64,000 nt of DNA from an uncultured Planctomycetota bacterium (GTDB taxonomy: Bacteria; Planctomycetota; Planctomycetia; Isosphaerales; Isosphaeraceae). The notes under the pieces were generated by a model that was not told the origin of the DNA, did no database searches, and saw only the letters and a list, made by a program, of their open reading frames with translations. The DNA lies in the NCBI GenBank assembly GCA_963823665.1, contig CAWGMQ010000010.1, forward strand, positions 736,001 through 800,000, read 5' to 3'. The position numbers and the translations under genes are program-made. The stretch's first letter is position 1. Every line of letters starts with the position of its first letter. Shown piece after piece: positions 1 through 64,000 of the stretch.

Positions 1-2
1 CG

Positions 3-823
3 AACCGGGGCACTGACTTTCTTATCCTGACACCCCTTCCAGAAGAGCGGGACGCTGTCCTCCGCTGCCTGGGGTCCTACCGTAAGCTACCGCCATCCGA
101 CGAAGACATTCGGGTCTACTACGAGTCGGATCTGGCAGCGATCTTCCCGGATGGATCGAGCACGACCTACCGGGTCGTGGTGACTCCGCTGCTCGGGATG
201 GGGCGGGTCGAAGCGGCGAACGCGACAGGGGACGCCGTCCGCCGCTGGCGGCCGCGTTACGTCCTCCTCGTGGGCATCGCGGGGGGCCTGGCCAAGGCGC
301 TCGTCGGGCTCGGCGACGTCCTCATCTCGGACCAAATCGTTGACTACGAGCTTCAGAAGCTGACAACCGAAACGACGACGATCCGCTGGCAGGTGTATCG
401 AGTCGACCCCCGTATGCTGGGGGCGGCGCAAAACGTGATTGGCGATGAGTGGCAAGAGCTCCTGGAGCACGAGCGACCAGGAGGCCGCGGCAAGCCCAAG
501 CAGCTCTTTGGCCCGATCTGCACCGGCGACAAAGTCATCGCCAACAGCCTGATCGACGAGTATCGCGAGGTGTGGAGCAAGTTAATCGGCGTCGAGATGG
601 AGGCCGGCGGCACAGCGAGCGCGGCGTTCCAGGCGGCCAACTCCCCCGGTTTCTTCATGATTCGCGGCGTGTCTGACCTTGCCGATGGGGCCAAGGACTC
701 GTCTGACGTGTTGAGCTGGCGCCGTACGCCTGCGATGTCGCTGCAGCGTACGCGGTCGCGCTCCTCCGGAGCGGACCAGTCCCGGCGTCTGGAAGACCGG
801 AGGCTACCGCAAACCCTCAGTAA
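3..823 (+). CDS. PNP_UDP_1 / MTA-SAH nucleosidase-family effector domain protein (5' end outside window; one probable indel at ~720)
   Basis: Frame open from nt 3 (DFLILTPLPEERDAVL). Motifs LLVGIAGG, GDVLIS, TGDKVI, GVEMEAGG, IRGVSDLAD. Restoring one C at ~721 gives the typical terminal helix WRPYACDVAAAYAVALL, ending ...ATANPQ* at TAA 821-823. Confidence 0.85.
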
Positions 824-858
824 GCCCACCGGCGGCCGAGGGCTTCACGCCGGTGGGC
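811..858 (+). other. Candidate -1 programmed ribosomal frameshift signal (slippery heptamer plus stimulatory stem-loop)
   Basis: A_AAC_CCT at 811-817 is an X_XXY_YYZ heptamer in the corrected PNP frame. It is followed by the spacer CAGTAA and a perfect stem, GCCCACCGGCG (824-834) / CGCCGGTGGGC (848-858). The -1 frame is open and continuous with ORF 853..3663. Confidence 0.7.
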
Positions 859-3663
859 GAGACACCTTTACCTTGGTCTGCCAGTAAACCTGGACGGAGC
901 CCGGCGCCGCCACCCGTAATTCACCCCGATGAAGGCACCGCCGTTGGTGACGATAGGGCGCAGCCAGCCCCGCTGCTACAAAACCTTCCCCACCAGCGCA
1001 ACCAGAACTTCACCGGCCGTGAAGACTTTCTGGCTCGGATGGCTGAATATTTTGCCACGGCGGACTCGACCGCCCGGAGGCTGGCACTGTGGGGATTGGG
1101 CGGGGTTGGCAAGACCCATATGGCCAACGAATATGCTTACAGACATCAATCGCGGTACCGCCTGATCTGGTGGGTTCGTTCCGAGGATCTGGGCACACTC
1201 TTCGATGACATCGCTGCACTTGCCGTCGCTCTCCAGTTGGCCGGAGCCGGTTTGCCCGAACGTTCGTCAATCGTCGAGGCCGTGCGGAACGCACTCGAGA
1301 TACGCCGCGAATGGCTGTTGATTTTCGACAACGCGGAGGTTCTAGACAACCTTTCCGAGATACTACCACGCCGCGGCGGTCATGTTCTCATCACGTCGCG
1401 CAACCCCAACTGGGGGGAATTAGCGACCGCGCGCCAAGTCCGGCAGTGGGATCGGCCGGAATCGATCGAGTTTCTGCGGAAGCGAACGTCCGACGAGGAT
1501 GACGCCGCCGCCGATGCCTTGGCGGAAGCCCTGGGCGACTTGCCGCTCGCGCTGGCGCAAGCATCTGCTTACATTGACAAAACAGGTACAACATACAAGC
1601 AGTATCTCGAACTTTTCCTCAGTCGTCGCCAAGACCTCTGGGGGAGGGAAGAGAAACCTCTCGGGTACAATGAAACGATCACAACAACCTGGAGTGTGGC
1701 GATCGGCGAAATTCGCCAGTCGAGACCACAAGCCGCTAAACTCCTCGGCATGTTCGCTAGATTCGGCTCCGGCTCGGTCGAAGACTATCGCTCGATCGCC
1801 AGCGATTTCGCAGGTGCTTTGTCTGACTTGATCACCTTCAACGATTCGATCGCGGCCCTCAGGTCCTTCTCGCTCATCGAACGAAACGGAGACCTGGTCT
1901 TTGTCCATCCACTTGTAAGGAAGGTCGTCTCCGACGGATTCGGCGAGAAATTTGACAAGCCGACACATTTGGACATGCCCGGTCCAGGTGAGCAAACGAA
2001 TTTGGCGATTGACACTGCACAGACATCGGGCCTCGATGCCGGCGGGCCCGATCTGGTGAATCGGGGCCGGGAGCCAGAGCCCATCGGTGCGGTCCAGCGG
2101 ACCAGAATGGGCGCGATCGTCACAACCAAGCTGGATTGCCCATATCCGCGGTGCACCTCGAACGGCGCACCGACGTTCAATCGCCTGCCAGGAGGGATCG
2201 GCCAGTGCCGAAGTTGCAATCGGTTGGTCGTGGAGTGTAGGGAGGAGGGCTGCCGGCGCTCAGGCACGTTCAACCGCCCTTTCGTGCGTCACTGCCGGCG
2301 CTGCGGTGAGAGAATCAATCAGACGGCACAGTGGGAGAAGGCTCGCTCCGACGGATGGGACCTTGTACCCCAGTCGGTCTCGCGTCCTGAGGTCATCGCC
2401 GATCTCTCCGGACTGGCGGACAACAGCTCGTCGGGAAGCGTTGCGATCGCGACGGCGATGGTGCGCGGGGCTTTGGCCGTTCACCACGCGGGCCGTTTCC
2501 TGGCCCTGCTCAGGGTCGTGCCGCTTGCGACCGGCAACCCGTTCCTCTGGGAGCTCGACCGCTATCCGTTCCCGGCTTTGCCTGATGGGTCCGATCCCGC
2601 TCCCTATCCGCCGAAGCTTCTTCCCGGCGAGCGGTATCTGGCTTATTCCTGCCCTCAAGGAGTGCTGGTGCTCGACCTCTGGAGTTGCCCAGGACTGTCG
2701 GCGAAGGACCTCGGTCCCCAATACCGGCTCATCCGGTGTCAGCGCCGTTCGCTCGCCGCAGCCCCGATCCCCCTGGATGAATCGCGGATCGGCCTTTTGA
2801 CCAGAGATCGGTCGGGCGACGGGCACTTCCGATGGGCCGTTTGGGATCTCTCGAACAAAGACTTGACCGACGCGGAGTTGTCGTCCCGTCTGGACTCCCG
2901 GGAGACCAAAGATCTCGGGCACCTGTCGTGGATACGCAAGAGCTGTCGAGCTGAGCTAGTTGACGACCGCGTGATCGTCTTCACGACGCCGCGAGCGCAG
3001 AGAATCTGGCGTATCGAAGACGCAATCGCCTCGCGTTTTGACATGCTGCTGACGATCTGGCCAAATCGCGCCACGAAACAGACCGACTCCATCATCCTCA
3101 ACGAGCACCACGACGATTGGGCATCCGTGGGACTGTCCAGCCACGCCTTTCTACTTGAACCAGGCGCCGTGCGGTTCTCGTGTGTTATTTGCGTCGAGCA
3201 AGATGACTCGACCAGCCCGGTACGTATCGAGGAATATGAAGTCGACTTCGACACCTTGCAAGCGAATGCGCCTCAATCGATGGGACATCGTTCGGGAGCC
3301 GTACCTATCGGTTTGGCGCCCAACCCGAACAAGGTCTCGCAAATGTATTTCCGCGTGGGGACCGAAATCTGGTCCCAGACCGACGGGCAGGGTACCAGCA
3401 TTTGCCTCGATGGCCTTCCAAAAGTCGTGGTCAGCCTCCGTCTCAGCGGCCCGCTGGTCACAAGCGTCGGCGAGAACGAAGAAGGGGAACGGTTCATCCA
3501 GATCGATTCGCTACGGCACAGGGGCGGGCATGCCGGCGTTCTCGTCGAGAACAGGCTTCTTTCCGAACCGTTACTCTGGTATCACTGGCTCTTTACGATC
3601 GAGATGGACGCTGAAAACCGTCTGCAGGCATGCCGTCGTATCGTGGCGTTTAACCAAGGCTAA
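853..3663 (+). CDS. NB-ARC/STAND NTPase with winged helix, Cys-rich Zn ribbons and a C-terminal beta-rich domain
   Basis: NLPHQRNQNFTGRE, Walker A GLGGVGKT, Walker B WLLIFDNAE, LITSR, GDLPLAL, VHPLVR. Then CPYPRC, CRSC, CREEGC, CRRCG and a ~450-aa beta-strand-rich tail. Confidence 0.85.
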   Translation: MGETPLPWSASKPGRSPAPPPVIHPDEGTAVGDDRAQPAPLLQNLPHQRNQNFTGREDFLARMAEYFATADSTARRLALWGLGGVGKTHMANEYAYRHQSRYRLIWWVRSEDLGTLFDDIAALAVALQLAGAGLPERSSIVEAVRNALEIRREWLLIFDNAEVLDNLSEILPRRGGHVLITSRNPNWGELATARQVRQWDRPESIEFLRKRTSDEDDAAADALAEALGDLPLALAQASAYIDKTGTTYKQYLELFLSRRQDLWGREEKPLGYNETITTTWSVAIGEIRQSRPQAAKLLGMFARFGSGSVEDYRSIASDFAGALSDLITFNDSIAALRSFSLIERNGDLVFVHPLVRKVVSDGFGEKFDKPTHLDMPGPGEQTNLAIDTAQTSGLDAGGPDLVNRGREPEPIGAVQRTRMGAIVTTKLDCPYPRCTSNGAPTFNRLPGGIGQCRSCNRLVVECREEGCRRSGTFNRPFVRHCRRCGERINQTAQWEKARSDGWDLVPQSVSRPEVIADLSGLADNSSSGSVAIATAMVRGALAVHHAGRFLALLRVVPLATGNPFLWELDRYPFPALPDGSDPAPYPPKLLPGERYLAYSCPQGVLVLDLWSCPGLSAKDLGPQYRLIRCQRRSLAAAPIPLDESRIGLLTRDRSGDGHFRWAVWDLSNKDLTDAELSSRLDSRETKDLGHLSWIRKSCRAELVDDRVIVFTTPRAQRIWRIEDAIASRFDMLLTIWPNRATKQTDSIILNEHHDDWASVGLSSHAFLLEPGAVRFSCVICVEQDDSTSPVRIEEYEVDFDTLQANAPQSMGHRSGAVPIGLAPNPNKVSQMYFRVGTEIWSQTDGQGTSICLDGLPKVVVSLRLSGPLVTSVGENEEGERFIQIDSLRHRGGHAGVLVENRLLSEPLLWYHWLFTIEMDAENRLQACRRIVAFNQG

Positions 3664-3666
3664 GAC

Positions 3667-4047
3667 ATGCCCGCTACCGATCCCAGTCCAATCCGGGAGT
3701 TGCTGAGCAATTTCGCAATCTTCCTTGCGGTCTCGGCGGTCGGCGGGTCTGTCTGGTATTTCGGGCTGTTCCGATGGTTGCTCCGTAAGAAAAACCCGGC
3801 TTGGCCGCTCGACGCCTGGAGGATTGCCTCCTGCGGCGCCTGGCTGACCGTCTGTGCCGCGCTACTCGTGTTCCGGGACCAGTTTTGCAAGGAGCTACTC
3901 ATTCCGCTGCTCACCCGCTTTGGTCTTCACCCCATATTGATATCATGGCTCCCGGTCGTGGTGGTTCTCCCTGTGATCGCGTTGGTCGGCCTGCTGGTGA
4001 TCTGGAACTTTCGCCGGGACGAGAGCAACCGCGCGAGGCCCGCCTGA
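3667..4047 (+). CDS. Small membrane protein (about 3 TM helices)
   Basis: Starts 3 nt after the previous stop; three hydrophobic stretches. Confidence 0.7.
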   Translation: MPATDPSPIRELLSNFAIFLAVSAVGGSVWYFGLFRWLLRKKNPAWPLDAWRIASCGAWLTVCAALLVFRDQFCKELLIPLLTRFGLHPILISWLPVVVVLPVIALVGLLVIWNFRRDESNRARPA

Positions 4048-4150
4048 CCGCCGGTGTCGCCCGCCGGGATTCGGCCCGAAGTGATTGGATCGTGCCATCC
4101 AGGAACTTTTCCTTCTTGCGAGTGGCCGTCCGCGGTAGCGCGAGGAGCAG

Positions 4151-7100
4151 TTGATGAGCGACGTCGAATCGAGGGTCACGTCCACCTCGAGGGGCGTCAT
4201 CCATGGGGATGAGACCCTCACAAAGCCCGTCCCCACAATCTTCATCGCCTTGGGGGGAGCGGTACAGACGTCGTCATGCGGCTGCGCAAGCGGTTCTTCG
4301 ACCGCTTTCACACCGCGGATCCGGGTCACGTCCGGTTTGTGTTTATCGATACCGACACGCAGAAGTCGGTTCCCAAAGGAGAGAATTCGGAGTTGTTCGA
4401 CGAACTCCAGCCCAGTCAGGAGGACCTGGTTTCCGCCCCTATCACCGCGGCTCAATTCCAACGCGTCTTCGCCGACCTGTGCGCAAGATCAACTGCGACC
4501 ACCTCACGTGGCTGAAACCTGAGCTCGAGCGGATCGGTCCCGAGGCTCTGGAGCACGGGGCCGGGACCCATCGGCAGTTTGGCCGCCTGGCGTTCTATCT
4601 CAATCATGTGCCGATCCGTCACACGATCGAGCGGCAGATCGCCGAGTCCCTGCGCTTTGCCGCCCTTAACCCCACCAAAGTCGCGGAGGATCGGATCGAA
4701 GTCGTGATCGTGATGACGCTGGCCGGCGGGACCGGGTCGGGGATGTTCATCGATGTGGCTTATCTGGTCCAGGATATCCTCGATCGGCCCACCTATCGCG
4801 CATGCAGAAGCAAGAGCGTCACCCTGATCGCCTTCCTTCCCGGCCTCTTCGACGCACACAGGGCGCTGTCGCAGCGATTCCGACAGAATGCGTTCGCCGC
4901 GCTCCTGGAACTCGAATACTACGGAACACCTCGCACGGGCGACGATCTGTTGCTGGGAGACGTTCGGCACGGTGCGCGACAGGAGCGTCACTGGACCGGC
5001 TTCATGGCCGACTGGGGCGATGGCAACAGGCGGTTCATCCGCGGCCCCGGCTGGGACACCTGCTTCCTGATCGACAACCGCAACGATCTCGATCCAAACG
5101 CCCCGTTGTCGGATCGCGACGTCTTCCAGATGGCGGCGGACTACCTGTTCCTCGACTTCGAGAACCATGAACTCGCCGTCGCCAAGCGATCGTCTCGCTC
5201 CAATATCGTTCAATTCAAGGACAAGGTCAAGGAGACGTGGGTGCGCCGGCCGGATAGCAGGGAGGCGGCGGGCGGCATCTTCGAGGGCAACTCCGTCTAC
5301 GCCACCCAGAACGGCTGCCGATTCAGCTCATTCGGGCTGGCCGAGATCTACTTCGACCTGGAAAAGCTCTACCAGGTCGCGGCATACCGACTCGCCGCAA
5401 TTCTGGTCCGATCCCGATGGCTCGGCAACGCCGACCAACACCCGGAGAGCCGGTACACGACTTGGATCAACGAACACCTGTTTCAGCCAAGAGACATACT
5501 GGACGAGGAAATTCCCCCTTCATTCCACCCCGAGCGACTGACACGCCAGTTACTGACGACTGCCTCCGGTTGCTGGCTCGACGACATCACGCGGGACATT
5601 GAGTCCTTGAGCAAGATCGAGCCGAAGGAGGGCCTCGATCGGATGCGCCGGCTCCTCGGCGCCCACGTGGAGCTGCTTCACAAGGCGGCCCCCGGAGATA
5701 TTGCGGCCGCCCGCCAGACGATCCAGGACAACCTGGTGCGGTTGAGTGGCGACGCGAAAACGCTGGGCTCGTTGCGCACGCGCCTTCGCGAGCTCGCCGC
5801 CAGGCATTGCGCGCTTCATGGCGTCTCCTCGACTCTGCGCTTGCTCGATGACATTGTCCGCGCTCTCTACGAGATCCGGGAACGCTCTCTCGCCCTGCCG
5901 GCAGGTCCAACCGACCACGATCTCCTGGCACGTCTTGTCGAAGCCCAGATGGTCCCCTGGCCGGTACACGACACCGCCGTGGCAACCGAATTCAGCCGAG
6001 CCCGTGACCTGATAGAAAAAGCGCTTCGACGCCGCTACGACCAGGCCGCCGGGATGGCGATCGACCGCATGCTCCTGGATGTTTGCCGGTACCTCCGTGC
6101 GCCGGCCCAACCCCCTTACCCCGAAGTGACGGTGCATGGCACATTGCATGCCTACTACAGACGGGCGCAAAGTTTCCTGAGAATGCTCGCCGAGCGCCTG
6201 GAAAAACGGTTCAAGTTGACCTACGGCTACGACCATTTCAAGGTGGCCCGCAGGCACTCGCTCGGCCCAAATTGGGATGAAGCCACCTTCGATAAACGGA
6301 TCGATGAGGCACTGGTGCTTCATCCCGAAATCAACAAGTCGGATGACGCGAACGACAAGTTCAGCTTCGACTGGAGCCGGTTCGAGGCTCTGGTCCTGCA
6401 AAACTTACGCAATTTGCACGGCGCCGGGATGGAGGTGGTGAAGGACGTCGATGATCTCATCAGGAACTGTTTCGAGAACGAGCGGGACAACACCGAAGGG
6501 ATCATCCAGGTCGCCGACTGGCTGGCGGACGCCTGCAAGGTCGTCCTCCACGGTGGCAAGGATGCCAGCGGCTTGCCTGCCGGCGGTTTCCAGCTCAGGG
6601 ACGAGGCAGACGGTAACGCCGTCGACCTGCTAGTCCGCCAGGCAGACTGGATGGAGATCCTTGACAGGATGGTCAAGGTGAGCATGCCGTACCTTCAGAC
6701 GACCGACCCGACCCGGATCTCGAACGATTTCTCTCCGGCCTACAGCAATCTCTACAGCCAGAAACAGGGAGAAACCAACACCAGGGTGAGCGAGAGGAAC
6801 GCCGCGCGGGTGTTCGAGAAAGTGCGGGAAATCGTTGCCTCCCGCGCACAGTACAGCGCCAGTTTGGCGCGCGCAATATCGCTCGCCCACTGGAGGCCGA
6901 GAACTCAAGGATCATCCTCGTCCGCGAGATGACCGGGTTTCCCCTCCAGTTCTACGCCCACCTGGACAGCCTGCGCGAGGCTTATGAGACCACCCCGAAC
7001 GTCACGCTCAAGAACGACGAGTGCCACATCAACTTCAAGGTAGCGAGTGAAGACCTCCCCGACATCACCCTGTTGGAGACGGATACCTATGCCCTGATTC

Positions 7101-7792
7101 GTGAGAACGTGTCGGTCGTGATCCGCGCGATCATCCTCCAGGCCATCAACTGGAGGGAGGGGATGCTGAAAGTGGCGGTGCCCGACAAGTATGGTACGGC
7201 AGGGATCGAGGTGCCGCTGGGCTCTCGCCTCCATCGGGCCATCAAGTACGCGTGCGAAAAAGACAGCGTCCGGCAGTATCTCGTCCGGTTCTGGAAGGAA
7301 TGGACAGACCGGGCCTTGCCCCACGACTGGGCGTCTCTGTACGCGTCGGGGCGAATGACTTGGACTGAGTTGAATCCCGAACGCGACATTCGGCAAGACG
7401 ACGTGTCTTCGCCGCTCCGCAATTGCTATGACAACCTCCTCGCACAGGCCAGTAAATGCTTGAAATCCACCGAGGAAGGCCAGCGATGGCTGCAGGATCT
7501 CCAGCCGTACGCCTTCTCGGAGCCGCCCCCCGCGGACCGTCTCGATGGTGCCAACACTCGTCCCCTGGCCGCCAGGTTTGTGCGAAGGTGCTTGAGGCGA
7601 CTCAACGCGGACCTGCCGATCTACCAGGTGATCGCCGACACGGTCCCCATGACGCTGGAGCAGGCCGCGATGGCCCACGATTGCATATGCGCGACGGAAA
7701 GGTTCCCCCTCGCGGTCTTCTGCGATGACGATCTGTTTTGCCCGCAATGTGGCGGACGCGTGAACGAGGAGTCCCAGCCCGCTCGAATTTGA
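4151..7792 (+). CDS. Large tubulin/FtsZ-like (Tubulin_2-type) GTPase with helical extension and C-terminal Zn ribbon; split by 3 probable indels (~4255, ~4482, ~6860)
   Basis: RBS GAGGAG. Reconstructed TIFIALGGSGTDVVMRLR (G-run one base short), FVFIDTD, GAGTHRQFGRLAF, tubulin signature LAGGTGSG, NAFAALLELE. The frame switch at ~6860 joins IILVREMTGFPL. C-terminal CIC...CPQCG. Confidence 0.85.
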
Positions 7793-8035
7793 ATCCGCTG
7801 CGAATGACCTGTCTTTGGCCGTGAGCACCGCCCGCACTTGGTTTCCTGCGATAGATCCATTGACAGGCGTTGAAGCGAGTGCGCAACTTTCCCGTAAACC
7901 GCGTGCCGAACACCTTAATAAGGCGTTTCCCTGCTTAAAAACGAAAGAGGCGCGTTCCGATCGGCCGATAACTGGGGGCGTGGGTGCCGAAGAGGGCAGA
8001 GGGATGCCATCGTGAATTGATCGGAAGGAAGCGCG

Positions 8036-9553
8036 ATGACGGCGGATTCGGCGATTGTCAAAGAGGGTAGCGCTGGGGAGAAGGGGGACGCCGAGAGCGT
8101 CGTCGAGATGCTGCTCCGGGTGGCTGGGAGCGCGCATTATTTCCGTTCGAGCGATGGCGGCGTGCACGCTCGGGTGCGGGTGGGGAACCGGCACGAGACA
8201 TACCGGCTGAAATCGCTGGAATTCACCGACTGGCTGATCGAGAGTTACCGACGTGAGCGGGTCGACCTGCCGCCACCGACTGCGGTTGTGCGCGTTGTGA
8301 GGGCGGTTGAGGCTCGAGCGCGGTTTGATGGTGGCACGCGGTTGTCTTACGTGCGGGTGGGGCGTGGGGGCGACGGCGATGGCGGGGGGACGGAGAGTTA
8401 CATCGACCTGGGTGATTCCAGCGGTCAGGCGGTGAGGATCAGCGCGCGGGAATGGTCGGTGGTGGATCGACCGCCGGTGCATTTTCGTCGGCCACCGGGG
8501 TTGTTATCGCTCCCTTTTCCAGCGCGGGGCGGCTCGATCGAGCTGCTGCGGCGTTATGTCAACGTGACCGAGCCGGATTTTCGACTGTTGATTGGCTGGA
8601 TGGCGGCTGCGCTCTTACCGGACGGACCTTACCCGGTTCTCGTGGTTCATGGGGAGCAGGGATCGGCCAAGACGACGCTGGCGAAGGTGATCGGTTGCTT
8701 GATCGACCCGCAGGCTGCGCCGTTGCTCGCGGAGCCGCGGAGCACGCGTGACCTTATTGTGACCGCAGCAAACGGATGGCTGCTGGTTTATGACAACCTC
8801 AGCGTGGTTCCGAACTGGTTATCGGATGGTCTGTGCCGGCTTGCGACCGGCGGAGGTTTGGCGGGCCGGGCGCTCTGGTCGAACAACGAGCGGAGTGTGC
8901 TGCAAGCCCGACAGCCGACCATCTTGAACGGCATCGACGAATTCGTATGCCGTCAGGATCTGGCCGACCGCTGTCTCTTTGTGTATTTGCCGCCGATCGC
9001 CGGCGCAAACCGGCGAGTCGAGGGCGATCTGTGGCGTGAGTTTCAAGCGGAAGCTCCGGTGATCCTGGGAGGACTGCTGGACGCGATCATGGGCGGGCTG
9101 GCGGTGCTTCCGTCGGTGCGGCCGCCCGAGCTGCCGCGGATGGCGGATTTTGCATGCCTGGGGGAGGCAATCGGGCGCGGGCTGGGCTGGCCGGAGGGGA
9201 CTTTTCTGACGGCCTACAGCGATAACCGCCGCGCCGCGACGGTTGCGTCGCTCGAGGATTCGCTGATTGTCGCCGCATTGTTCGAGAGGGCGCAATGGGG
9301 CGAGCTCGACAACTGGACGTGCTCCGCGAGCGAGATGCTGGAACAGCTCGCCGCACGAGTCTCCCCTAAAGTCAAGGCATCCGTTCGCTGGCCGAAGACG
9401 CCGCGCTCGCTGGCCGATGAGCTGCGCCGGGTTGGCCCGCAGCTTCGGATGCGCGGGATATCCGTGACGTTCACGCGAACGGCCGAGAATCGCCTGATCA
9501 CGATCGATGCGGCCGCGGCGGCAGATTTTTCGAGGGTCCCAGGCCGAAGTTGA
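8036..9553 (+). CDS. P-loop ATPase resembling the helicase/ATPase half of MGE primase-helicases
   Basis: Walker A GEQGSAKTT, LLVYDNLS, LCRLATGG, ILNGI, DLADR, PRMADF. No primase domain recognised. Confidence 0.75.
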   Translation: MTADSAIVKEGSAGEKGDAESVVEMLLRVAGSAHYFRSSDGGVHARVRVGNRHETYRLKSLEFTDWLIESYRRERVDLPPPTAVVRVVRAVEARARFDGGTRLSYVRVGRGGDGDGGGTESYIDLGDSSGQAVRISAREWSVVDRPPVHFRRPPGLLSLPFPARGGSIELLRRYVNVTEPDFRLLIGWMAAALLPDGPYPVLVVHGEQGSAKTTLAKVIGCLIDPQAAPLLAEPRSTRDLIVTAANGWLLVYDNLSVVPNWLSDGLCRLATGGGLAGRALWSNNERSVLQARQPTILNGIDEFVCRQDLADRCLFVYLPPIAGANRRVEGDLWREFQAEAPVILGGLLDAIMGGLAVLPSVRPPELPRMADFACLGEAIGRGLGWPEGTFLTAYSDNRRAATVASLEDSLIVAALFERAQWGELDNWTCSASEMLEQLAARVSPKVKASVRWPKTPRSLADELRRVGPQLRMRGISVTFTRTAENRLITIDAAAAADFSRVPGRS

Positions 9554-9634
9554 GCGGGCCCGGCGTTCGGGCATGAGGCTCAGGCAGATCGAGCGAGAGT
9601 GTAGACGACGAGCTCCGACAAGCAGGAGGACTCG

Positions 9635-10654
9635 ATGGGCTGGACGTCTTTTGATACCACGAAGGCTTGGCTCGTGGGCAACATGAAGAGAAGGTTCGAG
9701 AGCCGGCGAGGGACCGCGGCTCGCCCCCCAGACTTGAAGTTCGTCAGTGAAGTGCTGCGCGAGCTGCTTCCCGCGAAGCAGTTCGAGGCGATCTGGAAGA
9801 GGGTCGAGGATTGGGATCGTCGCGCGCAGCCGTGCGAACTGGCGGATGATATCTTCACCTACTTGATTGTTGGCGAAGCCAAGCGCTTCGAACACATCAA
9901 GGGTATCCGAGATCGTTCCTTTGCCGAATATCAGCGGGAAGTGGCTTCACGCGGAGACGACGAGGCCTACAGACTCGCGGCGCGGCTGGTCACGGGACTT
10001 GACGAGCTTTGTCTCCCTGGGCGCGGGTGCACTGCCCCGGCGGAAGGGGCACCTGCTCCAGGCTCAGGGGCGATCGATGTGACGAACAGCCCGGGGTGGC
10101 TCGTGCAACAGCTCGAGTCGACCGCGCCGGGGTGCGAGTGGCTGCTCAGGGCGTGGGCGCAGGTTCGCGAGTGCTTGCAGGAGTCGCGTTTGTGGTGGTT
10201 CAACGAAGGCAGCTTCAGGGTAATCCGGCTGCTGGGTAAAGAGCCGCGCGACGCGCTCGAAGGGACTCTGGTCGCCGAGATCTTTCTGGCGAGCCACGCG
10301 GTCGATCGGTGCAGCAGGAACCCGTTCTCGTTGCTGCGGGGCCAAGCGAGCCTCGACGAGGTGAATGACCTGCTGCGGCGGCTAGGGCCGCGCGTGAAAT
10401 CGTCCGTCGATACAAGCGACAAAGAGCAGGGGCGCCAAACGCTGCTTGCAATCGTGGAGCAGGCGATCGCCCGGCTCCAGGCGAGAGCCAGAGAGCACGT
10501 CGAACGTGCAAGCGGCGATGAGGCGACGATCGCAGTCCAGCGCGCGTTCGATGCCTCGCCCCGGGGGCAAGACGTCGAGGAATGCAAGCGCCGCGTTAAA
10601 GAGCGCGTCAAACACACAATCGCTACAATGCGGCAGCTCGGGGGTAAAAAATGA
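9635..10654 (+). CDS. Hypothetical helical protein (LESTAPGCEWLLRAW type)
   Basis: 339-aa ORF with RBS GGAGG; its C-terminal third recurs at 14103-14454. Confidence 0.65.
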   Translation: MGWTSFDTTKAWLVGNMKRRFESRRGTAARPPDLKFVSEVLRELLPAKQFEAIWKRVEDWDRRAQPCELADDIFTYLIVGEAKRFEHIKGIRDRSFAEYQREVASRGDDEAYRLAARLVTGLDELCLPGRGCTAPAEGAPAPGSGAIDVTNSPGWLVQQLESTAPGCEWLLRAWAQVRECLQESRLWWFNEGSFRVIRLLGKEPRDALEGTLVAEIFLASHAVDRCSRNPFSLLRGQASLDEVNDLLRRLGPRVKSSVDTSDKEQGRQTLLAIVEQAIARLQARAREHVERASGDEATIAVQRAFDASPRGQDVEECKRRVKERVKHTIATMRQLGGKK

Positions 10655-10700
10655 CGCAGATGACCGGGGCAGCATTTGTTATGCGCGTGGTTCGGGTGGG
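10302..10700 (+). repeat. Direct repeat copy A (~400 bp), partner of 14103-14510
   Basis: Shared sequence from GCAGGAACCCGTTCTCG through GGGGTAAAAAATGACGCAGATGAC to TTATGCGCG. Confidence 0.9.
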
Positions 10701-10806
10701 ACATTCTTGAGATAATCCTACCGATCAGGCGCTCACCGGCTGCAAACCCCCGGCGGCGGGGGCCGTTCGCCGATCCGTCGCGCCGGGCTTCCGGGAGGCC
10801 CGCCTC

Positions 10807-13800
10807 ATGGCTGCCGTCGCCGCGGATCGAGAGCTGCTGTTCGGACTTCTGGCCCTCCAGAACGGGATCATCAACCAGGGGCAACTCCTGGCCGCCTTCC
10901 AGGCGTGGACCCTCGAGAGATCGAAGGGCCTGGCCGACCATCTCGTGGCACTCGGGCATTTAACCCCCGCGCGGCGGCCGATCGTCGAAGCGATGGCGGC
11001 ACTCCACCTGGAAGCCCACGGCGGCGATGTCGAGAAGAGCCTGGCCGCCGTCCCGTCAAACAGGGGGACCCGCGATGGGCTGGCGAGCCTCAAGGAGCCC
11101 CAGATCGAGGCGACGCTGACCCGCGTCGGCCGCATCTGCTTTGATCAAGCGACCGATCGCGACGGGCAAGACAGCAATGCCGACAGCACGGTCGGCCTCT
11201 CGCTGGGTGCTTCGACCAGCGACGGCCAGCGGTTTCGCGTGCTCCGGCCGCACGCCCGCGGCGGGCTGGGCGAGGTCTTCGTCGCGCTCGATTCCGAGCT
11301 CAATCGCGAGGTCGCGCTCAAGCACATCCTCGAGAGGCACGCCGACGATCCGTTCAGCCGCAAGCGGTTCGTCGCCGAGGCCGAGATCACCGGCAGCCTG
11401 GAACATCCCGGGGTCGTGCCCGTGTACGGGCTGGGCACGTACGCCGACGGCCGGCCCTACTACGCCATGCGGTTCATCCGCTGCGACAGTCTCAAGGAAG
11501 CGATCGGCCGCTATCACGGCGATGAAACCCTCAAGAACGATCCCGGCAAGCGCTCGCTGGCCCTGCGCAAGCTGCTGCGCCGGTTCCTGGACGTCTGCAA
11601 CGCCGTCGACTACTCGCACAGCCGCGGCGTCATCCACCGTGACATCAAGCCGGCCAACATCATCCTGGGCCAGCACGGCGAGACGCTGGTCGTCGATTGG
11701 GGGCTGGCCAAATCGGTCGGGCGGGCCGATCCGACCGTCGGCGAGCAGACGATTGCTCCGTCCTCCTCGGGCCGGTCGTCGGAGACCCTTCCCGGAAGTG
11801 TCCTGGGAACGCCGGCCTACATGAGCCCCGAGCAGGCCGCCGGCGTGCTGGAGAAGCTCGGCCCGCGGTCCGACGTCTATAGCCTGGGCGCCACGCTCTA
11901 TTGCCTTCTGACCGGCAAGCCGCCGTTCGAGAATGAAGACCTTGGCGCCATGCTCCGCGCCGTGCAGGCCGGCGATTTCGCCCGGCCGGCGGAGCGCGGC
12001 CCGGCGCCGACCGGGCGCTCGAGGCCATCTGCCTGAAGGCCATGGCGCTGGAGCCGCAGGACCGCTACCCGACCGCGCGGGCCCTGGCAGACGACCTGGA
12101 GCGGTGGATGGCCGACGAGCCGGTCTCGGCCTGGCGTGAGCCGCTCTCGCGGCGATTGCGGCGGTGGTCGCGGCGGAACCGCACGGCCGTGACCGCCGCG
12201 GTCGTGGCGTTGCTTGCGGCGCTGGCGGGCCTGGGGGCCGTGGCCGCCGTGCAGGCGAAGGCCAACGGCGAATTGTATGCGCTCACCGGCCGGCTGGAGC
12301 GAGCCAACGCCGAGTTGTTCGACGAGAAGTCCCGCGTGCAAGAGCGGTTCGACGTGGCGATGGACGCGATCCGGACCTTCCACACGGGCGTGAGCGAGGA
12401 CTTCCTGCTCAGGGAGGAGCAATTCAAGGGCCTGCGCGACAAGCTCCTGAAGTCGGCGGCCGACTTCTACGGCAAGCTGGGCGGGCTTCTGAAGCAGCAG
12501 ACCGACCTCGCGTCGCGGCGGGCACTGGCGCAGGCCGAGTTCGAGCTGGCCGAGCTGACGGCGAAGGTCGGCGACTCGAAGCAGGCGCTGGATCGGCACC
12601 GCGAGGCGCTCTCGCTGCGCGAGGCGCTGGCTGCCGAGCCGCGGGCCGACGCCGAGACGCAGGCCGAGGCGGCGCGGAGCGTACTGGCGGTGGGGCGGGC
12701 AGAGCGCGTCATCGGCAAGACGACCGAGGCCGAGGCATCCTTCCGGTCGGCCCACGAGCGGCTGGCAAAACTCGTGGAGGCAGATCCCGGAGCCGATGAC
12801 CACCGCGCCGAGCTGGCATCGGTTGTGTGGCACCTGGGATCCTTGTTGAGGGATAACGGGCGGTATCCCGAGGCGCTGGCCTGGCTGGAGCGATCGCGCA
12901 ACGCGCGGGAGGCGCTTGCCGCGGCCGAGCCCTCAAATGCGCTCCGGCAGCTCGAGCTGGCAAGAAGCCTCCGCATCCTGGCCGATACGTTGGGCGGGCT
13001 CGGTCGGATGTCGGAATCGCTGGAATCCGGCCGTCGCGCCGTGGCGATCCTCGAGCGGCTGGTCGCGGCCGACCCTGCCGCGACCGAAACTCGCTTCGAG
13101 CTGTGTGCGAGCCAGTACACCGTGGGACAGCGACTGGGCATTGTGGGGCAGACCGCGGCGGCGCTGGAAACGTACGGGCGCATGCGAGAGAACGCGCGCC
13201 GCCTGGTGGAGGACAACCCTGCGGTCGCCTCGTTCCAGTATGCCCTGGCGAGGGCCTATCACGGCACCGGAAACTACCTCCACTCGGCCGGCCGGGAGGC
13301 GGAGGCCGTGGAGGCGCTCGGTCACGCGCTGGAGGTGTTTCGGAAGCTCGTCCGCGACCACCCGTCGGTCTATGATTATTGCCGGCGTCTGGCCGATATG
13401 TACGCCAACGTCGGCGAGTCCCTGGCCAACTTGGGCCGGCCGGTCGAGGGGCTGGAGTCGGCCCGCGAGGGCCTCAAGGTCGCACGCGAGCTGTTGGCCT
13501 CAAACCCGGAGATGACCAACTCCCGCTACTGTCTGGGCCACGCCCTCAATGGGGTGGGGCGGGCCGAGGCGCGGCTGGGCCGCCGCGCCGAGGCGGCGGC
13601 TACGTTCCGCGAGGCGATCGGAATCTATGAGGCCATCCCCGAGCCGGTGCGTAGTGCGGTCGTCCGCTACAACCTGGCATGCAGCCATTCCCAGCTCTCG
13701 GGCGTGCTGGCCGGTTCAAGCGCCGAGGGCGACGCGCTGCGCGGGCCGAGGCCGACCGGGCGATGGCGTCCCTGCGCGACGCAGTCGCCCACGGCTACCG

Positions 13801-13912
13801 TAACCTGCCCGGCCTGCGGACCGACCCCGACCTCAACGTTATCCGCCCCCGGCCCGACTTCCAGCTCCTGCTCCTTGACCTGTCCTTCCCCACCCAGCCG
13901 TTCGCGCCCTGA
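10807..13912 (+). CDS. Ser/Thr protein kinase with TPR repeats (probable indels at ~12005 and ~13740)
   Basis: N-terminus AADRELLFGLLALQNG; ARGGLGEV, VALK, HRDIKPAN, DWGLAK, GTPAYMSPEQ, DVYSLG. Shifted frames give DRALEAICLKAMA and the tail DPDLNVIRPRPDFQLLLLDLSFPTQPFAP*. Confidence 0.9.
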
Positions 13913-14102
13913 GCGGCAAGCCCGGAGTTTGTGGATCGGCCGATTCTCATGGCGAGCATTTTCGATGCACACCGCGGGCCGTCGGCCCCGATCCGTTCGC
14001 CGCTGGGATCCGACGCCTCGTCCGTCGACCCCGCACGCCGTTCCCAAGCGAATACCGCCCTCAGGCCTCGGTCGAAAAGGACAGGCATCGCCCCGTTGAC
14101 AC

Positions 14103-14510
14103 GGATCGCCTGGGCAGGAACCCGTTCTCGGCGCTTCGGGGCAGAGTGAGCCTTGACGAGGTGAATGACTTGCTTCTGCGGCTGGGCCCGCGCGTGAAAT
14201 CGTCGGTCGAGACCCGCGATGAGGAGGAGCGGCGTCAAACGCTGCTTGCAATCGTGGAGCAAACGATCGTCCGGCTCCAGGCGAGAGCTAGAGAGCACGT
14301 CGAACGCGCGAACGGCGATGAGGCGAGGATCGCAGTTGGGCGAGCGTTCGATGCGTCGCCCCGGGGGCAAGACTTCGAGCAATACAAGCGCCGCGTTAAA
14401 GAACGCATCAAACTCACGATCGCTACAATGCGGAAGTTCGGGGGTAAAAAATGACGCAGATGACGCAGATGACGCAGGTCAGCATCTCTTATGCGCGGGA
14501 TTCGGGGGGC
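14103..14510 (+). pseudogene. Direct repeat copy B: 3' fragment of the 9635..10654 gene
   Basis: SLDEVNDLLLRLGPRVKSSV...IATMRKFGGKK versus SLDEVNDLLRRLGPRVKSSV...IATMRQLGGKK. Confidence 0.85.
14451..14477 (+). repeat. Tandem 9-mer ATGACGCAG x3
   Basis: Read directly; about 1.5 copies at the equivalent site 10651-10664. Confidence 0.85.
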
Positions 14511-14671
14511 GGGGTAAGGTTGGACCGTTGTGATTCGCTCGCGCTCGCCAGACAATAGAACGGAGGCAGGAACCGCGTTTCGACCGATCGCGATGGCGGC
14601 GAGACGGTCTTCCGTGAATGACGGTGCGAGCACGCGCGGTACAGGGGCCGCGCCGACAGGTCCAGACCCGT

Positions 14672-16971
14672 ATGTCCAATCGCCGCATCTTCGTCAGCGC
14701 CACAAATCGAGAACCTCGCGAGTTATCGTGACCTTGCGAGCAAGTCGCTTCGCAAGCGCGGTTATGACGTGGATGACCAGGCTGTATTCAGTCTGAGCTT
14801 TCTCCAGCTCATCCAGATGCTCGAGCAGCGAATTGAGCGGTGCGACGCGGTCGTTTGCCTGGTTGGTTTCGCCTACGGCGGCGAGCCATCAAATCGCCCG
14901 CCCGATCAACCCCGCCGCTCCTACGCCCAGTGGGAGTACCACCTCGCCCGCGAGCTTGATAAGCCCGTCTACCTTCTCATGGGCACAGGAGAACACGACG
15001 TTTGACGAGCCAAAGCCAAACATCACGCCAGAAAGCGGCGAGCTGCTCCAGCTCCAGCGTGACCATCGCGTCGAGCTTACTCGCGATCGCGACTGGCGCC
15101 CGTTCAACGGCGCCGATCAACTCCGCGCCGAGCTCGCCGAGCTTCGTTTCCCCTGGCCAGATTCGCCAGTCGCACACCAGCCCAACAATCTGCCGCTGGC
15201 CTCGATCGGCAAGCTTTTCAAAGGCCGCGACTCGTTCCTCGACGAGCTGCGCGAAAGGCTAGGAGTCGCCGGAGCCTCAGCCACAGCAATCGTGAACCGG
15301 CTGGCTGTTCACGGCCTGGGTGGTGTCGGCAAGACCCGCGCCGCGGTCGAATTTGCCTGGCGACATGCCGATGACTAAACCGCCTTGCTCTTCGTCTCGG
15401 CCCAGTCTCAGGCCGAGCTCCGGTCCAACCTGGCCAATCTTGTCGGTGTATTGGGGATGACCGGCGGCGAGACATCGGTCGAGAATCAATCGACCGCCAT
15501 CCTGGAGTGGCTCGATGCCCACCCCGGCTGGCTGCTGATCATCGACAACGTAGACACCGAAGAGGCGGCCCAGGCGGTCGAGGACCTGCTGACCAAACTC
15601 CGGTCCGGCCACACATTGATCACATCTCGAATCGGCAACTGGGGTGCCGGCGTCGAGCCGCTCGATCTGGACATCCTGGCCCGGTCCGACGCCGTGGCCT
15701 TCTTGATCGAGCGGACCCCGCACCGTCGCAGGACGAAGGACGATGGGACCATCGCCGCCGAGCTCGCCCGCGAGCTGGACGGCCTGGCCCTGATGCTGGA
15801 GCAGGCCGGCGCTAACATCGACAAGCTGCGCCTGTCATTCGCCGAGTATTTGGACCAATGGAAGGCGAAGCGCTCCGAAGTGCTCCGCTGGCACGACCCG
15901 CGCCTCATGAAGTATCCCGCCGGCGTGGCCGTTACCTGGGAAACCACGTTCGCCCAGTTGACAGATCGCGAGCGGCGGTTGCTCGACGTCCTCTCCTGGC
16001 TGGCCCCCGACCCGATCCCGCTCTTCCTGTTCGATGCCAAGCCACTCGTCGACGCCATCCCAGATATCCGCACGGCGCTGGCCGCCCTGGCAGGCTACTC
16101 GCTGGCGCGCTTCGACGCCTCGGGCAACGCGGTTCTGGTCCACTGCCTCGTGCAAGAGATCACCCGCGGCCGCATACCCGCGGCCGACCGAATCACCACG
16201 CTCCAGCTCTCCCTCGACGCAGTAAACGATGTCGCCGTGGGCAATCCTCAGGATTTCCGTACATGGCGGGTCTGGAAACCCCTGGCAGCCCACGGCGAGG
16301 CCGTGAGCCGGTATGGCGACACCGCGGGCCTCGCCAACCCCACCGCGTGGCTGATGGGCCAACTCGCTGGGTACTGGCTCTACTGCGGAGTGTACCGCCA
16401 GGCCGAGCCGCTGATGCGGCGAGCGCTGTCGATCGACGAGGCAAGCTTTGGCCCGGACCACCCCGACGTGGCCAGAGACCTCAACAATCTGGCGCAATTG
16501 CTGCAAGCCGCCAACCGCCTGTCCGAGGCCGAGCCGCTGATGCGTCGAGCGCTATCGATCGACGAGGCAAGCTTTGGCCCGGACCACCCCGACGTGGCCA
16601 GAGACCTCAACAACCTGGCGTCGTTGCTGCAAGCCACCAACCGCCTCTCCGAGGCCGAGCCACTGATGCGTCGCGCGCTTTCGATCGACGAGGCAAGCTA
16701 TGGCCCGGACCACCCCGATGTGGCCATCGACTTCAACAACCTGGCGCGACTGCTGCAAGCCACCAACCGCCCGTCCGAGGCCGAGCCCCTCTTCCGCCGC
16801 GCCGCCCAGATCCTGACCGATTTCACGCAGAAGACCCGCCACGAACATCCAAACCTTCAAGCTGTCATCAACAATTACCGTGCCTTCTTGGACGAGCAAG
16901 GACAGACGCCGGAACAAATCGATCAAGCCTTGGGCGAGCTGACCAGCTCACCCGACGCGAACGACTCCTGA
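14672..16971 (+). pseudogene. DUF4062 (TIR-like)-NB-ARC-TPR protein; 2 indels plus an in-frame TAA at 15376-15378
   Basis: MSNRRIFVSAT..., CDAVVCLVGFAYG, SYAQWEYHLA, PNNLP..FKGR, HGLGGVGKT, LLIIDNVD, GLALMLEQAG, then 42-aa TPR repeats. Confidence 0.8.
16402..16800 (+). repeat. Three near-identical 126-nt (42-aa) TPR-coding tandem repeats
   Basis: AEPLMRRALSIDEAS(F/Y)GPDHPDVAxDxNNLAxLLQAxNRxSE, repeated at a 126-nt period. Confidence 0.95.
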
Positions 16972-17088
16972 CACCGTCAAGCTTTCCACCCGTTTTCACA
17001 CGGAAGAATGAATCGCCCATCCCCGGGTCTTTCCCGCGTTCAGCACGCCAGACGACGCTCCTGAAATGACACTCGACACGGATCGCGA

Positions 17089-17428
17089 CGCCGTGACCAC
17101 GGTCGTGAGACCGTGGTTCAGACGGGGAACCCCCAGCCTCGCACGTCACTGCGACCGCGCTCGAAGATCGGGCTTACGCCCGAGGCTGGAGGACCTTCGT
17201 CCCGTACGAACCACGCACTGACGTGCGTTGTCACATGTTTTTTGCTCAACGCGTCGCTCGCGCCAGCGCGTAACGTGCCGGTGCACCGCTCGTCGGGTGC
17301 CCGCTTCCCGCAGTGGAACACCGCGCCGTGACCACGGTCGTGAGGCCTTGGTTCAGACGGGGAACCTCCAACATCGCGCGTGAGTGCGACCGTCGCGGCG
17401 AGTCTGGCTCACGCCCAAGACTGAAGGC
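17089..17428 (+). repeat. Two diverged ~100-bp intergenic repeats, each beginning with a GTGA-tetraloop hairpin
   Basis: CGCCGTGACCACGGTCGTGAGACCGTGGTTCAGACGGGGAACC at 17089 and CGCCGTGACCACGGTCGTGAGGCCTTGGTTCAGACGGGGAACC at 17324. Confidence 0.85.
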
Positions 17429-17559
17429 TCCCGAAGTCGAGCCGTCGTGACCTGCAAAGTCCAGCCGTGTCGTCATCGACACCAGAAGTCGCGTCCTGTA
17501 AAACGATGACAAGACGCAACCACCGATCGAATTCAAACGCAGGACGGAGGCCCCCCACC

Positions 17560-18625
17560 ATGACGCTCGACCCCAGAGGCTCCGGAGTTCAGCAGCAAGC
17601 ATCACTCAGCCGGCGGCAGGCACTGGCGTCAACCCTGGGCGCCACGGCGCTGGCCGCGTGGCCGGGCGCTTTCATCCGCCACGGCCGCGCACACAGAAGG
17701 GACCTTCGCGCCTGACCCGCTCAAAGCTTCGCCCAAGAGTTACCGGAACAGGAAATCGATCAATTTGTGGGCGTTTCCGTTTCCGGGGAGGATGAGCCTT
17801 CGCGAATGCTTGCAGCTTGCCAAGGACGCCGGATTCGAAGGAATCGAGCTCAACTACGACATGGAAACCGAGCTTTCGCCCAAGTCGGGTGCATCCGAGT
17901 TTCAAGCCGTACGCAAGATGGCCGAGGAAATCGGCATCGCGATTAGCGGCCTGTGCTCCTTCCTCTACTGGCCCTATTCGCTCACCGACAACGACGCCGC
18001 CCGCCGCGCTCGGGCGCTCGAGCTGGCGACGCTCATGCTCGACGCTGCGCACGAGCTGGGAACGGAGAACCTGCTGACGATCGCGGGCTCAACGTATATT
18101 CCCTGGCTGCCCGATCGCGAGCCGGTTCCGATCGGCGTCTGCGCCCAGCGGGCGCGCGAATCGATTGGCAAGCTCTTGCCCAGGGCCGAGAAGCTAGGCG
18201 TCTATCTGAACATCGAGAACATCGTGTTTAACGGCTACTTGACGACTCCCGACGAGTTGAACGCGTTCGTCGACAGTTTTGCCAGCAAGCACGTCCGGGT
18301 GCATTTTGACACAGGGAACGTGATGCTCTTTCAGTTTCCCGAACACTGGATTCCCATTCTGGGAGGGCGAATTCGGAACGTGCACTTCAAGGAGTTCTCG
18401 AAGAAGGGCACCGACCATACGCTCGAGTCGTTCCGGACGTTGCTCGACGGCACCACGAACTGGCCCGCGGTGATGGATGCGCTCGAAGCTGCCGGCTACG
18501 AGGGATATGTGACCTTCGAGTATTTTCACCCCTTTCTCCATTATCCCGAGGCGCTCGTCGAGCAGAGCTCGGATGCGCTTGATCGGATTCTCGGGCGCAA
18601 GCTTGCGCCAGGGTCCTCGGCTGAC
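17560..18625 (+). CDS. Tat-exported sugar phosphate isomerase/epimerase (xylose-isomerase-like TIM barrel); indel near the N-terminus, 3' end uncertain
   Basis: RBS GGAGG, SRRQAL Tat motif, AKDAGFEGIEL, LNIENI, FDTGN, VHFKE, GYEGYVTFE. Confidence 0.8.
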
Positions 18626-18632
18626 GAATGGC

Positions 18633-19435
18633 TCAGGAAGACGGTTGCCGCGAAGAGAGTTTCTCCAGCAGCCATGCGAGAAACAGCTCCACGGCCGCCG
18701 GATCGGCGAGCTCGTATCGCGCCTGCGTTGCGCCTCATGGCCGACCTTGATCGTCACGCCTTCAGGCAGGCTGGCGAAGGCGTCCTCGTCGGTGCGGTCG
18801 TCGCCGACGAAGAACACGAGTCGATGATCAGGATCCTCAAGGTGCGAGGCGACCCAATTGACTGCTCTGCCTTTGTGCCAGAAGACACGCGGACGGATCT
18901 CCCAGACCCGCCGGCCGGGCAGGACGACAAAGCGAGCGGCCTGGCTCGCAACGACCTCGCGAACGACGTGCGCAACGTGATCCCATCGCTCAGGAGGTGT
19001 GTTGCGGTAGTGCACGCTAGCTGTGGGGCCCTTGTTTTCGACGAGAACACCGGGCACCTCCGACAAGAGTTCTTCGACGCGCAGGGCCAGCTCCCCCAGC
19101 GGTTCTATCGCTGCGCTGCCCGTCGGTTCTTCAAAGCTGAGACCGCGGCCGCAGATTTCCAGTCCGTGGTTGCCGGAATAAATGAGCTGCGGCAGGGCGA
19201 CCCGGCTGCGAGCGTCGGCGATGCTGCGTCCGCTCGCGATCATCACATCCACACGAGGCAAGCGACTCAGCTCGTCCAGAAGCGTACGCACTGTTTCGGC
19301 GAGGACGGCGTCGCCGGGGTGCGGGCGGATTGGCGTCAACGTGCCGTCGAAATCGAGTGCCAGGAGGATACTTCCGGCCCGATCGATCCGGCGGCCGATC
19401 TCCGGCAGTGATTCCATCAAGTTGGGTCGAGTCAT
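18633..19435 (-). CDS. otsB: Trehalose-6-phosphate phosphatase (HAD family); probable indel at ~18730
   Basis: LDFDGTL, SGR, GNHGLE, VENKG..SVHYR, EIRP..HKG, GDDRTDEDAF. Corrected tail ARYELADPAAVELFL...* ends at 18633. Confidence 0.9.
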
Positions 19436-19474
19436 CCGTGTTCAGAATCCTCCGCGAAATCCGTCCGACGATCT

Positions 19475-22841
<3,367 letters not shown>

Positions 22842-22866
22842 GGCGGTTGTTCCGGCATCCTCCGTG

Positions 22867-24099
<1,233 letters not shown>

Positions 24100-24370
24100 G
24101 GTGTGCTCCCTGGCGTGCAAGAGGAATGTTCTTCACGCAGTTTAGCCGTCAAAAAGCCTTCAGACAACCGGGAATGCCTGATCGGTATTTTCGGCGCATG
24201 GGTGTGACCCATAGTGAACTGGTCTTGCAGGACTATAAGATAGAGGCCACTTCGCGCCTTGGGGAGCTTCGGTGGCTGACGAGAAAGTCGTTGACGACAA
24301 GGCTGTGCTCATTGCACTGGTGCACGAGGGCGGGTTGCATCGGGCGATACAACGAAGAGGGTTCAACGCG

Positions 24371-27300
24371 ATGTCTGCGTCACGCCGTAGGGTGGAGGGT
24401 GCTCGTAGTCGACTTCGGAAATCGTCCGGCATGGGGCGAGCCGGTCGAGTGCGATCGCCGTGGGTGGAAACGCTTGAAGATCGGCGGTTGCTCGCGGGGC
24501 TGCAATTCACCGGGGCGCTGGGCGAGCAATCGACACTCGACTCGGTGGTCCAGACCGAGAATGAGGTGGCGAATCTGAACACGCCGGCGTCACAGCAATT
24601 CACGCACAATGATGGCACGGCGTACTCCAACGTAACGTTGACGACTGCGGCCTCCACGACAGGCAATCCTGGCGTAAACCTCGACATCCAGTCGCAGGGA
24701 GGCGTTCGGAAGAACGGCATCGCGAGCGTATCGGTGAACTCGGGTCTGACAGACGCGAGCGGCGCGATCGGGCCGACCATCAATGTTCCGGTCACGATCG
24801 TGGCGACTGATCCCGACGAAGAAACGGGCGACCCGGTTACCGTGCAGTTCGCCTTTGTCTTCAACGTCAAGACATTAGCCTCAAATAACGCTACGGCGAG
24901 TTTCACATACGCCGCGAGCTATACTTACAACGGGACGACCACGCCTCTCGCCTCACAGGTTGACAATCTGGGCGGCAGCGGAATCACGCCGATCGGGTCG
25001 GGACCGACGGATGACGAGACGGGAACCCTTGATGCCAAGATCGGCGATTCCTTCACGCTTTCGTTTTCGGAGAGCCTCGGCGGGCAGACCATAGCGCCGT
25101 TTCTCGGCGCGGGCGTTAATAATGTGGGATGGCTCGTTGATATGAACCTGGATGTGAGCCTCGTGCCCGAGCCGACGATCGTTCCAACATCCGTTTCATG
25201 GGATCACTCGTCCACCGCCGGTATTGACTTCGACTACGGTGTCAGCGGCGAACCGACGACCTCGCCCACTCCGTTCGCGCTTTACTGGGCAAGTGGCGAG
25301 AATTACCCGAGCGATGTGGTAGGATCGCCCATAAACCTCGTCCCAACTGTGAATACGATCCCGGCTGGACAAGTCGCCCAGGCCGCGCCTTACGGACCGA
25401 TCCACGTGGTTGGGTCGGTGTTGACCGGCGCGCCCGCGGACGCCAATTACCTGCTCGTCGTGATTGATCCGGACAACACGCTCGGGACGTTCGACCCGAC
25501 AGCCAACACAAAGGCCCTCGAGATCGATCAGGATGTTCCACTTGTGCTTCAGTACCAGGGCGCCTGGGCCAATCCCGATCAGCCAACATACATGGACGAT
25601 ACCGGTCATACGGTCCGGGGTTCGGGCTGCGGCTTGACGTCGCTTGTGATGGCCCTCGACTTCGCGGGCGTACAAACGGATCCGGGCACGCTCAACAGTG
25701 AATTGACCGGCACCAACGGCTACGTCGGCGACGCTCAGTTGAACTGGGGGCCGGCGACTTCGATCGCGGCTTCAGCGGCCGGGTCTTCCGGCGCGGCCAT
25801 CCACTGGAACACTGCATGGGGCATGACGAGCGATCAAGATTTACGCAATCTACTCACGACGACATCCGAACCGATCATCGTACATGTTTACAACCCACAT
25901 GCGCCGGACGCCACGCACCCGAACACATGGTACACGAATCACTTTGTCCTGGTCACGGGAATTGATGGTGACACGTTCTGGATCAACGATCCGGCGGGCA
26001 ACTCAGAAACCCTCGATTACTACGGCGATGACTTCGAGACCCGCGGCTATGTGTCGGATCCGACCAGCGACTTGAGCGCGCTTTATGTCGCAGCCGCGTC
26101 CACGGGCACGGGAGTGAATCTGGCCGTCGGCGACGCGCAGGGCCTGGTTACGGGAATTCCGTCCGGAGGGACGCAGCCTCTCAACCAGATTCCGAATGCG
26201 GTTTACTTCACCGAAGGGCCGCTGGAAGATCTCACGGGGGAAGACCCTGGCACAACCGGGGCGCAGTTCGTGTATATCTCGCAACCTGGGACGGGGACGT
26301 TCGAGATCCAGGGAAGCGGGACAACAGGACAGTCGCAGGTAGAATTTGCTGGCGTCGCGACCAACGGCGCGATCCAGTCGCAGCAGTCTTTATCCCTTCA
26401 AAGTGCCGATGGCAACCCATTTCAGCTTGCTGTGGACGTCGGCCCAACCTATAGCGTCGCGGCCAGTAACGCCCCGCTTGCCGCGAGCTTCTCCACCGTC
26501 TCCGCCAGCGGAACTCGTGCCGGCACGGCGAGCCTGTCGGCAATCCTGACGTCGGACGGCTTGCCGGTGGCGGGCCGCACCGTGGATTTCACGCTTGACG
26601 AGGGGGGGGTTATCACGCTAATCGGCTCAGCCGTGACCGATATGGGCGGCGCTGCGACAATGACAGGCGGGAGCCTGGCCGGCTTCAATGTCGGCATTTT
26701 CGCGGATGACGTCGAGGCCAGCTTCGCCGGCGACGCGACGTACGAGAGCGCCAGCGCCTCAGGTGCGCTCACCGTCTTGCCCCAGGCCGTTGATCAACTC
26801 GCGCTCTGCTCCTCGGCGAATCCCAGCCTTCCCGGCGAGCTGATGACCTTTGGCGTGCTGGCCATCCCGTTAAGCGGTGGTCTGACGCCGACCGGTACAA
26901 TCCAGTTCCAGATCGACGGCAACGACTTCGGGTCGCCTGTTCCACTATCAGGGGGCGCCGCCACCAGCGGGCTCGTCACGTCGCTTTCGGTCGGCTCGCA
27001 TTCGATCGCAGCCATTTACTCCGGCGACTCCACCTACCCCAGCAGCACGGCGACGCTCACGCAAACAGTTGAGAGCCCGGCCGCGGTAACGGGCCGCGTC
27101 TACACGGTCACTTCGCTGGGCGACACGGGGACCGGCTCAGGAACATCGGGCGACCTTCGCTTCGCGATCACCCAGGCCAACGCCAACCCCGGCAGCGTGA
27201 TCGATTTCAGTGTCATGGGGACGATTCAACTGGCGCAGGCCCTACCGGACGTCGACGCCAACATGACCATCAACGGCCCCGGGGCGTCTCTGGTTACGCT

Positions 27301-30300
27301 AAAGGGCGGCGGCGCCTCATCGAACTTCAGCGGCCTGCTCGTGGATCGCGGGGTGACGGCCACGCTCTCCGGCCTGACCATCACAGGCGCAAACGCGACC
27401 TACGGTGGCGGCATTGATGACGCTGGCACGTTGACTCTCTCCGACGCCACCGTGTCCGGCAACTCCGCGACGTCCGAAGGCGCAGGAATCAACATGGCTG
27501 GATACGAGGAAACGTTGACGCTGTCCGACTGCACCATCTCTGACAACACGATCGCCACGAACGGTGCCGGCGGCGGAGTCAAGGGGTCCGGCGCTGGGGT
27601 GACGGTGACGGACAGCGTCATTTCTGGAAACTCTTGCGGCGAGGGCGGAGGCTTTATCACGAGCCAGGGCACCTCGCTGACGATATCCTACAGCCTGATT
27701 TCCCAGAACACGGCCGAGGAAGGAGTCGGCGGCGGCATCGCGGGTTCGCCGACGCTCTTGGACTGCTCGTTGACCGGCAACACAGCCGTGCAAGGCGGAG
27801 CCATCGATGGTGGCACGGCGAGCTTGACGAACTGCACCTTGTCGGGAAACAGCACCATCTTTCCGGGGAACAGCAGGGCGGGAGGCCCTGGTGGCGCCCT
27901 CCACATGAGCGGCGGAACGCTGACCGACTGCACCTTCCTCGATAACTCAGTAGGAACCAACGAGAATGGCGGGGCCATCAACGGCGGCGCATGGACGATC
28001 GACGGTTGTGCCTTCATGGGCAACACGTCGGAATCCGGCGGCGGCGCCATATGGACGGAGAGCCCGATGTCCCTCACCGACTGTGCAATCACGGGGAACT
28101 CGGCCGTCAACGGCGGCGGCATTTTCAGCGGTGCCGGCCAGAGCTTTAACGGATACAAGGGCTACGTGACCCCGGGCGCTTTTTCGCTCACCGACTGCAT
28201 CATCGCCGGAAACTCGGCCACGGCCTCCGGAGGCGGCATCTTCAACATCGGCGGGATGACGCTGACCAATTGCACCGTCTCCGGCAATTCGGCCGCCAAC
28301 GGCGGCGGCATCGCCGATATTTCCTTATACCATCCACCCCCTGTGCCTTATCCGTTTCCCGTTGAATCGGCGCTCGTCGATTGCACTGTCTCTGGGAACT
28401 CGGCCACGTCCGACGGTGGCGGCATCCTGAACCAGGGGACGTTGACACTCACCGACAGCACCGTCTCCGGTAACTCGGCCGCTCTAGGCGGCGGCATCTT
28501 CAACGCGATTTACCCCGTCGCCCCTGACCAGACAACAACCATCACCGGAACTTCCGTCACGGCAAACACAGCCACGAAGTACGGCGGTGGCATCATGAAC
28601 GAGGGGACGCTCGCAGTGACGAGCTGCACCATTTCCGGCAACACGGCGACTCAAGACGGCGGTGGGCTGGCCAACCTGTCCCTGTTTTTCTTCTACCCCG
28701 GCGGCGGCGCGCCATCGAGCGCGCCCGCTGCGGCAGCCGTTGCCGACAGCACCCTCTATGGCAACACCAGCCTTTCCGGAGGCGCCGTCGTCAATGAGGA
28801 CGCCAAGCTGACCCTGACGAACGCCACCATCACTGGCAACCGCACTACCGACAGTGGGCCTTACGGCGCCGCTCTCGAAACAATCAAGTACCCCGGTGAT
28901 ATCCTGATTACCAACACCCTGATCGCCGGAAACACCAAGGGCGCCAGCCCAAGCACGACGCCCGGCGACGTGGCAGGCACACTCGATGCGAAGAGCTCCA
29001 ACAACCTGATCGGCGACGGCGATCTCTTGAGCGGCATCAGCAATCAATCCCAGGGCAACCAGATCGGCTCCGCGAGCGCCGGCACGGTCATCGACCCCAC
29101 GCTGGGAGCGCTCGGCAACAACGGCGGCCCGACGGAGACCGTCCCTCTGCTTGCCGGCAGCACCGCGATCAACGCCGGGAACAATTTGCTTGCCATCGAT
29201 CCCACGACGCAACAAACACTTACCTGGGACCAGCGTGGTCCAGGCTACGCGCGGATCGTCGGAGGCACCGTCGACATCGGGGCATTCGAATACGGGGCAG
29301 TTCTGATAACCCCGAAGCAGTTGGTCGCGACTCCCACGGCCCCCGCTTCGGTCATAGCCGGTGCGACGTTCAGCTTGACCGTCACAGCCGAAGACTCAAG
29401 CGGCAACACGGCCCTCGCGTTTGATGCCCCCGTCACCGTAGCGATCACCAACGGGCCCACCGGCGCGACGCTGGGTGGCAATCCCACCGCGACCGCCTCG
29501 CTGGGCGTGGCGAAGCTCACCGGCTTGAGCTTCAGTCAGCTCGGCTCGTACACACTCTCCGTCTCCGGCGGTGGACTATCCGGCTCGATCGGTCCGATCC
29601 AGGTCACGGCCGGTTCGGCCGTCCAGCTTGTGCTCACAACCGACCCACCGAGTCAGGTGTTTGCCAATGAGAGCTTTCAAGTCGTCGTCGCGGCCGAAGA
29701 TTCCTTGGGGTTCGTCAACACGTCCTACACAGGCACCGCGACGGTGGCCTTGATCAGCAACCCCGGGCCTGCCGCACTTGGCGGCATGCTGAGCGCTCCG
29801 TTTAACGCCGGTGTCGCCACGTTCAATCCGCTGACGTTGAACTTCGCGGATGACGGCTATATCTTGCAGATCACGAGCGGCACTCTCGTCCCGGCGACGA
29901 GCGGCGACGTCGACGTCACGGCCCAGCCGGTTTTGCCACTGGTTCCAGACGCACCCGTGCTGGCGCCGCAGAGCGACACCGGCGTGGGTAGCTCCGATGG
30001 ACTGACGCGAGATAATGGCTCGAGCGCGGCGCCGCTCTATTTCACCGTCTCCGGCGTCAACCCCGCCAACAGCTTCGTCCAGATTTACAACGATAGCAAT
30101 CCCGGCGACCCGGTCCCGCTCGGCAGTCGCGTCGCGGCCGTGGGCAGCGCCGCCACGATCACCCTGAGCGGTGCAGCTCTGCCGGATGGCACCTATCAGA
30201 TTGCCGACGCCGCGTCATTAACTTCCGGAGGGGCGCTGAGCGCCCTGTCGGGTACGACCGCGATAACGATCCAGTCGAGCCTGACCATCACCGCCACCAA

Positions 30301-31264
30301 CCCGGCCGACGGTGCGTCCGTAACGGCTCTTCCCGACGGCCAGGTGTCCGTGACCTTCAGCCACGCGCTGGCCGGCCTGACGGACGGCGGACCCGCACTT
30401 TCGACCAGCGATCCGACCGCGCTCGAGCTTACCACGCAAGGCGGAAACTCGCTGACGATCACCACGCTCTACCGCGTGAATGCCGACGACACTTCCACCG
30501 TCGTGTTGACCCCGATTTCTCCTCCGCTCCCCGGCGTGCTGTCGCTCGTGGTCGACCCCACCGCATTCAGCGACCTGGCCGGGAACCCGCTCAGCGCGCC
30601 GAATGGCGACAGATTCGTATTCACGATCACCGGCCCGCAGGCCGCCCCTGTGACGATCAATCCCATCCCGAGTCAAATGGTCGCACCGGGGGGCAACCTC
30701 AGCGTTTTAGTCACGTCGACCGGCTCCGGCTCGGGCCGAACACTACTCTACAGCTTGGGTTCAGCCGCCCCCGTAGGCACACTGATCGACCCGCAGTCCG
30801 GCCTCTTCACCTGGAGCCCGAGCCTGGCTCAGGCCGGCCGCACGTATAGCTTCACGGTAACGGTGGCCGTTCAGGGCGACCCGGCCGTTTTCGACTCGAC
30901 TTTACTCTCCATCACCGTGCTGTCGCCACCGAAAGTCGTGAGCGTCAATCCGACCTCGCTTCGCAAGCGCCGCGTGAACGAAGGGACGATCTCGATCAGC
31001 CTCACGTTTAACCAGGCGATGGCCCCATCGGCTAGCACCCGAAGCTTCTATTCCTTGGGAATTCTGACGAAGGTTCATACTCGCAAGGGGACGAGCATCA
31101 AGCTCGTCCCCGTGCGATTTACAACACGTTCCACCGGTGGCAACACGGTCACCCTGACGCTCGCGAAACCGTCCAAGCAGCACCTCACATTGACCGTTCT
31201 CAGCGGTGTCCCTGCAGCAAACGGTTTGATCCTTGGCCCGGCTGAGCCGTTCGAGGTGCAATGA
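24371..31264 (+). CDS. Giant secreted/surface protein: C39-like peptidase, Ig-like domains, GG(G/A)I beta-helix repeats, choice-of-anchor-Q-like segment
   Basis: ETLEDRRLLA export motif; GCGLTSLVMAL..HFVLVTG..INDP; HSIAAIYSGD; many SGNSA..GGGI repeats; LGNNGGPTET..DQRG..DIGAFE. Confidence 0.9.
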   Translation: MSASRRRVEGARSRLRKSSGMGRAGRVRSPWVETLEDRRLLAGLQFTGALGEQSTLDSVVQTENEVANLNTPASQQFTHNDGTAYSNVTLTTAASTTGNPGVNLDIQSQGGVRKNGIASVSVNSGLTDASGAIGPTINVPVTIVATDPDEETGDPVTVQFAFVFNVKTLASNNATASFTYAASYTYNGTTTPLASQVDNLGGSGITPIGSGPTDDETGTLDAKIGDSFTLSFSESLGGQTIAPFLGAGVNNVGWLVDMNLDVSLVPEPTIVPTSVSWDHSSTAGIDFDYGVSGEPTTSPTPFALYWASGENYPSDVVGSPINLVPTVNTIPAGQVAQAAPYGPIHVVGSVLTGAPADANYLLVVIDPDNTLGTFDPTANTKALEIDQDVPLVLQYQGAWANPDQPTYMDDTGHTVRGSGCGLTSLVMALDFAGVQTDPGTLNSELTGTNGYVGDAQLNWGPATSIAASAAGSSGAAIHWNTAWGMTSDQDLRNLLTTTSEPIIVHVYNPHAPDATHPNTWYTNHFVLVTGIDGDTFWINDPAGNSETLDYYGDDFETRGYVSDPTSDLSALYVAAASTGTGVNLAVGDAQGLVTGIPSGGTQPLNQIPNAVYFTEGPLEDLTGEDPGTTGAQFVYISQPGTGTFEIQGSGTTGQSQVEFAGVATNGAIQSQQSLSLQSADGNPFQLAVDVGPTYSVAASNAPLAASFSTVSASGTRAGTASLSAILTSDGLPVAGRTVDFTLDEGGVITLIGSAVTDMGGAATMTGGSLAGFNVGIFADDVEASFAGDATYESASASGALTVLPQAVDQLALCSSANPSLPGELMTFGVLAIPLSGGLTPTGTIQFQIDGNDFGSPVPLSGGAATSGLVTSLSVGSHSIAAIYSGDSTYPSSTATLTQTVESPAAVTGRVYTVTSLGDTGTGSGTSGDLRFAITQANANPGSVIDFSVMGTIQLAQALPDVDANMTINGPGASLVTLKGGGASSNFSGLLVDRGVTATLSGLTITGANATYGGGIDDAGTLTLSDATVSGNSATSEGAGINMAGYEETLTLSDCTISDNTIATNGAGGGVKGSGAGVTVTDSVISGNSCGEGGGFITSQGTSLTISYSLISQNTAEEGVGGGIAGSPTLLDCSLTGNTAVQGGAIDGGTASLTNCTLSGNSTIFPGNSRAGGPGGALHMSGGTLTDCTFLDNSVGTNENGGAINGGAWTIDGCAFMGNTSESGGGAIWTESPMSLTDCAITGNSAVNGGGIFSGAGQSFNGYKGYVTPGAFSLTDCIIAGNSATASGGGIFNIGGMTLTNCTVSGNSAANGGGIADISLYHPPPVPYPFPVESALVDCTVSGNSATSDGGGILNQGTLTLTDSTVSGNSAALGGGIFNAIYPVAPDQTTTITGTSVTANTATKYGGGIMNEGTLAVTSCTISGNTATQDGGGLANLSLFFFYPGGGAPSSAPAAAAVADSTLYGNTSLSGGAVVNEDAKLTLTNATITGNRTTDSGPYGAALETIKYPGDILITNTLIAGNTKGASPSTTPGDVAGTLDAKSSNNLIGDGDLLSGISNQSQGNQIGSASAGTVIDPTLGALGNNGGPTETVPLLAGSTAINAGNNLLAIDPTTQQTLTWDQRGPGYARIVGGTVDIGAFEYGAVLITPKQLVATPTAPASVIAGATFSLTVTAEDSSGNTALAFDAPVTVAITNGPTGATLGGNPTATASLGVAKLTGLSFSQLGSYTLSVSGGGLSGSIGPIQVTAGSAVQLVLTTDPPSQVFANESFQVVVAAEDSLGFVNTSYTGTATVALISNPGPAALGGMLSAPFNAGVATFNPLTLNFADDGYILQITSGTLVPATSGDVDVTAQPVLPLVPDAPVLAPQSDTGVGSSDGLTRDNGSSAAPLYFTVSGVNPANSFVQIYNDSNPGDPVPLGSRVAAVGSAATITLSGAALPDGTYQIADAASLTSGGALSALSGTTAITIQSSLTITATNPADGASVTALPDGQVSVTFSHALAGLTDGGPALSTSDPTALELTTQGGNSLTITTLYRVNADDTSTVVLTPISPPLPGVLSLVVDPTAFSDLAGNPLSAPNGDRFVFTITGPQAAPVTINPIPSQMVAPGGNLSVLVTSTGSGSGRTLLYSLGSAAPVGTLIDPQSGLFTWSPSLAQAGRTYSFTVTVAVQGDPAVFDSTLLSITVLSPPKVVSVNPTSLRKRRVNEGTISISLTFNQAMAPSASTRSFYSLGILTKVHTRKGTSIKLVPVRFTTRSTGGNTVTLTLAKPSKQHLTLTVLSGVPAANGLILGPAEPFEVQ

Positions 31265-31280
31265 ACGGCTCTCGGTGCGA

Positions 31281-31871
31281 TCAGAATCCGGGCGCGCTCG
31301 TGAGTCGCCTAAAAATCCTGCGGCGAAGCGCCGCAAGGAAGGTCAGCGCGACACCCGAGGCCATGATCACCCACGAAGACGGCTCGGGCACGCTGCTCTG
31401 GTGGATTGTGGGTCCTGAGCCGCCGCCGGAGCCGCCGCCGCCGGGATCGTGGCCTCCCGGGCCGCCGCCGCCCGGTGGGGTGCTGTCGGACGTGTTTCCG
31501 CCGGGCGGGGTGAGCACGGTGTCGGGCACGGACGGGGGCTTTGCGAACGGATGAAGCCTGTGATAGAGGATGTCACCGTCGATCACACGCCAAAGAAAAG
31601 GGGTGTGCTTGCAGAGCAAGCGCGGGAACGTGTGTTTGGCCAGGTACGCGTCAAAGCCCTCTTCACTCGCGAGGATGCGGCCGAGCACGGGATGGTGCTC
31701 GTCAAATCGGCTGGGGTCGCTGTTGTACAAGCCCATTTCGTGCTCGTAGAGCAAGATTCGCGCGGCCTGGACCTCGGGCTTCGTGACGTGCACCGAGCCC
31801 GCGCTCGCCCGCTCGTTCGACAGAACGAACAGGGCCAGGGCCAGGAGGCCGGCCGCCGAAAATCGCCGCAT
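31281..31871 (-). CDS. PEP-CTERM sorting-domain protein
   Basis: Signal peptide, Gly/Pro linker, VPEPSSW + TM + RRR. Confidence 0.85.
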   Translation of the reverse strand: MRRFSAAGLLALALFVLSNERASAGSVHVTKPEVQAARILLYEHEMGLYNSDPSRFDEHHPVLGRILASEEGFDAYLAKHTFPRLLCKHTPFLWRVIDGDILYHRLHPFAKPPSVPDTVLTPPGGNTSDSTPPGGGGPGGHDPGGGGSGGGSGPTIHQSSVPEPSSWVIMASGVALTFLAALRRRIFRRLTSAPGF

Positions 31872-32035
31872 CGTGGTCTCGCACGTGTGGACGGGGAATG
31901 TAGCTCACGCTTCTATTTGATTGTATGCACGGCTGATGAAATGGTGACGGATGCGTGCTTGGTGAGCCACGCGTGTTGCGAAAACGCACGATTCAGGTGG
32001 GGAGTGGTGTTTTCGGACAACGAGTCAGGCGGGTT

Positions 32036-33334
32036 TCACGACGCCTCGATCCGCTTCACGAGGATGCGATCGACGCGGTTGCCATCCATGTCGACGATCT
32101 CGAACGAGTGGCCCTGCCATTCAAAGCTCTCGGCGACGCGCGGAATGCGGCCGAGCTGGGTGACGACCAGGCCGGCGAGGGTGTGAAAGTCGCCTTCGGG
32201 AAGGCTCACTAGCTCGAACAAGTCGCGGAACTCATCGAGCGCCATGCGGCCGTCAAGCAGCCACGATCCGTCCTGGCGCTGGACGGCGGCGGGCTGCTCC
32301 TGGCTCTGGAGCTTCGTGGGCATGTCGCCGACGATCGCCTGGAGTATGTCGCTCAGCGTGACCATCCCTAGCACGGTACCGAATTCGTCGAGGACCACGG
32401 CGACCCGGCTGGCCGATTTCTTGAACGTCTCGAGAGTTTTCAGGCCGCGAGTCCCTTCGTAGATGAACAGTGGCAACGTGAGACGCCCCTTGATCCGGTA
32501 GGGCTCGAGGCTGTTCTGTTCTCCCAGGAGGTCTTTGATCTGGACGATCCCGAGCAAGTTGTCGAGGCTCTGGTCGCAGACCGGGAACCGTGTGTGATGG
32601 CTGGAGATGATCTTGTTGCGGATTTCTTCCGGAGGGTCAGCGACATCGAGCCAGACGACGTCGCTCCGGGGTGTCATCAGGGCGCGCGCCCGCCTGTCGC
32701 AGAAGCGGAAGACCCGCTTGATCATCTCGTGCTCGCCTTCTTCGAAGACACCGGCCTTGGTGCCTTCCTGCAGGAGCAAGGAGACTTCCTCCTGGGTCAC
32801 GGGCGGCTCCTGAGCGGGGTGTATTCCTATCGTGCGCAGGAGGAGATCGGTCAGCCAGCTCGCGAGTCGCATCACCGGAACGGCAAGCAGCGAGAGGCCC
32901 CGGACCGGCAAGGCCAGGAGCCCCGCTGTCCGCTCCGGCCGGAGCAAGGCCAGCCGCCTGGGCATCATCTCCGAAAAGAGAATCGACGCGAGTGTGACAG
33001 CCACGACCACAATCCAAAAGATAGCGATTTGTTCCCGACCCGCCAGGCCTCCGGCACCTCCGATCACCCAGCCGAGCGCAGGCAACAGATAGTTGCCCGC
33101 ATAAACGCCAATCGCCACGCTGAGCAATGTCGCGACGAGTTGCACGGTCCACTCCAGGCCCCTGGGGTCGTTCCGCAGCAGAAGCGCGGCCGACGCGGCC
33201 CGATTTCCCTGACTCGACCAGTCGTTCAACTGCGATTTCCTGGCCGCTTCGATCGACGTTCGCGACATCGCCAGAAGACCGTTCAGCAGGATCAAGCCTA
33301 GTATGACCAGAGTTTCCACAGCGATGGCTTGCAT
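32036..33334 (-). CDS. Hemolysin-family CNNM-CBS-CorC transporter-associated protein
   Basis: LILLNGLLAMS, SEMMPRRLA, MTPRSDV, HTRFPV, VLDEFG, TLAGLV..LGRIP. Confidence 0.92.
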   Translation of the reverse strand: MQAIAVETLVILGLILLNGLLAMSRTSIEAARKSQLNDWSSQGNRAASAALLLRNDPRGLEWTVQLVATLLSVAIGVYAGNYLLPALGWVIGGAGGLAGREQIAIFWIVVVAVTLASILFSEMMPRRLALLRPERTAGLLALPVRGLSLLAVPVMRLASWLTDLLLRTIGIHPAQEPPVTQEEVSLLLQEGTKAGVFEEGEHEMIKRVFRFCDRRARALMTPRSDVVWLDVADPPEEIRNKIISSHHTRFPVCDQSLDNLLGIVQIKDLLGEQNSLEPYRIKGRLTLPLFIYEGTRGLKTLETFKKSASRVAVVLDEFGTVLGMVTLSDILQAIVGDMPTKLQSQEQPAAVQRQDGSWLLDGRMALDEFRDLFELVSLPEGDFHTLAGLVVTQLGRIPRVAESFEWQGHSFEIVDMDGNRVDRILVKRIEAS

Positions 33335-33547
33335 CACGTCGACCTCATTCGGAGACGCCTCGCCGGCGATCGTTGCCGGAACGGCGGGTGCGATCGTCGA
33401 GCGCAGGGGACCAAGGAACAGGGACCTGGTCACCCGTAGAGATTAGGGATTGCGCCGAAAGCCGGACAAGAGAGAACCGGCAGCCGGATCAAGATCGGTC
33501 ACACCTGGCGGCGGGCATCGGCCGCCAGAGCAGCGAGTGTCTACCGG

Positions 33548-33793
33548 TCAGTCGAACAGCTTACTTTCGAGGCGCTTTGCCTCGCTGACACGATCACGTA
33601 ATTTCAAGTCGTTGTGGGCATCCCAGGTGCGGCGGGCGAGTGCGACGTGGTACCCGTCACGTACGGATTCGCGCGCGGCCATGAAGATCGACGCCAGGGA
33701 AGAAGACGAAAGGTCACCGTCGTTCAGCAACTCGTCGATCAATGAATCGACGCGATCCAGAATCGTGGCGGGTGCGCCTTCAGATGATTTCAT
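33548..33793 (-). CDS. Small hypothetical protein
   Basis: 81-aa helical-looking ORF filling an otherwise intergenic space. Confidence 0.5.
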   Translation of the reverse strand: MKSSEGAPATILDRVDSLIDELLNDGDLSSSSLASIFMAARESVRDGYHVALARRTWDAHNDLKLRDRVSEAKRLESKLFD

Positions 33794-34211
33794 GGGTCGT
33801 GACGGGTCGCGCAGCGAAAACATGTACGGAAAACTCCATTTGCGAATCGCGTTTGATCATGCACCTATCGTCCCGAGTGCGTTTAGAATTGTCAAGAAAT
33901 CGTGACGATTGGGCTGAGGCGAGAGCACGTGCATGGTGGTTTTTCACAACATCGTGGGCGTTCTGCGATGATGCAAGTCATGGTGGCCGCATGCTCTAGG
34001 GCGTTTCCACGAAGCGCCGCCGGTCTGGAAAAAAGGTTGGAGCCGCGAACGGGCGCACGTTATGGTAAGCGAGGTCATCATTTCCGGCTTGCGTTGCATC
34101 TGCACGTGATCGCGTTAGTCCCGTTCCGCTACGAAGTGGTGGTTCATGGCTGCATGAGGGTCACCTGAGTTCCGGCTGAGGCGAGGCTGCCGGGAGGGGA
34201 GGTTGGGGGCG

Positions 34212-34787
34212 ATGCCGTACGTGACGTGTCCGACGTGTGGCGAACGCGGCAAGATCCCGCCCAGCCTGATTGGGGCGCGGATCAAATGCCGCAAGTGCGG
34301 GCTCGGTTTTCAAGTCGCCGCACCGGCGGCCAAGAGCGGAGGGCTTGTGAATGCCCCACCGGCTTCGCCGGGGGGCGCTTCGGTCCCTTCCGCGGTTGCC
34401 GAGCCGCTGCACGGCATCGAGGTGGAAGGGCTCGATGCTTCGTCCTGGGCGATTCCTGCGGAGACGGCTGCTTTCTTGAAGGGAGAAGCCGGGGCGCCTG
34501 CTCCGGCCGCGGCCGTGGCTACTGCCCCCGCTGAGCCGGTTGGCCGCGTAGAAAGCACGCCCGCGTTTGTCGCCGCCGACCCGGCGGCGCCCGCCGCCAA
34601 AGAATATAAGCTGCTGACCTCCCGAGACAAGATCTTCGAGGGCAAGTTCGACCTGGCCCGGCTGGAAGAAGCTCTGAATCACTATGCGAAGCACGGCTGG
34701 ACGGCCAAGACGATGCTGGCTCCGCACATGAAAAACTTCACCGGGGTGGTCGAGGAAGTGATCGTCGTGATGCTGGAGCGGGGATGA
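34212..34787 (+). CDS. Zn-ribbon plus DUF4177-like protein
   Basis: CPTC..CRKC; EYKLLT..KFDLARLEEALNHYAKHGW..MLER. Confidence 0.8.
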   Translation: MPYVTCPTCGERGKIPPSLIGARIKCRKCGLGFQVAAPAAKSGGLVNAPPASPGGASVPSAVAEPLHGIEVEGLDASSWAIPAETAAFLKGEAGAPAPAAAVATAPAEPVGRVESTPAFVAADPAAPAAKEYKLLTSRDKIFEGKFDLARLEEALNHYAKHGWTAKTMLAPHMKNFTGVVEEVIVVMLERG

Positions 34788-35866
34788 ATCGAGAAGCACG
34801 GCTTGACCCGGCGCCTCGGGGGGTCACGACGCTGGACCTTTTGCTCTTCACCGCGGGATTCGCCTGCGGCTGGGTGATGCACCAGGGCTCGGCCTTGCGC
34901 GCCAGCGACTTTTATATCCTGCCGATGTCAAGTGGCGGGTTTCGCTCGCTGTTGGGTTCGGTGTGGGCCGGCTGGCTCTGGGCGGCTGTGATTGGGCTGG
35001 CGTTTTTGATTGTGGGGCGGCGGTTTCGATACGACTGCCGAGATCGCGTCGCCGAGTGGCTGGCTGTTGCACTCGCCATCGTTTTGTTCGAGTCGGTTTA
35101 CCCGGCATTTCGAACCGCACGCGCGAGCGCGATGACCGGCGAAACGGCGTGGATTGAGCCGAGCGCTGCACCCGATTCCCAGTACGCGGTCGACAACTTC
35201 CGCAATCGGGCATACTTGCCGAGAGCGGCTCCGCTCATGTACGAGCTTTGGTGGCCGCAGCCAGGCGAGAGCCTGGCGGACCTCGCGTCGACGGTGCTGC
35301 GATTGACGTTGGCGGCGGTCATCGTTGCGGTTTTCACGTGGCGCTTTCGAGCGAAATTGAGCCGGGGGTTGGCCGTCGTCCTGTTGATTGTGATAGCGGT
35401 GCTCTTCACGCTTGGACCGATGCGGCTCGCCGAGGCAACATCGACGGAAGTCAGATCGTCGGCGCCGAATCCTGCCTATCAACCTCGCGTCGGTGAGAAA
35501 CCCTGGAGCTGGCCGCGGGTGGCGGCTTATTTCGACGCGCGCGCCTGGGCGGGTTACTCGCTTCGAGCGCTCGCGCTCGTGACGGTTGCGATCCTGGCGG
35601 CGGCGAGTCTCGTGAAACGCTGGCGAGCCTGGCTGTGGACGGAGTGGGCGGCGGTTCTTTTTGCGGGGATTATCGCCGGCTGCTGGATTTTCGATGAGTT
35701 CTTCGCGCGCCCAGCGCTCGATCGAACGGTGCGGGTCACCCTGCTGGGTGCCTGGCTGCTTTTGATCGCTTCGGTAGCGGGCGGTGGCATCGGGGTTTGG
35801 ACCAGGTTGGTACGGCGTTCTCGGAACGCGGATGAAGTCGGTCAAAGTTGTCAAGCTAGTGCTTGA
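34784..35866 (+). CDS. Multi-pass membrane protein
   Basis: ATGA overlap with the upstream gene; about 8 hydrophobic segments. Confidence 0.75.
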   Translation: MNREARLDPAPRGVTTLDLLLFTAGFACGWVMHQGSALRASDFYILPMSSGGFRSLLGSVWAGWLWAAVIGLAFLIVGRRFRYDCRDRVAEWLAVALAIVLFESVYPAFRTARASAMTGETAWIEPSAAPDSQYAVDNFRNRAYLPRAAPLMYELWWPQPGESLADLASTVLRLTLAAVIVAVFTWRFRAKLSRGLAVVLLIVIAVLFTLGPMRLAEATSTEVRSSAPNPAYQPRVGEKPWSWPRVAAYFDARAWAGYSLRALALVTVAILAAASLVKRWRAWLWTEWAAVLFAGIIAGCWIFDEFFARPALDRTVRVTLLGAWLLLIASVAGGGIGVWTRLVRRSRNADEVGQSCQASA

Positions 35867-35920
35867 TCAACCTGCAATTGACGGGTTGTTGGACGCGGGT
35901 CCTCCCGACCCCGTCGCAGT

Positions 35921-35945
35921 GTCGCCCTTCGCTTCGCGAAGGGAC
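35921..35945. repeat. Short intergenic palindrome (REP-like)
   Basis: CCCTTCGC-TTC-GCGAAGGG, an 8-bp stem. Confidence 0.5.
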
Positions 35946-35971
35946 CTCCTCCGGACTTCCGGGACGCCCTG

Positions 35972-36397
35972 GTGAAACCGCCGCGGTTCACGATTGCGAG
36001 CCTGATGATTCTTGTGGCAGTCGCCGCGCTCCTGATCTACATGTTTGGGTTCGCGCCGCTATGGCTTTTCTTCGGGCTGCTTCCCGTGCTTGCTGCGATC
36101 ATGACTCGTGCGTATCGGAAACACACTCATCGCGCTACCGGCCTCAAAAAGTCAGAGCGGCTCGCGGCGCAGACTGCGGTCGGGCTGCTCGCTCTCGGAA
36201 CGCTCACGCCAGTGATCGGACTGCGGATGGCGTCGATGATTGCGCCCATGGCCACTCGTCTCGATATGGCCATGGCGTTTTCTATTGCGATCATGCTCGG
36301 GGCGCCATCGTTCCTTCTCGGCCTTTTCATCCTCTGGCGATTGCGTGCGGAGCGCTCAGTGGCAGCGGCAGCTCGATCGAATCCCGATATCGAATAG
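35972..36397 (+). CDS. Small membrane protein
   Basis: RFTIASLMILVAVAALL N-terminus; four hydrophobic stretches. Confidence 0.7.
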   Translation: MKPPRFTIASLMILVAVAALLIYMFGFAPLWLFFGLLPVLAAIMTRAYRKHTHRATGLKKSERLAAQTAVGLLALGTLTPVIGLRMASMIAPMATRLDMAMAFSIAIMLGAPSFLLGLFILWRLRAERSVAAAARSNPDIE

Positions 36398-36446
36398 GGC
36401 ATCTGTTTGGAATCAGGGTCAGGCTCGGAAAGGTCGATCCTTGTCT

Positions 36447-36730
36447 TGCTGGAGCGGGCATGATCCGAGAACCACGGCAAGACCCAGCGCCCCGCGGCGT
36501 CACGACGCTCGATTTCTTGCTGATCACCGCCGGTTTTGCCTGCGGATGGGTGATGCATCAGTGATCCGCATGACCCTTGGGTTTCTGGCGGTTGGAAACT
36601 TATATGAAGCGATGGCGGCACTGGCTCTGGACCGAATGGGCAGCGTTCGCCTCCGCGACGATCATCGCCGGCTACTGGTTTTACAACGAGTTTGTCGTCC
36701 GGCCTGCGCTCGATCGCACGGTCCGGGTAG
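36447..36730 (+). pseudogene. Internally deleted paralogue of gene 34784..35866
   Basis: DPAPRGVTTLDFLLITAGFACGWVMHQ* matches its N-terminus; KRWRHWLWTEWAA..RPALDRTVRV matches its C-terminus. Confidence 0.85.
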
Positions 36731-36951
36731 CAGCATTAGCCGCATTCGTACCTCGCAGAACCTTCCGCTCGTTGTGGCGCTCTGTCTAACTATATTCATG
36801 GCAACTTTGGCTGGACTTCTTTGCCGCAGTCTTCGTTTACCGTGACCGGCCCAGTCGCATCGTCGTTCGTTGACAATTGTAAGACCTCAAGTTAACGTTG
36901 CGTTAGTCTGCGTGCGAGGTGCTTTCATAGACTTGTTGTGAGACAACGGCG

Positions 36952-38159
36952 ATGCGATTCGATCGATTCGGGGCGGGGCAATTGATCTTGATGCTGGCCG
37001 CGGGTGGGGCGCGGGCCGGGGACGACAAGAGCGCCCGCGCGCACGGCTCGCCGAGATCGAGGCTGCCCAGGCGGATGTGCGGAAGCAATTCTCCGAGGCC
37101 ATGCAAAAGGTCGGGCAGGCCGAGCGGGCGCAGGCTGCGCTCGATCAATTCCATTCGGGGCTACAAAAAAACATGGATGCCGCGCTCGAGCTGGCGCGGG
37201 CCAACCCGGGTGATCCCGTGGCGCTCGAGGCGCTCAAGTTCGTGGTCCGGACGAACCGCGCCGGCCCCGGCGACGCCTCGGCGCGGGCCCTCAAAATGCT
37301 TCTCGACGGCAAATACGAGCGCGAATCGGATCAGCGCGGTTATCTGCCGACCGTCGGCCTCACGCTCCGCCAGTACCCCGACGCCGAGAAGCTCCTTCGT
37401 AGCATGCTCGAAAAAAATCCCAGCCGCACGAACCGTGCTCAGGCTTGCTACTGGCTCGCCAATCACCTTCACCAGCAGGCGCGCATGGTGCGCAAGCTGC
37501 GAGAGAAGCCCGAGGAGATTGCGAACTACCGTGACTACAAGGCCGCACAGCCGATCGAAGAGTTCCTGAGCACGCACGACGACACTGCTCTCGAACGAGA
37601 ATCGGAAGCGCTCTTCGAGCGTGTCATCGCCGAATTCGGTGACGAGAAGATTGAAGAAGATTCCAGACCGCTGGGCGTCATCGCCACCGGCGAGCTGTTC
37701 ACGCGGCGGAACTTGAAGTCCGGTATGGTCGCGCCTGACATCGAGGGCAAGGACCACGAGGGCAAGAGCTTCAAGTTGAGCGGCTTCCGCGGGAAGGTCG
37801 TCGTTTTGACCTTCTCCGGCAACTGGTGCGGGCCGTGCAGGGGGATGTACCCGCAGGAGCGTATGCTGGTCTCGGCACTCAAGGACAAGCCATTCGCAAT
37901 GGTCAGCGTCAACACGGATAAGGACCCGCAGACGCTGCGTGACGCAATCAAAGCGGGAGAGATTACCTGGCCGTGCTGGCACGACGGCGGCACCGACGGC
38001 CCGATCACGACCCATTGGGGCATTATCTCATTTCCGACGATCTTCGTGCTCGACCCCGACGGCGTGATCCGCCATCGAGACCTGCGCGGCGAGGAGCTGG
38101 ACCGTGCGGTCGCGACCTTGCTCGCGAATATCACTCCGAAGAATATCGGCGCGAATTGA
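36952..38159 (+). CDS. TlpA-family thiol-disulfide oxidoreductase (indel near the N-terminus)
   Basis: APDIEGKD, FRGKVVVL, WCGPC, FPTIFVLD. Confidence 0.9.
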
Positions 38160-38618
38160 GTTGCATCGGCGACCTCAGACATGTCGTCGGTTTGAGCGAT
38201 TGTCGAGTTGGGGGGAAAAGTCCCAGCCCGCTTGTTCGTGGGCCTAGACACGACGTATATCGACACAATTTCTTCATACTTGCAATGATGGCGACTATTG
38301 TGGTATGAATTGGCGCATCAGGCCGTGGTTTGTCGCCATCGAATGATAATCTTTCCTGGTGATCGGCTATCCTGAAGACTTGTTCGACGGAGAAGGCGCT
38401 GCTCTCCCCCATCGCCCTCGAGCTCCTCCCACCGGTCGAATGAGTCGAACGCACGAGCGGCGATTGTCCAGAATCCGCACGGAACCTCCTCTCCGCGTCG
38501 CTGGTTGATTGCGCAGCTTTCGTTTGATCGGCTATCGACTTGTTGCTGGCTTGAAAGTCGGAACAAGGTTTTATGATTTTCTTCCGTTCTTCATCTCTTT
38601 CGCGGTGAGGGGGCTTCG

Positions 38619-39785
38619 TTGATGCGAGTCAATCGTTCTTTCCGCTCTGACGCTCGTTCGGCGTTTACGCTGATCGAGCTTCTAGTCGTGATCGCGATCA
38701 TCGCGGTGTTGATCGCTCTGTTATTGCCGGCCGTTCAGTCGGCCCGCCAGGCGGCTCAGCGCATCCAGTGCACGAATAACATGAAGCAACTGGCTCTCGC
38801 GTGCATGAACTACGAGAGCACGAACCAGTGTTTCCCGATGCAGTCGTCGAATCCGGCCGCGAACACTCAGACCGACCTGACCGTGGGCTGGATGCCGCCG
38901 TTGCTTCAATACACGGAAGCGAATCAGTTTTTTAATGCCATGAACTTCAATGTCGACGTGATGGGGACCGGGTTCGGCGGTTTTGCCAACTCGACGGCGA
39001 CGTGCGCGAACCTTGCGGTCCTGATGTGTCCGTCGGAGAGCCAGTGGACCCCGTTGCGGGTTTGGGACAACGGGATCTATTACGGTATGACGAGTTACAT
39101 GGGCAACTACGGCGGCCCTGGCCCGATCGCGCTCATGAGCGGGACGATCATTCCCGCCAATAACTTCCTCATCGGGTCTGCAACGAACAACACGACGGGT
39201 GGTGCGGGGATCGCCCTGTATGCGCCGCCGGCGTGGGGGCCGGTGAAGTTTGCCTCGGTCAGCGACGGCTTGTCGAACACGGGTCTGATCAGCGAGCGAT
39301 TGCTCGGAATGGCCACGACTCCGGCCAACATCAATTCCGCCGGCGGCAGTGTGAACCGCTGCGCGGTCCACAGCTACACCTCAGGCACCGGTGCGGGCAC
39401 GGGGAGTGCGGGTGCATTGGCCATGTATCAGGCGTGCTCCGCCTTACCTGGGACCACGGTCCTCCGATTCTGCGGTGGCAACGGGCAGATGTGGGCCGCG
39501 ACCTTCCCGGATTGGTTGGTCATCAGCTCGTACAACCACTTCGGCACGCCCAACCAGATCCCGTGCACCAATAGCTCAGACCCGACCGACGGCAACTCGA
39601 TCTGGGCCGGCTACTACGTCACCGCGCTGGGGAGTGCCCCACCGAGCTCTTTTCACCCCGGCGGCGTGAACGTGGCCTTCGGCGACGGCTCGGTCCACTT
39701 CATCAAGAACTCTGTCAACCCGCAGACGTGGTGGGGCCTTGGTAGCCGCAACGGTGCTGAGGTCCTCAGCGCCGACGCCTACTGA
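38619..39785 (+). CDS. DUF1559 protein with prepilin N-methylation motif
   Basis: [60 protein letters not shown]. Confidence 0.95.
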
Positions 39786-39855
39786 GATCCGATCAATTGG
39801 TGCGTCCGTTGACTGGCTGATGGGCCCAAATCGATAATGGCCCATCCCTGACGGC

Positions 39856-39884
39856 CCGGAGGGTGGGTTGAGCGCACCCTCCGG
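39856..39884. terminator. Intergenic hairpin after the DUF1559 gene
   Basis: CCGGAGGGTG / CACCCTCCGG, a 10-bp stem with no U-tract. Confidence 0.4.
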
Positions 39885-39989
39885 CCTCAAGTTGTGGTCG
39901 ATCGTGCTCGCCCGCGCCCGATGGTCTTACCGAGTTCGATCCAATAGCCTCTCTGTGTTTTTCTCCTCGCAACCAAGTAAGGGATTCCA

Positions 39990-40220
39990 ATGAAGCGATT
40001 TGCTCTTCTCTTCGCCTCGTTCGCGCTCGCGCTTTCGATCTCCGGCTGTGGTGGGTCTGGCTCAGCGGGCGCCCGTGTTGAAGACTTGCCGGACGAGGTG
40101 AAGGAGTACGAAGCCAGACGAGAGGCCGAACGCGGCAGCGGCAAGACGCCTTCTGCCAAGACCGTCAGTCCCGCGAAGAACAAAGGCGCCGCCGCTCAAG
40201 GTGAGCCTGGGGCAAAATGA
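39990..40220 (+). CDS. Small lipoprotein-like partner of DUF1559
   Basis: MKRF + hydrophobic stretch + ISGC lipobox-like motif. Confidence 0.75.
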   Translation: MKRFALLFASFALALSISGCGGSGSAGARVEDLPDEVKEYEARREAERGSGKTPSAKTVSPAKNKGAAAQGEPGAK

Positions 40221-40348
40221 CGACTGAGCCATCACGCCTTGCGGGATCCGGGAGCGGCCGGCGCCGGCGGTTTGGTTCGCTATCTGAGAAAGTTGCATCC
40301 GTGAAATCGTGGTCGCGAGCGAAAAGCTGTTTTCTGCGGGGGGCATCG

Positions 40349-41341
40349 ATGAGATACGGACTGGCGTTGCTGGTGGTCATTGGTACGGCGGCCGCGGCCG
40401 ATGAACCGCGCCCCAAGGTCGGCGAAAAGTTGGCGCGTTCCGGCGACGAAATCGTCGTCTGCGGACAGCTCTACCACACGACCGCGCGCGTTGTCCTCTG
40501 GACCGATCCCGGCGGATTCGACGCCTATCGCGTGGAACGGCGATTTGCTCCGTTGGCCGTGTCGGGGTGGAGCAAGGATGCCGTGCCGGGCCTGAACAAC
40601 CCCAATCGTTACGGTATGCGGCGTCGCAATTTGACCGCGGTCGAGATCGAGCGCGTGCGCGGTGGGGGCTGGGACCTGCCGCTCTTGCAGAAGGTCGTGG
40701 ACCAGTTCGTTATCCACTACGACGTTTGCGGCACCAGCCGCCGGTGTTTCGAGGTGCTCCATGACATGCGCGGCTTGAGCGTCCATTTCATGCTTGACCT
40801 GGACGGCACGATCTACCAGACCCTTGACCTCAAGGAATCGGCCTGGCACGCCACGATCGCCAATGGCCGCTCGATCGGCATCGAGATCGCCAATATGGGC
40901 GCATACCCGCCCAACGAGACGGCAACTCTGTCAGAATGGTATCGGCCGGATGCCGATGGCAAGATCCGGATCATCGACCCCAAAACCGGGCGATCGCCGG
41001 CCGTCGGCGATTCCTCGATCGAGCTTCGGCCGAGCCGAGCCGAGCCGGTCGTCGGCAAGATTCAAGGACAGGAACTCCGCCAGTACGATTTGACCCCCCA
41101 GCAGTACGACTCGCTCGCCCGGCTCGCGGCCACGCTTTGCACGGTTTTTCCCAAGATCAAGTGCGACTATCCCCATGACGCTAGTGGCGCCGTCATTACT
41201 CAGAAGCTCCCAGACGTCGACCTGGCGTCCTACCAGGGAATTCTCGGCCACTATCACGTCCAGACCAACAAGGTCGATCCCGGCCCGGCTTTTCAGTGGC
41301 AGCGGTTCATCGAAACGACCCGGGATCTGATGAAGAAGTAA
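40349..41341 (+). CDS. N-acetylmuramoyl-L-alanine amidase (Amidase_2)
   Basis: VIHYD, SVHFMLDLDGTIYQ, AWHA, SIGIEIAN, GHYHV..KVDPG; signal peptide. Confidence 0.9.
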   Translation: MRYGLALLVVIGTAAAADEPRPKVGEKLARSGDEIVVCGQLYHTTARVVLWTDPGGFDAYRVERRFAPLAVSGWSKDAVPGLNNPNRYGMRRRNLTAVEIERVRGGGWDLPLLQKVVDQFVIHYDVCGTSRRCFEVLHDMRGLSVHFMLDLDGTIYQTLDLKESAWHATIANGRSIGIEIANMGAYPPNETATLSEWYRPDADGKIRIIDPKTGRSPAVGDSSIELRPSRAEPVVGKIQGQELRQYDLTPQQYDSLARLAATLCTVFPKIKCDYPHDASGAVITQKLPDVDLASYQGILGHYHVQTNKVDPGPAFQWQRFIETTRDLMKK

Positions 41342-41379
41342 TTGATAAAAGGCATCAGGAACCATTCGGCCTGCGCCAT

Positions 41380-41604
41380 CTAGCGCACGGCTTCCGCGAC
41401 CGGCGGCGCCGCGCTCGAACCCGCGGCCCGGGCGGGCTTACCTGCCATGAAGCGGTTGCAGCCGCCGTTTCCCGAAATGCGAAGGCGAAAGGGCTGGAGC
41501 TCTTCATCGATGCAAAGCCCCATCGTCAAGTTCTCGATGGCCGCTTTGGGCTCGATCTGCCACCACTTGCAATCGCGGCAAAGGCCCCATTCTTCGTTTG
41601 CCAT
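41380..41604 (-). CDS. Small Cys-rich protein (CxxC...C...C)
   Basis: MANEEWGLCRDCKWW..GLC..GCNRF; RBS AGGAG upstream. Confidence 0.75.
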   Translation of the reverse strand: MANEEWGLCRDCKWWQIEPKAAIENLTMGLCIDEELQPFRLRISGNGGCNRFMAGKPARAAGSSAAPPVAEAVR

Positions 41605-42094
41605 GGCTCTACTCCTGGCATTGAAGGTTCGATAGTTAGCTATCGATGACTCTCCCGCAAACCCCGTACCGCTGCGCTTCAGCGTGCCGATAAAAGGGTC
41701 AGGAGCCATTCTCTGACACCTTTGGCCCAAGACCGAACACGTGCTCAGCGTTTGTTCGGAAGACTTCCTCGCGATGCTCTTTGGGAATGATGGTCTCGAT
41801 GAGCCGGCCGTAGGAGGCCATGGGAGCAAGCGGCCAATCGCTCCCATAATGGAAAATCACGGGCAGATGATACTTCTTCGCGAGTCGGTAGTATGGAACG
41901 TAGTTCGGGTGGTCGGGTCCGAAGTACCTGCGAGTTTCAAGAGCGCCCGCCGGGTGAAGCCGCTGTTTGCTGATGCTCTGTCAAGCAAGTCCCGCTCCCA
42001 ATCAGGTTGTGAGCTCGTGGCCAGCCAGGCCGGCGTTTTCGATAGCCCGGTAGTCGGATTGTACAGAAAAACCGGGGAGTGGTGGTCGGTCGCG

Positions 42095-42203
42095 GCTGCG
42101 GCAGCCGCTCGAAGAGGGCGAAGTGATGATCAGCCGGGCGCTGCGGAGCATGACGTTTCCGGCCGAATTCATCCTGGTGGCGGCGATGAACCCGTGCCCG
42201 TGC
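42095..42203 (+). pseudogene. comM: 109-bp internal comM fragment (6 mismatches versus 50229-50337)
   Basis: Encodes [36 protein letters not shown]. Confidence 0.92.
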
Positions 42204-42354
42204 AGGTGAGCGTTAGCATTCGAACCACGAGTTCAATGTCACAACCGCGCGAGAAACGGACATCTTCCTTGAAGTGAATGTTGATCGTTTGGCCTTGGCA
42301 CCCCGGTGCAAGGACGGAGCACTCGAAAGACGTCGACGCAGGAGCCTCATCAAA

Positions 42355-45300
42355 ATGAGTGAGCAACCGAGCGAGAACCTCGGCGGGCTCGACGTCGAGC
42401 TGGCCCGCCGGGTCGACGCCGTCTGTCGCCGGTTCGAGGCCGAATGGCGGGCTGGGCGGCGAGCGCGTGTCGACGACTATCTTGGTGACGTTCCCGCGGA
42501 GGGCCGCGCCTCGCTGCGGGCCGAACTCGAGGCCCTGGATCGCGAACTGTGCCAGGTGGGTGAATCGGTGGCGCGTGTGCCAGAGGCTCCACAGGCGACT
42601 CCTCCTGAGCTCCAGGTGACTGCGCCCGCCGCAGCGGCCGACTTGCCGACGATCGCGCCGCCGCTGCCGAGTGGGGCGATCCCACGCGCCGCGGCGTCTT
42701 CGGTGCATGAGGAGGCCACCCTGGTTCCACGGCGTGACGCGACCATCGGGCTGGCACAATTCGAGGCGGCGAGGGCCGGGCGGCGCCCAACTACGGCCGT
42801 CCGCTACTTCGGCGACTACGAGATCATCCGCGAGCTCGCCCGCGGCGGCATGGGGGTCGTCTATCACGCCCGCCAAAAGAGCCTCAATCGCCCGGTTGCC
42901 TTGAAGATGATTCTCGCAGGCCAGCTCGCCGACGAGACAGAGGTCCGGCGGTTCTACATGGAGGCCGAGGCGGCGGCGAGCCTCAATCATCCAGGGATCG
43001 TGCCGATCTACGAAGTCGGCGCGCACGAGGGTCAGCATTATTTCTCGATGGGATTTGTCGAGGGGCAGAGCCTGGGGCAAAAGGTGGCCGCCGGTCCTCT
43101 GCCGCCGCGCGAAGCCGCTCTATTGATGCGGCAGGTTGCCGCGGCCGTGCAGTACGCGCACGAGCAAGGAGTGATCCACCGCGATTTGAAGCCGGCCAAT
43201 GTCTTGCTCGACTCGAAGGGTCAGCCCAAGGTCACCGACTTTGGGCTGGCCAAGAAGCTGGCGGGCGACAGCGGGCTCACCGCCAGCGGCCAGATCATGG
43301 GCACACCCAGCTACATGCCACCCGAGCAAGCCGCCGGCCTGCACGAAAAGGTGGGACCGCTCGCCGACGTGTATGCGCTCGGGGCCATGCTCTATTGTCT
43401 GCTGACCGGCCGGCCCCCCTTTCAGTCGGCCGGCGCGATGGACACGCTTTTGCAGGTGCTCAATCAAGAGCCGGTGCCACCCCGGCTGCTCAATGCAGGT
43501 ATACCGCGCGACCTCGAGACGATCTGCCTGAAAGCCCTGGAGAAGGAAGCTGCCAGGCGGTACGCCTCGGCGTCGGCGCTGGAAGAAGACGTGCGGTGCT
43601 ATCTGGCAGGCGAGCCGATTGCGGCGCGACCGGTCGGCGGCGCAGAGCGCGCCTGGCGATGGTGCCGCCGGAACCCCTGGCTGGCCAGCGCGATCGGCGC
43701 CGCGGCTTCCCTGCTGCTCGCCGTCACTCTGGTTTCGCTGAGTTACGCACAGGACCAGTCCCGACACGCCCGCCAGATCTCCGGCTTGAACACAGATCTG
43801 AAGAAGGAAACTCTCGTCGCCAACGCCGCCGCCCGGCGCGCGAGCGACGCACTGGCCCAGGTCAGCCTGAAACTGGCCGTGATCGATTTCGAGCGCGCTT
43901 CGACTGCATTCCAGCACGACGACACCACCGCCGGGTTGCTCTGGCTGGCCGAGAGCTACCGCGCAGCGGCCGTGGCCAACGATCCCGACTGGCGACGTCT
44001 TACCCGGATGAACCTCGCGTCTTGGAGCCACGGTCATCCCAGCCTCCAAGCCGTGTTCAACGGCCGGAGCATCGACAGTGTCGACGGAAAAACAGTGGTG
44101 CTAGAGCGGAGCGACTCGGGGATGCGGCTGCGCAACGCCCGCACCGGTCAGCTCATTAGCGGCTCGCTCGACGAGAACGATGCCGCCTGGCCCGCGGCCT
44201 CGAGCGCCGACGGCAGCGTCATCCTGTTGGTTGGTCGCGACAACGCGATGCGTCTGTGGGATGTCGCCGCCGCCAAATTCATCGGCCGGCCGATGGCGCA
44301 TCAGCAGCCGATCGCACGCGCGGTGTTCAGCCGCGACGGCAAGGTCATCCTTTCCGGAAGCTGGGACAAGACGGCACGGATGTGGGAGGCGGCCACGGGG
44401 CGGTCGATCGGCGAATCGATGGCGCATCCGGACCAAGTCAGGGCCGTGGCCCTCAGTCCTGACGGCGCGACTGTGCTCACTGGTTGCCAGACCCCCGTGC
44501 GCGGCCGTGGCGCGGGGAACGGGGGCGGCCCCGAGCAGGAATGCACGGTGCGGCTCTGGAGTGCCCAGAGCGGAAAGCCGATCGGCCGGCCGATGCAGCA
44601 TGGAAGAATCGTCACTTGCGTCGCATTCAGTCCCGATGGCAAGTTCGCCTTGACGGGCAGCGCGGACGGCGCGGCACGCCTCTGGGACAGTGCAACCGCC
44701 GGGCCGGTCGGCCAACCCTTGCCCCAAAACGGCTTCGTCGGATCCGTCGCCTTCAGCCCCGACGGAAAACGGATCCTGACCGGCGGTCTCGACAATACCG
44801 CCAAGCTCTGGGATGCCGCCACCTGCAAGCCCATCGGCGGGCCCATGCCGCATTCTGGGGGTGTCTTGACCGTGGCGTTCAGCCCCGACGGCAAGCTTAT
44901 CTTGACCGGAAGCAGCGACCAGACGGCTCGGCTCTGGGACGCCGCGACCGCCCGGCTCATCGCGACGCTGGCCAATCCGGCTGGTGTCGGTCGCGTTTCC
45001 TTCAGCCCCGATGGCCATGCACTATTAACCGAGTCCACCGACAGCCGAGTCTGGAACATCGCGCGGACTGAGCCTGAAATCCCTCCGTTCCCCCAGGGTC
45101 TTGATCATTTCCGCCGACCGATTTGTCAGGCGTACAGCCCCAACGGCAAGACCATTCTGGCTGCTCAGGGCAACTCGGCGGTGCTCTGGGACGTGGCGAC
45201 TGGGGGCGCGCTCGTCCCGCCGAAGTCACATCAAGGCCAGGTGAACGCGGTTGCGTTCAGCCCCGACGGCCAGACTCTCCTCACCGGCGGCTCGGATGCG

Positions 45301-46461
45301 ACCGCGCGGCTTTGGAATGCCGGCACGGGCAAGCTAATCGGGGCGCCACTCGTCCATCCGGGGGTCGTCACGGACGTGGCTTTTGGGCCCGACGGCCAGA
45401 CGCTGCTGACCCTGTGCCTCGTCAAGCCGGAGGTCAGGGAGTCGCGAATGATTACCGCGTCGGTACGGCTATGGGACGCCCACTCGGGCCAACCCATCGG
45501 CTCTGCCCTCGACCGGGAACAGGGATTTCCGGCCTCGCCCACGCCGAACATCCTCCGTGTCGATGGTCGTCTACCTTCCAGTGCGCTGGTCTACAGTCCC
45601 GACGGCAAGACCTTCTTGATCCATGACCAGGCCAATGCCGTCCGGCTCAGGGACGCCCACACCGGCACGTTGATCGGCCAGCCGCTCGAGCACAGGTCGT
45701 TCATCATGGCGGTCGCTTTTTCACCGGATGGCCGGACGGTGCTGACCGGCAGTCTCGATCAGACCGCCCGGCTATGGGACGCCGCCACCGGTAAACCCAT
45801 CGGCGAGCCCATCCCATCGGGCGTGACGATGGCGGTGGCCTTCTCGCCAGAGGGCACACGCGTGCTGACTCTGGGACGTCACGGCCCGGCCCGATTGTGG
45901 GATGCCGCCACCGGAAAACCGATCGGCAAGCCGCTCGAACACAAAGCCGCAGTCCTGGATGCGGCATTCAGCCCGGATGGCAAGATCGTGCTCACCGGCA
46001 GCGCCGATCGGACCGCGCGGTTGTGGAACGCCGCCACGACCGAACCTCTGAGCCCGCCCCTGGCACATCCGGACCGAGTGACGGCCGTGGCGATGAGCCC
46101 GGACGGATCCCTCGCGCTGACCGTCAGCGCTGATGCAGTCGCTCGATTGTGGGAGGTTCGCACGATCATGCCGCTGGGACGTCCATTCCGGCATCAGGCT
46201 GCAATCGTCCATGTCGCATTCAGCCCAGACAGCAAATCCATCCTGATTCACGACGATCAGAACAGGTCCTCTCGGCTGTGGCGGCTCACGCCTGACTTGC
46301 CGGACGATCCGCCGCGCATCACCGGCTGGGTCGAGACCTTAACCGGCGCGGAGCTGGACAAGCAGGGCTCGGTGCAATCGCTGGGCGCGGCTGCGTTCAA
46401 AGAGCGGAGCGAAAGTCTGAACAGTCTGGGCGGACCACTCGGGTTGGAGACCAGACAATGA
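42355..46461 (+). CDS. Ser/Thr protein kinase with WD40 repeats
   Basis: [37 protein letters not shown]; more than 10 VAFSPDG..TGS.D.TARLWD repeats. Confidence 0.95.
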
Positions 46462-46641
46462 GGCTTGGGGACCCCGACGGCCGCAAGTTGATTCGGCGCC
46501 TCGAGTGGAGTGACTCCTCGCCGACCCGCGGCTCGTTCAGCCCCGACGGCCGCCGCGCCGCCTGGTGCAGCTCCGGGGGCGAGGTGCGGGTCTATCAGCT
46601 CCCGGCTCGCGGGAAATGACGATCGAAAAGCCGCGACCTGC

Positions 46642-46750
46642 TCAGCGCACCGGCTCGGCGACCGGCGGTGCTTCGCTCGATCCCGCGGCCTGGCGGGCTT
46701 GCCGGCCATGAAGTGGTTGCAGCCGCTGTTGCCCGAAACTCGCAGGCGAA
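46642..46750 (-). pseudogene. 3' fragment of a paralogue of the small Cys-rich gene 41380..41604
   Basis: RVSGNSGCNHFMAGKPAR/AAGSSEAPPVAEPVR* versus RISGNGGCNRFMAGKPARAAGSSAAPPVAEAVR*. Confidence 0.9.
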
Positions 46751-48869
46751 GCGCGGCCTTGATTCGCGGCGAGTGGCTCTTCGATCAAGCGTTTGCGGGT
46801 GGCCACGTCCCACAGCACGACTCCGCCGGCGCCAGGGAACTTGTAGCCGGCTGCGAGCTTCTTCCCGTCCGGGCTGAACGCCAGGGCGACAACGTTGCCC
46901 TCGTTCATGGCGAGCGGCTCTTCGCCAAGGCGGCTGCGAGTGGCCGCGTCCCAGAGCACCACTCCGCGGCGGCCGTCGCCGGCGACGCTCCGGACGCCAA
47001 AACCGGCCGCGATGACCTTGCCGTCCGGGCTAACTGCCATGCTTTCCACGTAACCCTCGTCCACCGTGAGCGGCTCGTCATTCCGGCGTTTTCGTGCCGC
47101 CACGTCCCAGAACACGACTCCTCCGCCGTTGCCGCTACGCAACGGCGAGCCGTAGCCGGCCACGATGGTCTTGCCGTCCGGGCTGAAAGCGACGCCCACA
47201 ACATGTCCCTCGTTCACGGTGAGGTCCGCGCCGCCCAGGCGATTGCGAGCGCGCGCATCCCACAGCAGCACTCCGGCATCATGATCGCTGACGGGGCCGG
47301 CAGGTCCATGGTAACCGGCCGCGACGATCTGCCCGTCCGGGCTGAACGCCACGCTGGTGATCACGCCCTCGTTCACGAAGAGCGGCTCGTCGCCCAGAAG
47401 CTGATGTGTCGTCGTGTCCCAGAGCCCCACTCCGCCGCCGGTCACGGCATTCACGCGGAACCCGGCGGCGATTGTCTTACGGTCCGGGCTGAAGGCCAGG
47501 CTCATCACGTAGCCGTTATTCACGGCGAAGGATCCGCCGGCAGCGCGTTCGCCGGTGGCCGAGTGCCATAACACGGCCCCGCCGGCGTTGTTCAATTTGG
47601 CCCGGTATCCCGCCGCGATGATCTTGCCGTCCGGACTGAAGGCCACGCTGTTAACCCAGCCCTCGTCGACCGACAAACCCAGGCTGAGGCGCCGTTTGCC
47701 TGTAGCCACGTCCCATACGGCCACACCGGGGTCGACTGCTCCTCCGCCGTGGTATCCTGCGGCGACCGTCTTGCCGTCCGGGCTGAAGACCACGCTCGTA
47801 ATGTTCTCGATCCGGTCGGCATTTGCGTTCGGACCGACTTGGAGGTTGTCGGCGTTGCTGGGCACGAACATCGCCGCGGGCCGTTGGTCCGGCCGGGCCG
47901 TGCGCGCCGCCTTCGTCGTGGGGGCGGGCTGCATCGGCGCCATTCCGCCGCGACTCGGTCCGGGGTAAGGGTTCAAGTTTCTGTTCGTCAATCGATCGAA
48001 GTCGAACGGCGCGCCAAGCAACGGTCCGTAAATGGCCCTCTGTTTCTCGGTCAAGATTTTCTTGATCTCCGCCGCCGGCATCTCCCGGATCCGGTCCGCC
48101 TCGGCGTTCAGCTTTTCGACCTGCGATCGGAACTCGCGATCCTCGACCCTGGCCTTGAGCGCCTGGTAATCGATGCGTCCGCTGGGCTCGATCGCCCAGA
48201 GTGACGCGAACAATCTCGTGCGGGCTGCGTTGTGGTCACTCTTGGCCTGCCACACGTGATATGCAGCCGCCTGTGCATCCGTAAACTGGGCGTTATCCAG
48301 GTTCAGCTTCCCGGCGACCTCGGGGTGGGTGAGCGCGGATACTCCATCGATCTGAAGGTCGATCTGCCGCAGCCGCTCGGTCTGCTTCTCGTCGAGAACG
48401 CTCAACACAATGGCGTCGAATTCCGCAAGTTGTTCGCGCATCTCCCCGGGCCCGCGTGCGCCGGCCATCGCGTTCATGCGGGCGAAGTCGCCCTTCTTGA
48501 GTGGGGCTCCGGGTGCCGGCCGGTTCTTTTCCTGCCGTTTGCGGCGGTTCGCGTGCATCTCGATGATGGTCGGGTCTTGCCCCGTGCGAATTTTCTCGAG
48601 CCTGTTCTTCTGAGCGTCGCTGAGTTTCAGCTCGTCCTGAACGGCCGGGTCAGAGAGCAGCCCGGTGACTCCGCCATTGTTTCTGCCCGCACCGCCGGTC
48701 ATGCCGGGAAGCATGCCCATGGGCGCCATCGGGGCGCCTCCGCGCCGCCCGTCCGCATGCCCTGCTTCTTGCTAACGCCAGGCCCAGTTTGGGCCGATGC
48801 TTCCGGCGGAAGCGCGAATAGAACGACCAACGCGGCATTCGCCAGCGTTGCCACGCGAACTCGATGCAT
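46642..48869 (-). CDS. Secreted WD40-repeat protein (indel at ~48740; 3' end fused to a foreign gene fragment)
   Basis: Signal peptide MHRVRVATL..; six [18 protein letters not shown] repeats. Confidence 0.85.
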
Positions 48870-48977
48870 CGCTGCTTCTCCTTGCGGTCGACTCGCACGA
48901 CGGGGTGCGCCGAAACACGCTCTCGTTGAGCGCGACGCGCATTCCGAAAGTGAAACCGGCATCTTGACCATCATTTC

Positions 48978-49110
48978 TTAGCTTCGAAGACCGAACACGC
49001 GCTCGGCATTGGTTTGGAAAACTTCCTCGCGATATTCTTTCGGAATGATGGCCTCGACTAGCCGGCGGTAGGAAGCCATCGGAGCCAGCGGCCAATCACT
49101 ACCATAATTG
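48978..49110 (-). pseudogene. Orphan C-terminal fragment of an amidohydrolase_2-type gene
   Basis: YGSDWPL...EEVFQTNAERVFGL*, with no upstream gene body. Confidence 0.7.
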
Positions 49111-49272
49111 TACAGTACAACGAGGCAGGGGTGGTCCATCGCATTTTCTTGGGAGGGGTGATCGCTCACGGATCGCGTGGTAGACTGTTGTCGACCGCCA
49201 GCGGTGTCTTCTGGTGGTGCCAGCGCGTTGCCCCGCGTGCCCAATCCAATCGCCTTGGCTCACGGACTTGTC

Positions 49273-50808
49273 ATGCTCGCAAAGCTCGCGTCGTACACAT
49301 TGGTCGGCATCGATGCCACGCCTGTTGAGGTGGAGGTCGATGTGTCCTTCTCATCGATGCCCAAGACGGTGCTGGTGGGTCTGGCGGAGACCGCCGTCAA
49401 GGAGAGTACACACCGGGTCGAGCGTGCCATCGTGAATTCCGGATACCGCCGCGCGATCGATCGGGTGGTGATTAATCTAGCACCGGCTGATCTGAAGAAA
49501 GACGCTGGGGGGTTTGACCTGCCGATTGCGCTGGGGCTGCTCTCGGGCAGCGGGCAAGTGTCGTTTGACCGGCCCGGGTCGTTCGCGGTGGTGGGGGAGC
49601 TGGCGCTCACGGGCGAGACCCGCCCGGTCAAGGGTGTGCTGGCGATGGCCTTGCAGGCTTCCAATGAAAAGCGAACGGGGATACTGGTTCCATCGGCCAA
49701 TGCGCAGGAGGCGGCGGTGGTCGAAGGTCTGAATGTCTACGCGATCGGCAGCCTGGCCGAGGCGGTGGGGTTTCTGTCGGGGCAGGTCGACATCGAGCCG
49801 GAGTCGGTCGATCTCGATGAAGTCTTTCGCGAGAACTCGCACATGGAGGACGACTTCGTCGACGTGAAGGGACAGGATTACGCCAAGCGTGCGCTCTTGA
49901 TCGCCGCGGCCGGAGGCCACAATGTGCTGATGATCGGGCCGCCGGGAACGGGCAAGACGCTTCTGGCCAAGCGGCTGCCGACAATCCTGCCGCCGCTGAC
50001 ACCTGCTGAGAGCCTGGAAACGACGCGGATCTATAGCGCGATGGGGCTTCTGAAGCCGGGCCAGGCGCTGATGGCGGTGCGTCCGTTCCGACCGCCGCAT
50101 CACTCGGTCAGCGACGCGGGCTTGGTCGGCGGCGGCACGACGCCGCAGCCCGGAGAGATCAGCATGGCGCACAAGGGCGTGCTCTTCCTGGACGAGATGC
50201 CCGAGTTCAACCGCAAGACCCTGGAAGTGCTACGGCAGCCGCTCGAAGAGGGTGAAGTGACGATCAGCCGGGCGCTGCGGAGCACGACGTTTCCGGCCGA
50301 GTTCATCCTGGTAGCGGCGATGAACCCGTGCCCGTGCGGTTATCGGTCGGACCCGCGACGTGCGTGTAGCTGCACGCCGCCGCAGGTGGAGAAGTACCTG
50401 AGCAAGATTTCCGGCCCGCTGCTGGACCGCATCGACCTGCACGTGGAGGTGCCGGCGGTGCCGTTCACGCAACTCGCGGAGATGCCGCCGGGGCCGACGT
50501 CGGCCGACCTGCGCGCGCAGGTGCTCGAGGCGCGGGCGCGGCAGTCGAAGCGTTTCGGGCCGCGGGGGCCGCAGGTGAATGGGCGAATGACGGCGCGGCA
50601 GGTTCGGAAGTTTTGCCCGCTCAAGCCGGAGTCGATGTCGCTCTTGAAGGCGGCGATGGAGGATCTCGGGTTATCTGCGCGGGCGCACGACAAAGTGCTG
50701 CGCGTGGCGCGGACGATTGCCGATCTCGACGGGCACGAGGACATCAAGCCGCAGAATATTGCGGAGGCGGTGGGGTATCGGTCGCTGGATCGGAGCGTGT
50801 GGGCTTAG
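49273..50808 (+). CDS. comM: YifB/ComM Mg-chelatase-like AAA+ ATPase
   Basis: INLAPADLKK, GELALTG, GPPGTGKT, PHHS, LFLDEMPEF, AMNPCPCG, SGPLLDRID, SARAHDKVLRVARTIADL. Confidence 0.97.
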   Translation: MLAKLASYTLVGIDATPVEVEVDVSFSSMPKTVLVGLAETAVKESTHRVERAIVNSGYRRAIDRVVINLAPADLKKDAGGFDLPIALGLLSGSGQVSFDRPGSFAVVGELALTGETRPVKGVLAMALQASNEKRTGILVPSANAQEAAVVEGLNVYAIGSLAEAVGFLSGQVDIEPESVDLDEVFRENSHMEDDFVDVKGQDYAKRALLIAAAGGHNVLMIGPPGTGKTLLAKRLPTILPPLTPAESLETTRIYSAMGLLKPGQALMAVRPFRPPHHSVSDAGLVGGGTTPQPGEISMAHKGVLFLDEMPEFNRKTLEVLRQPLEEGEVTISRALRSTTFPAEFILVAAMNPCPCGYRSDPRRACSCTPPQVEKYLSKISGPLLDRIDLHVEVPAVPFTQLAEMPPGPTSADLRAQVLEARARQSKRFGPRGPQVNGRMTARQVRKFCPLKPESMSLLKAAMEDLGLSARAHDKVLRVARTIADLDGHEDIKPQNIAEAVGYRSLDRSVWA

Positions 50809-50827
50809 TTAGACGGAGGGGAGACGC

Positions 50828-51226
50828 ATGGCCTCGGATCTTCCGGCATTCTTCATGGGGATCGCGTTTCTGGTGGTGGCTTTTTGGGCTCCGTTTGCAA
50901 TCTTACGCAAGGCAGGCTACTCACCATGGCTCGGCTTGCTGATCGCGCCGACGACGTTTGTGGGGATGATTGTCTTCGCATTTCTCGAATGGCCCATTGA
51001 GCGAGAACTCGCGTGGCTCCGCTTCAAGCAAGGAAACCCAAGCGACGACCTGGTTGGGCGTGTCGAAGGTTATGCGGTCCATCCTGAAAACAGAGGCGAG
51101 TGGCAGTCGGCTGAGGAGGTTTATGAGGAGTTGATAAAGAGAGCCACGACCGAAGAGAGTCGCACTTATTACCGGAATTGCTTGGGACGGCTCACGGATC
51201 AGAGTCGCGATTCCGTGGAGGCCTGA
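50828..51226 (+). CDS. Small membrane protein
   Basis: ILRKAGYSPWLGLL..AFLEWP; RBS GGAG. Confidence 0.7.
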   Translation: MASDLPAFFMGIAFLVVAFWAPFAILRKAGYSPWLGLLIAPTTFVGMIVFAFLEWPIERELAWLRFKQGNPSDDLVGRVEGYAVHPENRGEWQSAEEVYEELIKRATTEESRTYYRNCLGRLTDQSRDSVEA

Positions 51227-51472
51227 CCCGTTATCGCTCACCATGTCAGGTTCAGGCTGACGAGGGATGGCGATTGTTGTTTCTGGGCAACGTGTGGCGA
51301 ATCGAGATTTTCTTGGGTGGTAATCTGTAGCACCGTATGGCGCGATCGGATAACATCTGTGCTCTTGGCTTCACCGGCCATCCGAAGCAGCCAGCGTGGA
51401 CGCGCAGCCAGATAGGGATCGCTGTTCTTCAGAGCCTAATAGGTTTCCTCTACTGACGCCGGAGTGATTTTC

Positions 51473-52198
51473 ATGCGACGAAGCTTACTCGTGATCGGAT
51501 TCTTGGTGATCGTTCTGGCGGGTTTCGCCGCGCCGGCGCGGGCCGACCTCGTTATTTACCTTCAGGATACAACCGTGCCGAACGCGGGTTACGGGGTGAT
51601 GAACATCTGGCTCGGCAGCACCAGCCCCTCCACCGACGCGTTCAACGACTACTCCGTCCAGCTTCAGATCACCGGGCCGAATTTCCTCGAGTTTGCCCCT
51701 AATAATATCAACGGGCCTTTCCAGCCGACTCCGGGATACCAAAATTACAATTACCTTCTTGCCGCCAAATACATTTTCAGCGGGGACAGCCTGTTTGGGA
51801 TCACGGATACCAATGCCGGTGGACCCGTCGGGGGGACGAACAACCAACAGTTCATCATCACCGATTCATCGCTTTCCGGCAGCTCGTATGTTCCTCCGGG
51901 CAATACGACGAGCACGTTCACTCTGCTTGCGAGCTTGGTGCTGTACGCCTTCGATACGAATCCTACTGATTCTTACACGGTGAGCGTCGTTGCCGGGTCC
52001 AACACGTATTTCAATACAAATTTCGACCCGACGACGAACGTGAGCAACAGTGTTGGCTCCGCCGACGGCTATAACGGAATGGCGAACATCGGGCCTGCGG
52101 CGGTTCCTGAGCCGGCGTCGATCGTCTTAGCGCTCACCGGGCTCGTGCTCGTCACGAGTGTCGCCGGGTATGCTCGTATCCGTCGCACGCGATCGTGA
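51473..52198 (+). CDS. PEP-CTERM sorting-domain protein
   Basis: Signal peptide ..APARAD, N/T/S-rich body, AVPEPAS + TM + RIRR. Confidence 0.9.
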   Translation: MRRSLLVIGFLVIVLAGFAAPARADLVIYLQDTTVPNAGYGVMNIWLGSTSPSTDAFNDYSVQLQITGPNFLEFAPNNINGPFQPTPGYQNYNYLLAAKYIFSGDSLFGITDTNAGGPVGGTNNQQFIITDSSLSGSSYVPPGNTTSTFTLLASLVLYAFDTNPTDSYTVSVVAGSNTYFNTNFDPTTNVSNSVGSADGYNGMANIGPAAVPEPASIVLALTGLVLVTSVAGYARIRRTRS

Positions 52199-52386
52199 CC
52201 TGGCGGCGACAGCCGTCGCTCGAATGCCACGTCGAGGGCGTCGAGCGCTGACCACGACGTCAGGGCCAAGGGCTTCTGTGCTCAACAACCGCCCAACGGC
52301 GGGCATACATGGCCGCCATCGCGGCAACCGTGCCGGCTGATTGAACAGCACACGGCACTGCAAATGACGTCGGCGCTGAGTACCAA

Positions 52387-52447
52387 CCCGCAGAACGTAG
52401 CGGAGGTGGTGGGGGATCGGTCGCTGGATCGGAGCGTGTGGGCGTAG
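52387..52447 (+). repeat. Duplicate of the comM 3' end (partner of ~50748-50808)
   Basis: CCGCAGAACGTAGCGGAGGTGGTGGGGGATCGGTCGCTGGATCGGAGCGTGTGGGCGTAG versus CCGCAGAATATTGCGGAGGCGGTGGGGTATCGGTCGCTGGATCGGAGCGTGTGGGCTTAG. Confidence 0.9.
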
Positions 52448-52545
52448 AATGACGGAGTGCCGGATCAGTGACGTGTAAGCTTGCCCTGGGATTCTTGGGT
52501 GGTTGAATCAATTGACTGCCGACCCGGACGCACGGTGGTTTTCGC

Positions 52546-54534
52546 GTGCACGATACCCCACTCGACCAGCCGATTGGCTCGCCAGATGGCGAACTGACCG
52601 GGCCGCACGGCCCCGAGGCCACGGCCCTGGTCGATGTCCCCGTTGGCGTCTCTTCAGCAGGCCACGCTCAAGAGCGAGCGAATCCGGATCATCGGGCTGA
52701 TCCTCGTGGTCTGCTTCATCCAGGTCGTGATCGCGATCCGAGCCCTGTTCGGGGGCGTGCCGGAACAACTCGACTTGCTGCCTCGTTTCACCGTGCTGAT
52801 GCTGGCCTCCGTGGCCTATGAGAGTCTGATGCTCGGCATGGTGAGCCGGGCAATCAAGAGGGGGAGCGATCTACCCCTCTGGGCCTGGTCGGCCAACGCC
52901 GGGATCGAGGCCTTGATCCCGACGATCATGCTCATCTTGCTCACCGAAAGTCCGTTCATGGGGCCCTACCGGGCCCTGAGCGCTCCGGCGACCCACGGCT
53001 ATTACATCTTCATCATCCTCTCGACCCTGCGGCTTCGACCGGGCCTCTGCTTCTTGACCGGCCTGGCCTCGGCGCTGGGCTTCGCCGCCGTCACGGCTTA
53101 CACATTCGTCGTGCTACCCGGACAGGCCCGGGTTCGGCCGGCCCGGTCTATCCGCTCCAGGTGTACGCCACTTTCGGCATTCTTTACCTGACCTGTGGCA
53201 CGATCGCGGCGTGGCTCTCCAGCCAGTTTCGCCGGCACGTCCTGGCCGCCCTTGGCGAGGCCGCGATCCGCGGTCAGTACGAGCGGCTGGTGCGTGAGAT
53301 CGCCCAGCGCGAACGGGCCGAGCAGGCGCTGCGAGCCTCGGAGCGTCGCTACCGGCAGCTCACGGAAGAAACGCGCGACGCCATCGTGGTTGCCGACCAG
53401 CAGGGATTGATCACGCTCTTCAACCCCGCCGCCCAGACGATCTTCGGCTACTCGGAAGCCTGAGGTCCGCGGTCAGCCGCTCACGATCCTGATGCCCGCG
53501 GAATTCCACGAGGCCCACTGCGGCGGGTTCCAGCGCTATCTGGATACGAGAGAACCCCGGATCATCGGCCGTACGGTCGAGCTGCGCGGCCGGCGCAAGA
53601 GCGGTGAGATCTTCCCTCTGGAGATGTCGCTTTCGGCAATCGATCTGCCGGACGGAGTCGGTTTCCTGGGCGCGATCCGCGACCTGACCGAGCGGGTGCG
53701 TCTGCAAGGGCGGATCGTCCAGGCGGAGAAGCTGGCTTCGCTCGGATTGCTCAGTGCCGGCGTGGCACACGAGATCAACAACCCGCTGGCCTATGTGATC
53801 AACAACCTCGCTGTGCTCGATCGTGACTTCCACGGACTGGCCAGGGTCCTGGCGGAGTACGAAGAGGCCCGGCCGATTCTCGATGACGATCGATCCCGAG
53901 ATGGCGGAACGGATCGCCGGGCTCACGCTGGAGCACGACCTGCCCTACATCCAGGAGAACCTCGGCCCGATTCTGAAGAGCACGCGGCAAGGGGCCAAGC
54001 GAGTGTCCGAGCATCGTGGAGAACCTGCGCGAGTTTGCCCGGCTCGACCAGGCCGCCATCGACCGGGTGGACCTGAATGCGGCGATCGCGCGCTGCCTGG
54101 AGCTGATCCGGGGCCGGCTGGAAGGGCACCAGATCGACGTGGTACAGAAGCTCGGTGAGATCCCTCCGATCGTCTGCGCCCCGGCCCAGATCAACCAGGT
54201 GATCCTGAACCTTCTGCTCAATGCCCAGCAGGCGATCGAGGAGACAGGACGTGACGGTGGTCGAATCGAGATCAGCACTCAGGCAAACCGACGCGAGGTG
54301 TCCTGGAGATCGCCGACGATGGCTGCGGCATCCCGGCGGAGATTCACTCGCGGATCTTCGACGCGTTCTTCACCACCAAACCCGTCGGCGAAGGAACTGG
54401 ACTGGGCTTGAGCATCAGCCACAGCATCGTCGTCCGATCATGGGGGTCGCATCGAGCTCGAGAGCGCCCCCGGCCAGGGCGCTCGCTTCAGTATCATTCT
54501 TCCGCTTGAGCGAAAAGGAACAGACCAGTCGTGA
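52546..54534 (+). CDS. Membrane-bound PAS-domain sensor histidine kinase, split by several indels
   Basis: TM helices; PAS ([22 protein letters not shown]); H-box [35 protein letters not shown]. Confidence 0.85.
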
Positions 54535-54793
54535 AAGCGGCGATGAAAGGCCTGCGCCTTTTCGAATCAGGCGTCGTTTCGAATGGTCGCCTGTGCAAGT
54601 TCCCTATACGTCCACGAAAGAGGTTAGAATAACGTTCGAGCAGGAGGTCACCCTCGACCTTGAACAGACTTACGCCAGGGCGGCCGAGGATGCTTATCAC
54701 ACTTGATGGAACGCCGGACTGACCAAGAACAAGGCTGCGGACCGCGTTTCGGGACAGGAGGGAGATATTTGGGCCAAGTCGCTGACTTCCCGG

Positions 54794-55455
54794 ATGATCG
54801 TCTTATCGGTGGCGCTGGCCGCCGCGGTCCAGACTCGGGATGCCGCGGGCGCGGATGACCCGTCGCTGCCCAAGGAGCCGCGGTTCACCTTGAAAGACCA
54901 CAAGGATGTCGCCTGGTGCGTGATGTTTGCGCCGGACGGGAAGTCGATGATCACTTGCTCGGGCAACCGAGACGCGAGTGCCGGCGAGATCCAGAAATAT
55001 GATATCAGCACGGGTAAGCCGGTACCGGCGTTCGTCGCTGAAGAGGGTCATGACGTTCGCTGGCTTTGTTTCGCCCCGGACGGCAAGACGTTTGCAACGG
55101 CCGAGTATGACGGGAAGGTGAGAATTCGAGATGCGAAGGCCGGCAAGGCGGGTGTCGAATTCGAAGCGCATCAATGGGGCGTGCAATGCCTCAAGTTCAC
55201 CGGCGATCGCAAGACGCTGGTCACGTGCGGCCGGGACGGGACGGCCAAGGTTTGGGACGTTGTCACTCGAAAGCTCTCGTCTGCGGGACCGATGCCGGCT
55301 TGCTCAAGCTGTGGGACGTGGCAGGGTGGCTCGAACGCAACACGATCCAGGCCCACGACGCGAGCGTCCGCGCGATCGCTTTTTCCGCCGACGGCAAGCT
55401 GATGGCGACGGCGAGTCACGATCGAACGGTCAAACTCTGGGATGCGCCGCGTTGA
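54794..55455 (+). CDS. Short secreted WD40 protein (frame break or deletion at ~55275)
   Basis: FAPDGK, DGTAKVWD, AFSADGK..ASHDRTVKLWD. Confidence 0.75.
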
Positions 55456-55622
55456 GAATTCTCGACTTGCGCCCCAATTCATCTCAAATCTTAAAGATTC
55501 GAAGTCGCGTCTTTCGATCAAATCCATGACCCTTGTTGAGTGCCCTCGCCGACATGCTTCCCTCTTGACGGCGAAACAGACCCTGGCTGCGTTGAGCGGG
55601 ATCACCCCCGAGGAGCCTCTTC

Positions 55623-56951
55623 ATGATGTTCGCGAAGGCCCGAAAGTTTCCCTCGTCTCGCACGCGTACCCGTCGGATTCTCGTCTCGACCGTCGAGCTT
55701 CTCGAGGTGCGGTCGTTGCTGAGCTCGACCCCGGTCATCGTCTGGCAGATGGATCCGCAGATCTCGCTCGATCCCGCCCACGGGGACGAGCCCGACCTAC
55801 CTAACACGTCGGCGTATGTCAATCCTCCGGGCGGATACGGCTTGACGCTCGACGCCTCCCAGTCGACCGGCATTCTGCCGACTTCCACGTTCGCGTGGAC
55901 GGTGACCGGCCCGGGCCGCCACGTGATGCATCTCACCGGCGAAAGTCCGGCCCTCAGCTTGCCTCAAGGGAAATACAAGGTGAAGCTCGAGGCGAGCGGC
56001 CTTGCCGGCACCACGGATCCCCTCACAACGTCCACCACGATCCAGGTCAAGGACCTCTTGATCGTCTCGATCGGCGACTCGTTCGCCTCGGGCGAGGGCA
56101 ATCCGGTGGTCCCAGCCGACGAGTCACCCGGTGGAGCGCAATGGGCTTACTCATCCGACCCTGCAATGAACCTGCAGAACGCCGATGCCCACCGCTCGAC
56201 CATCTCAGGCCCCGCGCAATTCGCCCTCGAGCTTCAGGAGGAAAACCCACACGAGGCGGTCACGTTCGTCTCCGTGGCCAACTCGGGCGCCTCGATCAGC
56301 CAGGGGTTGCTCGGCACGATGCAGAGCATCGGCAACCCCTCGGTGCAGCTCCCTGCCGAGATCGCCGAGCTCAAGCAGATCATCGGCAAGCGGGCCCCCA
56401 ACGTCTTGACGCTCTCGATCGGTGCCAACGATATCGGCTTCGTCACCCAGGTTGAGGGCCTGATCGGGAATACTTCGACAGGCAGCCCGTCGCTGGCTGC
56501 CATCCAGTCGAACGTGAGCGCTGGCCTGAAGACGCTGCCGGGTCTCTATTCCAAGCTCAACAAGGCGATCAAGCGGCTGCACGCCGGGAAGTTGCTGATC
56601 ACCGATTACCCGGATCAGACGCGCAACCAGAATGGGGTCAGCTCGTCCATCCCCGGGCCGGCCGGAACCACCCTGATCAACACGAGCGACGCCCAGTTCT
56701 TGTCGGCGAACATCACGATCCCACTCAATAACGCGATCTCCGCCGCCGCCAAGGCGAACCACTGGAAGCTCGTCGATATTTCCCCGGCTTTCTCCACCCA
56801 CGGCTATCCTTCCACGGAGACCTGGATCCGCCAGCTCGACCAGTCGCTCGAGATTGAAGGTAACGTCGACGGATTCTTCCACCCCAACGCGACTGGCGAG
56901 CAAGCCATCGGCCAGCTTCTGCTCGCGGCATATCAGGGGACGACTCAGTAG
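55623..56951 (+). CDS. Secreted SGNH/GDSL hydrolase with an N-terminal PKD-like domain
   Basis: ELLEVRSLLS export motif; IGDSFASGEG, SGA, SIGANDIGF, FHPNATG. Confidence 0.9.
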   Translation: MMFAKARKFPSSRTRTRRILVSTVELLEVRSLLSSTPVIVWQMDPQISLDPAHGDEPDLPNTSAYVNPPGGYGLTLDASQSTGILPTSTFAWTVTGPGRHVMHLTGESPALSLPQGKYKVKLEASGLAGTTDPLTTSTTIQVKDLLIVSIGDSFASGEGNPVVPADESPGGAQWAYSSDPAMNLQNADAHRSTISGPAQFALELQEENPHEAVTFVSVANSGASISQGLLGTMQSIGNPSVQLPAEIAELKQIIGKRAPNVLTLSIGANDIGFVTQVEGLIGNTSTGSPSLAAIQSNVSAGLKTLPGLYSKLNKAIKRLHAGKLLITDYPDQTRNQNGVSSSIPGPAGTTLINTSDAQFLSANITIPLNNAISAAAKANHWKLVDISPAFSTHGYPSTETWIRQLDQSLEIEGNVDGFFHPNATGEQAIGQLLLAAYQGTTQ

Positions 56952-57006
56952 GCATCCCCGCTCACAACTGATCTCGCTGGGACAGATGAGCAGTCTGAGC
57001 GTCTTC

Positions 57007-60000
57007 TCATCGAGCGCGACGCTGCGCAGGCTCGGCCGGCATTCGAGTTCTGGCAATTTCCTTTCGCCGGCGTCGCCGGTCTTGCGAAAACAGGGATTTC
57101 AGGCGTGGCAGGTGATCTTTCTGCACACCTTCTTCCACGTCAATTAGCTGGGCGCGAAGCTTGTCTGCGGCAGATGTATTCGGGCTGCGCTTGATCGAAC
57201 GGGGCGCGAATTTCGTCCATCCATGGATTAATGTTTCACAGAACTCCGTGATGCCGGGCGTTTCGAAGTGCCGCCACAGGTCGGCGGTCTCGTTATTGCT
57301 CTTCCAGGCGCTCAGACGATTGCTTTCGCCGGCGCGGCCGACGTTTTTTTCGAAGAACAGGAACGCGGTCAGGAACCGTAGCCAGAGCGATTCCACCTCC
57401 TCCCAGCGGATGTCATCGTTCCAACAGAGGTCGACGACGTCGCCGAGTGCCCGCAGACCCTGCTGGATCGAAGTGTCGGTGGGCGAGTCGACGGGAGCTG
57501 GCTCTGCTCTGCGTTTCTTGTCGTCTGCCAGATGGCTTCGTTTCGCTTGCCCGCCGCCGCGCTCCCAGGCGAGGTACAACAGATTCTCGGCCTGAAGGTA
57601 GGCCTCTAACAGCCCGAGGCGCGCCCAGCGTTCTACGTCCGGCCGGCTGCGGAGGAGGGTCGACCGGGCTTGTTCGAGCGCAACAGCCGCGTGATTCAGC
57701 TTGGCCTTCACCTCGGCCTTTAGATTCTCGAACGCTGCCGCCGGACCATTGAGCCACCGCACGCTCGAGCCGGCGAGCTTCGTCAGGCGTAGATTCTTGG
57801 CGCTTTATTTCCGTCGGCGAGCAAGGCCGCGGCGAGAATGAGCGACTCGGCAGCCTGGAGCCGGATGTCCGTCAGGTCGTCGTTATCGCCAGCACCGTGT
57901 CCCGCGAAGACGGCGGCCTGAGCCTCGTCAAGGGCCCGATTGGGGAACGTTCCCTGGAGGGTGAGCAGCCGCGCTTCGAGAAGCAGTTGAGAGGAATGCA
58001 AGTGGGGGAACACGGCGGACGATAAGTCGCAAGGCATTTGCAGGATCTTACCCAGTTCTTGCGAACAGCCTTCCGCCTCCTTGATGCGAACAAGAGCGCC
58101 GGGCGGGCTGACCAGAACGTCTGGTGGCGGCCGACGCTGCCAGTTCCAGTGTTGGACCTGGCGGAGGGAGAGATCGGCCAGGGCGAGCTGGCACTCGCTT
58201 TGGATCTCGGTTGCTTCGCGGAGCTCAAGGACTTGCTGATTCGGCGTGCGTGTCTTTCTGAGCCGGCGCGAGACGCGCACGGAAATCCGGGTTGCCTTCT
58301 CGAGAGACTCTCGCGCATTCGCGAATTCGAGGCGGCCCGACAGGCAGCGGCCAATCTCTTTGTGGAGAACGGCTCGCCTGAGGAGGGTTCCGGGTCCGAA
58401 CCGCGGGCGAGCGTTGCCGCCGGCTTTTTGTGCGCTTCTCGGGGGCGCAAGCTGCTTCCTCCTGATGGCCAGCGACGTTTCGAAATCTGTCACCAGGAAG
58501 TACACGCGGGCTCGCAGCTCATGAAGCTGCCCACGCAAGTTGCGCGTGGCATCGGCGACCTGGTTTTGAGCACGGTGGCCGCCAAGGGGGGGTAGGAAAC
58601 AATCGAGCTGCGAAGCCAGGGCTCGTATCCAGACGACGACGCGGGACGGGGAGCCCATCACCAACGTGGCCGACGTTTGCTTGAGGAGCGCCCTGACCTT
58701 TCGGATCAAACGCGAACGGTCCTCACGGTTTTCGAATCCTGGCTCTCGGGAGGCCGCGACCAGGTGGTAGGCCGCCTCATAAAGGGACGGCAAACTATCC
58801 GACTGGCGGAGCAGGTCCGTGTACTCATCGGCGATCGCTTCGTGGATCTCGGCCCTGCGCACCTCGAGGACGCCACGGTCCCACAGCATCGAGCGGTAGA
58901 TGAAGTCCCGCGTTTGGTTGTGCATCCAGTAGAAGCCTCCTTCCAGGTTGATCAGCAGGCGGAACTGGTTGAGATCATTCATTATCTGGTCGAACTGCAT
59001 GTCCGCCTGCTCGCGAGAGAGGTTGCTGAAGATCTCGAATCTGTCAGCTAAATGGCGGAGGTTGATGATGCTTCGGGGGCGGCGAAACGTGGAAGCGATG
59101 GTCAAGAGTGCGCGGTACGCGGGCTCGGGGACTGCGGTCTTGGACCGAGTGTTCGCCCGACAAATCATCACTTCGTAGAGCGTATGCGTGGTCACCTCTA
59201 GCAGGCGCGGCGTGTCGCCTTCGAGTTTCTGGATTTTCATCTTCGCATCCGAGATCAGCGCTTTGACGTGCGCGTTGCGCTTCAGCTTTCCTCCCGCAAG
59301 TGCGCGTTCGAGGACTGTTGTCAGGTATGCGGACTGGCCCGCCTTGGGGGCGGCGGGCCCGACGATGTCGCATGCGATGTAGTTCAGTTGGGAGACGACG
59401 TAATCGAATAGCGGCAGGGCTTGCGGCACCACTTTGGTCGCCTCCAAGGGGGTCAGTGCGACGCAGAGCTTCGATTCGCCGAGCTGGTCCAACGCACCTG
59501 ACCCACCCTTGTTCCCCGCGATGCACCGCAGAAAAGCATAGAGCAGCAAGGATTGCCAGAGCGCCTCCTTCATGTGTGATTTGAAGCGCCGGTCGTAGAC
59601 GCTGTGTGCGAAGTCGTGGCGGCCGAATTCGCCGGCTGAGTCGAGCGACACCACATACTTGCCACGCCTCAGCGCGTAGACTAACTGATTCGCAAGGGGC
59701 CGGGCGATTTGCTCGGCGATTCCCAGGGCGTCGTCGAAGTTCTGAGCGGACGGCGCTTCTGCTTTGAGGGCGGCGAGCGCCTTCTTCCGTAGCGCCTTTT
59801 CGTGTTTCCCGGGGGGCAGGACAAGGGTCTTTGGGGTCACGCTCGTGTCATAGTGGCGAATCTGGTCGAGGAGCATGGCCACCAAAGCGCGGAGAGTCGG
59901 AATCTCCGCGAGTGCGCACCAGATGGATTGGTGCGAGGCATCGACGTTGCGGACATGCGCGGCGAGCCGCGACGTCGTGCCCGAACCGGCCTTGTAGCAA

Positions 60001-61611
60001 GCGTAGATCGTGACGCTCTGTATCAGTCGTGCCGAGTCGTCCTCTAGAACGCGCAGGGTTGGCTTCGCCGCATCGGTCGCGACACGCAAGGTCGCGGCCC
60101 CTTCGCGGCGGTGCCCGCGGTCGGGATCTTCCTCGAACGGGGGTACCATCTCGAGCGATGGGTACGGCGTTCGGCTGGCGGGATGGAGGCCCACGAGCCG
60201 CGCGTGCAACTCTCGGAGAAATAGTCCGCCGCTACGATATCTCACGACCGACACGGTGCCGCTGTTCGAAGCCAACTGCGCAGCTTGCGACACGCTGTTC
60301 GGGACGCTGTCGCGGTAGACCCACAGGATCTTCGGGACCTTCAACTTCTTGTAGTCGTGGTTCAAGGCGAGACGATCGATCAGGCTCATTACCCGTCGGT
60401 CGGCGCCGCCATAGCCAATGACCAGCACGAGCGCGTCGTTCGGGAAGTAGTCGACGAATCGCGTGAGGTTCGCCTCGTCGAGGGGCACGTCCAAGCTCTC
60501 GCCGACGCGTAACCCAAACGTGCCGCCGTGGAGCTTGACCACCGAGGGATTGTCATCGAAAAGACTCGCATCGGGAATCGGTCCGTTTTCGGGCAATTCG
60601 AAGACGGCAGGGTCGATCATCTGCGCGGAGAGACTGCTCGATCCGTGTGTCAAAATTGGTCGTCAGCCAGAGATTCCAGCGAAGGCTTTCCGTCAGCAGA
60701 GCGAGAATCTGGTAACCGGGCGACGGCAGGCCGTTGCGGACGAGTTGATCAAACAGCGAGTCGGCGAGCGCCGGGTTACCCAAGGTGAGCATGCGCATGA
60801 GCGCCCGCCAGTCGACTCGAAGTTTCCGCAGTGCGCTCGCACGCAGATTGTTCAGCCGGCCGACGATCGTCAGTTCGGTGGACGGGCCGTCGCGTTGTTC
60901 GGACGCATCGATGCGGGTCCCGGCGGTCTCCGGCGGCCCGACCATCGCATTCGATCGGACCGATCGATGGTCTGGCTTGTGATGCTGATATTGCTTGATC
61001 ACTTCGATTAGCGCGTCTTCCATCGCTTCGAACGCGCCGCCCTTGGGGCATCCTTCGTGTGGGGTCTGGGTTGTGAAGACGCCGGTCAGCGCCGGCTGTT
61101 CCCGCTGCAGGTAGTCGTTGATCACCTGGAGCCGGACGCCGCCCAGGGGGTTGCCTGCAGGTTCGGCGAACTGCTTCTGGAACGAGTTGGACGATTTTTC
61201 ATGCGTCCAGTTGGCCAGTGAGCTCGGGTCATTGTGGTATACCGTCAGCAGTTCGGTGTTAAGCAGGTGCAGGTCGGGCCAGCCGGCCTCGAGGAGGTAG
61301 TCGTGGTAGATCGAAAGGGAGGCCGATTCCGCGCTCGGCCCATCGGCATTTTGTCCTTTCTGATTCAAACTTCGCCGGCGCTTCACGTCGATCATCGTCT
61401 TTACCTTGGCGAAGTAGTCGATGAGCATCTCCGTCGTCGGAATACCGGACTCGACCGAGAGTCCGGCCCCGACGAGAGGGACAATCGGCACTCCCTTGCG
61501 TAGCGCGATCGTGATCTGCTCGAAAGCCTCGAGCGGGGTCAGCCTGCGGTAATGAGTGCGCTCACGTTCCTTGTCGCCTGAACGTGCGCGTTGTTGCCGC
61601 GATTCGCCCAT
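57007..61611 (-). CDS. Large SIR2-like (SIR2_2) protein with degenerate STAND-like NTPase, winged helix and helical repeats; indels at ~60620 and ~57790
   Basis: VPLVGAGLSVESGIPT, LTTNFD, VKLHG, LVIGYGGAD; AGSGTTS (Walker A-like), VVSLDS; YWMHNQTRDF; EAAYHL. Confidence 0.8.
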
Positions 61612-61667
61612 AGGATTGCCCTCGGAGAGTACGGCGGGCAGGTTTCGCTTATTCGTCGACTCCGTTC

Positions 61668-62381
61668 TTACTTGCTACCGTCGCGCCACACGCCGTCGCG
61701 ACCGAGGCTCTGGTTGGGCCGGAAGCTCGCCTTGTATTTTAGCGACGGCGAGAGGTCTCCGTGATAGCCGAGATAGACGTGAGGCAGATTGAGCGCCCTG
61801 GCCCGGTCGAGGAGACAGAGCACGTTCCAGATTCCGAGCGAGCGGTCGGCGTGACTGGGGTCGCGAACGAAATAGATCGCCGAAAGGCCACCCGGCAGCT
61901 CATCAACGTAACCGACTCCGACGAGCGCGTCGTCAAGGAAATAACACCACTCTTGCGTGGGGAAGGGGTTCAAGACGAAGCTGCTGGCGAAATCCTTCAA
62001 GTCGCCGGGAGCGTAGGCTGGCCAGCGTCTTGTTTGGGACCGATCGGCGTGGAATCGGTCGAACAGCGTGACCTTTTCGGACGTCACTGCCGGCGTGCCG
62101 ATCTGGAAGCGGACGACCCCCTGGTTCGCCTGTCGAGTTCGGCGCTGACTGCGGTCGGGCCGGAAGCGGGCGGCATCCACTCGCAGCGAGCGGCAGGCCC
62201 CGCTGCCTGAGCAAGTCTGCCGGAAAACCGTGTGACCGAACCGCCGCCAGCCCGCGAGCAGGTGCGCCATATACTCGCTGGGGTCCAGCCTCGATACCCA
62301 CAGATATTCACGCTCGCAAGTGTGGTCAGGCTGATAGGGGCACGGGCTCGCGGGCTCGGTAAAGCGGCTGATGGTCTCCAT
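61668..62381 (-). CDS. Arginyl-tRNA--protein transferase family (ATE/Bpt)
   Basis: CPY, GWRRFG, C..C.SLRV, RSQRR, LSAIYF, SLG, YLGY, YKASFRP. Confidence 0.9.
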   Translation of the reverse strand: METISRFTEPASPCPYQPDHTCEREYLWVSRLDPSEYMAHLLAGWRRFGHTVFRQTCSGSGACRSLRVDAARFRPDRSQRRTRQANQGVVRFQIGTPAVTSEKVTLFDRFHADRSQTRRWPAYAPGDLKDFASSFVLNPFPTQEWCYFLDDALVGVGYVDELPGGLSAIYFVRDPSHADRSLGIWNVLCLLDRARALNLPHVYLGYHGDLSPSLKYKASFRPNQSLGRDGVWRDGSK

Positions 62382-62452
62382 GACGAATTTCCCAAGCGCA
62401 GAAGGAACCGTCGCGTCGACGACGAGAACCCCCGGAGGAATGACGCAACAGC

Positions 62453-63169
62453 TCAGAACCATTCGTTCTTAGGTACGTTATAAGGATCGTCGTCGTCGTC
62501 GAACTCATCCGCGTCGAGCGCATCGGCTGAGTCAAATTCACCCTCGATGTCGGCAGCGGAAGCTTCGATCAAGAAGTGCCCGCCCGCAGCCTGGATCCGC
62601 TGCATGATGGCCGCGGCCTCTGCGGACGATTCATGCGGGCCCTGAACATAGAACGGCTTGCCGTTGCGTCCGAACGTGAATTGTTCGGGGCAGGCCGAGG
62701 GATCGATCCCGGCCAGCAGTCTCGCTGCATGGCGGTAGTCGGGGTGGGGCGGCAGGCCGAACGATCCGGCGTAGTCGACGGCTCCCTGCACAATCTTCAC
62801 GAGACAGGCGGGAGCAATGGCAGTCACCTTCTGCGTTTCGTTCATTCGCCCAACCAAGTCGTCGAAGTCTTGCTGCGTGCCTGCTTTCCAGAACGCATTT
62901 TTCACTCCAAGGCAATGCACATCCACGAGGAAAACGGCGAAGACAAGCTGTCCTTCGGACTCGCGCCGGGCGATCGCCAGGGACCCGATCCCGCCCTTCC
63001 AGATGTTGGTCGAGACTACCGCCGTTGTCACGGGCCATTTCTCGGCTGATTGAAGGCGGACATTGGGGTCGATCGAGCTGCGCATTTGCAACTTGGAACG
63101 CTTTGCTGCGCGCTTGGCCTTTTGTTTCGCGACTCGCTTCTGCTGCCGCGCTCCGTGATTACCGGCCAT
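62453..63169 (-). CDS. Conserved hypothetical protein
   Basis: Basic N-terminus; FLVDVHCLGVKNA, PHPDY, FGRNGKPFYVQGP; RBS GGAGG. Confidence 0.75.
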   Translation of the reverse strand: MAGNHGARQQKRVAKQKAKRAAKRSKLQMRSSIDPNVRLQSAEKWPVTTAVVSTNIWKGGIGSLAIARRESEGQLVFAVFLVDVHCLGVKNAFWKAGTQQDFDDLVGRMNETQKVTAIAPACLVKIVQGAVDYAGSFGLPPHPDYRHAARLLAGIDPSACPEQFTFGRNGKPFYVQGPHESSAEAAAIMQRIQAAGGHFLIEASAADIEGEFDSADALDADEFDDDDDPYNVPKNEWF

Positions 63170-63384
63170 TTCCGAGCCTCCTCCTGATTTTGTCGACGTG
63201 GCACGTCATTTCCGATTGAACTTGAGCAGCTCGAAGACGAGAGCCGCCGTGGCACCGCAGGCGAACAGCGAGGACGCCCATTGCGGTGAAAGCGACGTGA
63301 TGATACCAAAAGACGCACGCACTCGTGAACCCTCACCGAGGCCGAGGCGGCGGTCAGCGTCGATTATCCGGGGAGCGTACCGGT

Positions 63385-64000
63385 CTACGAAGTAGGATCC
63401 GGGTAAGCAATCGACCGAGGCTGGGCGAGGTGCCGCTCCGCCGAAGGGATCGAAGCGATGGTTGGTAGTTTACTCGCGCGGCCGGCCAGGTTTTGGAACG
63501 TGATGGATGTTTGGTAGTTGGTCCCAGACTCGCCCGCGCCTGCTCCATCCAGGAGAACGCCCGAGGCACCTCTCAATCCCGATGGTGACTCGCCGTTGAC
63601 GGTCAGAGTGTAGCGCTTGTGGATGTTGAGTCGCCCCGCCGGTATGAGCGTCACGGTGTGAGATGCGGAGTCGTAAATGGCTTTTCGGACGACGATCCGG
63701 TCCCCCGCCTTGCTGCGCCGGCGACTCGGGCCAGCGATCGCGTAATTCGCCGCGTTCTCCGCTGAAACGGCCTCGAGCGGGCTGTTGAAGTAGAGGTCCA
63801 GAAACGTGGGCTGCCAGTGGAAGCCGTAGCGATTCACTCGCTTGACTTGCGGGCCGTCTGTCGTGACGACAAGCGACGACGAGCTTGAGGACGAGAGATT
63901 CCCACCGTTGGAGAAAACGGCGCTGAAGGAGTGTGATCCCGCGGACAACGATCCGATCGTCAGCGTCGCGAATCCGTTCGTGACCGGTTCCGTGCCGAGA
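63385..64000 (-). CDS. C-terminal end of a large surface protein (Ig-like domain plus planctomycete-type C-terminal domain); truncated by the window edge
   Basis: LSAGSHSFSAVFS; GPQV..RYGFHWQPT.L.L.F..PL..A.N..NY. Confidence 0.75.
   Translation of the reverse strand, partial: LGTEPVTNGFATLTIGSLSAGSHSFSAVFSNGGNLSSSSSSSLVVTTDGPQVKRVNRYGFHWQPTFLDLYFNSPLEAVSAENAANYAIAGPSRRRSKAGDRIVVRKAIYDSASHTVTLIPAGRLNIHKRYTLTVNGESPSGLRGASGVLLDGAGAGESGTNYQTSITFQNLAGRASKLPTIASIPSAERHLAQPRSIAYPDPTS

Follow-up and report, generated by a model that had tools for sequence, protein, structure and literature searches.

What would bring a nucleoside-cleaving enzyme, an NLR-like NTPase, a small membrane protein and a giant relative of tubulin together in one planctomycete gene cluster? 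The original prediction for this locus took it for an uncharacterised conflict or anti-phage system. The window analysed here is a stretch of 64,000 nucleotides from an uncultured member of the Isosphaeraceae; positions are counted from its first letter, and negative positions lie to its left. The four genes are indeed co-oriented on the plus strand, and they encode a purine nucleoside phosphorylase (PNP)-family nucleosidase, an NB-ARC protein of the STAND class, a membrane protein with three transmembrane (TM) segments and a tubulin-like protein of the FtsZl1 family.

A discrete accessory block

The genes lie on the plus strand in an accessory block of about 8.5 kb (about -608 to 7910) that is absent from the syntenic site of a same-genus genome, G001. 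There, G001:C4:1211788 corresponds to window position -609 and 1211826 to window position 7911, a gap of 38 nt. The four genes are one discrete accessory unit that differs by presence or absence from the same-genus genome, which bears out the operon-like unit that had been proposed. The next gene upstream of the nucleosidase encodes a sulfatase and is conserved in the sister genome, as are, beside the sulfatase, the two genes downstream of the block (8036..9553 and 9635..10654). These two were considered as diverged copies of the Hsp70-like subunit described below, a candidate dropped because similarity was nil and both are conserved beside the sulfatase. Further genes had been thought possible beyond the window's left end. 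What lies there is just the first 12-45 codons of the nucleosidase gene (its start candidates are an ATG at -33 and a GTG at -132), and then the conserved sulfatase gene.

Does the block look like a mobile element? Its GC content is 0.618, against 0.607 and 0.662 in the flanks, and base composition puts no foreign mark on it. Direct, inverted and terminal repeats were sought at its edges and none was convincing, nor were tRNA genes found from -4000 to 12000, a range that spans both edges. By these two checks, the block edges carry no hallmarks of mobile elements. A promoter and terminator scan gave counts like those of shuffles.

The tubulin-like gene and its cassette

The largest gene, at 4154..7792 on the plus strand, encodes an FtsZl1/Tubulin_2 protein of about 1,213 amino acids when read through three 1-nt deletions, as judged from Pfam, homologues and short-read contigs. 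The Tubulin_2 profile (PF13809) matches the open reading frame (ORF) at 4203..6932 with 136.7 bits (cut-off 27) over profile positions 99-355; profile positions 5-91 fall in the preceding frame piece, with 31.6 bits. The GGTGSG signature sits in LAGGTGSGMFIDVAY (LAGGTGSGMF, P0004), and LGGSGTD is found at 4249-4269 in frame +1. We take these to be the GTP-binding loops T4 and T1 (GGxG), respectively. Full-length homologues of about 1,190 amino acids, 57-67% identical, are split over 4154-4261, 4249-4488, 4485-6869 and 6866-7645. The pieces lie in four successive frames, each shift being -1, and the deletions in the assembly fall at about 4251-4257, 4483-4487 and 6868.

Is the gene broken, or is the assembly? 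Short contigs from soil-metagenome runs (one run perhaps being the sample of origin) span the three shift sites and carry an extra G at 4251, an extra C at 4483 and an extra G at 6868, with support from a single contig per site at a depth of 2.5-3.2. Besides the extra bases, their sole difference from the assembly is one T>C. Since the extra base is present at all three sites, the shifts are most likely assembly errors and the gene intact in the sequenced population; a pseudogene reading was dropped on this ground. The protein of about 1,200 amino acids originally predicted thus has its signature and, once corrected, its length, though it is not one ORF as assembled. For structure, a 67% homologue (P0007) was modeled rather than the window protein. 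The model has a pLDDT of 85.7, and CetZ, FtsZ and tubulin align to its N-terminal 400 or so residues, with CetZ2 the best match (E = 6.6e-6) and Foldseek TM scores by target of 0.42-0.46. By the predicted structure of this homologue, FtsZl1 belongs to the tubulin/FtsZ fold. The family was described by Makarova and Koonin in 2010, in a paper that doubts canonical filament formation by its members (PMC2875224).

In relatives, FtsZl1 genes of this clade are part of a cassette of four subunits: A, a beta-propeller with a double Zn ribbon; B, a small TM protein; C, FtsZl1 itself; and D, an Hsp70-like protein of about 1,050-1,130 amino acids. An A homologue lies directly upstream of FtsZl1 in all 10 assessable clade loci, and D is within the locus in 9 of 9 assessable ones. 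In the window, B is the predicted three-TM protein of 126 amino acids (3667..4047, plus strand), with hydropathy segments at 12-35, 51-69 and 85-117. By tblastn, L004 and L005 have homologues of it with A on one side and FtsZl1 on the other, and the same place is taken by small TM-rich ORFs in L006, L008, L083, L088 and L010. Of D only a remnant is left, on the plus strand at 7670..7792, which shares its reading frame with the final part of the FtsZl1 ORF. It comprises the N-terminal Zn ribbon, the first 40 or so codons, D being truncated at the block's right edge. The heads of D in L084, L083, L005 and L004 match the tail, which ends in CICATERFPLAVFCDDDLFCPQCGGRV, and so does the N-terminal consensus of alignment A3. 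A search of the window's own genome with D of L005 as query found no full D; the cassette here is therefore incomplete and could be a relic. For D, the Protein Atlas lead is HSP70 (0.93), backed by motifs and a Pfam match.

How widespread is the cassette? Subunit A occurs in 1 of 61 relatives, namely the window's own genome, in 5 of 121 family genomes (own included, two of the five being fragments) and in 2 of 401 genomes sampled from the phylum, again including its own. Its family has 160 representatives in 1.84 billion proteins. Related gene pairs lie beside distant FtsZl1 genes, with locus records naming several phyla. The cassette is rare and patchy and no canonical FtsZ or tubulin was found in the window's own genome, so that a housekeeping or division role is unlikely, the latter as had been anticipated. 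The expectation that Tubulin_2 genes would co-occur with PNP and NB-ARC genes failed beyond the window's clade: among 159 other FtsZl1 loci, not one has them. L005 carries a TIR_2 plus partial-kinase gene directly upstream of A, the same position as that of the window's upstream genes, which suggests swappable effector-type modules. In L083 and L084, genes for Actin/Hsp70-fold and GrpE-like proteins accompany the cassette.

A nucleosidase, an NB-ARC switch and a borrowed propeller

The predicted effector is encoded on the plus strand at 1..823, with its start to the left of the window. Its ORF (3..887) matches PNP_UDP_1 (PF01048) with 56 bits (cut-off 25.1; 4.9e-15), and the protein matches the PADLOC models PDC-M60C (5.9e-22) and "Effector PN-superfamily" (9.2e-16). 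The motifs GIAGG, VEMEAGG and RGVSD are intact; the latter two are presumably catalytic, as in MTA/SAH nucleosidases. Near 717-730 the reading passes from frame 0 to frame 2, an apparent -1 shift, with a stop at 821-823. This site falls in the bins 268-1068 that the short-read contigs leave uncovered and thus lies outside the contig comparison. The nucleosidase is either a separate upstream gene or an N-terminal fusion to the NB-ARC protein masked by assembly errors.

The STAND protein itself (P0002; 853..3663, plus strand) is an ORF of 936 amino acids in which a linker is followed by an NB-ARC NTPase, then by two Zn ribbons and last by a beta-propeller. The NTPase module covers residues 48-365 (994..1950, plus strand) and matches Pfam NB-ARC just above threshold (23.7 bits, cut-off 23.5). 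It also matches NF040586 FxSxx_TPR (3e-83, 280.7 bits, profile positions 3-333 of 830), below the curated cut-off of 300 and with only the N-terminal part of the profile matched, which leaves the protein outside formal membership. It contains GGVGKT (in GLGGVGKT), LLIFD (in LLIFDNA) and GDLPLAL, which we assume to be the Walker A, Walker B and GxP/GLPL motifs. Together with the predicted C-terminal propeller, the Walker A/B and GLPL-type motifs place P0002 in the STAND class. The module is 41-47% identical to TIR-, PNP- or HNH-NB-ARC-TPR proteins; outside the window's clade, all but a few of the 118 listed matches carry TPR families, of which a Pfam search found none in P0002. Two of the listed relatives, P0139 and P0211, have an N-terminal PNP_UDP_1 domain, and the window's pair of genes is colinear with such PNP-NB-ARC-TPR STAND proteins.

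What has taken the place of the repeats? Behind the NTPase come a double Zn ribbon (2137..2304, plus strand) with eight conserved cysteines in alignment A2, of which C36, C39, C46, C51, C65 and C68 are invariant among the 16 sequences and C13 and C18 nearly so, and then a beta-propeller (2362..3660, plus strand) whose homologue is subunit A, a protein of its own in the cassette. The AF2 model of the propeller (pLDDT 84.1, pTM 0.88) finds its best Foldseek PDB matches in the WD40 propellers UAF1, Fbw7/Cdc4, Tako8 and Apaf-1, with E of about 3e-9; the apoptosome chain 5juy_A of Apaf-1 is among the matches. A DO-GTPase identity for gene A was ruled out by these AF2 and Foldseek results, and the Protein Atlas lead for A is a weak one, PQQ_2 (0.76). 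Judged by its sequence, subunit A is fused behind NB-ARC in place of the family's usual TPR sensor. The junction is real in other data: a short-read contig (2007-2157) covers it with zero differences, and P0086 and P0087, from other assemblies, span it as well. A second assembly, the one with P0087, thus carries the fusion at 70% identity; it also holds an FtsZl1 fragment, P0012 (the contigs of P0012 and P0087 have the same reported length, 1,218,524). P0088, a 66% relative, stands alone without the NB-ARC fusion.

With A a predicted WD40-like propeller, the NB-ARC-propeller layout would be that of Apaf-1-type STANDs. The whole layout, an NTPase with a repeat or propeller sensor and an effector, resembles, in our estimation, the Apaf-1 and Avs-type sensors, with which it shares the order of effector, NOD and beta-propeller. 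The window's propeller, in contrast, has no sequence relationship to those sensors, its effector may be a separate gene, and Apaf-1 or Avs systems are not known to be tightly linked, as here, to a tubulin-like gene. With the TIR/PNP/HNH-NB-ARC-DUF7779-TPR STANDs of NF040586, the protein shares the PHQRN-NFTGRE lead-in and the N-terminal position of the PNP domain; it differs in lacking TPRs and in having Zn ribbons and the FtsZl1-cassette propeller at the sensor position.

Two hypotheses for FtsZl1 are in print, membrane remodeling in 2010 (PMC2875224) and conflict in 2020 (PMC7159879); no experimental study of its function was found in the literature searched. Gene C shares with the family of the earlier paper the tubulin signature and a long non-FtsZ C-terminal region, and its neighbors are likewise membrane associated and lineage specific (PMC2875224). 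A giant Hsp70/DnaK-like neighbor, amb2961, already appears in Additional file 5 of that paper. The planctomycete members found named in its supplement are annotated as Ser/Thr kinases, whereas the window's clade has no kinase, and the portions available to us contain no description of the A-B-C-D cassette or of the NB-ARC/PNP graft. The later paper, by Kaur, Burroughs, Iyer and Aravind, concerns GTPase-centric conflict systems built on a DO-GTPase and GAP1 (PMC7159879). Its predicted systems share with the window's cassette group a tubulin homologue and Hsp70-like and GrpE-like proteins, along with Zn ribbons, TM components and, as effectors, PNPase or TIR. In the text available, the tubulin theme is stated as occurring only among firmicutes and actinobacteria, and the switch in the window, unlike in those systems, is an NB-ARC STAND. 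A motif scan found no DO-GTPase Walker A in D proteins and, in upstream cassette neighbors, a sole Walker A match, a C-terminal GSNNKGKT in L008; the only P-loop in the window's block is that of NB-ARC. No literature linking Tubulin_2/FtsZl1 to NB-ARC or STAND proteins was found in the papers searched; the supplements of PMC7159879 may hold planctomycete loci. PADLOC-DB v2 yielded no system match: the nucleosidase gives the sole match in the block (PDC-M60C, PN effector), and P0002-P0005, P0007 and the A, B, D and E proteins of relatives match zero families.

What the block may do

The best explanation, which we put at a little under an even chance, is an accessory NLR-like (STAND) abortive-infection or conflict module built on an FtsZl1 cassette. 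Taking as given the gene content, domain architecture, fusion, presence/absence difference and rarity, we infer how it would work. The propeller and Zn ribbons would sense the state of a membrane-located assembly of FtsZl1 and B, or else a foreign factor disturbing it; NB-ARC would then oligomerize; and the clustered PNP domains would cleave nucleosides or nucleotides, arresting the infected cell. The discrete block, the rarity of A and its constant place next to FtsZl1, the STAND layout, the recurrent fusion, the TIR_2 plus partial-kinase gene in L005, the PADLOC matches of the nucleosidase, the intact NB-ARC and PNP motifs and the tubulin-like gene's intactness in short-read contigs argue for this reading. 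Against it stand the truncated D, the PNP frame change, the restriction of PNP and NB-ARC to this clade, the lack of a core PADLOC match, the absence of mobile-element hallmarks and the published doubt about FtsZl1 filaments. The conflict system originally proposed thus survives in part: the unit is discrete and rare, PNP-NB-ARC is colinear with known STANDs and a relative has a TIR-kinase gene, but the conserved partners of FtsZl1 are A, B and D, not PNP and NB-ARC, and D is truncated.

Could the nucleosidase and the NB-ARC-propeller protein act alone, as a self-contained STAND defense, with the TM and FtsZl1 genes vestigial and carried along? NB-ARC, propeller and PNP already make a complete STAND layout, and the truncated D suggests that the cassette part is decaying. 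We consider this unlikely, as B and FtsZl1 have intact ORFs, assembly deletions aside, FtsZl1 matches full-length homologues from end to end at 57-67% identity, and the second fused assembly (P0087) has an FtsZl1 fragment (P0012) too. Decay could go further, the whole block being an inert chimera left when a PNP-NB-ARC-TPR gene recombined with an FtsZl1 cassette and D was deleted. The truncation of D at the block's right edge, the PNP frame change near 717-730 and the absence of the block from the same-genus genome would fit. Such an origin is equally improbable in our view: another assembly has kept the fusion (protein identity 70%), short-read contigs contradict all three tubulin frameshifts, and predicted catalytic and NTP-binding motifs are kept.

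A cell-biological machine, in which FtsZl1 and its membrane, propeller and Hsp70-like partners remodel membranes, NB-ARC is a signaling regulator and PNP is metabolic, is quite improbable. It would agree with the membrane-remodeling hypothesis of Makarova and Koonin 2010 (PMC2875224), with B being a membrane protein and with the Actin/Hsp70-fold and GrpE-like genes by the cassette in L083 and L084. A cassette this extremely patchy and dispensable within a genus speaks against it, however, as do TIR and PNP, which are typical nucleotide-degrading effector domains, and the TIR, PNP or HNH N termini of the NB-ARC family concerned.

What would the conflict module mean for the cassette as a whole? 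The A-B-C-D cassette might itself be a cytoskeleton-based immune system, its propeller a sensor that could be coupled in one case to a tubulin-like/Hsp70-like assembly and in another to an NLR-type switch with PNP. We hold this broader claim doubtful; if it were true, the fusion would be a "Rosetta stone" marking the propeller subunit as the sensor. The four-gene block offers a compact construct, its apparent pseudogene state being most likely an assembly artifact. By setting the cassette's propeller at the sensor position of an NLR-like protein beside a PNP effector, the natural fusion names the propeller as the subunit most likely to sense and provides a direct, testable argument for conflict. 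The block hints that tubulin-like cassettes serve microbial conflict, not cell division.

The block and its reading frames

The four co-oriented genes of the original prediction were recovered as ORFs at the left end of the window, in a genome of 16.46 Mb and 12 contigs. They encode a PNP_UDP_1 protein (3..887; Pfam, 4.9e-15), a 936-aa NB-ARC protein (853..3663), a 126-aa protein in which three segments are hydrophobic (3667..4047), and a tubulin-like protein whose gene is assembled as two ORFs (4203..6932 and 6929..7792). How far does the unit extend? The PNP gene has a sulfatase gene upstream of it. Synteny with G001, a genome of the same genus (16.1 Mb), ends at window position -609 (G001:C4:1211788) and restarts at 7911 (G001:C4:1211826), points only 38 nt apart in G001, so that about 8.5 kb constitute a clean presence/absence difference containing exactly the four genes. 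The suggestion that more genes might lie to the left is thereby answered: the unit has none. Downstream, the genes at 8036..9553 and 9635..10654 are 80% identical in G001 and are native neighbors outside the block. Flanking repeats were not found at the block edges, nor were tRNA genes between -4000 and 12000, a range that includes both edges. The GC content is 0.618, versus 0.607 and 0.662 in the flanks.

Some features of the surroundings deserve mention. Neither of the two downstream genes has a family match in Pfam, PADLOC, or NCBIfam. A P-loop (GEQGSAKT) is present in the first, which also has several DNA copies in G001 at about 68 to 70% identity and for that reason may come from a family of repeated or mobile genes. 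A repeat of about 90 nt lies some 6.7 kb to the left of the window (7233..7332 of L002, an own-genome stretch), with dozens of copies across G001 contigs at 80 to 97% identity; one set forms a tandem array with a spacing of about 41 nt (G001:C4:696943-697273).

The first tubulin-like ORF, 4203..6932, matches Pfam Tubulin_2 at 1.5e-39, covering the profile from position 99 only. Full-length homologues of about 1,190 aa (57 to 67% identity) land on the window in four successive frames (4154-4261, 4249-4488, 4485-6869, and 6866-7645), and the gene as assembled therefore has three -1 frameshifts, at a G6 run, at AGATC, and at a GCGCGCGC stretch. Are they real? Short contigs from four soil metagenome runs (two studies) were compared with window 1-8000. 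They cover all three sites, and each has one extra base: a G at 4251 (run X1), a C at 4483, alongside a T>C change at 4480 (run X2), and a G at 6868 (run X2). Each site is represented by a single contig of depth 2.5 to 3.2, and one run may be the sample of origin. The extra bases coincide exactly with the breaks in 3 of 3 cases, with no other indels listed in the covered part. Chance is not a plausible cause, and errors of the assembly most likely account for the frameshifts. Because the extra base is found at every break, the population carries an intact gene (4154..7792, about 1,213 aa), and the predicted length of some 1,200 aa holds in substance.

Other window genes have similar breaks, consistent with a long-read assembly in which some 1-nt deletions remain. 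At 10807..14099, a Ser/Thr kinase ORF covering only Pkinase positions 9 to 201 of 263 adjoins a TPR ORF in another frame, probably a kinase-TPR gene split by another such deletion; its DNA has more than 25 matches elsewhere in G001 (66 to 74% identity). At 53411..54408, a PAS/HisKA ORF ends at HisKA position 31 of 66, and the ORF that follows overlaps it in a different frame, likely another assembly break. Despite these errors elsewhere, a 2,330-aa ORF with Peptidase_C39_2 and Big_3_5 domains (24272..31264) is intact.

A cassette built around FtsZl1

Tubulin_2 is the family that Makarova and Koonin 2010 (PMC2875224) described as FtsZl1; it was proposed to act in membrane remodeling, was doubted to form canonical filaments, and has vWA, kinase, GTPase, and OmpA neighbors. 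The planctomycete members found in that paper's supplement are annotated as kinases, and the supplement also contains one DnaK-like giant neighbor. Planctomycete members are also described as having an N-terminal kinase domain (PMC9871819). A model of P0007, a 67% identical homologue of the window's FtsZl1, was built from 41 rows (pLDDT 85.7). Its first 400 or so residues align to CetZ, FtsZ, TubZ, and tubulins, a modest structural match (best E, 6.6e-6; TM by target, 0.42 to 0.46), and the other 790 or so are mostly helical with a mixed C-terminal part.

What accompanies FtsZl1 elsewhere? Neighborhoods were examined in 159 loci from genome and metagenome collections. The proposed co-occurrence with PNP and NB-ARC genes was not borne out, as a relative of the PNP or NB-ARC part encoded in the window was found in 0 of 159 (tblastn, E ≤ 1e-5). 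Instead, a protein termed A (about 510 to 650 aa as called) lies directly upstream of full-length clade FtsZl1 in all 10 loci with enough upstream sequence (L004 to L008, L010, L083 to L085, and L088), with a small, transmembrane-rich protein, B, in between. All 9 assessable loci have a giant protein, D (about 1,050 to 1,130 aa), which is downstream except in L083, where it is upstream in the same locus. Its consensus includes AIDFGN-NSY, D-GGGS-DTA, GGD--FGGDNVT, and VL-G-G-RLPLV, which we take to be the Hsp70/actin-fold motifs for phosphate 1, phosphate 2, and adenosine. With the match of L088 D to Pfam HSP70 (7.5e-8), an adjoining HSP70-bearing cluster in the Protein Atlas (0.93), and no Walker A found by motif scan, these mark D as Hsp70-like. 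Profile searches of the full set of 159 loci, of which many are truncated, detected D-like ORFs in 44, usually immediately after FtsZl1, and A-like ORFs in 24, the latter matches often spanning the Zn ribbons alone; the pairing thus extends past the Planctomycetota.

Additional genes vary. Two metagenome loci, L083 (14658..20451) and L084 (481..6407), have near the cassette an ordinary-size Hsp70 (the two copies being 50% identical), a GrpE-like gene, and a TPR gene of about 900 aa, in differing order. Directly upstream of A in L008 (1926..3146), L010 (6396..7547), and L084 (6417..7664) are weakly related proteins of about 400 aa with no Pfam match, whose N termini look like GIDLGT, the actin/Hsp70-fold phosphate-1 motif. 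That position is taken in L005 by a TIR_2 (1.3e-8) and partial Pkinase protein, which also matches the PADLOC PD-T4-6 kinase and ThsB-type TIR models, and in L006 by an LRR protein.

In the window, the final 41 or so codons of the FtsZl1 ORF (7670..7792) are not FtsZl1 and match the N-terminal Zn ribbon of D from L084, L083, L005, and L004. The remainder of D is absent from the window, and L005 D as query found none elsewhere in the genome (91.9% complete); D is thus truncated in the window.

Fusion of cassette protein A to an NB-ARC module

The C-terminal half of the window's NB-ARC protein, P0002 (residues ~420 to 936), is homologous to stand-alone A. Modeled from a 16-row alignment (residues 417 to 936; pLDDT 84.1, pTM 0.88), it has two Zn ribbons and then an all-beta domain; all 16 sequences keep six of the cysteines, and 90% or more of them keep two others. 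Foldseek matches the all-beta domain to WD40-type propellers (E about 3e-9), among them UAF1, Fbw7/Cdc4, the designed eight-bladed Tako8, and the Apaf-1 apoptosome. Residues 48 to 365 match NF040586, an FxSxx-COOH system TPR protein family (3e-83; 280.7 bits, below the cut-off of 300), at profile positions 3 to 333 of 830 only. The same residues are 41 to 47% identical to TIR_2/PNP/HNH-NB-ARC-DUF7779-TPR proteins, a very large family, and have the Walker A (GGVGKT), Walker B (LLIFD), and GDLPLAL motifs intact. TPR families are carried by almost all of the best 120 of 2,226 NB-ARC relatives, two of the 120 being from the window's own clade; in P0002, A takes the place of the TPRs.

The fusion is real: a short-read contig crosses the junction (2007-2157) with zero differences, and it is bridged as well by P0086, which differs at one residue, and by P0087, at 70% identity, both from other assemblies. 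P0088 (66% identity) begins at the Zn ribbon and is stand-alone. Nearly all full-length A-profile matches among 1.84 billion representatives searched likewise begin there; a long N-terminal extension is confined to the window's clade and P0248.

The PNP ORF changes from frame 0 to 2 near 717-730, where short-contig coverage is 0, and in the new frame has a plausible C terminus (…PYACDVAAAYAVALL…) with a stop at 821-823. Whether PNP is a separate gene, with NB-ARC then starting with GTG at 853, or is fused to NB-ARC is a roughly even guess. Among the best 120 of the 2,226 NB-ARC matches, P0139 and P0211 are PNP_UDP_1-NB-ARC-TPR fusions colinear with the window genes, lead-in PHQRN-NFTGRE included, though the linker is longer in the window (about 74 residues versus 19). 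By this colinearity, PNP would occupy the effector position of NB-ARC-TPR proteins.

What the block may do

The cassette is rare. A search with the A part of the window protein as the single query detects A in one genome among 61 relatives, the own genome. With the 16-sequence profile (E ≤ 1e-10), it is found in 5 of 121 family genomes including the own, two of the five being fragments or Zn-ribbon matches only and those of L004 and L005 having full A, and in 2 of 401 from a sample of the whole phylum (the own and that of L010). The only Tubulin_2 gene of the own genome lies inside this dispensable block, and PF00091 tubulin/FtsZ has no match there (a control search was positive in 13 of 14 genomes). 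These observations make a housekeeping or division role very unlikely, as the original prediction anticipated for division.

Our leading, still tentative, interpretation is that of an accessory NLR-like module, with PNP as effector, NB-ARC as oligomerization switch, and the cassette's Zn-ribbon propeller as sensor or adaptor; the module is still encoded together with B and FtsZl1. The propeller would report either on a membrane-located assembly of FtsZl1 and B or on some foreign factor that acts on that assembly, and NB-ARC oligomerization would then switch on nucleoside or nucleotide cleavage. Could the STAND protein instead be self-contained and its neighbors vestigial? This is unlikely. An inert recombination relic, argued for mainly by the truncated D, is similarly improbable, given a fusion kept at 70% identity and reading frames intact in the reads. 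A cell-biological machine with a STAND regulator is the most doubtful of the possibilities.

Predicted conflict systems centered on a DO-GTPase and GAP1 (Kaur et al. 2020, PMC7159879) have a similar flavor, with tubulin, HSP70/GrpE, and kinase-Zn-ribbon-beta-rich themes and PNPase and TIR effectors. However, their tubulin theme is described as confined to the firmicutes and the actinobacteria, and a motif scan of the block and cassette did not find the defining DO-GTPase. A literature search, with the PMC7159879 supplements outside its scope, found no link of FtsZl1/Tubulin_2 to NB-ARC/STAND proteins. The original prediction was essentially right in what it observed and right in part in its interpretation; the block combines two known kinds in a new form, and its role is a predicted one.
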